From Phoronis australis (lineage: Eukaryota; Animalia; Phoronida), in the NCBI GenBank assembly GCA_002633005.1, contig NMRA01000090.1, positions 695,986 to 759,985 on the forward strand: a stretch of DNA of 64,000 nt, read 5' to 3'. Positions 1-64,000 of the stretch are shown piece after piece. Below the pieces are notes generated by a model. That model did not search any database, was not told where the DNA came from, and saw only the letters and a list, made by a program, of their open reading frames with translations. The position numbers were made by a program, and so were the translations under genes. Position 1 is the stretch's first letter. Each line of letters starts with the position of its first letter.

Positions 1-600
1 TAAGCACAATTAAAGTTAATTAAATAGAGAGTTAAATCGAGTTCCCTTTCCCTCACGCTTTCATAACAGTCGCATGTTAATCATGGCACGAGAAGGCAGC
101 TTCCCCTCTCATTTGACGGACTTACATTTGCGTTTTTGAATTTGCGTTTTCTTACTTTAGTAGTTAAACTTTAACTTGTTCTTTGGTGAGCTTGGGAGAC
201 CTGAGAGCTTGTTAATGCTTGAGGTCATGTTTGGTGGGCTATGAACCGCGGGCTCAAGACAACTAATTGAACCAGTTCTCAAGCAATCACGAGCTTTCAA
301 TCCAATCCAAGCCTAGAATGCTTCTAATTAAAATAACAACCAGTGGGAGACCAATTTCATAAAGGTACGTGGCCAGCCTCAACCAAAACTAGATTTTTGA
401 CAGAGGTTGGATTTATGGCAGATCTAACAATTAGTTCACTTTGTGGTTTTAGAACTGTAAGAGGATTCATTCTGTCAACACACCTCTACATGTAAATTAA
501 CGTTTTATATTTCACACGTTATTTAGTAGGTTTGGAGTTAAATGGATTCCAGTCTAAAGTCTTTTCTAAGGATGAAAACTCTAAAAACAAAATATGTTTT

Positions 601-835
601 TATAAAAAATAATTGCAGGCGATCTGATACACGTGCGCAGGCCTCGCATGTGGGCCCATTGCACTGATCACCTGGAAATTTTTTTATGCTTTATTGATAC
701 ATGTATATGGTTAAAACCGAGCTGAGGAGTTAGAAACTTGGCTCAAGGGTTTAGCAGTGTGACCTGGTGGGACTTGAACCTACGACCTCGAGTAAAGAAA
801 GCGGGCACTTATCAACCAGGCCACACTGCCTCCTC
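601..835 (-). mobile_element. tRNA-derived SINE, copy 1
   Basis: Minus strand begins GAGGAGGCAGTGTGGCCTGGTTGA (A-box-like) with GGTTCAAGTCCC (B-box-like) downstream and ends in ...CGCCTGCAATTATTTTTTAT. Near-identical body at 8397-8620 and ~35200-35395. Confidence 0.8.
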
Positions 836-2888
836 AAATATGTTTTTAGAAAAGGGTAACTTTTCCACCGAAGCTTTCAACAAGGAGTGGGTTTTTCCCT
901 GAAAAAAACAAGGGAATTCCGATTTTTATCATTTGACCTCTTAAAAACTAGCGGAACATTTTTTAAATTGAGTCTAAAGGATTAATTTTGATGCACTCTT
1001 CTCCAAGGTAACAGAAAGGTTATAAAATTTGTCTTGATCGTCCCTTCTCAAGTGTTGCTTTCACCGTAGATGATCAGTGTTTTCATGTGTATAGTAATTG
1101 GCTCTTTAAATTATTCTCCATTGTATTCCCAGCCCTGCTGGAGTTACCGGGTATATTTGACAGAGGGAGCCGAACGTGGAATTGTTGGTGCCCGATGGCT
1201 GGAACTGAAATGGGAAGCATCCTGAAGGCACTGCAATGAGCGGGGAACAAACGCAAAGTTGAAATAAGTTTCTACCAGGAAGGCTTTTTTCCAATGAACA
1301 TGGGTGCGTAGCCACCTGTGCCTACGTTGCTAGTATACTGCCATGATGTTAAACCGTTACTCTATCATAGTCTAGCCTATCCCCAATCTAAACTACAGCT
1401 CTAACTAATAAATCAAAATAAAGTTGACACCAGTTAGACAAATATTTGAAGTGGTACGAATGCCGTATTTCGATAAACAAATAAACGATATCGGGAGGTG
1501 TGTTTTTAATTTTGAGTGAAGGTGTTTGCCAATGCGAACATGCTGAAACGGTTCTCTCTGACCAAATTTTGGCACATAGAGGCTCTTTTAATAAGAGTCA
1601 ATTTGATTTTTTCAAAGCACTCTCGGAAAAAACCAAAATGTTGACCCAATTGTCTGCTGCATTAGATAACAGGAATGAAACGCGGGATCCAACATTTTTT
1701 AGATACAATTTGGGTCAAGTGACCCAACTTGAAATGTGCAGCACGCTAGGCCCAGTATTTTGATGTGTGGCGTTTTTGAATCTATTTTCGTTTCAACGAA
1801 CCATGTTTAAAATATTTGCTTCGTTTACAACGCCGTAATCGACAAGCTCTAAGTCAACTATATGGCATACAAGATGCTTTGATTACAGCAACCTCAGCGA
1901 CTCCAACAATTGTTTTAAAAAGGCTTTGGAAGAGTTTGTTGTAAAACAGTTAAATAGTTGATGGTTGGGAACTGCAACACTGGGCATGTGACCGTTGGGC
2001 ATGGCCAGAGTCCCTATGATAGAGTGCATTTCCAACTAAATTCCACACAAAAGGTCTGATTTTTGGTTGTAACTGCATAAAAAGGACCATTTTGGTGCAA
2101 AACTACAGAACGGTTTCCAATTTTTGTTGAGTTAAAAAGGAAACAGCACGGATTTGTTTTCATTAAATTCAAACTCAATTTAGATAAGGATTTTGCTTTA
2201 TAATTGTTATGGGAGGGGTGAATTTTTCTTAGACGCTCCCATCAAAATAGGTCCCTGAGTTTATACATTTCATGCTATGCATCCAAAGATAAATTGAAAA
2301 AACGCCACCTATTTTCGGCTTTAGTTACCGTGGCTGAGGTTTTCATCAGTGTGGTGTCACTGAGCTTAATACAGGGTTGTACGTACGACTGAGCCTGTAA
2401 GCATAATCGTCTCTGTTCACGCCCCCTTAATTCTTCTTGCATAATCATTAGATTCTCTGTCGATTAAGTTGGTATCTAACCAATCTATGTTATGATTTTT
2501 GAACAGCACGACCTCTGATTGCCTATTTTCTGAAACTCGGTCAAGAATTCTTTTCTTGCAGTCCCTGTAAATGTCGTTTCTTCACAGATTGTTTCAGCCC
2601 CCTTCATATGTTCCTTAAAGATGTATTTGCAGGCTCCTATTATGCTAATGCTTAGCAGGAACTAAACGACACTGCTACTTGAACATCGTGCAGTTGTACG
2701 TGTATTCATTGACAACTTGTAAATGTGAAATCTGCACTGATAACCCGCACCATCCAGTGTTATCTCCCAAACTGGTACTTAATAGACACGGCTGAGTGAG
2801 TTACGGCGGATAGTTTGTCAATTTTCAACCTACTTCATATTCACATCGTCGCTATATGTTCTGTTTCTAACTAATTTGACCAAGCAAT

Positions 2889-5276
2889 ATGTCGGCTAGT
2901 GACCGCGGGCATACATTCTGTACCTGTACCACTTACCGTTCAGAAGAGAACTGTACATACGCGCATTTTACCCATCATTGCCATGCAAATGGATATTAGA
3001 CGGTATGATGCTCGTCCCGTCGTTCGTCAGGCGGTGACAGCACCGGGTCCTCTGCCCGAAAAGGACCCACCTTTAGCAACTGGTGAGACGAATCTAAGAC
3101 TCAACCGAAGGCAGCAAAGCTCAATGCTAGCCAGCCAACATAGTCAGTTGGGAATATCAGTTGCTCCGCTTGTCTTCGCACAGTGGAACGCTGATTTCCT
3201 CCGTAGAACGCAAGTGGAAATGATTTGTATCCAGGAGACACACCTTACAGATGGTCATCGCTTCTTCATCAGAGGTTATGACAGAATCAACCGTTCTAAG
3301 GGAGGCATTCTCACCCTTGTACGGAACACCATCCCAGCGATAGAGATTGGGAGGTCTGTGGGAGAAAAAGAGTTTATCGCAGTGAAATTTGTACTCTAAG
3401 GGAGGGACATCATCATCATCAACTGCTACTGCCCACCTCACAAAGACCTGCAACTCCGCACCCTTCACCTGTCAAACCAAGACTTACTCATCTTAGGTGA
3501 CTTTAATGGTCACTCACCAAGCTGGAAATATAAAGTCATGAACAGTAGAGGATAACAAATTGCAGGCTTTATGATTGACAACTGTCTCATCCTCATCAAC
3601 AAGCCGGACGATAAGACAACCTGCCAGTACCGAGCTTGGAAGACGACAAGCACTCCAGACCTTGCCATAGCCACGGTGGACATCCAAAAACATGCAAGGG
3701 GATTGTGGCAAACCAGTTAGGAGAGAGCGATCACCTACCAGTCCTAATTAAGCTCTCACTACTAGAACATCCCTCCGTCACAAGAAAAAAGCCTAGCTAG
3801 AACTACAAAAAGGCAAACTGGATATAGTTCAAAAACTGCTTGACACACTCTGCAGAAAAAAACCATTGACTCAAAGCAAGACATCAACATCAATGTCTGG
3901 CGGATTTCCAACTGCATCCTCCAGGCAGCACGTCAGAGCAATTCCAAGGGGAATACGAAGAGACTACAAACCATACTGGAGTGGCCATATGCAAAGTCTC
4001 CATAACCAAGTAACATCAACCAAAGAGCAACTTGAAAAAGTCCCAACCTTGGAAAACACAGCAATCTACAACCAAGCAAGAGCTGCATTTGATGAGGAAA
4101 AGATAACAGAAATCTGCAAGTATTGGCATAAAAAGGCCAGCTCTCTAAACATTTAAAAAGACACAGGGAAACTCTGGCAGCTCACAAAGACCCTAAACGA
4201 CGACCTCTGATGTACCCCGAGAGCAACGCTCCTAAAAGAAAATGTACAGACTTGCACTGGGAGTAGGGCCGCATCCCTGCTTGCCGAGAATTTTAGAGAT
4301 GACAGTCTCCTGGACATTCCCAGGAGAAAACAGGAGAAGTCCGAACAAAGAAAACAGAGGAACTAAGAAAGGGGCAAGAAGATCAAACTGCCAGCATGAC
4401 TAACGACTTCACCATGCAAGAACTGAACAGTTCCATCAGACAACTCAAGACCGAGAAGGCACCCGGAAAGGATGGCATCAGCAATGAGATAATTCAACAC
4501 TTTGGCACTTTCTTCAAACAGAAGCTTCTCGACACTTACAACCGGTCTTGGAGAATGGGGGTTTTTCCAGTCAGCTGGAAGGAAGCCATAATCGTTCTAA
4601 TCTTAAAGAAGGGGAAGGACAGGCACAGCAAGAGCAGCTATCGCCATATCAGCCTTCTCAGCTGTCCAGGCAAACTCATGAAACGCATGGTCAACAAACG
4701 CCTGCAATATCACCTAGAAATGAACAGGCTAATTAACCCCACTGCGGCGTCAGCGGCAACGAGGAAGCAGACAGACTCTCCAAGGCATGAAGCAAACTGG
4801 AGCAGATATGGAGAAGTAAAAACCCTCTAACGAAGTCACTTTAGAAATGCTTGGAGGGTACGCCTACGTCTGGGAACTGAAGAACACTATATCCACCAGC
4901 TTGACCGGCAGGAACAAGTCACTATCTTCAGGCTAAGAACCGGCCACTGCCGGCTGCTCTCCCACATGCATCGCCTGAAAATCACTCACACAGACGACTG
5001 CCGCTGTGGCATTGGTCCCCAGACACCTGAGTACTTACTGCAGAGCTGTCCTATGTTCGATACCCTAAGGCGCCAGACATGGACCAGTCCGGTGGAACTC
5101 AAGGTAAAACTGTGAGGCCCGACGGCAGCATTGCGGCGAACTGCAGACTTCGACCAAATAACCAGACTGGCTATCTAAGATACATGGCCGAGAACGCTGA
5201 AGAAGAAGAAGAAGAAGAAGAAAAAGAAGAAGAAGAAGAAAAAGAAGAAGAAAAAGAAGAAGAAGAAGGAGGAGAA
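2889..5276 (+). mobile_element. Non-LTR retrotransposon (I/Ingi/Nimb group), internally deleted and frameshifted; (GAA)n tail; 11-bp TSD
   Basis: APE endonuclease motifs (QWNA, CIQETHL, ILGDFNGHS), RT N-terminus (KAPGKDGI, SWKEAIIVLILKKGKD, SYRHISLLSCPGKLMKRMVNKRL), then a jump to the C-terminal Cys/His region (TIFRLRTGHCRL...CRCG...PQTPEYLLQSCP). (GAA)n tail ~5198-5276. GACCAAGCAAT at both 2878-2888 and 5277-5287. Confidence 0.88.
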
Positions 5277-5838
5277 GACCAAGCAATCTCAGAGATAAGG
5301 AATTAGCGTGCAAGTTCTACTTTAACGCCTATCTTGGACAGTGACAACCGTAAATGGTTCCTGCAGTATGTTAAGAGCATCGCTCTGAGCCCACAAGTTT
5401 CATAAACCAAAGATATAACTGTTAGGCTTGTTGGTTTGCTTTTGTCAATGTCATCGCAAGAATCACCTTTTAATTCAAACAGGTATGAATCAAACCTGCA
5501 CGCATCGGTTTATTGATCAGACCCTTATTCAATACAGCTGTTATCGGTCTTCTATTATTTGTGCTGGGATCTCGCGGTGACGCAATATGATAAGGAAGGG
5601 CAACTTTACCTATCATTTGACTTGCCTACATTTGAGTGATTAAGCTCTCAATTTCTTATTAATTTGTTTAAGCCTTTGTTTGTGGTTAGCCCAGTACATT
5701 TAAAATATCAAAATTCCGCTTAAGTTGGTCTTTAAGTCTCTAGCTCCCCTGCCTAGCAGCTGTAACAGGAGCAACATGGAATGCGATACACCACTCCAAT
5801 GATGTCTTCAACCGAACGTTTATCTTTCGGATTGACCA

Positions 5839-6231
5839 GGGCCCGGTCTCCAATCTTTTTACTCGAAATGGAACTCGAAATTAGGTTTGCCATTTTCTAT
5901 TCTACTTTTGGGTGAACTCAAGATAAGTGTATACAAGAGTACACAATAACTTACGTAGATAATTTATTGCTCTTAGTTCACAGTTTGTAAACCCAATATT
6001 AAAGCAATAAGTTCTTGTTTGAACTCGAAATTTCGAGTTTTTACTCGAGTTTGTAGCACGAATATAAGGGGCTTCAAGGGCAAACTTGAACTAGAAACTC
6101 CTATGCATAAACTATAATGTATTCGAGCACAGTCTGGTAACCAATTATCTTAAGTTCGCAGGAAAGGAGCAGAGAAATTGCCAAAAATAGTTTCGACTTC
6201 GTTTCGAGTACAAAGATTAGAGACCGGGCCC
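5839..6231. mobile_element. MITE with long imperfect TIRs starting GGGCCCGGTCT (PIF/Harbinger-like ends)
   Basis: GGGCCCGGTCTCCAATCTTTTTACTCGAAA at the left end; TTTCGAGTACAAAGATTAGAGACCGGGCCC at the right end. Partial related copies near 29555-29650 and 42180-42440. Confidence 0.75.
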
Positions 6232-7450
6232 ACATGTTGTCTAATTGTTGACACCAGTTTCATTGGAGTCCTGTCAAATTTCAAGTGCACCCAAGGACCT
6301 CTGATTTGCTCTTCGTATTCCGGATGACTCTGTGTTGATCTTTACTAATAGGCTTACGAGTTGGACGCCGTACTGTCAGTCAAGCACCAGGTGGCGAGAC
6401 CGTCTCGTACACGAATCGTGTGTTTTCAAATCGGCGACATTCCGTAAATCAGCATACAGAAGGCCTGGATCTTCAAATTTCGATGTAAGAAAGTTGTTGA
6501 AATCTACAACCATGTATTATTTGCTGCTCGGTTACAATTACGTGATGAGAAGTAAACATTTCCAAGGTTAAAGCATTACTTACATAGAACGTAAGAGAAC
6601 AGCAACGAACACAGCAACTCGATACGACACAGTCGGGGATATTTTTATAATTCTATTGCCTCATACAGACGATTACGTACGCTGTAGGGCTACATTGAGT
6701 AGCACATACAGGTAACAACGGGTGCTAATGAGAGCGAAATCTAAATAGTAGAAAAAAAGTCGTTCCAGGTTCAAACAATCCCCCATCCATTCATGGCGCT
6801 TTTGGCAAAATGCTTCTAGGTTGAGTTTTATTGAACTTTATGAACATGGGAATTAAAAAAGGAGCCATGAATGTTCTCCATTATGTTTTATTTGTTTTTG
6901 TTGGACTAACACCGCGTATCATCATTAACTTCGAAGCCAACACTAGCGCATTATTTTACTTACTTCTAGTCAGATTATCTCACGTGTAACCAGATGCTGC
7001 ATTATCAAAGGAAAACAACATGCCGTTATCCTGTAATATTGTGCACAATGGCAACGTCAAGTCACCGTTTCAGTTTTTGATAAGCTCTTCTTCTTGCTTT
7101 TCTCATGAATTGTCCTTTCTCCAAACTACGTGTATTTTTGAGCGGACTCACAAAATGTCGTAAATTTCTCTTGTTTGACATTTCTAAGTGAACTGACTAA
7201 TGGACGAAACAGTATTTTCCTCGTGCGCCAACCTTCCAATTCTACTGAACATTTGTTCTTTGGAAATAGGGCCTTCCCGTATTACATAGCGACACTCGAA
7301 TCTCTGTGTATCTACCCACAATGCCGTAACTGTACGTCAGGCACATTTGCTGCCTTGTTTCCGTGCCACTGGAGTTTCACATGTTATTTGCCGTTGTCTG
7401 ATTCTTACAGTCAAGTTTTTCTCGGTTACATTACTCTATTCGTCCTTCCA

Positions 7451-7575
7451 ATGTCAACGAAGTATTACTGCTGTGCTGTGGGCTGCAACTCCGACGTGAA
7501 AAAGTTTGATAAACTGGACCCGTGGATGCATGATCTAAAATTCTTCGCCTTCCCGGCATCAACGAGAGACACGAA
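7451..7575 (+). pseudogene. THAP zinc-finger N-terminal relic (DNA transposon derived)
   Basis: MSTKYYCCAVGCNSDVKK...LKFFAFPAS matches the THAP CxxxxC...FxFP signature; truncated. Confidence 0.6.
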
Positions 7576-7848
7576 GTTGTGCCTTTTTTCCAAAACGCGC
7601 TATCTCGGATAAGTAGAATTCTATCGCTGTGCAATCCGGGACAGCCCTATTGTGGTTTGGCTCCCCTTGCGTTTTACACATGCACTCGGATTGAATCCAC
7701 CAATGAATAGCCATCTTTAAATTTCATAAACAAAACATTTCATTTACGAATAGCCAACAAAACTAAGATGAAAAAACAGATCATTCATTACCAACTTCTA
7801 ACAGTTCGAAGCGCTCGCGGAAAGTGCTTTCTTTATTGAACGCAAAGC

Positions 7849-8012
7849 AGGCGTGTGTTCCGTAGACGCCATGACCTACGCTAGGACCTACGCTAGGACC
7901 TACCTAAAACCTAGTCAAAGTCACGTGCTCTCATTTAAAATGCACGGCAATATCTCACGTAATCTCGCGATGTCTTGCTTTTTATCGAGGTCCTAGCGTT
8001 ACTGAACGGGAG
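7849..8012 (+). mobile_element. Short MITE, copy 1 (second copy inverted at 42810-42963)
   Basis: ~160 bp nearly identical to the reverse complement of 42810-42963; imperfect TIRs; internal GACCTACGCTAG repeats. Confidence 0.75.
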
Positions 8013-8059
8013 GTAGGTTACTCGGGTCAGTCCCAGCATGCAACGTTTCAATTTCTTCC

Positions 8060-9071
8060 AACCGGTTCTGCTGAAAATTTAATCTTTTCTGTTTTGGTCC
8101 AAAGTCACGATTTTATAGGCTCATGTGGATAAATAACGAAACAACTACATGGAAAAGATATATTTTAACAATTTCAGTAGAATCTGACATACATGTACAA
8201 ATGTAATAACAAAAACGATGTTTAAACTTACGAATATCTGTACAAGTACGTTTTAAAATCGGTGTCTCCTACCCTGGCCTAAAATTAAGCACTAGAGCAA
8301 GTAATATAAACATGGCTTACATTTAAGAATTTCTATACAAGATCTGAAATCTGGCCTAAAGAAGGCATTGACGGGTCTATAAGGTAATATTCTACTGAGC
8401 AGGCAGTGTGGCCCGATTTCTTTACTCCAGGTTGTGGGTTCAAGTGCCACTGAGTCACACTGCTAAACCCTTGAGTCAGGGTTCTAGAAACACAGCTCGG
8501 TTTTAACTATATATTAATAAACAATAAAAGTGGTTTCAGGTGATAAATGCAATGTGCCCCATGCGCGGCCTACGCACGTCTGGTACGACGTGTATCAGAC
8601 CGCCTGCAATTATTTTTATTACAATAACTACTTTACTCTTTTCATTCACAAAAGAGTAAATAAGTTGATCGAATAATGTGGTCGAACTTTAGTCCAGATT
8701 TCAGACATTGCACAGATATTCTTAAATTTAAGCGGGATTTACACATGTATTTTACTTACCCGTGTGCTTAATTTTAAGCCAGATTTGATCTTGTACAGAA
8801 ATTCTTAAATGTAAGCCGAGTTTATGCTACTTGCTCTAGTGCTTAATTTTAGGCCAGTGTAGGAGATACCGATTTTAAAACGTACTTGTACAGATATTCT
8901 TAAGTTTAAGCATCGTTTTTGTTATTTCATTTGTACATGTATGTCAGACTCTACTGAAATTGTTAAAATATACCTTTTTCATGTAGTTGTTTCGTTATTT
9001 ATCCAAATAAGCCTATAAAATCGTGACTTTTGACCAAAACAGAAAAGTTTAAATTGTCAGCAGAACCGGTT
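8060..9071. mobile_element. Foldback/large MITE with ~300-bp terminal inverted repeats
   Basis: 8060-~8360 (AACCGGTTCTGCTGAAAATTT...) is the reverse complement of ~8773-9071 (...CAGCAGAACCGGTT); internal sub-repeats; contains a SINE. Confidence 0.85.
8397..8620 (+). mobile_element. tRNA-derived SINE, copy 2 (nested in foldback element)
   Basis: AGGCAGTGTGGCC...GGGTTCAAGTGCCAC...CGCCTGCAATTATTTTTATT; homologous to 601-835. Confidence 0.8.
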
Positions 9072-11099
9072 TTCCTGGCATGCGCACCTAGTTTCTGCAT
9101 AGGAGCTACTCTTCCAAATTGATCATAACCACCCTTGTATACAAAAATTCTTGTCCTTTCGAACATATTTTCCTTGTTAATGGGATTTTCATTGACCCTC
9201 CCAACTCAAAATTGTTCATTCGGCCCGAATTTTTGACATTAGCTTACATAAGAAACTTGCCCCGTTTCAGAATGCCATGTGCCCCGTCATCAGATTTGCA
9301 CGAGAACGGCTGTCATCACGATGCTTGCTTCTCAAGAACGTTGGTCTAATTCGCTAATTCACGACAATAAAACACTAAAACTCGTGACGTATCACATTGT
9401 TTAAATTCGCCTCTGAAATTGACTTCCTAGTACACAATTACATGTAGGTTTGGACCCTTTTCACCTGAAGAAGTACAATAGAGTTAGCCAAAATAGATGC
9501 AGAAAGTTTCAGTTCTCTGGTACTTTGAGATTTGAGAAAAAATTCATTAGGTTTTAGTATTTTTGCACCATAGTAGGTAATTGGCCTCCGAGTTGTCGTG
9601 CTTCTGATACAAGAGCGCGACAACGCTTAATATTGGACAAGGTTGACATCAGGATTTAGCCTCGATTTGGATACCGCTGTCATGTGGAGATGAAACAAAA
9701 CGGGGTGTTGCGAATAATGGCATCGTATTTAACGCCCCCATCATATTTGGTATTTCAAATAATGTTTGTGGAATGGTTCCTTTTAATTGTCAAATTAGAA
9801 CGCGATCGTTTCCTTATTCTACTTCACACCTACGCTACTAGAGTTTCTATGATGAAGCAAGGTGAATGTAATAGAGCTCTCTCATGCAATATAAATATCG
9901 ACTTAAGTAAACATTGTAGATGAGCTCAGAAATTTGACGTATAATAAGCGAAGTGTGGCCGCACTGCAAACACCGCGTTGTTCCAGTACCTTTGTATCAT
10001 AATATTTTAATTGGTAACAGAACATCATACTTAAACAATGAAGGAGATGTAAAGAACCCAGAATAAATAACTAAATTTCCCTTAGCTGCCAGGCTTGAAG
10101 TAATCTATTCTCATCTATAGGAAGCTAATCCCCAGTGACGTCCAACTCACTCCTTTACATCTCATTCACTTCCGCTTGCGCGCTTTATACGCTTTGAAAT
10201 AACGTTTACGCCTGCATAGCACGTGGACAGTTTCCTAGTGAAGTGTGGGGGTTGTATGTTACTCACTGATTTAGCGAAAAATTATATTTCCGGTGTCCAT
10301 TCGTGTCGTGTTTAAATTGCAACACCGATTTAAATCAAAGTTAAATTGTGACGACATTACAATTTTTGTTCAGGAAATTTTGTAAAGGACGTGATTATTT
10401 AAGTCTATGTTAATGGATGCAATTTCTATCCTCGTGGGTGCCGCTCTTCGTCATAATGACGTCAAAATTAAAGTTTAAGCATCCGATTAACAACGAAGTT
10501 CAAATATTCGTTTTTTTATTTTCAGTTTGTTGTTGTATAATGCCTTTAATGGGAAGGTAATCGGAAATTTACAAGGGATCTTATTCCAGCTTTCCTGAAA
10601 GCAAAAGTATTAAATTGGTTATAAAGTAGATAAGGAAACGCACTGCAGTCAGCCAACATCTGGAACAGACGATCACAGAAAGTGGTCGTTGGCTCGTATA
10701 AGGCAGCCACTGACCATCCAATTGGATTGTCTAAAAAATAATGGACTCGTCTGAAGCTTTATGGTGGATTTAATCAGACACATTTTTTCATTTACTGTTG
10801 AATTGTATCTTTAAAGCTTCGCAGGAACTGAGCCAAATATGAGAATTATTACAAATCACCGTTTCTCCTAAGTTCGTTATAGCGTTGCAGTGGATCTTGT
10901 TTAACTATAAAGGTAAGTATGGGTATTGTTGTGAGTGGCTTTTATAGGTTTAGTTTTGCAGGCATGACCTTTATTATGACATATGCTTCTCGGAAATTTC
11001 TTTATGGCAAATTGTATAATAAAAACTGAAGCGGCTGGTTTCAACAAGTGATGAGTGCGTGTGTATGACCAACAAAACCATTTTGTGGACGAACTGAAA

Positions 11100-11350
11100 C
11101 GCATGATGACTGACAAAACGGACAGATGGACAATCGATGGACGGACTGACGGACAGACGTACCCACTGACGGGAAGAGAACGGGCGGACAGAGTGTTGGA
11201 CCGACGGATGGATCCACGAGTAAGTGAAATAGTTAGCTTAAAGATGCACAGAAGAACGTACGCACTCACTCTGACGTGTGGAGAGGCGGAGAGATGACGG
11301 GAAAGATGTGTATTTGGGCGTTTGTTGGACTGATGGGTGAGCGGTGGATG
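11100..11350. repeat. Degenerate (GACA/GACG/GATG)n microsatellite-like tract
   Basis: Repeated GGACAGA, GACGGAC and GGATGGA motifs. Confidence 0.55.
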
Positions 11351-11730
11351 CAAAAATGTATTGAATTTGAAACAAGCAATTGCAGTACTAACATCTATCA
11401 ATCGATGTGATTTGGTAGACCGGCCAACGTTTTTGTCACACACATGCAATTAGCTATCACAAGTGGTTATTTAAACACATTGCCGTGAAACATACGTTGA
11501 AACAGCGTTCATGCTCGTTAGTGCTGAAAGCGTTGTTGAGATAAGCCTTACTGTCTTGCATGCAGCATGATGAAGGTGAGAAAGTGTGCGTAATTTACAA
11601 CACGACTATCACTTATTTCTTTTTTTGAAAACGTTGCATAAAATGGTCCTTGATATACCCGATGGTTCGTTTAAGTGATAGCGGAAGTAGCGGAGAGTGT
11701 AACATGTATTTAAACCGCTCGTTTTTATTG

Positions 11731-11899
11731 TATATATAACCTGTGGTGACGCCGTGTGTGGACGCTATCTTATTGAGTTACTAGTGGGAGAAATTTGATT
11801 CCCTATTCATTTGTGCGTTCGACATGTAACTGATATAAATAAGAAAGGTGAAGCGATTCACGCTACTCAACTCTTCAGCTTGTTTCACCAATAATCCAG
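11731..11899 (+). promoter_or_regulatory. Candidate TATA box and non-coding first exon of the luqin/RYamide-like gene
   Basis: TATATATAA at 11731-11739, then a strong donor CCAG|GTAAGA (intron from 11900). The coding exon at 17930 begins directly after a splice acceptor, so an upstream 5'UTR exon is expected. The assignment is an inference. Confidence 0.35.
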
Positions 11900-14800
11900 G
11901 TAAGAGCCAGTTTCGAGGTAGTAATGTGATTTTGAAACAGCATTTTTATCGCGCACTTACCGGTGATTGTTCATATAAGCAAGCTCATGTATTAGTATAA
12001 AATTGCAAGTTTACCCGTATGTAATTATATTGCAACTCCATCGGTTAATCACTATGATTACATGTATATGCCACGCATTAAAATTATTAGTCACTTGATA
12101 AGATTTTCAAGCTTGTACCTAACTTTTATGGGTTAGCGAGGGAGACAACTCAGTCAGGTGTTGCAGGTGGCATGAGCAAGTCCTTGTAATACTCTAGTTA
12201 TTATGATTTCCTTCTCATACAACAGTGTTTGTTTTCGTAAGCCGAAACAAGTTATAATATTTCTTCAGAATAAATACATTTTGTTTAAATAAGAGAAACT
12301 ACATTTTTTTTTGTTTTAATGCCGTACTAGAGGTTTATAGCCTAAAATCTAGAGGTGTTTTGATTTGGAAATTGGCATTCTGGCCACTACCACCTCTATC
12401 GTTACGTTACAAATATGACGACAAGTCGCTTTACTCACAAAATGTTTGCTGATAATTTGACGGCAATACGTTTTCCGGTTGTATATTCTCTCCATGAGAA
12501 AAAAACATACGTCTGTTTTCCAAAGATTTTATGTCCACCAAAAGGCCCCCGGGGAACTCTTTCGGGAAAAAGTTTTGAGTCTCTTTCAGAAAGGTGTATT
12601 ACTTAACACAGCGTTCTCACTCAGCAATGGCCTTACAAATCTTTGTAATAAGTAAGTGGCTGTCCTTCAGATTCTGTAACATTGGCATTGGAGGTGGTGA
12701 TTTGTTCCTTCAGGCTGGCTTAAATTTGATTGACCCGAAATACCTGCCACGTTCATTTCAGTTTTCGTAAGTTTAGCGACGATATTTACATGTATATCTC
12801 AGTGCGTCTGCGTTGACAAGTCACTAATAAACGTAAAATATTATTGCAAAATTCTCTAGTGATAGAGAAAACATATTTTCCTTACTTTTGCCCTGTGTCA
12901 GATATACAGAACGAACTCGGAGGAACTCCCATTGGAGCTTTTGCGCTCCTTGTTTGTGCAAAATAGCATGCGTTAGGGCTCAATGTTGGTGGGGTCTCTT
13001 TCAGAATTTCCGTGTAAGAATTTATGATGTCTAAGCCCATACCCCTGGGCAAGAGGTATTTGATTAAAGTAATGACGCAATTGCTATATTTTGTTTGTTA
13101 AAATAAGCTCGGGTTTGGGATATGAACAGATACTAACTACAACATGCTTATTTAAACATCTACCTCTAACAGTTTGGGGCAGATTTGAAAAATTCCCAGA
13201 AAAGTCTACCAAATTGGCAAAAAGCGTCAATAATCCTGTGCCTGAGAACGTGAAAAGCTAACTAGTAATAATTTCGCTCGACTAACACATAATATAAGAA
13301 ACTCTTTGTAACTTTCCGAGTTCCGTTGAGTATTGTTTAGTGTATATACTTGAATATTGCGCTTTTCACGCAGTAACGCTACTTTTAGCTGTCCCAATGA
13401 GGATGCGGAACAATGCTCTCGTATTGCTTTTGTTGCTGAGTTAGGTGACGCAGCTTTTAATGAAGCTCCAAAACAGGTTCACTATCACGTGGTGGTTGTA
13501 AAAACCTTAGTATGCTCAACTCAACTTTACTAAGCTCCAACAGGTACCAAAATATCCCACCCGTTCAAAACGTCGTAACACCATTCAAGAGTCTATTAAA
13601 TGCAAGCCGTTACATGCTTGCGGCTCACTGTAATATATTACTAAAATACATTATACACCGTAACACTCTTCAACAAGTCCAGTATGCGTGTTACAGTGCG
13701 CTCCCGGATCACAGTTTTAATTTTCGTAAACACACACGTTTTATTCCCATTTGATCCGTGTATTTATAGTGAAATAACCTTCCCGTAATGATTCCAAGAT
13801 TCAGCCAATTGATCGAAGCTCTTAGTGACGTTTTCGTTCTAGTTCCACTCTGCAGATTTTTAAGGGCATTACATGTTAAAAGTGTTCAATAATGCTTCAA
13901 AGAGAAGCGAAACATATTTGAATAGTTTCACGTCAAGTGCGTTTTGACTCCATAATAGATGTAGAAGTAACTGTGTCCAGGAAGTGATTAACATATCGGT
14001 TTATAAGAGCTCAAACTTTGAAGTTGTAATTGCTTGCTTTTATTGTGTGGTGAGTAATTTGCATCATGGTCATTTGAGGCAATGGAAAACATAACTTAGA
14101 TGAAGAGATTGTGTTGCTTTCCATGATACTAAACTCAGTTACTATCACGGTTTGGTATTCTGAAATAACACATGCAAATGTTATAGGTGGACATTCTGGA
14201 GTCATAGAATATTGACTCTTGTTTTTGATAACAGGCTTAACATAAATTTAANGTAACGTTTCTACAAAATTCATTCTCAGCCAATATAACTACCATGTAA
14301 CAGGTTTCTGGTTCCTCCATATGAAAATCCAGGTCAAAAAGAAGGTCACAAGTAGTCCTATTCAGTTGGAGAATTTTATGATGCCATCTTAACTGAGGCA
14401 GGCCAGCCAGCTGGCTCTCTGTTGTGTTGGCAGGGAATGGGGTAATTGAAACTTGCGCTTCAGTTAACAATTCTAATTGGGTTTTGGCTTGAATTTTCAG
14501 CAGGGATAGATTCGTCATGCAAATAATCAGCTAATTGAAGAAAATAATTAGGCAACCACCGTTTCGCAACAGCAAGCTGTGCCTCTCTTCGCTCTCTTAG
14601 GAGCGAAGCGCCAACTAGATGTCTATGTTGTATTGGATCGGCCGACGGAGGAGGCTGAAGATGGATCGGGGCTGGACCTCAAATTCGATTGAAACTAATG
14701 GGTTCACCGAGAGCTTGTGACGTGATGATTCATCTGAATGTTTTGAATACAATTATTTCATATCGCAAGGTCCCACTCTCTATCTAAAAGTACCAAAGTC

Positions 14801-17800
14801 GTCTTCCTTTCAGCGGGGTCCTCTTTCTGTCCACACTTCTTCTTCGATTGTGTAAGCTAGTGCATCAACATTCTGTAATGGAAAAATGGGACACTTGGAT
14901 TGAATAGGCGAGACATTGGGATAGAAAGTGGAGCATATGGGTCTACGCCAAAAGGAATGATGCAATGTTTACCGGAGCACCTGCATACACATAAGCAGCA
15001 TTTTAGTCAAACAGGAAACCGCTTCTGTGTGATTAGGGCAAAATTGTTTAGAGCAAAGCGGTTATAACGTTTGAAATCAGTTTCAAGGTTATAAGTTTTG
15101 GTTTAAACAGTATTTATGCTGCTGTTAAAAACGATTGTGAAAGTTGTAACTATTGCACGATGATAACCCTCTGAGAGTGGTTTAGCGAGCAATTGCAAAG
15201 GTTATAAGCTGGAGTAAACGGTCAGCCCAGTTAACCCAATTGACCACTATTACACTCCCAGCCTTTAGTTGAACTTCGTGTGTATGAAGGGAACTCAAAG
15301 GCACTGGCTTCAAGTGACTAAACCAGGAAGATGACCGTTTATGATCGCCATTTTCCAGAATAAACTACGTGCGTCTCAAGCTCGTTATGAGAGATGAAAA
15401 GAGAGACCGAGATTGCCAAAATAATGTGATTTGTTATGGAAGAATACAAACGCAAAGAATGGGGATGAAATGATACAATATGTAAAAATAATCATTGGTA
15501 AGAAGGGCAATGAAAAGGGCAACATAGAGGTAAGAGAAGGTGCGAAACGTTATGACAGGTAGTGGGTGGGTAAAATTAAAATAATTAAACGCGTGCGTCA
15601 TATTAGATGACACAACGAAAGTGAACTGAAACATGGGGGATGCAAAAGAAAAAAATTCCTATAGACACGTGACAGTCATCAGCCTGGAAGAGCAGGGAGT
15701 TGACCAAAGCCATAGCACGTGATAGCACAGAAAGCTCGGAATAAGCGTCCTGTGCCGGGTTGCATGAAACAGTCCCAAATAGGGACTCAACTAAGTTCCC
15801 TAAACCTTTTGCCTATTTGTGTCTTTCTTTACTGACAGATGTAAACTTTTTTATGCCGATTCATTTTTATTGTGAGCTCCTGTTTAACTAATTAATATTT
15901 TCTAACAATATAACTAAAAACTTAGTCCTGAATTCAATGAAGAGATCCCTATTCATTTTCGATAATTTTGAGAATTCAACGTCGAGTTCACTCTCGGTCT
16001 GTATCAAAGCCAAAAATTGACTTAGCAATGATACTAAAACAGCATAAGAAAGCACAATCCGTATTTTCACAAATCCACAAATACGCAATAGACTTAGGAA
16101 AATTGTTGAGTCCCTATTTGGGACTGATTCTTGCAACCGAGGCCTGTAGCCCTGCACAAAAGAACTAGTGGAGCGGTTCGATCTGAGGAAAAAGGGATGT
16201 AAGATATGATGGTGAATATGCAAACATAAATCTATTTGATAAGTGAAATACCATTTTACGGTTGCCTCTCTCGTTTTATTTATGTAAGACCCTGTAAATT
16301 TCAGAAATGACTGATCGGATTCTCACGAAGCTTTCCGATACTGTGTGCTTTATAAACTGTTCTACAAAACAGTGTTAGGAATTGTTTTAAATGTTCCACT
16401 TTTGTATGAGGGGCTATCAAAAATAGGACAAATTTTATGAAACATTTTAAATTTGCATAAACCGAAAACGAAACCGAAAAATGTCAGAACATTTGATAAA
16501 GTTATTGATGATATTGTTTTGATATGAAAGTACCTTTCCATTTTGTTATTTTTTTTTTCTAAAAAGCAAGACCACGCGACCCAATTAGTTGCAGATTGGT
16601 ATAAGGTCAAAAATCTAGTTCTACGGAATTATGTTTTCAGAAAATTTATACCTTTGCTTAGTTAAATTCTATATTTTTTTATGATTTTTGGCTACATGTG
16701 TAGACCAGTCAATAATGTTCTACATAAAATTAAATAAAAGTTGTAACTGTGTAAAAAATGAGCCGGTTTAGTTCAACGGGACATTTCAATCATGAAAACC
16801 AAGGTAACATGATGATTGGCATATCTCGAAGGGATGCTGACAGGCAGTTAATTAAGGTCTCTTTACCGACACTAGTTTTAAATTAATGTGTTGTAATCAA
16901 TAAAGTTCAGACACAACGGCTAAATTACAGGTACATTACTGTTAATTTTAATGAGAAGTGACTCATTACAAACTCATCAATCAGACGTTGAGCTTTGGAC
17001 AGCTCTTTGGCACCCGCCAACAAACCTTGCAAAGTTTACGAATTTTTCCCTTCCTCTCCTGGTAAAACCACTTGTAACGCGAATTTTGCAAATATCAATG
17101 CGAGAACGAGTTCTGCAACAAAAGTGAGTGTAGTACAGGTATACGAGGTTTTGGTTGTTAAATAGGCTGGCAAAATCAAACAAGTTTAAAAAACACTTCA
17201 TTGTTGATACCAGACGCCCTCCTCACCACGCCATATTAGTTTCCTTATGAAGTTTGCCTTATTTTCTACAATTAGTAGGGAATTTCATATAGGAACCTAG
17301 AAGATTAAATTTGGCTAATGTCGGAACATTATACTTTAGAAATAACTGATTGAAATATTTTTGAAATGTTCCCCTTTTACATGGAGGAATATCTAATAAC
17401 AGGAATTTCACGATTTATCTGAAAACTTGCATGAAATGAAAACGACAAATAACTTTAAAAATTCATATTTCATCTTGAACCTTCATATAAAACCAAATTT
17501 GGCCATGTTTTTGATATCGTTGTTTTGTTATCATTGTACTTTTTGTTATTTTATTATACTAACACAGTCACGTGACCCAATCCATGACAAATTTGTAGAA
17601 AGTCAAAAATCAAATTGTACAAGGTTTCTACTTTCAGTAAATACATGTATTTATATTTTTAGTTAATTACTACAATTTGCAGGTATTTAATTAAATCCAA
17701 AGACTTTTCGATAAGGCCTAGTATAACATTAATGTTATAAACACTTACAGATTTTTTTACGGGGAATTTGGGAGTGTGCTTCGTATCGCGAACACGTTGT

Positions 17801-17932
17801 GTGGGCTCGGTGAATGTTATTGCTTTGCTATACACGGGCGTCTTTTCCGCCCCAGGTCTTGAAGTATGTTTAGAGAATATTCTGGCGCCACCCCCACCCT
17901 CTTTAATTTACTCTCACTTCCAATTTCAGACG

Positions 17933-18071
17933 ATGAGGGGGCGGCCACACCTGTGGTTTACCTCGATCCTCTTTCTGACGTTCGTGGTAGGCACATTGCA
18001 GACTTGGATGCCACTGCGGTACGGAAAACGGCAACAAAGTATTCCGAATAACTCGTGGTTACATAAAAAAG
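17933..18071 (+). CDS. Luqin/RYamide-type neuropeptide precursor, first coding exon (signal peptide + TLQTWMPLRY-GKR)
   Basis: Polypyrimidine tract and TTTCAG acceptor (ends 17929); ATG at 17933; MRGRPHLWFTSILFLTFVVG-TLQTWMPLRY-GKR-QQSIPNNSWLHKK; phase-1 donor AAG|GTAAAC at 18072. A hydrophobic signal followed directly by a peptide and GKR is the canonical amidated neuropeptide layout. Confidence 0.75.
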
Positions 18072-19899
18072 GTAAACCTGATGTGGTGTTTTGTGTCGTA
18101 AAGCCATTCAAAGTACAGTGTATTTGACTTGAAAAAGATGTCCATAGACATTTTTATCACAGTGCCCTCGCCATAATTTATTGTCTTCAGTGATGTCAGA
18201 ACTTGACACGTGAATATTCCCTATCTTAAAATTGGAGAGAGGTATATCATCTGCTCCAAATTATCCTCACTAGCCGCGACGCTGTGCGTTTCTCACATGC
18301 ACGGTTGGACGGTTGTCGGTTCTTAGTTATCCGGTGGTATCACAGATCACTTATACCCTCTGACACAGCGCCACCTATACTGAAAAGTGTTGCTGTAGAA
18401 ACATGACGAATGACACACGGAATTCCGTGTGTGGGGCTCGCTGGTTCCCTGGATGTCATTAGGTGGTAGAGAACACGCCGGTATCATTTAATTTTCCTCG
18501 GGATTTTTTTTTTACACCGGCCATTCTGATTGGCTGGTCGAATTCTCAACAGATAACGCTTTACCCAAACAAACTGGCATGACTGATGAAGGAAGTTTAA
18601 ATGTGGTCTGTTGTACAGACAAATCGGTGCTTAATTCATTGTCAAGAAATGTGAACCCCAGGAAATTGTGGTTGCGCCTTTTCGGAGTGCATCTGTCTAC
18701 TGTCACTGACTCTTGTTTACGTTGTTGTCCTCTATTCACACAGTATAAATAACACACCTGTTAAATCGACCAGATGTGTGTTTATTGTACATGTATGTGC
18801 TTCAAGCACGCGGCTATTAAACATTACTTCAGAAACGAAATAGTTGCTGCTACGCCACTTGCATAATAAGACTAAAAATAGTTCATAGGCTGACATTTTC
18901 TCTCTTTTGTTGTAAAGCTAACCAATGACTGCCGAAGTTACATCAACCAATGATAAAGCGCATGCTACTGAATGGTACCCGCGTGTTCTCTACGCAAGGA
19001 ACCAGCGAGTGTGTGGGCATGTGCATGATTCGTCAGAAGTTTATAGATCACATCGCCACCACACGCCTTCTATGCACTGTACTTGTTTGGGCTTAGCCAC
19101 GGGATCGGGGTTGCCTTGATTTTGTTTACTTCGACCACTGCCCGTTTTATTAAATTGCAACTATTCAAGTCAAAGGTGGTCGCCAAAATACGTAACAGTA
19201 AACTGAAAGGGGTTTCCCAGATTTCAACCAATGGGAATGACTGAATTTTATGACGTCGGTTTCATTACTTTAGCCTATGAAAAGCCATGATAAACAACAT
19301 CCACAGTGCTACCTTTAGTAGCAGTACGAAGGAGTGTAAGATCACTTACTGACGTATGTAGTTAACGCTATTATTTTTGATTGGTGCTTGCTTCGTTTCC
19401 ACGCCCACCTAACACATGCTTTAAGAGAGCCATGCTCCCATGCAATTACGTTGCAGTCCTGAAGTTTGTTTGCTGCCATATTATTTACATGTTAGCAAGT
19501 TATCTGCTTTGTTATCTAATGTTTACTAACCGTCCCACAAGACATTTCAAAGAACGACAAGATTCGCAAAATTTAAAATACCAAAATTCAAACTCTGGTC
19601 CGCGGACGACCGAGTTCGATTTGTAAAACCTTATACAGTTCAGTGAAACACTTCCTCCGAGAATATCTTGAATCCTCTGGTTTGACGCGGCCGGTCTCTC
19701 CACGCGTGCAACGATTTAACACTTGCTCATTTGGGTTCAAATGTTCTAGACGCAGTACGTATTTATTAAAGGGGCATCTGGCCGCTGTTTAGTTGCCGAT
19801 GGAGCAATTTTATTATTGGTCTAGCGCCTTAAAAATATCACCACGCTCAACTGACATTGAATTTGTGCAGGATGAGCCGGCAACTCAAATTGTAGGTTC

Positions 19900-20700
19900 C
19901 AAAGGGTGTTCCGTCGAAACAGGAACCCCGGTGAAAGCAGATACCCCGGAGTCGAAAACAATCTCCCACACATTCAAAACAGCTAACCAACCTGAAACGA
20001 ACGAAACCCGACCTTTAAAACCGGAACCTCGGGGATCGGACAGGACACCCGGGGACCGAAACACCACTCCCGCACTTCCTGTCAAACATTAATTGATGAA
20101 AAATAAATCTTCATAACTTTAAATAGTTGTTGTGATATGTTTTACATTATAATTTTAGACAACTTATGACTGCTGCTAAAGTTGTGGTACGATCTTTTGC
20201 GTAGGCTTTGGGCGCCATAAAATATTGAGTCACCTATTGGCCAGTTTCTTTTCCTTTATTCCTTAATGAACTGCGTACATGTCCCAACAAATTAATCAAC
20301 AATGGCACTCAAAAGTCGAAACAATATTGTTGTTTTTCATTTTTGAATAATATGAAATTAACTAAATACACGTATTCACCGAGATAACTACGTCTTGAGT
20401 GTATAGACTATGTTGAAATTCACCCATGCAGGAGTTTTATCGATAAAATCAAATAAAGTTTTTATAATATAAATTACGTTTTATTATTGACAATTTTTAA
20501 CAAACAACTGCAGAAAGTAACTGGAAAGTGCTTGAAGATGCTTAAAGCTTGAAACTACTGACAACGGTCTCAGAAAAGTTGAATTCCTGTCCAATCTTTT
20601 TTAAAGGTCAGGGTTCGTGTTTTTCTTGTTGGCTAGCTGTTTTGAAGGTGCGGGAAATCTCTTTTAGCCCAGGGTTCCTACTTGGATGAAACACCCCGGT
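19900..20700. repeat. Diverged ~110-bp inverted repeat pair (19900-20020 / 20598-20700), probable DNA transposon relics
   Basis: ...TTCAAAACAGCTAACCAAC...ACCCGACCTTTAAAA versus TTTTAAAGGTCAGGGTTCG...GTTGGCTAGCTGTTTTGAA. Confidence 0.55.
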
Positions 20701-20872
20701 ACCTCGTACTTGTGACATTTTCGTATTCTCAATTTCAGGGTTGTCCCGCCTTATTAAATTCTGAAATGTTTTCTTGAGCCGTTGAAGGTGGTTTACTTGA
20801 TCTTGCTGGTAACACAAAACATCACGGAAAGAAATATTTGTGAAATCTACTTGATGAGAGTTGGAGGCTTAA

Positions 20873-22280
20873 AGAAGAATGCCACACGATTAACTTAGTT
20901 TTTTTACCATCTTAATCGGTCTATATACACATCACCTAGTATACAGTCGATCTCACCTCGCCGAGAGGTGTCGTGTTAACCTGTGAGGAAGGTGAGTACA
21001 CGACGCAGCGACGTCAGTGGTTCTTCAGCTGAGTGTTTGCTGCTATGGGTGGCGTATCGATCCTGCTTGGGCGAACCCCGAAGCTGCGAGAAAAGCTGGT
21101 ATATCCTTTTTTCGATTTCTTCGAAAATCCGAAATACTTTGGAAGTGATTCCCAGCAGTAAAGAGCGAAATGTACGCCGTTAATACCAAGTACATATACA
21201 TGTATGAGGCCGTGTATGTGGCCTGCACTGCTATGTTTCAAAATGATTTATTTTCACCCGAACCAATGTTTATATAAATCGGAAACAAAGTGTTAAAGTC
21301 TGTCTCAGTAGATAAAATTTGGCTTGGGAGTGTTCGTGAGAAATCAACAATAAATGAATCATAACGTTACCGGCTTCACATGCATTAAAACTATTTGACC
21401 GGGCGGCCGCCCAGTCGTGTGAGCGCATGCTAATTCAGTGTTTACTGACAGAAAGCTGTTTTGAAACTATAACTCGATTTTATAAGCTGTTGTCAGAGGT
21501 TAGGGGTATCTTTATTTAGATATATATATATACTTTATCCAAATCATTGTTATTAAACATCTTCCCCTGTACGCTTCTGGGGAAGGGGGACCTGGCTTCG
21601 CGACCGTGCCCGACGAGTAAGTAGATTTGCAATTTTGCGGCGAATTCATCAAAATATCGACGTACACATCATTTCTGTGGTTCACTAGTCTGGTCTTTTT
21701 GCGACTGGAAGTTTAGTTTTCATCTTTGGCAGAAAACTAACCCGCCTGGTTTATGTTTGTAATGCTTCCAGTGCGACCGTCGCAGGCCTGATCGGGTTCC
21801 AAGCCAAAGCTTATAACGAGCGTTTTGTGTTTAGAACTGGAAAATTCGCGAATATAAAATTACAATACACGGCTATGCTCTTCTGTGTGTATTTCACGGT
21901 GGAATAATTATAATTTATCACCGAACAGACTCCAAAATTCTCGCGACCGCCTATGGTAAGTTGGCCTATAGAATTTTGTATAGGCTACGGTACATTCCAA
22001 ATTTCTGTAAATCCGTAACAGCGAAATATAATAACTCGTCTCTTTATAAACTCAATGTATTTGTAAGGGTTTTACATTGAATTTTTATGATTTAATAGTG
22101 TAATAAGCTGGCATCAGTAAGAGTGTTGTGAACTGTGAACATACCTGTGACGTCATGGCTTAATTTCAGCACATCCGTCTGCCGTCTTGTGTCAGGTAAA
22201 AGAAATGAAATTGCTGTTATCCAGTGAAACTACTCGATCGAAATTCATTCAAAATGCGTTGTTTTTGGTAACAGACTACT
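20873..22280 (+). mobile_element. Non-autonomous Kolobok-like DNA transposon, copy 1
   Basis: TTAA on both sides (20869-20872, 22281-22284); termini AGAAGAATGCCAC...GGTAACAGACTACT; colinear homology with 54998-56619. Confidence 0.75.
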
Positions 22281-23600
22281 TTAATTCGATTTTTCCCAGC
22301 TGAAAAGGTAGATGCAGATTCAATAGAACGAAACTATGTTATTTTGAATGTGAACGCATCAATTAATCAACTGATCGTAATACAGATACAAATCGAAATC
22401 ACGATGGTCACTAGTATAGGACTAATTTGAACCTGAGCGCGTCAAATTAAGACCTCTAAGACATCACCTAAGGCACGAGAAGGTAACAGTGCGTGATGTG
22501 ATTACCTTTGACAAAGCAGTCGGTGGCGTTAGTTACAAGCTATTTCCTTAAAATGTCACTAAGAAGTATAATTAGACTCTTAATGGCAGTCTGTAATAAT
22601 TGATAAATGCAGTTATTTCAGACTTAATTAACTCTAGAAGCATTTTGTAATTAATTGTAAATAGGCAAGACGCCAGCCCATATTCGCAAGCGGGGTCAGG
22701 AATCGAAATTCAGGTATAACTATTAGTAATATGTAATGAAAGAGTTTGATTGGAAGCTAACGAGATAATAAATGTTTCATGATTGTGAGAACATTTGGTA
22801 CGCGCATCTTATCAGTCAATTAGTAATGGCATATGCCTGGTAGATAAACTGAAGGAAAGTTCTTTTCCGCAAAGACGAAATTGACGTTCCTGTGAAGGTT
22901 TTAATATTTCATCAGCATTAGTGGGGGCGTATGACGTCAGAAGTATCCGTAGTCATACAACGATTATCTGCTATCCTGGTAGGAACAGACGTAGTAACTG
23001 CAAATTTGTGAATAGTCTTCTATGGCTCTCTTCTGGCTACGAGTGAAATTACTAGAGCTCTAGATCTCAAGTCACTGTCCATGGATATGTGTTTCCACAT
23101 TGTGACCAGTCTCTCGCACAAATTCACAGATAGAGCAAGACATAGCACACGCACAGTCGTGAGAAAACTTCAACTTCATCACAAGTGCCGTCACAAATTC
23201 CTCTTGCATCCTTTCTAAAGCCCACTACCGAACAGTTCAATGTCGTAAGCGCTACAGGTTTCCGAAAGACTCCCAGTATTTTTTCCTAAATACATGTAGC
23301 TACCTGGGGCTTTTGTGACGCCAAATCACTTTGGGAAAATAGAGTATTTTGAAAGAGCTCAGAGGAGGCTTTTACGCAAAGTCTCCGATACCTGTGCTAT
23401 CGCAGTAAAACACCTGAGCCCACCGACTAAAAACGTCTCGGTGGATTCTATTTTGAAAAGGTGACTTTCTTATGAAACTTACCACCGATACAGTGTAATT
23501 GATGAAGGAGCCAACCGGGTCGCAATGCAGTGACAAATTTCTGCTTGTTTATCATCGAGTTTTGGGAAATCAGAAGGAAATGATAACAAAACGGATTTTC

Positions 23601-25937
23601 CCCTTACAAAAATGATCTTAAGTTTTCATCGAAAAACTTAAGTTTTTGGCGAAAATTTAAGTATTTTGGAACAAGTTTTTTGGAACGAACTTCAGTTTTC
23701 ATAACTTAGTTTTCAAAAACTTAAGTTCTGAAAACTTAAGTTTTGGAACAAGTTTTTAGTAACAAACATAAGTCATCAAAACTTAAGTTTTTGAAAACTA
23801 AGTTTTCCGAACATAAGTTTTCAAGGAACTAACTTTTGAAAACTGAAGTTTTCTAAAAGCAATAAGTTTCAATAAGACAGGCATTAAAAAACTTCGACTT
23901 TCACTAAAACAAGAGTGGAGTACAGTAACAAATTTAATGATTCACATAAAGATTTAACAAACTAGAGTTCTATTAACATTTCATTAACAGTGATTATTTG
24001 CAGAAAATAAAATGCACTTCCTAAAATACACTAGTTCCTTAAAATAAGTGAACATAAGTGAAATATTAAAATCTTAAAAACCATTTCAAAAATCAGTTCT
24101 TCAAGAGTCACGCATACAATGCAGTGAAAACTAAATGAGGCTAATAATATAATTGCATCGTTCTCAGTCTATGACAATTATGCGATAACTGAGGGAGCAA
24201 AATGGAATGTACAAACAGAGAAATCACTACCAAATCATGAAACACAACCAAAGAAAATGTGATTACATAGCCAGGAAGGACTACAACAAAAGTCTACGTT
24301 TCAACAGCAGACTTTTTCAACTAAAATTACAGCAATGACACCAAGAATAACAAATCACTTAATATGCAAAATCCAAGAATATCCGCAGAGACAAAAGCTT
24401 AACATAAAACGTAACAGGTAACTAAAAGTTTATCGACAATGGCCACAGATCTGATTTTGGGAAGTACAATCCTTATACTAGAAATAGTGCATAGAATCAC
24501 CTGTAATTGTTTTCAACCTTAAAAATATCAATTTAAAAGTCAAAGTTTCGTTTTCGTGACAATCACAATAACAGTAAATCCAAAACACTCAATGGTGCGA
24601 ACAAGTTTCACTAAAAGTAAGTACAACCTGGTTATACGAGATGGAAATTAGAAAACTTAGACCTTTAACCACAAAAATATTCTTTTTCCTTTAATTTAAA
24701 GCTACTGAACTTCATACACATATAGGGCCTTTCATACCAACATCGACGCGTCGAAGTTTGTGGGAGTTAATGTCAGTATGAACGCTTAAACTTTGGTCCT
24801 GGAAGGAAGTTAACAGCGCCAGTTAACTTTGCACTAAACAGGTGGATTTAATTGCTTAGCGTCAATGCTGCCACGCAGTATAAACGATCAACTTCGGTCC
24901 TATCGAAGTTATTGCCAGGAGCCACTGTTATCATTAACAATTGCATAGTAGCCTGATGGCTAATAGTTGCTTATTCCTTGCTCTAAAAATCACCAATCGA
25001 TTTAAAAATAAGTTTTATGTCAATTAACACATGTAAATGTTCCCAAGTTGTCACATCTTAGCGTGCAGTGCTACCTTGCGATACCTTCGATCACGACAGC
25101 GTCACCTACTGTATACTTCGAAGTTCATTAACTACCGAAGCCAGAATGAACGGTCCAGTTAACTTCGCAGTATATGCCGATGCTCCTCTCGTCTACATTT
25201 AAATTTGCAAAGACGTGCGATAATGATTACGTAATTGCACTAAATAAGTACTGGTTAAACGGTCGTCCTTTTATGGTTTGTATCTATATAAATGTTACGG
25301 AAATATTCGGGCAAAATTTTTATGAGATGATGGGTTTTTCATGAGCAAATAATTATTTTTGTTGGAAAATAATGGGAAAATTTTCGAACCAAAAATTAAA
25401 AAAATATCTCACTATATTCAAATTTTAAAAAGTTGAAAACGTGAATTTTGATCACATAGAAACCTTAGAGTTTTTAGAAAATTCAAGTTTTCCACACATG
25501 AAAAAATCCAGTTTTCTGAAAAACTTAAGAAGCCATGAAAACTTAAGTTTCTATAATTGGAAAAACTAAAGTTTTCGAAAAACTTATGAAGTCAGGAAAA
25601 CTTAAGTTTTGTGATAAACTTAAGTTATCAGAAAAACTTAAGTTTTGTTAGTTCAAAAAACTTAAGTTTTCATGAAAACTTAAGTTATTACTTGAAACTT
25701 AAGTTTATTTGTGAAAACTTAAGTTTTACACCTGAAAAAACTTAAGTTTTCTGAAAAGCTTAACATTGTGCTGAAAAACTTAAGTTTTTGGCGAAAAACT
25801 TAAGTTTTAAAAACTTAAGTTTCTGTTAAAAACTTAAGTTTTTCGGAAGAACTTAAGTTTTTCCTCTAAAACTAAAGTTTTTTCGCCAAAAACTTATTAA
25901 GTTTTCAGCGAAAAACTTAACTTCATTTTTGTAAGGG
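23601..25937. mobile_element. Foldback-type non-autonomous DNA transposon (CCC termini, 2-bp TSD; CMC/EnSpm-like)
   Basis: TIR CCCTTACAAAAATGA / TCATTTTTGTAAGGG; TC on both flanks; subterminal arrays of the palindrome AAACTTAAGTTT (~23615-23870 and ~25500-25925). Confidence 0.85.
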
Positions 25938-26449
25938 TCTGCTGGGAAAAACTCAAGTAGATCATTTTACCTACATGTTAATTACGCCACGTTTATACGG
26001 ATCCTAATGTCATTTATTGAACAAGTCTGTTTATAATTGCAGTTAATGGCATTTAATAGGGAGACATTGAAACGACGTCTAGGGTCATAACTGGCGTACC
26101 ATTGCTAATTAAATTAAATGAAAATTTCCGTTTCAAACGCATTGACGAACAGACACGCCAGATTTGTCTGCGTGGTATCCGTGGGTGTGCATATCGGATT
26201 TTGAAACTATTTGGTTAAAACCATAATATCAAATCACTGAATTTTCAATAAATGCTTGCAGATGCACAGCCCTCAAACTACAGTAGATCTATATTGCTTC
26301 TTTTCAGTACGTAGAGGGAACACTCGCCAAGGTCATTTTCAGGAACCATGGTTTTGGAACTTGTCACAAACCTGATAACACTCCCCGACAATTACCAGTC
26401 CATCCTCAAGTAAACCAGAAGATATCAAAAAGTGTGATGTTATTTTTGG

Positions 26450-27760
26450 AATTATGTGTCTGAAACGATGATAGTTAGAAAAACGATGGACGGATTTCAA
26501 TGACTTTCAATTACAATACAGAGATTTTTGACGACAATGCGCTCGCACCAGTCGATTTTTGTACGGTTTCGATGGCTGCAGCACCTCCTTGTGTCTGTTT
26601 CAAGAAGTGCAAGAAAATTTTCGTGGGTGATATCTAGAGATCCAACCGACGGACTTTAACGAAACTTAACACACAGGTATTTGATGGGAATGCAACGGGA
26701 CCAGCGGCTTTTCGGCAGACTTCAACTACTGCAGCAACCCCCNCCCCCCCCCCCCCCGTGGCTATTGTGGTCTCGATGAGGGGCTTCCAAATGATGCCTA
26801 GAGGACCGATTTATTGATGTCAATAAAATTTGACACAAAGGCACGTGACGGCAATGCGCCAGCGCCAGTTGATTTTCGAGCAATTGTACCTGTAGGTACT
26901 GCCGCAACCTCCAACGGCGTTCAGTTGTCCAGTTTTCATGTAATTCGGAAAAATGGCTTCGTCATCGCAAAGACGGTGTTTACCTCTTCTGAATTTGACC
27001 CAGCCAGGCGCTTAAGTTTTTAAGTATTTTGGGAAGAATACTTCCGAGCAACTTTCAAATAACAAAAAGCTGGATTTCAATGTAACTTGACACAGAGGTA
27101 TGTGACAACATTGCGCCGCCACCACTTAATTTTCGGGTTGATTTGATTGCGACATCCCCTGGTAGAAATCTTGACCTCGGCAATGGACTTTTCAGTAGTT
27201 TTGGGGATGATATCTAGGAAACCGATTTATGGATGTCAATGAACCTTGCCATAGACGTTTGTGACGACAATGCGTTAAAACCAATTACTTTTCGGGCGCA
27301 TTCGACAGCTACAGCCCTCTGTTGATGCCGTTTGGTCCAGTTGCCTTGTTGCTTGATGGATATCTCGAAAAAACCCGGCCTGTGTGATCTTTGGCACAAG
27401 GGTACAAAGTAGCTTCCAATTTTCAATCTTTTTCTGCGTCGGGGACAGGGACGGAGGTTTTTGGCGTTTTAGGGAGAACGTTTCCCGGGGATTTTTAAGA
27501 TACTGGACGGCTGATTTCAATGACACTTAATACAGGGGTATGTGATAGAAGTGCGCAGGCACAAGTCGATTTTTGGGTGAATTCGATCTGTGTAATGGCA
27601 TCTAGTGGCTAAGAGGCATATTTAGTATTATTGAGAGCAAGAACGTTTCTGGTGAATATCTAGAAATCCGATAAACGGGATGAAGGAGACTTTAATATAT
27701 GAGAATGAGAGTGCAATGTACTGGTACCAGTAAATTTTGGGACTGATTTGACTACAATAG
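26450..27760 (+). repeat. Degenerate tandem array of ~140-150-bp units (Helentron/HINE-type repeat, inferred)
   Basis: About 8 diverged units with core GATATCTAG...GGATTTCAATGAAACTTGACACA...GTGACGACAATGCG...CCAGTCGATTTTCGGG. Confidence 0.65.
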
Positions 27761-29934
27761 CACTGTGTAGGCACATATCAATTACTGGCGTTGCTCTCGT
27801 TGAGTAGAGATGTGGTGTTTCGAAGCAAAGAGTAGGGACTTGATTACGACAAATGCCGATGGCAACAGTGTAAGATTTCCGTGAAACGCTGCACCACGCG
27901 GAGGCAGACTTGAGAATAAATTTATATTAGAAACTGTGTACTGTAGCAAAGTCTTTTAGTGGACGGCAATCTTAAAAGTGAAAAACTTCCACGGTTGGTT
28001 CTTGTTCTTCACGAGAAACTTTTAAGGAGATTTGTGGACAGTTGGTGAAAGTGTATCATTCCAAAATGTTCTCCTAAAATCAATTTCTTGACGTTTGTCC
28101 AAGATGTGTTGATTTCGTTGGAATTGGGCCAAACGTTTAAGCTTTTTGATTGATTGGAATTGGAAGGAAACAGGTTAAAGTCCCGTATAAGGAAAGATTC
28201 ATGAAACGTCACCAGCGAGATCACCGGACGGGGAGTATTGCTGGGGGAGTATTACTATATTTCCAAGTAAATCTGCGTACAACTTAGACATATCTCCATT
28301 TAACGAAAATTTGTAGTAAAATCACATATGTAGCCAAGAGCCTGCTTACTATTGTGCAAGTACACACCTGGTAGTTTCTAATGACAATGTTAACGATGAA
28401 CATTGGTCGTGTAGTAAGCGGCATGTCCGAAACCACCGGAAGCATGTTGTCCCACTTGAAAGATCAGAATATTTGCTGCCTCATTTACACAATGCCCATT
28501 CACGTCTTTTAACCACTATGACTCGAAATCCACCAAATGCTCGTATTTGCCTAGAAAATGTCCAAAGAAAATATCGGCTGATCATAGGCAGGCGTTTTTT
28601 TACATCACGTGTTCACATTAGTATCTCCCCTTGGTTAGTGACGCAACCTTGATTGCCAACTGTTTAATTGTCCCTGTGGTCAAGTTTTGGAACAGGAAGA
28701 TAAGACAAGCAGTTAAAATCTGATGACAAAAGCCCACTTTGAACAGGGATTATGACTATAGTCTTCCCGCCATCTACAATGAACTGGTTTTCTGTTGTCA
28801 CCACTGTGTACTTGGTTGTCATGTGTGTAAAGACGCATGATTATCTGATATCGATGGTGTCGCGCTCGAGCCATCGCTGAAGACGAACCACTGATGATTT
28901 CGAAAACCATAATTTTATTTTAAAGATTTGGACTCTTAAGTTAAATCTGAATTTGTACGTTTCGCCTGAGTAGCAGTGCACCTCGTAGAATTAATTTTAC
29001 AAGTTTCGTTGGTGTTGCTCCCTCTATTGTATGGAAATGATAAAAAATTAGTACCCTTGTATATTTTTTCACTTACCAAGGTAATGGAACGCATCTTAAA
29101 TGCTGTCCAATAATCTCGTTCCTACTAAAAAGTAGGAACAGAGTTAAAAATAAAATTGAGGAATACTCAACCGTGATTCACTTCTCGAGTGCTATTTGCT
29201 GGTCTACTGGAAAAATGTTCGAAGTCCTTGAATCACCACTTGTAGATTACGCAGCAAGCTGACTGAGCTCCACAGACGAAATAATGTCGCGAAGGAAGCT
29301 AGAGTGAGCACGTGTTTTCCTTCTGATGCATGGCAAGGACCTTATGTTTTAACTACTTCAGAAAAACAACGAGTCTCACTTGAACAAATTGCGGAGTCTT
29401 GAGAATGTGCACATGACTACTAGTTACTGGAATGATTTCTTTAAATTCTGTCTAGACCGTGATACGTTCACACTTGCTTGACTAAGCTTTTCCTCCGATT
29501 GTAAAGTGGGAGCGTAAGACCAACTTAGGTCACTTTTCAATAAAACAGACCCCAGGGGCCGTAGTCTAACCCTTATTCTCGAAATTGAAGTCGAGACTAT
29601 TTTTGTCATTTTCCGTTCTAGTTTTGTGCGAACTGAAGGTTGGTTTCGATTATATTGTGCTCCAGTACGTTATGGTGTCTGCTTGTGACTTTCTAGTCTA
29701 AATTTACACTTGATGATCCCTAGATATAAAGTACAAACTCGAATGCTTGTCACTTGATTACATAAACTGAGACACGTCATGGAGAGAAGGATCACACAGC
29801 AAGGGAAGGTTCACCCATTTTCGCGTTCTCTAGTCACGTTTTTGTTTAGGGTTGTATTGAACCCTTTGATTTAGGTTGACTCCCCGATACTCACTGGTTT
29901 TCAGGTTTTAAACGTCACATTCACCAGTAGAGGG

Positions 29935-30233
29935 CATAGGCGGATTTAGGGGGCCCGGGTCATCCGCCCCTCCCCCCTTGCCTGCCGTAAGCAAAATGAA
30001 ACAGCATCAGCGCGAAGCGTGAGGAAATATAACTTGGACTGGTGCTGGTGGTGACCCCAGATTGCGCCTTGTTCCGGTTTTTTTTTTAGTCGATAGAGTT
30101 TCCGAACACAACGTTTGTACTCCAGGCCCACTCAGCTTTCAGGAGGCCTGTACATATACAACAGCGCTTTGCCCAATTCCCCGATGCAACATGTTGGACC
30201 CCCCTTATGGTATCCTACTGTAGATCCACCACT
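29935..30233. mobile_element. GC-rich MITE (hAT-like ends)
   Basis: AGGCGGATTTAGGGGGCCC at the left end; GTAGATCCACCACT at the right end. Confidence 0.45.
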
Positions 30234-30651
30234 TGAGGTCGAACATAGCAATTCATCCAAATCACGCGCTATGGCAGACAAGAGAAAACCAAAGGCGCAT
30301 TCGGAAAATGCATAAACACTCGTGAAACACTATAATTCTGCAGTACTATTGAAAAATCACTCCATTGCAAGGCGACTGTTTCCCAGGTGTGCGCTAAGCC
30401 TTACGAGCGTTACCTAGCAAAATGGCTGCCAGTGAAGTGATTAGTCCTCGAGGTTCGAATTATTTGATAGCTTTCACTATTTCCATCTTATAAGCGAAGC
30501 TCCCCAACGCAAACGCCGCGCAAGTGTCTTGCATCAAGGGAACGCGTCCCAGAAATCCATCGATAGCACGTAAGTTTAAAGGAACATAATTATATTTGTT
30601 GGTAAGTGCTTTTTATACAAAACGATATAAAGCATTTGTTTGTTTTTTCAG

Positions 30652-30812
30652 GGCACATAGAGTTGACTGTAGACAACTGGTCACAACAGAGCCAGCACCA
30701 GAGAGCCTCGCAGCGCTCACCACAAATTCTTTCAACCAGGCTGGTTGCCTCAGGACGCGTCATCTGTCTGAGGTTGTCACATTCCCGTTTAAAAGTCTCA
30801 TGTATCAGGTAA
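30652..30812 (+). CDS. Luqin/RYamide-type precursor, second coding exon (C-terminal Cys pair)
   Basis: Acceptor TTTGTTTGTTTTTTCAG ends at 30651 and is phase-1 compatible with the 18072 donor. Reads GHIELTVDNWSQQSQHQRASQRSPQILSTRLVASGRVICLRLSHSRLKVSCIR*. A C-terminal Cys pair (here C-x11-C) is a known hallmark of luqin/RYamide precursors. Confidence 0.62.
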
Positions 30813-30844
30813 AACCACAAAACACAAACTGACTCGCCCTTACT

Positions 30845-31095
30845 CTGTTACTACTGGTCCACCTGTTTTTATTTGTCCACCCGCGGTTATTGGTCCAACT
30901 GTAACTATTTGTCCACCTCTGAATATGAATCCACATGTAACTTTTGGTCCACCTGTTACAGTTGGTCCACTTGTGGCTATTAGTCCCCTTGAGCTGTTGG
31001 GTCAACTTTGACCGTTCAACCACTAGCGACAATTGGTCCATGTGTTATTATTGGTTCACTATGACTATTGGTCCACCTGTGATTATTGATGCACC
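30845..31095 (+). repeat. 18-bp minisatellite (consensus ~CTATTGGTCCACCTGTNA)
   Basis: About 13 diverged units with the GTCCAC core recurring every 18 bp. Confidence 0.8.
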
Positions 31096-32346
31096 AGTTG
31101 CTTTGTTTGCTTCGGAACTGTATGTTTAAAACTGACCGGGAGTCATTCCACTGCAGTCTACATGACACCAACAGACCGTACCTAAATTGAGTTTTTGCGG
31201 GTTGCATCGGCAGTATGGCAGACCAAAACACGGAATTTCAAGACACCTAATTGTAGATTTATTAGTTTAGAATAATAGTTAACAAACGCAAATAATGCAG
31301 ACTCGGCTGTAATTCAAATATGACCCTCTTATACTGATTTCTTTCCATCAATGAGGTGCGCCAAAAAGTAAAAATAATGTATAAAATACATGTACATGCA
31401 GCATACAAAGTTTGACAATCAAACTAATTCCGACTCTGTGGCCTCGACTCGGCGCTAAATCGTCATTACTTAGTTACGCAACACATTTATTTGCAGGCTT
31501 CCTCGAAGACAAGAGCAGCTACTAAAGAATTTAAATTTCCTCTCGAAAGGTGTGGGCTTTAAACAACCAACATCGTATCGAACGGAGGATAGGCCTAGTT
31601 GGCTTAACTGAAATCTCGTGCTGAGCGAATCCAATGGCCCATGTACCAACGTAGCTAATGTACAGCTGTGTCTATGTGCCTCATCGTTTGACCGCCAGAG
31701 GGAGGGATGGGTGATTGACGAACTACAGTATGCTGTAGTCGTGGTCAGCGATGAGTTTTATAATACATTCTTGACCTAAAGCCGCCCAGAATATGGATAG
31801 AGTATTTCCATGCGTAGCTAAACAATAGGCGTGCATTTGGTTGGCCTAATAAGCTTTCTAAAATACGTTACGTGTGCGCATATGTTTGTTTTATTGACTG
31901 ATAGGATTGGAGTTGAAATTTGTTTTGGTCTATGTTAGCTCAGTCTGTGAGTGGAACAGTCAGTCTGTCCGTGTGTATGTATAGGAGGAGAGCCAGAGAT
32001 TCGTTTTAGTTGGAAGCGTGTTTTGACAAGATCGGCTAGCATCAGCATTTGTTTTCGACAATAAAGGACACTATTCCTCAGATTTTGCACAAGAATTCGT
32101 TTCGACCTTGCATTTTAGGTTTTAGAATCCAGTAGTGCTTAAAACCCCCACATCTATGTGAAAAACAGCAAAAAACAATAGCACCAGTCGATCATCTGCC
32201 AAGTTGAAACATTCGCAAAAACTATCCGACGATATAGCCCATAAGCACATTCCACATTTTCAATGCCGCGCCCTCTGGTGCCATGGTTCACCGGAGTAAC
32301 ATTTTTGCATTGTCCCAGATGTTAATGATAGCTTGTAAACGTAGTG

Positions 32347-32490
32347 ATGGCAGGTGCCGGCGGATTTTACTTGCAGCGTGCTTGGATGTTTTAATGACAA
32401 CAAGAAACAGCGGCATATGAAGTAATACGAGCTCCCGAAAAATCCAGAGGCTAGAAAGTTATGAGTTAAAAACATTGGCAGAGCTGGTAA
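32347..32490 (+). pseudogene. THAP domain relic
   Basis: MAGAGGF/(frameshift)CSVLGCFNDNKKQRHMK*YELPKNPEARKL*VKNIGRAG; resembles the relic at 44900-45065. Confidence 0.6.
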
Positions 32491-35199
32491 TAAGGGCAAG
32501 TTTAGTGATATCGCGATGCGTATAAATTTGGGTCTTTAAGTTGTGTATCCTCATATCAGAAGTGTGCCATAGGCAATGCCGTTAAGGATTGGTCAGGTTT
32601 ATTATTGGGGGTGTATGCAAAAACTTGTGCTTACCGTCTCCTGCCTTGGTCTTTTGGTGATCTAGTTCACAGAAGACGACTACGACGTTAAGGATGCCAT
32701 ATCTTATTAAAACCATGAATATTTTAATTTGTAGCAAGTAACACCTTGCAACTTCTTGGAGAACTATGTGTACAAGTATAATCAAGAAAAGAAGTAATTT
32801 TTAAATAAATCATGGTTTTAAAGACAACATCACTACTGATACACTAAAGACATGTAATAATTCCAAATATTACCCAATCGTAATTTGATAGTAAAGGAAA
32901 CAATGAATAAAAACTGTGCCAAGTTTCATTAGGGTAACTAAAAAATATTACCATACTCAATTAAGTAAAAATAGTCTCGCAAAACGAGACTTTCGCACGA
33001 TTGTAATGGTAACTGGTTCTCGGATGGTTTCCGGCACAATGGATGACCTGGGGTTGTTTGTGAATTGGCACTAATTCATTTTCAAAATTACAATTTAATG
33101 ACACTATGCATCTTTAACATTTTTAAAAAGCGCGGATCTGAAGCAAAGCTGAGTACAAAATCATGTTTTTATCAAGCCATTACTGTCAGCAAGTTGGAGC
33201 AACATCTAGAAACGTGGTTTGGAAGACATTAAATTTGAGTTAAGTGATTTGTTCTTTAACGATTGTCCTTTTGACCGATTTTCTAATGAACAACCTCACC
33301 CAAAAACCCGAAAATACAGCAGCATATCTACAAAATTTATATGAAAGTACAAAATAGGCGGAAAGGGGTCGAAAAACTAAAGTACTAGTATATGCCTTGC
33401 AACAAGTTCAAGTTTCATGCCCTTTGGGCTTGCATTTCTACAGCGCAGCCAACGTTTGAGCTCTGCAACGGTGCACGCTTCAAAGGGCTTCTTTATGACA
33501 GTCTCTGGCACGTCTACTCCTGTCAAATTTGTTTTTCATCTTTGTTGACACAGTTCACGCACACCATGTACCCACATTTGGTTGCTCGGGTCAATCCCAG
33601 AACGCAACGCTTTAATTCAACTACTTTCCGATACCCGCACTACGTTTCTGCATATGGGCAATTGGCTGATCTCGAGTTACGAATTTTTATTGGTCGATAG
33701 ATAAAACGTGGAATCGGGACAGTAAAACATAACATGAGTCATCATTCATTGTGTTAAGTGTAAAACTTGGTCATGTGTTGTCACTCGTTATTCCCGAGGT
33801 TTTTGGTATATTAAAAAACGGCTAGGAGTTGAGCACGTTGCGGCTCTTTTCACTTTCGTGCAGAACATCAGAGAAGCGTGGATCTGGTACAGAAGTTCAC
33901 GTGTTGGTACATGTAGGCATGATACACTGGAGCTGGGTGAATTAATACGTCACTTCCTATAAAGTTCTTTCTTCCATTTTCTTGTTTTGGAGATATTGAA
34001 TTTACGATTGTGATATACAGTGCTACACAGGAAGGTCTAATAATGCCGACAATGTAGTCACTTGTCAAAACAAGGTGGTTTCAAGCACTTTAAGTCAGAT
34101 TGGTTCAAGCAATATCATTAATTACCTGTATGTCACACAGAGCTTGGTCGGCCAAAATGACGTGCAATATGGATGAGTACATGTAGACACGTATTACCAC
34201 TAGAATATTTATTTTAATTACTTCAAGGATTGGACCCATTCACTCGGAAGTGGTCACGTGGCCATATACTGTTATCTGTGCGTGCGCAGATAGTAGCGTA
34301 CCGCAGATGTATAATTAGGATATATATATTTAAAAGAAATAGAAAAAATGAAATGCGTTTCAATGCCCACTGATTCGACTCGTTCAACCCTCAAAGTAGG
34401 AATGCATGGCTTCAGGAACCGAGCTAATCCGTGGGCACTGTATGGCTCAATTTGAGATGTAGCGATGACTTAAGGAACGGAATTAAACCATGCACAACGT
34501 GTGATACTCTGTGATTGTTCGTCGCACTCCCTTCGAGTAAAAATATTCGGGCTTGGCTTTTGTGACACTTAATGCATGCAATGGCCATACTCTATGTTTA
34601 CGTTAATGCAGATTTGCTTCCTTGACAAAAATTCTAAAACTTGTGTTTCCTGGTAGATTTTTGTAATGACACGTGCTTTCATAGTTGTTCGAGTATGATC
34701 TATCATGATGGTGAATACACGGAGTATCATTGTTGTTATAAACTTGACTATTTGTTTACCTCGTTTAATAAATTCAGCACCAGTGTTTCATTCCATTACG
34801 TGGCAATGACAGTGCTGCCCTGAATGTAAGTGTTCTCTCCGCTTAGACATGAAGATATAAGGGTTATTTTCTATAATACATGTTAAATCAATGCACTGTC
34901 AAGCTATTTTAATGTAAGCAAGAATAAAATAAAACAGTTCATTTGTCATGCTTTGTTTGCTAAGTGCATTGGTTTACAATGCACCTGAATTTTGTCAACA
35001 GGAATTATAGAGCCAGGTTAGGTCTCGCAAATTGTACTCACCACGTAAATTCTTCACTTATGAAAAGGAAATACTGAATTCAACCCCGAAATTAACTTTC
35101 CCAGCTCACCAACCAATTACTTGTCATATTAGTTGCCGCCAAATGGCTAGCAAAAGCTACTCAGCTCGGCGAACGTATTCGCATGATTTTACGAGGTCT

Positions 35200-35395
35200 T
35201 GTGAGACCTCGTTTGTCCCACTAGGCCACACTGCTAAAGCTTTGAGTCAGGTTTCCAGCTCCTCAGCTCGGTTTTATCCATACATTAATAAAGCATAAAA
35301 ATGGTTCCAGGTGATCAGTGCAATGGGCCCACATGCGAGGCCTGCGCACGTCTGGTACAACGTGTATCAGGCCGCCTGCAATTATGTTTTATATA
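35200..35395 (+). mobile_element. tRNA-derived SINE, copy 3 (5' degraded)
   Basis: GGCCACACTGCTAAAGCTTTGAG...CTCCTCAGCTCGGTTTT...GGGCCCACATGCGAGGCCTGCGCACG...CGCCTGCAATTAT. Confidence 0.78.
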
Positions 35396-38300
35396 TTGCT
35401 TTTCCCGCGAGAAACTTGCTCTATGGAAAGCTTCCATGAGTTGCATAAAAGTGGACAAAGTACAATCATGGATAATTTCGATCATTGCAAGAAACGAAAG
35501 ATTTTAAATGGTCACGTGCGGTAAAGTGAAATCACTGAAGTTCTTCAAATGCAGTAAACGGTAAGTGAGGACTAGACACTAGAGGGGGTACTGCAAAATT
35601 ACGTCTGCGAGCGTGAGCAGACTCGTGAATTGCAACAACACTTATTCTACAAAGCAAACACAAATCAATCAGCAACAGCAAACCCAAAATCGACAGGGCT
35701 GGAGATATTTCATAGCTAATAATGGAAGAATGAGACTCAAATAGCGATATAAATCACTGCACATATTTATAGTACATGAATCTCTCGTTTCACGTTCATT
35801 ACTCTTTGTTTTCTTGTGTTGCTAAAACATTTGTATGACTGTTTGGACAGTCCAATACATCTAAAAAACGAGGCTTTACAGGAGCAAGTCTGATTAACGA
35901 ATAAAACCTTATGTAAAAGTGTACATGTATGACTCGCAGGTACGCTCAAAGAAAGGATATTATATTATTTTAAAAACTAGATGAGTAATGGTTTCTTTCT
36001 AAACTCATACATTAGCTTCAACCGCTCAATTGAACAAGAAAGTACATGTGTACAAGTACATGTATGTTTCTTCCAATTTTAAAAGCGTCCATCACGTAAC
36101 GCCAGTGCAATTCGTCTTCAAATTCAGCTGGGTTCGCTTTTTTCACGAATCCATTATTTAAAAGTACTTTATATTCCAAGAACGCAGTTGTTGTAATTTT
36201 AAACAATTAGAAAATAAGTACATTACCTTAATTGAACTGTGCACATCTAAAAAACAAAATTGCAGACAATGTCTACGTAATTACATTAGTCGAGAGAGGA
36301 CGTGAAACAGCGTAGACTTACTAACCTTTGATGAACAAGCCACAATTCAATGCCAGTGCTCACATGACACTCCAATTGTATGTAACGATCAGTACGGTGT
36401 AACAATGTTAAACACGATTTTGACTCTCACCGCAAACTTAATTGTATAATTCACTATGGACAGGTCCAAACGGATTGGGTCGACATCTTGAGGATGGCCA
36501 TGCAACAGGGCAGAGAGTGCTGGAGCTGCAAGGGGTAATGGAAATTAATTACACTAATGTAAATTCCCTTTATATAATTACAATTAAAGTTTCATCACGT
36601 AAAAATCTCTTTCTTTCCAATTTCCTGATTTTTCCGTTATTAACTGGATGCAACCTGTCGCCGAACACACATAGGCGCAAAAACTGCCACTAGAAGGCGC
36701 CACAGTAATCCAAGTCGTTTGAAAATCGTCGTTTTTACAGTAGAAACATTAACGCCAATTTTTCAAAATCATCCTTGGAGCACAGGCGTCTTCAGCTTTT
36801 GATCGTCCCCAATACACAATATATAATACTACAAGCTATGACACTCTCGACAAGGATGTCCATGGGTGCTTCACTTCAGCCGTCCATATCAAACGCAAAA
36901 CTCAATAAATTTACACAAAACGGGGTTTCAACAAACCATTAGCAATTGTTCTAGTGGGAAAATGACAAGTCTCTGAAGCGCGCTCTATTGGACACATTTT
37001 TGTACGGTGTTACTAACACTCGACAGGCCCTGAAAGTAAAATCTGGAACAAAACTGTTAATTATATGACACTTATGTCTCAGTTTTCAATTGCTGAATAC
37101 TATATCGTCTGCAACTCAGGCGCCGATTCCTCGGAAACTACAATATCAAATATTGAGGTTTTTTAACTATTTCCAAGAGATGTTACAAGTTCACTGCACA
37201 GTTGCCGTTGTTTTCATCTTTGTTTCCTCTTTTTAAGAAATAAACCTTTACTTTTAAAACTGTTTTTTTACAAGAGAAAACTTGCAACATAACGCGCAAG
37301 TACATACATATAGGATGTGATCCGCCATGTGAACATTCTGGGTCAAGTATTTAAAAATCTGCCGAAAAATGTAAGAAATTTCGGTCTCGGTCGATACGCA
37401 GAATGATGTCGAGTGGGATATTACTTCATGTACGCCACTCTCGGTACGTTTTGTGTATATAAATTATGTTATTGATGGCAGGCTTTCACGACCCTGAATC
37501 TTCTGGAACTGACACAAAGCATCCCGCCTGTGAAAAGTTATTGTCATAACTTCGACAAAACATTTTCGGTATTTTGAATCCAATGGTGGGATACATTGTA
37601 AGCTACTATAAACAACGGTTACAATTTTAACACAATACAAAAAGCATGTTAATTTTTTTCTCATGGTGTAAACTGTGTTACATATCAAGACAGGGACCAT
37701 AGTTTTCAACAGGTCAGCATGTTTAAGTTCCAAATACATGTATTGAGTTGGGAAGAATTAAACACAAAGATATAATACTGAAAACCAAAGGTTATCAAAA
37801 ATTATGATTTTTACTTAGCTCCTCTATTGGTGGACAAGAAAAAACAAGTTTTAAGCATTATGTTAGGAACACAGTCATGCAGTGTCATGAGTTTTTCGTT
37901 GTGAAACACATTCATCCATTTTGGAGTCCGCTTTTGGCACATTAACAGTGTGTTGGTCGTATTTAGTGAAAGAAACCAGACACCCGTGAACTCAGTCTTG
38001 TGTGATTCACACGGAAATTCAATTTATGTGTGAAGTCGTTCCAGGGCAGACATGGTGAGAACTTTGCCAGAGAGGAAGAGGCAGGTAATATAGTGGGATG
38101 TCTGTAAAGCAGTGGATGCCGAACTTTAATGACGAAAACATTAGGCAGTACATTTTGACCCATATATTTCACGGAACACTGTAATTTAACATTGAATATG
38201 ATAACTAACAGATTGTGATGAATGTTAGAATCGTGAAAAAAAGTCTCCGGCACTACAGTGGGGTGTGAGTAAACTTGTGAAAGTCCAGTTAAGGTGCTTA

Positions 38301-38449
38301 TAGAGAAGCCGTATACGACCACTTCCTGGGCTTAAGACAGGGTTGGTTTCTCACCGGAACATGAAATATGCATTGTCGTGGTGCTCTCCAAGCCGGAAAA
38401 GGGAAATACCTCTTGGCCAAATTTATGTGTGATTTATGGAATTGCGGGT

Positions 38450-39660
38450 GAGCATGCCAAAGCTACTGTGTGAAGTTAGCTGAGTTTGCCCACTTTACTC
38501 CTGGAAATTGTCTGACTAATAAATATATTGTCAAAACAAAGCCTTCGACGCGTTTCGCATTGCATGTGGTGCGCTACATAGTAAACTTCTGGTATTGCAT
38601 TCCAAACTATTTGGAGGACAGGCTGCTCTTACAGAAGATGAAGCGCTATTTGTACAACACGTAGGAACAATGCTAGAAATAGAAAATTCCCATCGACTAC
38701 CTCGACCTGCGTCAAATGACGAAGGCATAGGCCTGCGTTGAAAAAAACAGGACAGAAGAAGAAAGCGCCCTTCAAGAAATATATGCCTGGAAAAGATTGA
38801 GTGTACGGATATGCAAAGCACCACAACACAACAAATGTGGAGTAATATCAACTGCGCGAGAGAAAAGGTTAGTCCTGCTATAACCAACGCATACTTTAGC
38901 ACCTTGGAAGAAACACTGAATTGTGTCCCAGAAAAATACAGTGAATCCAACATTTACAATGAACCGGGACGGAAACACTCAATTTCCTGAAGAGCGTGTC
39001 ATGAAAGTTAGATTCCACTTATATTTTCAGCATCACCTGCGAAACCATGTCTTCTCCTTGTAGAACTAAAATGACGAGCGTCTGTGCTAAAATATATTAA
39101 AATATCCCCACGTATCGAGCGATGCGCTCGTTCTCAAGGGTGTGCTACAGACGCTCGTCATTTTTTACTAGTTTTACTATTTTACATTTTTATTTGTCGG
39201 TAACAACTGCACGGCGTTGCAACATCTATTTGATTTCTACTCCGTGTGATGAGCTCTTAGACAGGAGTCGAAGGCATGCCCGATCACACCGTACACCGTT
39301 TGAGGATCGGTTTCAGGCCGTCATCATCACATAAGCTATCACAAAACCCTCGAAAGATAGCTGTAATCAAAGGTTTTGTCTTCACACATTCATGGTAATG
39401 GACATTGGAAAATGTTCCAAGTTGTGTGCCTTCCAGCGAACGGCACACGCCGCACACAGTCACTAGATGTTGGCGATTACAGCTCTGTGAATAAAGTGTG
39501 GTGTAAGTCTATTCAGACAATGGAAGGCATGGGGAACACGTGCGAAGTACTCTTTGCTACCAAAGAACCAGTTTCTTTTGAATTTAAGAAATTGTTGAGC
39601 CTCGTGGAAGACCGACTTCAGGACAATAGTCGCTACAGCTTCAGGACATGCGGATGAGAA
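38450..39660 (+). pseudogene. pogo/Tigger-like (DDE_1) transposase relic, interrupted at ~39060-39340
   Basis: SNIYNE (cf. IYNxDETG), SSHI (cf. DGHxSH), VVCLPANGTRRTQSLDVGDYSSVNKVW (cf. LPPHTTHxLQPLDVGxFxPLKxxW), SFRTCG (cf. GFRKCG). Confidence 0.65.
39060..39340 (-). mobile_element. Penelope-type terminal-repeat relic with a hammerhead-like motif
   Basis: Reverse complement of 39085-39153 (CTGTAGCACACCCTTGAGAACGAGCGCATCGCTCGATACGTGGGGATAT) matches 45924-45995. Confidence 0.45.
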
Positions 39661-40009
39661 GTTTTCAAATCACCCAGTACTGTTGTTAAGTTGTACTATT
39701 TGGCCCGTATTTAGTGGGCAGCCATTGTTATTGCTGAGAAAGGTAGAGTTCAGTTTTAGGGGTGTTGTTTTGAAATGGTCAGTCTTAGTTGTATTGTACA
39801 AGTGTGTCACTTTTATTCAAGTTCGAGGTGGCTGTTACTCCAGAACCTAGTTTTCGTGATAATTTGAACCCCACACAGCTGTGAAACAGGCCGCGTTGGT
39901 TTATGCCCTGTTAGTCTGTGAATTCAAGAGAAACAGTGGGATAGGCAGCCCGTGTTACAGTGCCTCCGAAACAAGGTTGGGTGTCCCAACAAGCTTGGAC
40001 AAGCTTGCT

Positions 40010-40752
40010 CAGCATAATTTTTCCAGACAACATGAAAATTGCCAAGGTTAATCCTGTATTTAAAAAGGGGAACCGTTGTTTGTAGATAACTAGAGACCTA
40101 TCTCTGTTCTTACTTGCTTTTCTAAGGTTTTTGAAAAACTTATTTATAATCAACTTTACGATTATTTTCAATCTAATGGCTTGCTACATCCTGCCCAGTA
40201 CGGTTTTCATGGGGGGCACTAGACAGAACTGGCTTTAGTTGAAATTATAGATAGAATTGTCAAGGCTATGGAAAATAATAAATTACCCCTGGTCATTCTA
40301 ATTGATCTTTCCAAAGCTTTTGACTCTTTAAGTCATTCAATTTTACTCGACATCTTCTACAAACTCCTCGTTGCACTAAATCATTTGCTGAAGATTCAGT
40401 TCGCAATGCTCTATCTCATATCATTAATAACCTTCCTGAAAGTGTCATAAATTATTTAAGGAACGTTTGTTTTGAAAGTTATGAGCTTGAGTGCACTATT
40501 CCCAACTGTTTTGTATGTAACAACTTCCGATAATCTCTCCTAGTCTTTTTATAAGTAGTTTTAAATTTTATTATCACCTAATGTTGTAATTCTGATTATC
40601 TGTAACATTGTATTTTTTATTTTCTGGTGGCTCCGTAGTCAGCGGACCCTTTGGGTCCTTCACGGAGTCTCCATAAGCGTAAATTTGTATTAATTGTATT
40701 TTTTATCTTAACATGAATAAAGTGTATTACTACTAATAATAATTATAATAAA
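40010..40752 (+). mobile_element. CR1/L2-group LINE fragment (RT domains 1-3 plus 3' end)
   Basis: FPDNMKIAKVNPVFKKG, RPISVL, AQYGF, TELALVEIIDRI, ILIDLSKAFDSLSHSILL; ends in AATAAA followed by a (TAA)n-like tail. Confidence 0.8.
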
Positions 40753-42809
40753 CCAGGTAATATGGGAGGTAAATATGAGGGGAAATGAGTAACATCGAAT
40801 GATGACGTTCCCTCGCAAGGAATATGAACTAGAGAACGGAATGCTTGAAGCCAATGAGATTTGTGATAAGAGTTAGGCTGGAAAGCGAGTCAGCCAATGG
40901 CAGACAAGTATTGAGGCGTGTGGGATCTGCATAATAATGAAATAACATGTAGCCCGTATAGTAGCGTGATAGCAAGCAAATATGACCTACATCAATACAT
41001 TTTGGTTTAAATTCAATATACGTCGTTCATGCGTGATCTGAGGCTAGTACGTTATACTATACATGTAAATACGTTTTTGTTTGCTGTTTTCTGTTTTGTT
41101 TTGTAATTGCCTACTAAATGGAAATTCTCTTGTAAATTTAAACTTTACCATTCCATATTTATCATTTGATGGTTATGTAATGCAATGTCCTTACCAGGAT
41201 ATAATAAATAGCTTTCCGGGTAAACTGTTTTTCACTTTGTAATTGCTTTGTTCAAAAAAGATTTAATTAATTTTAAAAATGCAAGTTCGCAGTGGAATTG
41301 GGTCAAACGCAAAGTTGATCGGTGCCATTTAATAATGACAATAGATAAGAATTAGATACCAATTTGTAAAATACGAAGAAAAGTACTGCGAATATGGCAG
41401 GTGAACATCCATGTAAAGTAAGAAGTGAGCTTTGGCGCCTCCGTTCACTTACCGAGATAACGGGAGATCTATGAACTCATAAGCCTGTCTAGAAGGAAAA
41501 GATAATAAAAAGAATCAAGGAATTCTATGGAACACCTTTGACTGCACAGTAACAAATCACACTATGACAGCAAATGAACTTCAGTTGGCGTAATAAGAAT
41601 GCAGTGAAGGCCATTGGTGACGGGGCCCTAAGAAATGGTGGGTAGCCTTTGTGGAAACTTTATATTGAACTGGTGGGTGAAGTCCTGGAGGGAGATGGAG
41701 GGTCGAGTGGGGAGCAAATTTATCTTAGACTTAACTAGACATCCAGCAAAAACCGCAGCCCGAGTAGCCACCACCCGCCATCCCCCAAAATCACGATAGT
41801 GTGGCCAACGAGGAGTAAGGCTAACCTGGAAAACAAGCAGGTGGCGCCACCACCGTCACGCAGAAAGGAGCAGCGGACGACCGAAGAGCAGAGCCACAGT
41901 AAGTTCGAACAACGTAGAGTAGTATTTTTTCCAGCTTCGTCACGGACATACAGTCTCTGTGTCTTGGTATTTTTAGAATTTCAGATTTCCTTTAGCTGTA
42001 AGGTGAGTGTATTATATTACTTGAAGAAATTACTTTGCGAGTATTTGTTTGCTTGCTTCTTTCAGTTTTTGGTCGCACAATTCAGGCTAAATTTCTTCTC
42101 TGATCGTCATAAAATTTACACACCAGAGGTCGAAGACACTTGTGCATTGGTCGAAAACTTAACTCTTTGAAGTTATGTTTGAGTCTGAACTCAAAACGTC
42201 GAGTTTAGATTTGAATTTTTGAGTTTTTACTCGCATTTATCTCTCATCACCCACTTGAGCTAGAAACGTATCGGCGTAAACCATAATTATTGTATTCAAG
42301 CAAGGAATAATATACACTTATCTTGAGTTTGCATTAAACAATGAGCTATACCTGGTATAGCTCATTGCATTAAAGTAGAACGGGAATTTTCAAAATAATG
42401 TTGAATTCAGTTTCAATTACAAAGATTAGAACCCGAACCAACAAAACTCAAGGGTGCCATACTTTACGCTGATGTGTTCTTCAAGTTTAGTGCTGGTAGA
42501 TAATTACATAGTTTACTGGCGGCGAAGAAAATGTTCTTCTACCAAATTTGATCTTGGTGAGTGCGACGCACAAGGCAGTTAACCTAGACCTGGCTTTCAT
42601 GGCCTGAATATCGCAAACACATGTGATTTATTTTGTGCATTTGTTGAATATATTTGATAATAGCTGAATTTTGAAATGGCCGCGCCATATTGAAATTCAG
42701 TATCCCGAAAGACGGCTATCATTTTTTGGTAGACAGGCGTTCGGTGACACCTACAGATTCCATGTACCTTAATGCAGACCGGAGATTTCAATCTACTGCT
42801 TTGAACACC

Positions 42810-42963
42810 GGCCTCCCGTTTAGTAACGGTAGGACCTCGCTAAAAAGCAAGACTTCGCGAGATTACGTGAGATATTGCCGTGCATTTTAAATGAGAACAC
42901 GTGACTTTGACCAGGTTTTAGTTAGGTCCTAGCGTAGGTCCTAGCGTCTACTGAACGCACGCC
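42810..42963 (-). mobile_element. Short MITE, copy 2
   Basis: Reverse complement of 7849-8012. Confidence 0.75.
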
Positions 42964-44899
42964 AGTGCTGCGGTAGCATAATGCCTTCGAATTTTCACTG
43001 CTGTGCGGTGAAGTGTGAAAAATGCCTTACGAAAAAGGGTGACCTTTTGAAATACCAATGAATGAAGAAGGAACTCATTTTCCATACATTTCCTATAGCG
43101 AACAAGAATCCGAGACGAAGCCAATGGCAGCGGCTTATAAAACGGGAGAATTTAGATCACAGCCCGGGTGTTAAACAGTGGAATTCATTTCTCTACATTT
43201 CTAGCAACGGACCACTATGTAGTAATTGAATTTCTGTCTACCAAATCTGACTCAGGATCAAGCGTTAGTCACTTTTACGCTCCCATTACTATAGAAAGCG
43301 CCAATATGGAAAGTCTCCCATTGAAACTGTTTTGTTTCCCTGTTTTGTTACACTGATACTCCTCGCTTTAGTCTGCTGTTTTTGAGCTTCTGAGAACAGG
43401 TAGAACAAACAGCAACGTAGCGATCCGTTGTTGGAAGTAAAATGAATGTGTATGAAATGTTTGAAAGATTAGTCTTCGGGTGAAGTTTGTTTGGATTTCT
43501 GATGGACTAATCTGTATTTTCTCTGTCCATTTAGTAGCCGATATGTAGCATGTACATTTTTATGGGATTTGTTTTTGTAGTACCTCGAATGTTTGCCCTA
43601 ACTCAATTTGGGGGTCATATTGGGGGTTTTTGGAATGCCTTTTCCGGAGTAAAATTTTCTTGTTAGGGGTCATTTAATGTTCAGTGTGTCACGGTAATTC
43701 AATTTCAAACAGTTTTGGCCGGTTCCTCTAGTAACTAGTCTAACTCACATTTTCAACGTCAATCTGATGCTCTTTGGGGGGTCCTACCAAAAGTGTATTT
43801 TGTATGACATAGGCCATGTACTGATTCCCATGGAATTATTTGGTGTACCTCGAACGCTTGATCTAGCTCAATTTTTGTAGACCCCCTTTTTGAATTTCTG
43901 GTGGGCCGGCTTCTAGAATGCGTTTTTTTTGTCACAGGACATTCGGTGCTAAACGTGGTGCGACTCTGAATTTTGAATTACCCAATATCGTACTGTTTGA
44001 TTTTTTCTCACCTTTAACAGGCAATCACAAATAAATAAATACCTAAATTGCAGTTGCATTTTATTACTCAATCTCTTCTTTTATTTTTAATTATATCATG
44101 CTGTGTTGTATGTAACAATGCAATGTAATGAAATAAAGTCAATGTTTTACTTTATTGGTGGCCATTCTCTGTCAATTCAAGTATTTTTATTTTCTTCAAA
44201 TAAATCCAAAATGCCTTAACCAAAAATTTCAACATAAATGTTGAGCTCAGTACTTTGTTTTGTAATAAAAAGCAAGTGGACAATATTTTGATGACCAAGG
44301 CGTGGGCCGAAACTGTTAAGCACACAGCGTGTTGCATTTGTCTGCTGCGTTTTTCCTTTGGCCTAACAAGTGTCGGTTAGTGGCTGGGACAAATAGATAC
44401 ATTGCATAAACAATCTCAGTGTTGTTTTTTGTTCCGTCTGAAGAAAATTTAATTTCGAAAATATCTTCTGAAAATGAACGAAAAAGTGCATTAGTAAAAT
44501 CTATAAGTTTTTAAGTGGTTTCAAAAAACTGTCGGTAAATGGACCGATTTTCGTCTCAGTTCCTCGATGCGTGATATTCCCGAGAGGTTAGTACCTAAGG
44601 TGCAGACGACCACTCTAGATTGGAACGCTAAGTCCCGCGCGGCTGCGCTGCACGCGAAAGAAAATGGCGAACGACCATTGGAGCCTGACGACGATAGGTA
44701 TCCGGATTTTACATGAAAAGGACACAAAATGTTGCTTCGATCGATTTTATCCAGACACTTCTCCCGGCGGAAGTAAAAGCACTGCGCGATTCACCGCCGT
44801 AACTAAGTCCTCCCAAGAATATAAATATTTTTTTGTTCATTATTTATTAGCTACGTCAGTTATTGACAATTGTCATTAACATGTCAGTCTGCAATTCGC

Positions 44900-45065
44900 A
44901 AAAAAAAACTATCACAGTTCATTGCACTCCTAATGTTGTTTATCCATTTTTCACGAAGTTCTTGGTTTGCAGGGAACACATAAAAACTCAGATTTTTATC
45001 TGTCTTTTTGTTTTTGAAGCAGCCAGGAACACAAGTGTATCCGCCGTAAGTTTTCTTCGCGATCA
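44900..45065 (-). pseudogene. THAP domain relic
   Basis: MIAKKTYGGYTCVPGCFKNKKTDKNLSFYVFPANQELREKWINNIR: THAP CxxxGC, FxxFP and RxxW motifs. Confidence 0.7.
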
Positions 45066-45325
45066 TTCCGCGTATTATGCTCGTTACTATGGTCGCTTTC
45101 GGAATCCTGACCACAGCACCCACAATGCACCATTTTAACCTAATTTCAATATGGCGTCGCTGCAAATCCGCTATAGGGCGGTCCCCATTGGGGAATATTT
45201 CAACCTCCCAGGCCCTACTACCAGTGACGTCAGTGTACTGGTAGTCAAAGGCGGGCTGTCGTACATTTACGCACGCAGAAAATGAGAGGCCGAATTCATC
45301 GCAAAATTTAACACTCACGCCAGAG

Positions 45326-45857
45326 GCCTCCCTCCCTCTCTCTCTCTCCCTCTCTCTCTCCCTCCCTCCCTCCCTCCCTCCCTCCCACTCTCTCTCTCTC
45401 TCTCTNNNNNNNNNNNNNNNNNNNNNNNNNNNNNNNNNNNNNNNNNNNNNNNNNNNNNNNNNNNNNNNNNNNNNNNNNNNNNNNNNNNNNNNNNNNNNNN
45501 NNNNNNNNNNNNNNNNNNNNNNNNNNNNNNNNNNNNNNNNNNNNNNNNNNNNNNNNNNNNNNNNNNNNNNNNNNNNNNNNNNNNNNNNNNNNNNNNNNNN
45601 NNNNNNNNNNNNNNNNNNNNNNNNNNNNNNNNNNNNNNNNNNNNNNNNNNNNNNNNNNNNNNNNNNNNNNNNNNNNNNNNNNNNNNNNNNNNNNNNNNNN
45701 NNNNNNNNNNNNNNNNNNNNNNNNNNNNNNNNNNNNNNNNNNNNNNNNNNNNNNNNNNNNNNNNNNNNNNNNNNNNNNNNNNNNNNNNNNNNNNNNNNNN
45801 NNNNNNNNNNNNNNNNNCCCCCTCTCTCTCTCTCATCTCTCTCTCTCATCTCTCTCT
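45326..45857. repeat. (CT)n/(CCCT)n microsatellite flanking a 412-N assembly gap (45406-45817)
   Basis: Seen directly in the sequence. Confidence 0.95.
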
Positions 45858-45923
45858 AGCGTGTCACTATGTGGTATTCTGTGCCATTTTATTTTAGATC
45901 CATCTACATGTATGTACTCAGCA

Positions 45924-45995
45924 GTCTGTAGCACGCCCTTGACAAACAGCGTATCGCTCGAAACGTGGGGATATCTAAATATATTTTAGTACCGT
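45924..45995 (+). ncRNA. Minimal hammerhead-ribozyme-like motif (Penelope-type variant core)
   Basis: CCC-TTGACAA-ACAGCGTATCGCTC-GAAAC-GT-GGGG: UUGANAA variant core, stem II AGCG/CGCT, GAAAC-GU, stem I CCC/GGG. Confidence 0.4.
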
Positions 45996-46439
45996 TTTAG
46001 TTTTACTGGTTTTACTATTTTTATTGTAATATCTGTTCTGATGAACTGAAATCAGGTACCGACAAAAAGCCGTGTTTCTTAAACTAATCTAAATCTGTTT
46101 ACAAGAGACTAAACTAACATCCTATCGAAGAGATTTAGTATACCGCTTATGCAATAATGTTCGAGTGTGATAGGTTTGACCTATTAGTTGGACACACCGA
46201 TACTCTTAAATCAACCAAGGAGGCATTAACACGTGCCTAACGTTTAAAATTATATTCGTAGTATAAACCCATAAAAAGTGACCGCGAGTAATCTGATGTG
46301 GTGATCCGTTAATCTTAATGTGCCGTCACGTTCTCACCACACCCAACGCAGTCTCAAGATCCACTTATCTCTCATAATCTTGGATACGATACGTCACACA
46401 CGCAAAGCCGTGTACAGTGTATGTACGTTACATGAACTC

Positions 46440-46497
46440 TATAAATGATGAGATGACTGGTTTCCTGGCTAATTGGATCTGACAAGTCATTCGGCAG
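46440..46497 (+). promoter_or_regulatory. Candidate TATA box and short non-coding first exon of the CGRP/amylin-like gene
   Basis: TATAAA at 46440-46445; CRE-like TACGTCA ~50 bp upstream; strong donor GGCAG|GTAAGG (intron from 46498). The coding exon at 53171 starts right after an acceptor. The assignment is an inference. Confidence 0.4.
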
Positions 46498-46644
46498 GTA
46501 AGGTAAAGCTCCTTCGAATGTGTATACTTTATGTGCATTACTCGTTTCGTTTGGTCTTCAGATTTATAAAAACTCTCGAAATGTTTTCACAAGTTTGCGA
46601 GTACCACTTGTATTCAGTGAATTTCATCGCAGTAGTACCAAAAA

Positions 46645-46797
46645 CATGGGCGGCGCACCATAGGCGGCTGGGGGGGGGCTATAGCCCCCAACTTTTTTCA
46701 GTGATACACCGCACATGCTCTATAGGCGGTGCACCACAAGTGGGCTGAGGGGGCTTTATTCCCCCCCCCCACATGTTTCAGTGCTGCGCCGCCCATG
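46645..46797. mobile_element. MITE with 13-bp perfect TIR CATGGGCGGCGCA (hAT-like)
   Basis: CATGGGCGGCGCA...TGCGCCGCCCATG; G/C-run interior. Confidence 0.7.
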
Positions 46798-49039
46798 AAA
46801 AACGATTCAGATTCTTTGAACAAACGCTTCGCACACCTCCAAGCCCACTTTTCAACACATTTCGATCACGAAACAGTTTTTTTTCTTTCCTTTCAATATA
46901 GGTGTGAACGTTTCCAGTTGAAAACCCGAAATTTCAGTGGAATCATATTTCAGGCTGAAATTGATAAATGGCTATTTAATGTGAATATCCCACGTTTCAA
47001 CTAAAATTGAAATACAGGTTTTTTAATTAAGTTTTCAATTGAAGCTTAAAACTGAAAACTGACACGCGTACTGGGAAACATCAGCGAGACAGAACTGAGG
47101 TAAATAACGTCCTTGGACAGTCAATGATGACGTTACTGCTGGAAATTATGGATTGAGTGGCCTAGATAAGTCACAATGTAGTTCATGATTTCACCCCAGA
47201 TGCCGCTACGAGTTCATATAGTGTAATACCTCATGCAGCAAGGATACTGAGGGCAACAAGTCACCGGCAATGTTTTCGTTAAAGTTGCATTTCGCCTTGT
47301 TTAGATGTCTGAAAAAACGAACATCAAATTAGGACTTTTACTCTGACTCATAAAATCGGTCTCATAACATCCCTTATCCTGGCAGGGTTATATTCCCGTT
47401 GCCAACAAGAACACCGAAACCAGGTGGAACTCAAGAAAATGCTTTTGCAGTACTAATTTGACCATAGATAAAATTTCGAATTTCGAAAGGATGCATGAAC
47501 GCATTACCTATGACTTGAGTCGCCTGGTCATTGGACAGTAATTCTGTATCGGGTAAACGTGGTGATGTTTTTGGATTACGGGACATTTTGGTTGAAAATT
47601 CAACAGCGAAGAAATTAAAACTACTCTGATTAAACCAGGTCAACTAATTCAATGGTGGCATGTTTGATTCATGCAATTCTACCTTCAGCATTCAAAGACT
47701 GCTTATGCTGTGTAAATGACACGATTCTCCAAACTAAATGATTTCTTTTCTTTTTTCTACTACTTAAACTAATATTTAACAAAAACTTAGTAACGAGATG
47801 ACTACACCAATTTACAACACTATTTGACTGCACGTATTGTATGTCTTATCGAACACGGACCAGCTATTGAGTTTGACACAATCGATGATAAATGAGAAAG
47901 GTTTGAACAGGCTTATGTTTTAAGACTTAGAATAGGTTTGCTGACTGATAACGTCAACTAAAAGTAAACACAGGTAAAGATTATCTCTTTATTTGTTAAG
48001 TTTGACAAGAGTTTTTGACACAATTTGTAAAGCCGTTGGGAATGATAGCATCGATACGTACCAATTTTTAATCTTGGTGTCGCAAACGACCAACACAGCA
48101 AATGAGTTTCAGACGACAGTCTGAAATACATTAACGTGTTTGTTGGGGTAATTAGTGAATGTCAAACAAACTGCTGCCACTTGAACGACAGTTTTGCTCT
48201 GTTGAAGATGTGTCTTTCATCCAAATGTGGCGCTTGTTTTAGAAATACTACTTATCGCGTCGCCAGTGACGGAAATACGTGTGCATGGGATGTGATTCAT
48301 TTTCGATTTCAAGGAGAGCATTGGATTGAAGCATATTCAATGACAATGGACCATGAATAAAATGTGCAAAAGAATTTACACCTTTAAAAAGAGTTGCTCA
48401 GACTTTTTCATCAAAAATGTCTTTCTTACGGAAAAATGCTTGTTTTGTTTTTATTTTCGCAAAAAATCTGCGAGACCAGTGACTCTCGGCTGCTGCAAAG
48501 GTTTATGAAACGCCGTCACGAGAACGCATGCATTTCATTCGTTCATGCTGAAGTGCACGTGTAGTTGTGCAACGGTCGCTGAACAAGTGCTCGCGGGAAA
48601 GTCAATGACAGAACTCAGATTACTGTGGCAATAAGATGGACATTTTATTATTCGAGATAGTTCTAGCAATGCTAAATTCAGTGACACCAGAAAACAATGA
48701 CACATCAACCGATACCCATAGGCGTTGGAGGGTCTGAATTAGTGCAGGGGGCGAAATAAATGTCAGCCCAACATGATCATCCCTCTTTCTTGTTCGCCTA
48801 AGCATTCCCGTGAGACTTAAAACACTATAGCGGAAAGAGAAGTGCAACTAATTTGACTTCGCCGAACTCTTGTTGCGCCCGTGGTCAAGTTCCTTCCTAT
48901 CGCCATTATTTCATCCTCCCCTGGTCGTCGTCAATTTTCCACCCGCTGTCCATAATAGGCGTGCTGTGGGAAGGGGAACATCGGGAAGGCAGGTACCAGT
49001 AACTTAAGCTCCGTGCTTCAACAAAACTTCACGAGGAAC

Positions 49040-51430
49040 CATCCACTTTAGAAAGAGAGTATTATTACCTGTATTCCCAAAAGTGCAGACAAAAGTAAAC
49101 ATTTTCTAAAAAACTGGCGTTCTATTTCTCTTCTCAATGTAACCTACAAAATCGCGTCTGCAGCAATTGCGGAACGCATAAAGTCTGTGCTAGGGAAAAT
49201 TATTCATGAGGATCAGAGTGGCTACATCCGGGGAAGGAACTTGGCTGATAACATTTGTTTGCTATACGATCTATTCTATTATTCCCAGAAGCTCCAAATA
49301 CCTGGGCTACTACTTCTTATAGAATTTGAAAAAGCTTTTGACTCTTTGCCAAATAAAACTCCAAGACAAAGTTTGTCTTGGAGTTTTATTGAAAAAGTTT
49401 TATCTTTTTTTAATTTTGGGTGGTCAATTAAGAGATGGGTCAAAGTTTTCTACAAAAATATCAAACCGTGTGTTATTGTTAATGGCCAACCTTCTCGTTG
49501 GTTTAATATACAGAGAGGAGTCAGACAAGGTGATCCATTATCTCTTTATCTATTTCTTATTTGAGCGGAAGTTTTGGCTCTCATGATCAGACACAACAAA
49601 AATATAAGTGGAATCTAAATTATTGATGGTGAGTACTTACTAACTAACTCAATATTCTGACGACATTTTTATTATTTTATATGGCTCGGAGATGTCTTTA
49701 CGGTCTACTTTAAATGTTCTAAATATGTTTGCTCATTTCTCCGGCCTCAGGGTCAATATTGAAAAAAACACAAAAGCCATTTGGCTTGGTAATATGGCTA
49801 ACAGTGCTGAAAAATATTCTGTCAGAGAACAGTTATCGTGGACCAAAACAAATTTCATGTTCTTGGGATTGATTTCCAAGTCAGCTTACATGATATGGCA
49901 GATCAGAATCACTTGGCGAAATTAAAAGATATATATAATTGAATTAATTTTGAAAAATTGGTCCAAAAGAATTTTGACACCTTTCGGGAGGATTACAGTA
50001 ATCAAGGCGCTTGCGGTTTCAAAAAATTGCACATCTTTCTTCTAATATCATTGCCACAGCCTTCGAAATATATTCTAGAAAAACTGAACTCAATGTTTTT
50101 TTAATTCCTCTGGCAAGGTCGCAGTGACAAAATAAAGCGCTCCCGAGCTGTTTGTAATTATAATAAAGGAGGTATTAGAATTATTAACATATTTTCATTC
50201 TGTAAGGCTTTAAAGATTACCATGCTAACAAAATTTGTAAACGGACAGTCTAAGACGGCCCGTTTGTTTCATTTGATTTTCTGAAATTAGAAATTTCGCG
50301 AAGTATGGAGTTGACTTTCCTAAGATAATTTTGCCTAATATTGACAATCACTTTTGGATAGATTTTTTTTTTTGAATGTGTAATTTTCTTTGGAAATTGT
50401 TTGAAGATCAAAAATCAGATAGATTTTCTTAACCATTCTTCATGGTTCAGCAGTGACCTGCAGGTCGGAACAAAAAGTATTTTCTACAGGAAAAGGTGCT
50501 ATGGAGGCATAGTCTTTATAAAGGACTTGTTTTCCCCAGACGGTAATATTTTGAGCTATCGATTTATTGTGGAAGTTTTAGGTTTCAAAACGAGCTTCAT
50601 GGAGTATAATAGTCTAATTTCAGTGACATTTAAGTACCAACAGAAATGTGCTATTGATAGAGTTGTTAGTTTTGATGCGTATTGTTCTGTTATGCCAACA
50701 ATTTTAATGAAACTGAAAAGTGGTGGGAGAGCTTGTCAACAAATTTCTACACAATTAAATTGTAGATCCGAAGTCTCAAAAGCCGAGTCAAAAGGGGCCA
50801 AAGAACCTAACGTAAATACAAATAATTTTTCATGGGAATATGTTTATTCCCTTCTATATAATACAAAAAGAGACCCAAGAACTAGGTGGCTTCAGTTCAG
50901 ACTCTTGACGAGAACTTTGACTACTAACTCATTTTAAAAATAATTCAAGTTACGGATGACGACTCATGTTCCTTTTGTGGTCAATCGAAAGGGTCTCTGA
51001 AACACTTATTTTGGGATTGTGAAACGGTAAATTCATTTTGGACAAAAGTTAATGAAATTTTAAACAAAGCAAATCCCCAGTGTGTCGGCATTCTCTCCTG
51101 CAACAAGGTCATTTTTGTTTTTTGTTTTTTGATAAAAAGGAACATTTCAAAAACGTGGTTTTACTATTGGGTAAACAGTTTATTTATACCCAAAAGTTCG
51201 GATCAAAAAGATTACTTCTAAGTAGTTTTTTTTTACTTTATCAAACAATATTATATGAGTGAAAAGTATAGTGCTCGTAAGGATTTAAATTCAGAATTTG
51301 TACAAAAAGATGGTGTAACTTTGAAACTGTTTTACTTAGTAGTCAAGGTGTGGGGTATCCGTGAATGTGGTGTTCTTGTCTTTTTCTTGTTATTGTGAAT
51401 GTTATCATTGCCAATAAATGTATAAAAAAG
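49040..51430 (+). mobile_element. 5'-truncated Tx1/L1-clade LINE (decayed ORF2: RT and C-terminal zinc knuckle)
   Basis: LKNWRSISLLNVTYKI, IHEDQSGYIRGR, IEFEKAFDS, RGVRQGDPLS, QYSDD, SGLRVN, WLQFRLLTRTLTTNS, CSFCGQSKGSLKHLFWDC; AATAAA and an A-rich tail. Confidence 0.9.
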
Positions 51431-52610
51431 AATTACCATGGTTCAGTGAAAATATTTCTTTTGTTCCAAAATATTACAAAACAATTCTAAGAATGAAATT
51501 GGTGCAACAAATGAATTCAAAAATACCAAAAACCAGAAACCTATTTTTTTCAGAGTATTTTGTCACTTATTCAACAGTGTTTGAGGTTATATTGATTATT
51601 CTTTTATCCCCAAGTAAGATCAATGTTTTCACTATCTTAAGTTACGCACCATTTGATAAAAAATGATCATGTGCATTTTTAATTAATCAAAATTAAATTA
51701 GAATATACAATTTCAATGAAATTTAAATCAATTTCATTCCTGTCAAATAATATAGGAACTGAGAAGCGTTATGTCAGTGACCATCCAAAAAGAGCATACT
51801 CGTATTTTAAACGGTTTTGATGCACTGCAGCGTTGAATAAACAATTATTTTAATGCAAAAAAATTTCACGAGGAAGGTCAAAGGCAAGTTTTTGGGCATG
51901 TACATGCCACACGATTACGCATAGGGTGAAATTTTAAGTTTCATAGGTTGCAAAAAAGATGATCTGCCAAAATCATGATAGCTGATACGAAACCTTTGAA
52001 ACCCCAAAACCCTTAGAAATACGGGAGGAACAGCATTACTCTGGAATTACTGGATGGAACATCGTGGCGGAATTTACTGTTATAGTTTGGTCTATTCCGG
52101 GGAGTGAAAATGGGTCTTAGGGTCAGGGTTCACTTTATTGGGGTCCAGTTTGGGAAAAAATCACTTTATCATTGTTATGTTTGAAGGAATAGACTTTGAA
52201 AGAGAGCGAGTTCTCGTTGAGTTCAGCGGGATACTGCATCCTATTACACGGAAGTCTAAGACCTAAGACCACGGTTCAGGCCTTTGTAGCTCCCCAAAAC
52301 TGCAGAAAATGGGAAGGGTCGGGTTTGACTGCAGTTTTGTGGACTGTGTAGGAAGTGATTGCCATGAATGGTATTCTATAGTTCCTTGAAGTTGTTTTGA
52401 GTAAAATGAATCCAGAAATTTGGTCTGTGCTCTTGTCTATTCGGGATACGAAAGTGTCGCCATTTTCAGAGCACATCTTTGTTGGGTCTTGAATTCTTGG
52501 CGCGAAATCCGGTATACTTCAGACAAGTGGAAATTGTCAAAAATCTGGTTGGTAATAACATGATTTCTGTGATCTAAAGTGTAGAAGATTCGGATTATAA
52601 TCTTCTTTCT

Positions 52611-52850
52611 CATGCGTGCACCCAGGGTGCTAGGGGGTTCGAACGAGCGTTGGCGAAGTAGGCAAAAACGTCCGCCTCATAGAAACAAAAACTACGAAAA
52701 AGTAGAAACGAGACAAAAGTACACTAAGAAAGCAAGAACTTCCGAAATTCACAATTCATAGCTCTGAGAGTACCCCGTAAGTCTTTGTAAAAGGCCAACA
52801 TTCTAAAAAATTCGACCCCCCCCGCCCAATTTAAGTTGGATGCGCTTATA
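52611..52850. mobile_element. MITE (hAT-like, imperfect TIRs)
   Basis: CATGCGTGCACCCAGG...GGGGGTTCGAAC on the left; TTCGACCCCCCC...TTGGATGCGCTTAT on the right. Confidence 0.45.
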
Positions 52851-53171
52851 TTTCTTGTATCGAGGCAGTCGTGGGTTTGTGATTTGAGGTAAAAAAAGAC
52901 CAAAATCGCACTTTTTGTCAATTTTGGCATCTCGTTTTTTTTCGGTGGACGTGACGAGGTAAAACGACATGGCTTTGTTGAATTTATCCATCTTTGAGAA
53001 ACCCAACAAAGTGTAATCTCTGCCAGTTAAGAATTTTTTCAGGTGTCTTGAGACAGGGTGCAAAGAAAAGTTTTCATTGACCCAGACCAGTGGTCTTAGT
53101 CCTCGATACATCAGACAAATGTTTAGTTCAAATGTATGATCGCCCTCATTAATGCATACGTGTATTTCAGG

Positions 53172-53358
53172 ATGAAACTTTTGGGCGTGGTCGTGCTGTG
53201 TCTTACTTTGCTTTTGGTGACCCAAACATGCCGTGTATCAGGAAACACGCGACACAAGCGAACGTGTCAAACACAGTTGTGCAAGAACTTGATGGCAAAA
53301 TACTTTCAAGAACTCAAACTTACTGGGCATGCCAAGGACGTCGGGAAATTTGGCGATG
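53172..53358 (+). CDS. Secreted peptide precursor, CGRP/amylin/calcitonin-family-like, main coding exon
   Basis: TATTTCAG acceptor (ends 53170); ATG at 53172; MKLLGVVVLCLTLLLVTQTCRVSG (signal) NTRHKR (furin-type RxKR) TCQTQLCKNLMAKYFQELKLTGHAKDVGKFGD; probable non-canonical phase-1 donor ATG|GCATGT at 53359 followed by T-rich intron-like sequence. Confidence 0.7.
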
Positions 53359-53464
53359 GCATGTTATTTTATTATTGTTTATTACTGGTCATTGTCTACT
53401 CTTTTATTGGTTGTTATGTACTTCAGTCCGTGAAAATATTAAATGAAGATCATTTTCGGAACCA

Positions 53465-56400
53465 AAGAACCGTACCTTGATGTGGTATGTGTACAGCCGT
53501 TTCGTCCATACCTCACATACTTGATTTACCGCCGGGTAAGCCTTCAGTCGTTGTAGAATAAAACAATAAAAACACTACCGGGATTCCCTAATCTCAGGGG
53601 GAATCCCCTACATCTGAATGCACTGCAGGTAGATCAAGATCTATCAACATACTCGCTGAAGGTAAAAGGGGGCTGCTGTTGTTATTTACAAAGCAGACTT
53701 CCAACAGAAATTTCATACACTGCTGGATGATCGCAATACTCATCAGCCACTGAGATCCATCCAAGTTTCAGAACAAGTTTATCAGTTTTCTAAGAGAGTG
53801 GCAACGTACAGATCCTATACCCAAACGTCTGCATGACCGGTTGCACCCCACGGCCTGGGAAGTGCCTAAGCTGTACGGTCTACCTAATATTAATAAACAA
53901 GGTGCTGCCCCAAGACCTACATATTAATTGTCACTTACAACGTGGCTAGAGTTTTGACGAACATTCTTGCACCATTGATGAGTTTGTCTCGTCATATCCG
54001 CAACAACGAAGACTTCATCGACAGAATCAGTGACCTCGAGATACCTTCACGACGTAAGATGTTATCCTACGATGTATCCGGTCTTTTCACTAGTTGTTCC
54101 CACGGAGAAAGCCGTCGCTGTTATCATGTCTCGGTTAGAGAACGACGATGATCTCAGCAGTCGCACCCATCTATCGGTTGATCGCGTCATACGACTCTTG
54201 CAGTTTTGTTTTGAATACCACTTATTTTGTCAAATCCGAGTAGCGCTCATGGGGTCTCCCATGTCACCCATCGTCGCCAACATCGCCATGGAAGATTTTG
54301 AGATCCGTGCTATGGCGACAGCGGCAACTCCCCGGTCACAGTGGAGTCGTTATTTTGACGACACCTTCTTATAGTAATCCAAGAAACTGCTACTGATGAA
54401 TTCCCGGAACAACTCAACAACAGGATCCATCCATCCAATTTACCCGGGAACTCCAACAAGATGGCACTCTCCCCTCCCTCGATACTCTCACCCGACTACA
54501 TGGTGCTGGTTCCATCTCCTCCGTTCACTGCAACCCTACGCACACTGGTGAGTATCTTAGCTTGGCATCGAATCACCATCTGTCTCACAAACGATCCGTA
54601 GTGCGGACTCAACTCAGCCTAGCCGAGAAACTTGTTTCTGATGACAACAAAAGGGAAGCTGTGGTACGTAACCTGAAACGAGCATTGTGTGCCAACGGAT
54701 ATCGTGACTGGGTGTTCGATCTACGTAACGAGTAACGGCCACGTCAGTGTGAACCCCCTGGGCCTCCGATCATCAACTTCCCTGTTTGTATATCCTATGT
54801 CAGAGGCGTCTCCCAAAGGATTCTGGCCATCTGCCGTAAACACAACACCAAGTCGTTTCACAAACCGTTTAGCACTATTCGGTCCATCTTCCCATCTGTG
54901 AAAGATGTGTCACCTCCCTCGAGAGGTGTGGTGAGATGTACGAATACAAGTGTGGAGAGTGTACTGACAACTATATCGGTGAGACGTCCAGGCTTAAAGG
55001 CGAATGCCACCCGATTTAATTAGTCTTTTTTGCCGTCTTAATCGGTCTATTTCCACATCGCCTAGCGTACGGTCGACCTTACCTTGCCAAGAGGTGTCGC
55101 GTTAACCTGTGAGGAAGGTGAGAAACGACGCTAGCGACGTCAGTGGTTCAAATGCATAGTTAATGCCGCTATGTTGCGGTGTATCGTTCCCGCTTGTCCG
55201 TACTAAGCAGCTGCGAGGAAAGCGAGTATATCGGGGTTTTTTTTACTTCCTCGAGAGTCTGAAATGCTTAGGAAGTGGCTCATGGTAGTGAAGAATGAAA
55301 TGTATGCTGTAAATAGCAAGTATGAGGCCGTGAAACATCTCCGTGTCTGTGACCTGCAGACGTCGACAGTGCCTGACGAATGCCGGCTTACCAAATAACT
55401 CCATACGTTCCGTTGTTCGAATTGATAGCCTGTAAGACTTAACGATCCACCTGCGAAGTCGGGATTGATGAGCTGCTCTAGCTCGTCCTAAGTCGGGATT
55501 GCGAGTTGCCATGTTGACGTTTATTACTGACCGTTCTGTTTCAAAATGAATTATTCTCACTCTAACCAATATATAAAAGTGAAACAAAGTCTGTCTCATT
55601 AGATGTAATTTGAAATGCTTTTGGAGTGTTCGTGAGTGCACGAAATGATTTGAGAAGCCAGCAATGAATAGTCACTGCGTTACTGGCTTTAGGTGCAATA
55701 AAACTAATTGACGGGACACTGAGACCGTGTGAGCTCTAATTTAGTGTTTGCTGGCAGAAACTGTTGTGAAACAACTCGATTTCCACCCCACGACCAGGTG
55801 TTAGGGGAATCTTCATTTACATTTACATTACTCAAATAATGATTGTCAATGTACAACTTCTGCCCTGACGGTGCTGTGGCCAAAGCGGAACTGAATTCGC
55901 GGCCCCCGACGAGTATGTAGATTTGCAGTTTCGTGGCTAATTCACCAACATAATCACGTGCACATTACTTTGGCTCACTAGTATAGTTTTTTCTTGACTG
56001 GAAGTTTAGTTTCCACTGAACTTTGGCTGGTTTGTTCGTGTTTCTGATCAGTTTCCGAGCCACTGGCAGGGATAACGAGTCAATCCGGCCGGCCGCCGAC
56101 GGGCCTGATCGGGCTCCGAGCCACTGGCCAGGATAACGAGCGTTTTGTGTTTAGAACTCAGAAAATCACAAGTCTAAACAACACAGATCTAGGTTCTCCT
56201 GTCTGTATCTCACAGAAAATACTTCGAAATTATCGCCAAACACACCCCAAACTCCTGCTATGGACCTCATTGGCCTGCCGAACTTTGTAGGCTACGGTGT
56301 GTCCAACTACCAATAAATCCGTAAGAGCGAAATAAAACAACACGTTTTTGTAAGAACTCGGTGTATTTTAAGGGTTTTACATCGAAGTTTGATGATTTAT

Positions 56401-56937
56401 TGGTGCTAAACGATGACTCCAAGCTATAAGCTGACACCAGTAACCCGTGTTGTGAACTGCTGAACAGAACGCGTGTGAAACCGATGACGTAATTGGATAA
56501 TTTCAACACCTCCGTCTGCCGTCAGGTGTCAGGTAACGCAACCGCACGTGTCGTTATGGAGTAGAACTACTCGATCTAAATTGATACAAATTAGGTTGTT
56601 TTTTGGGTGGCATGCTCCTTTAAGAACCCCAACCTTAGACCTACGTGTATTACTGCTGTTCAAAAACATGCCACAGATCTACGTCACTAGATCTCTGACT
56701 AGAACTTAGTATATTAAGCACAGGGTGCGAGAAGCTATTGACATCCAAATCCACGGACCAATTATGAAGAGAGATTCGGAACTTGGAGTGTATTCATATC
56801 TGTTGGACATTAGAGAACCCCCGGTAGTGTTTTTATTGTTTTATTCTCCAACGACAGAGGACGCACCCGGTGGTGAATCAAGTGTGTGAGATATGCACGA
56901 AACGGCTGTACACTTACCATATCAAGGTACGATTCTT
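53465..56937 (+). mobile_element. Penelope-like element (decayed RT + GIY-YIG) bounded by ~120-bp inverted terminal repeats
   Basis: PKLYGLP, SYDVSGLFTS, MGSPMSPIVANIAMEDFE, RYFDDTF, YEYKCGECTDNYIGETSR, and REAIDI after the nested insertion; 53465-53586 is the reverse complement of 56815-56937. Confidence 0.88.
54998..56619 (+). mobile_element. Non-autonomous Kolobok-like DNA transposon, copy 2, inserted in the Penelope GIY-YIG domain
   Basis: TTAA TSD (54994-54997, 56620-56623); TIR AGGCGAATGCCACC / GGTGGCATGCTCCT; homologous to 20873-22280. Confidence 0.85.
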
Positions 56938-58771
56938 CACGTAATATTTTCGTCATCTAAATAAGGCCCAGTAATATACATAGTCTCATTTTATAGGTGT
57001 TGCGTAAGTGGAAGTAAATTCGCTAAATATTATGACGTGCACAGTGCACAATAATCAATTTTACTTCCTTCGTAGCTCGTAACCAGGTCGGATGCTCATC
57101 ATATCGAAGTACGAAATGTGGGGTTAACTTATGTCTTTGTAATTATCATACGTGATCCTCTCGTACACCATTCCCTACCCGCGATGAAACTTCCTCGCTT
57201 AAAGAAAACTTGCAAACCGAGCTGCTGGCCTATTATTGATGTTCTCGTCTCATTTTCTCAATGAATTATTTGAATACTGTGAAATCAAATAAAAATAATC
57301 GTATTCTCATTACATAGTTTGAATACCATTCATCTGGTCGAGTTCATTTGCAAAAATTGTGGTTAGTCTACTAATACTCGTGTTCAGCAGGACTTCATGG
57401 TATACATGTACGTGTACGTTAACAACATGTAGGCCTATTGCTGAGTTGAGCGCCAAGTGAATTCAATAGTTGGACCCCTTAGCAAAAGCATGAACTCCAC
57501 ACCAACTCTTATTCAGGTTATGTGTATTAATGACCGTAGATAAATGTCCAAATCTTGGTAGATTAGAAGCATCATATCCCAGGCTGATCAGATTCGTATG
57601 AATTTTTTGTTACTATGTTTCATACACTCATGTTCTCAATAACACTGTCAGGAATTGTCGTAACAATGTTCCCTTATAATACACCAGGGTCTGTCAAAGA
57701 ATAGGATTTTTATGATTTTAATGAAACAGTTGAAGTTCCATGGAAACAAAAACGAAATAACATTTTAGAAAACTGAAACAGCATTTTGAGATCTCACATT
57801 GAGCATTTATATTAAATAAAATTTAATCATGTATGGTATGTTGCTGATTTGCAGTCAATGCACCTTCCGTTTTGTTAAATTTTACTACAAACACTGGATA
57901 AACAGGTGTCATTAGTTGTCCGTACTCCACCAAGTTTAACTCAATTTTAGTTCCTCTTCAAAGCGTTAAAAGACTTCTTTACCGGCAGCCATTTTGACCA
58001 AAAAAAATTAAAAATGTAGAAAAACAGGAAACCTGTTTGTAGGTAGTTCCTTCGCGTGAATGGTTGAAAGGGCATATACTTGTACTTTGTATATTAGTTT
58101 CACTTCTGACGTGTGACTTCGATGGTTACAATTTGAAATAACCATAGAATAATTATTATGTATTAATAGACCTTTCTTTAAAATCGGCATCTCTAATTTT
58201 AGTTGAGACCCTGTTTTGCCAAATTCAAAGGGGACATTTTTACTGTTATAATGTTGAAAAGTGCATTTTTCTTCCGAAATGTGATCACCACTTGTCGCAT
58301 GAAAGATGGGTCCTCCTTAGTCTATTGTTTTCGTAGATTTTTATGCTATTGGTCCCTCAGCTGTGACTGTGTGGGTGCATGGGAGAGAGCAAGGTTGAGT
58401 GAGTGACATGGTTATTACCATTGTAACGTTTCCAATTGATGATTGATAAACTTCCTTAAATAAGAAATTCAAATTTTAAGTTTACTCGAAGCCTGCCATT
58501 GAAACTTAACCAACTGTCAAGATGAAACAGTTAATTAAATTTCGAGTAGGCCTACAGGGATTAAACGCAAGGTTTAACCTATAGTATAGTCCTGTCTAAC
58601 GGAGATTAGACCCGCGGCTCTGTAACCATTTGGAAAATAAATAAGTATTCACTTTACCTGTTAATCAAATGTATATGTGGTGCATATGGCCGCTAAACAA
58701 GAACGGGGACATGGTGCTGTCGTTCTTAAATTCTGCTGTAACTAATACGTTGTTTTGTGTTAACATTTCAG

Positions 58772-58788
58772 GCACGTACGTCGGATAA
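58772..58788 (+). CDS. Probable terminal coding exon of the CGRP/amylin-like precursor (G-T-Y-V-G-stop)
   Basis: Branch-like CTAAT at ~58742; TGTTTTGTGTTAACATTTCAG acceptor ends at 58771; phase-1 join gives GGC ACG TAC GTC GGA TAA, placing a terminal Gly (amide donor) directly before the stop. Confidence 0.55.
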
Positions 58789-59419
58789 AGTCAAGCATTG
58801 GAAATACATATTTCATGCTGACGTCGTCACTGAAAGTGCTTTGACTTGGATTTTCTTTTCAATTTTACTTTGGCAATAGACAAGATCGTCAGTCGGCTAC
58901 TTACTATGCAATGTACTATGAACGGAGAGGCACCTGTAGACGAACAGTTGCCTGTATCCAGTTTTAACATTTTATTTCGTTATGTATTTATCGCCTACAT
59001 GAGAAACAATACTTTTTCAAACACGAACACTCCCATGGATTAGCAACTGGCAGCTTGATTATTACGTTTTGCCTTCTTGAGAAATTCAGTGTCAAATTGA
59101 CTGAGCTTCTGCAATGATGAACTCGACAATAATCCACGTAATGCATCACCTGCTTGCCAGTGTTGGTGCTGTAATAAGCCACTGTTGTAGTCAATAACAT
59201 GTATCTTACCTGAGCTTTGTGGTTAATTACTACAGACAATTCCGAGGTGGATGGGATCTGTGGTCTGATGACCTTTGCTGGTTGCTTTGTTGGTAGCGTT
59301 GTGTCTTCAAGGGATCAGTTAAAGCTGATTCGACTGTTAAGTACTGTAGGCTAAGAACGAAAATTAAATTAGGCCTTTTACTTGTTCATAAAATCTGTCT
59401 TACAATAGTCATTGTGCTA

Positions 59420-59615
59420 GGATCTTATCGGCTTCCGTTTCCAACAAGAACATTAGAATTATCCGCGACACAAGAAAACACTTCAGAGTTTATTGGCCAA
59501 CCCTAAAATTGCGAATTCGAAAATGGCGCACGTACGTCTACGATTTGGCTATAGATCGAGTCGTAACGGAAATGGAATACTATCGATGTAAGGAGCATTT
59601 TGTGACAGGGCAAAA
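59420..59615 (+). pseudogene. THAP domain relic (C-terminal half)
   Basis: CKEHFVTGQ matches THAP CxxHF; degraded upstream. Confidence 0.4.
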
Positions 59616-59941
59616 TGCGATTTTAAGTAATGACATGTAGTTCAAATCCACTTCAACACAAACGCCATCATGGGTAGTCATCCATGCATGTAACATGACG
59701 GTGGCGTCTTTGTGTCATTTCAGTCTTTAGAAATTCCACGAACATGTTATCACACAAGCAAATAGCAATCTCTACATCAGCAATGATTGCACTGCAGGCC
59801 TTCACGGAACTTCTGTTCGACGCATACGGAGAGCTATACAGACGTGCTCAGCAAACTGTCTCTGTCAGCTAAGAGCTTAGCTCCCGTCAAAGCACTAACA
59901 ATTGAATGAAGTAGACTCTAGTTAAACCAATTGTTGTGCTA

Positions 59942-61560
59942 GGCTTTGCTGTGAAAAAGATTTAAAATGGGAAAGTTCCCAGTTCACATCTCTTGGAATT
60001 ACCTTCTCTGTCAACTTACAGGACATGATTCACTTAAACTATGATGTAAAATTAAATGGGGTTAGAAAAGGCATTGGAAATTGGTCAAAAAGAAATTTGT
60101 CTACCTTTGGTAAGATAACGGTTGTCAAATCTTTCTTATTACCAAAACTGATTCACCTCTTTTACACACTTCCTCTTCTAAGTGCTACTTTTTTAAGGAC
60201 ATTGAAAAAATATTCTTTAATTTTATATGGGCTACCTCTTCTGATAGAGTCTCTAGAAAAACCATGGTGCAGAAATCTGGAAGTTGGAGGTGGGAATAGG
60301 GTTCATATTCATATTGCGTCATTGTCAAAGCTATTAAACTGGCTTGGATTCGAATATTCTTCAAAAATTATTATAACAATACTTCTCTTTGGCTAAATAT
60401 TTTATGTGAAATTATTCCTAATATAAAAACTGACTCTTTTCAGTTAGGTTCTTGTTTTTCCTTGAAGTATCTAACCGTACTAAGAATATTTTTGGAAGGA
60501 TAATTTTATATATTATACGAATGTATCAATCTTTGTGAGATAGATGATCCTTTGTACGAACCTTTGTGGTATAACCCCAAAATTTGTATAGACAGTAATC
60601 CATTTTTGGAACGAGTGGTTTCAAAGGGGTATACGGTACGTATACGATTTAATTGACCCTGATAAGGGATATATTTTTGATTATCATACCTTTTGCACAC
60701 GTTTTCAATTTTGCCCTTGTATTACTCATTTTATGGAATTCGAAGTTCAATACTTCGTTCTTGGAATCATCTAAGAGACAAGAGTACTATAGTCACTCCA
60801 CTTTTTCCAGAACATATTTTTCGAATCTCCTCGGAAAATAAAGGGACTGGGAAAATCTATGAATTATTCATTTCTAAATTATATGTAAAACCTGTCGCAG
60901 AATTGAAGTGGGAGAGAGAAATTAACTTATGCGATGATACTCAGTCTTGGAAAAAAATTCATTCAGTAATTTATCATTGTACTTCTGATGTCAGACTCAG
61001 ATGGTTTCAATTCCGTATCAACCACAGAATTATTGGTACAAACTCTTATTTAAAGAAAATAGGTGTTAGTGAATCGTCTTTATGTTCTTTCTGTGAGCAA
61101 CATGAAGAAACAATTCTACATTTGTATTCGGAATGTTCACTTGTTCAGAAGTTTTGGAGATGTTTAAGAACATGGATGTTAAATCAGTGCAGTTTCCCTC
61201 TGCAGTTAAATATGTCTTCCGCCTTGTTTGGAGACCCAGCCTGTAGATCCAAAGTTGTAAATTTAATCCTTTGCTTAGCGAAATTTCATTTATATAGACA
61301 AAGACTACAAAAGAGTAAGCCCAATTTTCAGTCATTTTTACGTGAGGTATGTGATTACTACAACCTGGAAAAAAATATTTACAATGATAAATTGGATCTT
61401 GAGAGATTCCACGCAAGGTGGTCTTTTTTGCTAGCTTTTATAGGGTCCGATAATGTTCGTAATTTGTTTAATGTGCACTAAACTAGGTGTCATATTGTCA
61501 CACAACTATGTACCGGTTGGTTGAGTTAATAAATGTCTCTACCAAAAAAAGAAAAAAAAA
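59942..61560 (+). mobile_element. 5'-truncated Tx1/L1-clade LINE 3' part with poly(A) and probable TSD
   Basis: WSKRNLSTFGKITVVKSFLLPKL, LRWFQFRINHRIIGTN, CSFCEQHEETILHLYSEC; AATAAA and a poly(A) tail; AATTGTTGTGCTA (59929-59941) resembles AAATGTTGTACTA (61559-61571). Confidence 0.88.
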
Positions 61561-61789
61561 ATGTTGTACTACTTTCTTACTCCAACGTGAGCTACCTACT
61601 TAACAAACGCACAGTACTCTTGAGGCAGCAGGGTGAGCGCGCAGCTTTTCGACGGCGTTGTATTCACGCACGTTCCTTTATCTTGTCGAGTGAAGATCTA
61701 GCAAGAGAGAGAGCGATGGAAGAACACCGTGTACGTTTTATTTCAATTCAGTCTATATTTCATGTAATTAGGTCATTGGCTTAGATAAT

Positions 61790-62300
61790 AACATATACAT
61801 GAAAACAGTGATGTACACATGAGCACACATTGTATATCGACAAGTGATTCGTGTCTTTCTTTAGTATGTATTAAAAAATTACATAAATTTGTTAATTTGT
61901 TTATACAACTTGTATTTATCATATTTACAAAAGTATCACTGATTATATTTCTTATAGGGGGCAAGTATCGATAGCGAAGATCGTTGTATAAAGTACCCAT
62001 AAGTGAAAATGAATTTAATTCCAAACATTTAGTCACTTTGTGAAAGTTCAGTGAGTGTTCTTCTACTTGTATTTGACATGAAACTGATCACATCTGTGTC
62101 TTGCCAAGCTAGATAAATGAACAAAGTTTTGAAAATAACATGCATAATATTTCAACAATTTTGTTCGGAAAAATGTATACATCCTGAGACAACAATTCTC
62201 CGTTTCAATGTTGACGTTCCTTATAGTTGCATCTATTTCTGAATTCATTCACAAAATAACCTCGTCAAGTACTCCGTGGTTAATCCAATGCCAGTTGGGC
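61790..62300 (-). mobile_element. Decayed LINE 3' end (CR1/L2/RTE-like C-terminus)
   Basis: Minus-strand CLRMYTFF, LARHRC, TLYNDLRYRYLP and KLTNLCNFL resemble typical LINE ORF2 C-terminal motifs. Confidence 0.5.
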
Positions 62301-62334
62301 ACAAAAAGTGTTTTATCTTTAAGCACCAGTTGTC

Positions 62335-63410
62335 TCAATCATTCCGCGTATCGACCGAGACCGAAGGTCAAGGTCAGTACGCGGAATGATGTCTCGTGGG
62401 ATATTACTTCGTCTACGCCACTCTCGGCACGTTTTGTGTATTTATTTTTCCGCAACAATCTAACATTTTCAGTACGCCACATGTCAGGTGTCATTTGTCA
62501 TGTCGTGCTTGATTTTATTTTATTTCTGTCTCTGTTGACAATGGATGTGGCTATAACCGATAATTTCAGTTGATCCATTATTGCTGTTGTGTTTTTATAA
62601 CATGTTCTATGTTTTCTCAAACAATAGTATCCTTCAGAGGATCTGGATAGCCTAGTTTAGTTAGTTCAAATTGATTTGGTACATTAAAATGTCAATAATC
62701 GTAGTTCACTAGCAGGCTGTTAGTTGTGTTCCTTTGCCGCGAGAACGTTCGAGCTGAATTTCTGTCTGGTGTCTGACGTTTCTGGAGATATCCTGTGAAA
62801 TTCTGTTCTGAATTCAAACACTGTTCTCTCGCTTGTCTAACTACGGTGTCGCGGTCCTCATAACAGCTGGGTCTTCCTAGCTGTCGGCGACCTTTTGAGT
62901 TTTAGTCGAAGAGCTCTTTCAGCTGTCATATTTTGTACCTGGATAGCGTATTTGTGGCGTATCTTCCATCAAATCTGCTCCATTACTGTCCAGATTTCCT
63001 ATTACTCGTTCGCTGAAGGACCAAGATCAGCAGCACGTTAAATGACGACGTTACGTTTCTTTGACTGGTCCTCGTTGAAGGCGTTTTCAAGCGAACAAGT
63101 CATACCTTCAACTCAACGTTTTCGTCTATCGCTCAAGTACTACATTCTTTTTGTCTTGTGATAATAGTTCATCAAAGTTTTGCAACTTCTCAGTGGTAGC
63201 GTCCACTTTTGTTACTATTTCCTCATTTTCTGAATTGACGCAAAAGTAACTCGGGGTAATGACGGATGACGTCTAGTCCAGTGTTGACGTGAGTGTTCAC
63301 ATCTTTCGTTGTGAAGAACTCCCGGGTTATATTAGGTTTCGCACACGCTTTCGTTGTCTGGGTATACATTTCATCGTACAGTACTCGGCCACTTCTCGGT
63401 TTTTAGCTTA
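62335..63410. mobile_element. Probable non-autonomous DNA element (possibly Crypton-like); its end is also present at 37378-37460
   Basis: CATTCCGCGTATCGACCGAGACCGAAGG...TACGCGGAATGATGTCTCGTGGGATATTACTTC...GCCACTCTCGG; shared with 37378-37460; GCCACTTCTCGG recurs at ~63390. Confidence 0.35.
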
Positions 63411-64000
63411 CATTAACCACTTTGTCACTTATTTCTCAGAGTATGACGCATGTGCATTCTAGTGATAACCATGTAGTCGCATTTAAAGGCTTAAGGCCAG
63501 AGTAGGTGGAGAGTCACGAGCTCAGCCCGTTGCCTCAAGTGAAAGATAGCTGGACTGGCAGCTCAAGGCACAAGGCGTGAAAGTACGTCCATGATTGAAT
63601 ATATTAGTCACTAGTTCAATAAAATGTTCACACCTTGGTTTGAGGTATGCTGACTTCTTCTCAAGGCAAACGTAGCTGAGCTTGCGGTTCGTATTTGCCT
63701 GCCCATGTGCTTAGACATCTCGTGCAGGATTATTCGCAGTGCAAAACTTTAGTGATGCAAAACTATATCATGTTTACTAAAAGGAAAAAAAATCGCCCTT
63801 TTTGTAAGAAAAATGCTGTAATAGGTCACTCTACCGATCCCGGTCTCGTCATCTTTCATAGTCCAAGTAGAACTTACTTCTTGGCTTGAGAAGAACTGAC
63901 AGTTGCTTACAAATTTGCTTGGCACTGCGGCTTAGTTTTAGCCGCAAAAGCACTCTGGCGGTCTAGAGGAAGTCCAGACTTTTTGCAACCAACTTCAAAT

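Follow-up and report, generated by a model that had tools for sequence, protein, structure and literature searches.

An expressed invertebrate gene with a predicted ring-bearing, amidated peptide product, a candidate divergent ligand of the calcitonin/CGRP superfamily

Does an invertebrate genome encode a peptide hormone built like CGRP or amylin? The question is raised by the window (the 64-kb stretch of DNA analysed here), in which the preliminary description joined two short segments into the precursor of a peptide with a Cys2-Cys7 ring and a C-terminal amide. The analysis showed that the peptide gene is genuine, being transcribed, spliced and invertebrate. Its predicted 36-residue peptide is, on balance, probably a divergent calcitonin/CGRP-superfamily ligand for a class-B (secretin-type) GPCR.

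Gene structure and transcription

Joining 53172-53358 to 58772-58788 on the plus strand gives an open frame of 204 nt, encoding 67 residues and a stop, as described before; the donor at 53359, a non-canonical GC (G/GCATGT) instead of GT, had gone unmentioned. TTTCAG acceptors stand directly 5' of 53171 and of 58772 (Table 1). The intron between them contains repeats, among them a degenerate reverse-transcriptase element with a Pfam RVT_1 match at 53982-54371 (E 8e-5, under the curated cut-off). The CpG o/e of 0.89 indicates an invertebrate genome, as had been supposed. Eight motifs combining a basic pair with a Cys ring occur in the six frames, and a strongly hydrophobic leader precedes only the one in 53172-53358 (best 11-residue Kyte-Doolittle mean of 3.4; next best among the eight, 1.9). 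When the window was simulated 100 times with an order-2 Markov model, one simulation contained a hydrophobic leader starting with Met and then [KR]R-x0-3-C-x4-5-C. A tblastn search found no second, tandem copy of the gene in the 64 kb.

Table 1. Features of the peptide gene, in window positions
Feature	Position	Strand	Basis
Candidate promoter and 5' non-coding exon 1	46440..46497	+	inferred; TATAAAT 46440-46446, donor CAG/GTAAGG at 46498
Exon 2: start codon, signal peptide, propeptide, mature residues 1-32	53171..53358	+	sequence; RNA X4 depth 20-32, X1 contig piece
Signal peptide, 24 residues, predicted	53172..53243	+	hydrophobic leader; cleavage after V-S-G inferred
Propeptide, 6 residues, ends in R-H-K-R convertase site	53244..53261	+	translation
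Mature peptide residues 1-32: Cys2-Cys7 ring, predicted helix 5-22	53262..53358	+	sequence; AlphaFold2
GC-AG intron, 5.4 kb, phase 1, interrupts mature peptide	53359..58771	+	sequence; contig piece ends
Exon 3 coding part: last 4 residues, amide-donor Gly (58783-58785), stop	58772..58788	+	sequence; X1 record 3 starts 58771
3' untranslated region	58789..59380	+	sense depth; to at least ~59360, ATTAAA at 59363

The public RNA runs comprise a contig set (X1) and three raw-read runs (X2-X4). Record 3 of the X1 contigs, 434 nt long with a depth of 30.9 and on the plus strand, maps from its letter 186 onward to 58771-59017, its exon-3 piece beginning exactly at the 58771/2 acceptor. A single X1 contig of equal depth carries the seven listed exon-2 differences. 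Its exon-2 piece was placed at 53168-53357 by five distance-to-end values, which all agree on 53357/8, the leftmost cut of the 53358/58772 junction. This junction is absent from the 15 of 79 joints listed, and its position is thus taken from the piece ends rather than from a direct reading. The junction proposed earlier matches the contig ends, with the reservation that the first piece is ~6 nt short in its letter count. We read the missing ~6 nt as a probable indel in X1. They would also be lost if splicing used another GC donor, in frame at 53353; the product would be a 34-mer with the same Thr-Tyr-Val-Gly-stop end. The start of the piece at 53168 corresponds to the CAG common to the exon 1 end and the exon 2 acceptor, and no exon 1/exon 2 joint is among the joints listed. 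Unspliced read-through would give 102 residues and add a second hydrophobic stretch; it was rejected because the contig piece stops at the donor.

Transcription is in the sense direction and its level depends on the sample. The transcript over 53171-53358 that the preliminary description had named as a test is present: at the seven exon-2 sites, first-mate-on-minus reads of X4 (RNA on the plus strand) are 20-32 deep, with a depth of 0 for the other strand. The X4 depth is ~13 over 58772-58849, compared with 0.05 for bin 57822-58335, a unique part of the intron. Over exon 2, X2 and X3 reach about one tenth of the X4 depth; over 58850-59363 the sense-strand depths are 2.8, 6.0 and 14.9 for X2, X3 and X4. 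The exon 1 region follows a run-to-run pattern parallel to that of exon 2, with an X4 sense depth of 1.27 (~650 bases) in bin 46000-46513 and 0 in X2 and X3.

The predicted peptide compared with known families

The signal peptide has small residues at -3/-1 of its predicted cleavage, and the propeptide end fits R-x-K-R, the furin/PC consensus. By established precursor rules, the signal would be cleaved, the convertase cut made, the Cys2-Cys7 disulfide formed and the C terminus amidated. The 67-residue precursor would thus enter the secretory pathway, be cleaved behind R-H-K-R and be amidated via its terminal Gly, releasing a 36-residue peptide with a disulfide ring and a helix. The predicted signal peptide, R-x-K-R site, C-x4-C ring and Gly-stop described earlier are all in the sequence. 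The ring reads C-Q-T-Q-L-C, the end is Tyr-Val-Gly-stop without Pro-amide as previously noted, Gly residues lie at -4 and -6 from the C terminus, and the net charge is ~+2. The helix described after the ring is only partly borne out: AlphaFold2, run on a single sequence of the 32 exon-2 residues, predicts a helix at 5-22 (pLDDT 84 for the first block of ten residues and 79 for the second), and residues 8-20 reach a hydrophobic moment of 0.50, but the amphipathicity is no better than that of shuffles (p 0.30).

Passages of PMC6283891 give an N-terminal ring, a following helix and a C-terminal amide as the shape features of the family. Assignment to the calcitonin superfamily is favoured because all three are present or predicted here, because the length is typical of the family (30-40 residues) and because the ring spacing of 4 fits the 4-5 residues usual between the cysteines of deuterostome CT-type peptides and lies outside the 7-9 of protostomes (PMC6002491). 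The predicted signal peptide with R-H-K-R directly before the peptide, the N-terminal position of the Cys pair and the amide-donor Gly from exon 3 are likewise superfamily features. The Pro-amide of calcitonin-type (CT, CTFP, DH31) peptides is absent; according to passages of PMC6002491 and PMC12638048, every calcitonin-type peptide aligned there has it, apart from the CGRPs of vertebrates. Most likely it would have been lost in the gene's own lineage, independently of vertebrate CGRP/amylin. Judged by its architecture, the peptide may bind in two domains: the amidated tail would dock on the receptor extracellular domain, and the ring and helix would enter the membrane core and raise cAMP.

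Among the closest known systems, by description, are amphioxus Bf-CTFP1-3, invertebrate peptides with a CGRP-type ring length, an N-terminal extension, a modelled post-ring helix and an amide (passages of PMC6283891). They have 31-33 residues, a Pro-amide and three tandem genes, whereas the peptide here has 36 residues, a predicted Tyr-Val-amide and a single copy in the window. The CGRP/amylin-type ring of the preliminary description stands as a C-x4-C ring and is no vertebrate CGRP hallmark. Since the amphioxus peptides have it, a ring of this size has precedent among invertebrates, and the non-proline amide would be the sole novelty.

Vertebrate CGRP and amylin share with the peptide one residue before Cys2, a C-x-T-x-x-C ring, the hydrophobic L/M-A-x-F/Y pattern behind it, nearly the same length (37 vs. 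36 residues), a non-proline amide (predicted here), and V-G and T-Y in the tail. Comparison by eye with 11 CGRP/amylin sequences in passages of the PMC8557429 supplement showed that Cys2, Thr4 and Cys7 coincide and that L-M-A-K-Y-F fits the R-L-A-x-F/L-L pattern with one gap. However, Ala5-Thr6 of the C-x-T-A-T-C ring, found in 11 of 11, is Gln-Leu here. One CRSP-like fragment in the same supplement passages also deviates from C-x-T-A-T-C. The amylin-like tail described earlier proved loose: the CGRP/amylin tail N/D-V-G-x-x-x-F/Y-amide has this triplet at -7 to -5, whereas D-V-G lies here at -11 to -9, four residues further, and an alternative alignment of F-G-D-G-T-Y needs one extra Val. The Gly-stop replaces G-K-R or G-R-R plus a C-terminal peptide, and the intron inside the mature peptide is unlike the vertebrate genes. 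A bird amylin isoform has a short propeptide and compact precursor, as here (passages of PMC8557429).

Echinoderm and hemichordate ArCT, AmCT and AjCT1/2 resemble the peptide in length (35-40 residues), ring with extension, helix and F-G-rich tail (PMC6002491, PMC9793003, PMC12638048), and F-G-x-G-T here recalls the echinoderm F-G-x-S-G-P tails. They differ in the 5-residue ring, the Pro-amide, the Gly at -5 conserved in CT-type peptides (PMC6002491), the larger precursors and an own exon for each peptide, the last described for sea-cucumber genes in passages of PMC12638048; here one exon codes for the signal together with mature residues 1-32, and the mature peptide is interrupted by an intron. 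Protostome calcitonin (ring of 7-9) and DH31 (no ring) are also class-B GPCR ligands, similar in length and amidated, both with Pro-amide.

Searches of Pfam, PDB sequences, homologue sets and representatives used exon 2 only, minus the last four residues. With this query, no calcitonin-family entry was matched in Pfam or among PDB sequences at E<=10 (power is low in both for 32-62 residues), two homologue searches gave 1 and 13 candidates with none at E<=10, and no relative was accepted among 1.84 billion representatives. These searches revealed no closely matching family already described, and no sequence tool used detected similarity to CGRP, amylin or calcitonin, and phmmer and Pfam detected none to the vertebrate amylin/CGRP peptides. 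Three matches in the representative library, long multi-repeat proteins with unrelated Pfam content, were attributed to chance. Pfam ApoA-II (E 0.024, under the cut-off) was rejected as a signal-peptide/helix effect, and two designed helical bundles (E 1.2-1.8), the sole PDB matches, were also rejected. None of 320 pattern matches in metagenome contigs was confirmed, and Foldseek gave no match for the 32-residue model, a size too small to inform. None of six peptide motifs was found in the literature, where exact motifs detect near-identical species only and absence from print is unproven. No matching precursor is among passages of the PMC8557429, PMC9793003, PMC6188537, PMC5627052 and PMC6425005 supplements, and 'CGRP-like peptide' and 'adrenomedullin-like' are absent among the literature matches listed.

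Variation between samples and alternative explanations

At least three sequence types occur under one species label (the window/X4 type, the X1 contig and one X3 read), the difference counts resting on the 40 of 1851 difference rows listed. The X3 read has 22 other differences and shares three letters with X1. Five of the seven listed exon-2 differences in the X1 contig change amino acids, besides the probable indel. Three substitutions (Q3R, N9E, M11L) fall within residues 1-11 of the mature peptide, against four differences in 247 nt of exon 3, an unusual pattern for a hormone. The Cys2 codon has a silent change, and none is listed for Cys7. Instead of being an allele, the X1 type may come from a related species or be a paralogue.

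The calcitonin-superfamily assignment draws on the ring and tail coincidences with CGRP/amylin, the echinoderm-like tail, the short propeptide of bird amylin and the cysteines, for which X1 has no coding change listed; the lack of a homology match, of Ala5-Thr6, of Gly at -5 and of significant amphipathicity, the exon layout and the X1 substitutions count against it. A lineage-specific, fast-evolving secreted peptide (a hormone mimic, a defence peptide, a pheromone or a signal of gametes or skin) with a convergent ring-helix-amide shape and no calcitonin descent is possible but clearly less probable. The number of sequence types, a coding sequence more variable than exon 3, the minimal Gly-stop precursor and a roughly tenfold range of level among runs speak for it. 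So do the nearest ESM Atlas clusters, short secreted-peptide precursors (conotoxin, defensin-propeptide), although their values of 0.76-0.83 lie within the shuffled range and do not reach a useful level, and the mimics of calcitonin-family hormones known in ticks and vampire bats (passages of PMC13311285). However, expression appears modest (a depth of ~25-fold in the 1.6 Gb of X4) and not gland-like, tandem copies within the 64 kb and a high net charge are lacking, and the variation may belong to a related species or paralogue among partly listed differences.

It is improbable that the peptide belongs to a different class-B ligand system (PTH/iPTH-PXXXamide/QSGamide or CRH/PDF type) and gained an N-terminal ring. 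The iPTH/PXXXamide/QSGamide peptides are class-B GPCR ligands too, amidated and similar in length, the signal followed by a basic propeptide of six residues is reminiscent of the prepro arrangement of PTH, and a phoronid QSGamide/iPTH precursor has C-x4-C. Its C-x4-C lies near the peptide C terminus, however, whereas an N-terminal ring is a calcitonin-family feature, and by eye both the Pro at -4 and the A-D-x-R-L-A-type start are absent, so that the PXXXamide resemblance noted earlier falls away. Slightly less probable still is a genuine frame with a different product, through another donor or a lack of processing to an amidated peptide. The non-canonical donor, the unlisted joint and the 6 nt unaccounted for in X1 would fit such a product, but the agreeing distance values and the exact acceptor start point to the proposed junction, and 53353, the sole nearby in-frame alternative, retains the peptide end.

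A true non-proline amylin/CGRP-type branch, existing in an invertebrate beside ordinary Pro-amide calcitonin and diversifying rapidly within the species, is unlikely; the absent Ala5-Thr6, the tail out of register, the intron in the mature peptide and the X1 substitutions count against CGRP/amylin orthology. Such a branch would place the split between calcitonin and CGRP/amylin/adrenomedullin-type ligands, together with tail-reading receptor selectivity, before the vertebrates. The predicted peptide is a candidate ligand for orphan class-B receptors. A short ring with a non-proline amide in an expressed invertebrate gene would test whether the tail changed once before vertebrates or repeatedly, and whether RAMP-like partners read the non-proline tail. 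If the variation between samples is allelic, this would be an unusually fast-evolving hormone-like peptide, of interest under convergence too.

Gene structure and transcription in the four runs

The window contains a real invertebrate peptide gene that is apparently undescribed. Joining exon 2 to the coding part of exon 3 yields the 67-residue precursor claimed in the preliminary description, which did not mention that the donor of the intron (53359-58771) is of the GC type (G/GCATGT). GC donors form a minor yet established intron class. The precursor begins with a highly hydrophobic leader, whose 11-residue means reach 3.4; among the eight basic-pair/Cys-ring motifs in six frames, only that of this gene has such a leader. 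The combined pattern of leader, cleavage site and ring occurred in 1 of 100 simulated windows.

Features of the window
Feature	Position	Strand	Evidence
Exon 2	53171-53358	+	TTTCAG acceptor just upstream, ATG at 53172
Exon 3, coding part	58772-58788	+	join to exon 2 gives 67 residues and stop
Decayed LINE-type elements on either side of the gene	49052-51220, 59926-61481	+	RVT_1, zf-RVT matches
THAP-domain relic	44884-45300	-	domain match
Second candidate neuropeptide precursor exon	17930-18071	+	acceptor AG 17928-17929, ATG 17933, donor 18072

Four public runs of one organism (X1, a contig set presumed to be RNA; X2-X4, raw reads) were aligned to 46000-61400 of the window. The stranded X4 reads cover exon 2 at a depth of 20-32 in the sense direction only. 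Their sense depth is ~13 where exon 3 begins and reaches 14.9 across the 3' UTR, against 0.05 in the unique intron; the bin containing a candidate first exon has a depth of 1.27. X2 and X3 show 0-3 reads at exon-2 sites. Thus, the exon-restricted sense reads and the difference between X4 and X2/X3 show that the gene is real and that its expression level differs among samples. A transcript over exon 2 was found in the X4 reads, and an X1 contig piece also covers this exon. X1 contig record 3 matches 58771-59017 starting at contig letter 186, and an X1 contig of identical depth (30.9) has seven listed differences within exon 2, whose distance-to-end values place the exon-2 piece at 53168-53357. 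We infer that these ends represent the 53358/58772 junction cut at its leftmost position; the joint itself is absent among the 15 of 79 joints listed. The left end of the piece is the CAG common to the acceptor and the end of the candidate non-coding first exon at 46497. About 6 nt of the piece are unaccounted for: either X1 has an indel, or splicing starts from an in-frame GC donor at 53353, in which case the product would be a 34-mer with an unchanged C-terminal end.

Predicted peptide and its relation to calcitonin/CGRP-type peptides

Searches with exon 2 or part of it found no relative in Pfam, PDB sequences, word-based homologue searches, a 1.84-billion representative library, metagenome contigs, the ESM Atlas or Foldseek; the queries ended before the last four residues, and power is low at such short query length. 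Motif and term searches of the literature and supplements returned no description, with figures, bioRxiv supplements and most subscription papers outside their scope.

By established precursor rules, the signal peptide would be cleaved after V-S-G, a convertase would cut after R-H-K-R, a Cys2-Cys7 disulfide would form, and the terminal Gly, with no basic site after it, would supply the amide on Val36. An AlphaFold2 single-sequence model of residues 1-32 places a helix over 5-22 and leaves the tail disordered; the helix amphipathicity does not exceed that of shuffles (p 0.30). Because ring, helix and amide are the common structure of the calcitonin/CGRP family (sections of PMC6283891), whose peptides bind class-B receptors via a two-domain mechanism (sections of PMC10166269), the best reading is that the mature peptide would be a calcitonin-superfamily ligand on a class-B GPCR; we infer all steps beyond transcription and hold this reading with moderate confidence.

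The predicted CGRP-type ring of the peptide is not a vertebrate hallmark, since amphioxus Bf-CTFPs, compared by description rather than by sequence, share its length (sections of PMC6283891). Ring residues usually number 4-5 in deuterostome CT-type peptides versus 7-9 in protostome ones (extracts of PMC6002491). According to PMC6002491 and PMC12638048, a Pro-amide terminates all aligned members except vertebrate CGRPs. Thus, the novelty would lie in the predicted Tyr-Val-amide end, not in the short ring. The first ringed peptide of phoronid calcitonin precursors lacks a terminal Pro or Gly (part of the PMC8557429 supplement), so departures from the Pro-amide rule exist.

Compared by eye with the vertebrate CGRP/amylin sequences available from that supplement, the peptide shares Cys2, Thr4, Cys7, an L/M-A-x-F/Y pattern, V-G and T-Y, whereas it lacks Ala5-Thr6 and its tail motif is shifted four residues out of register. 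The proposed CGRP/amylin likeness holds for the ring length and the amide donor, but not for these two features, and a PXXXamide/iPTH likeness did not fit the QSGamide/iPTH precursor segments inspected by eye. Signal and peptide share one exon with an intron within the peptide, unlike sea-cucumber peptides, each of which is encoded by a separate exon (PMC12638048). The peptide is CGRP-shaped and falls outside both CGRP/amylin proper and the Pro-amide calcitonins; it is a putative member of the superfamily. A pre-vertebrate CGRP/amylin branch is possible, though unlikely.

Variation beside the ring and the main rival

Among the 40 of 1851 difference rows listed, X4 reads have the window's letter at six of the seven exon-2 sites; at the remaining one, 4 of 32 reads depart from it. 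In X1, the leader carries C20Y and R21H and the mature peptide Q3R, N9E and M11L, while the change in the Cys2 codon is synonymous. By comparison, the 247 nt of exon 3 hold 4 differences. A single X3 read has three letters in common with X1, plus 22 other differences. The X1 and X3 variants may be alleles, paralogues or sequences of a sister species. The ring motif is identical across the 11 CGRP/amylin sequences compared, and the degree of change beside the ring in X1 is unlike that of CGRP/amylin rings. This change is the main reason for retaining a non-hormonal rival; the principal rival, a convergent fast-evolving peptide, is regarded as less likely than the ligand reading; the ring, modelled helix and amide donor argue for the calcitonin-superfamily ligand. 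The gene is best treated as a variant of the calcitonin/CGRP kind; the initial observation stands, and its hormone interpretation stands in part.

Surroundings and a second candidate precursor

The window is gene-poor, with many decayed retroelements and a THAP relic. Its GC content is 39% and its CpG observed/expected ratio 0.89, which speaks against a vertebrate origin. The motif TACATGTA occurs 20 times versus 1.9 expected from base composition; enrichment of this type occurs in several marine invertebrate genomes and does not point to one clade. A repeat in the intron (54993-56623) is abundant in all four runs; in X2 and X3 each strand class reaches bin depths of ~100-300, X4 shows lower ones, and by eye a stretch near 20900-22270 resembles it. 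Inverted repeat pairs seen by eye (approximately 7860-8010 / 42790-42950 and 8040-8220 / 8830-9060) are probably non-autonomous DNA transposons.

In the second candidate precursor, a hydrophobic leader runs directly into a short peptide, a predicted RYamide with the end W-M-P-L-R-Y-G-K-R. It had no Pfam, Atlas or homologue match, its motifs were absent from the papers and supplements searched, and it bears only a loose likeness to the scallop LPFRYamide and IWMPxxGY peptides (PMC5996578). The forward-strand stretch 10690-11900 contains TATA-like boxes and a pair of good donors (AAG/GTAAGT at ~10912 and CAG/GTAAGA at ~11899, approximate and by eye) that could mark 5' non-coding exons of this candidate gene.
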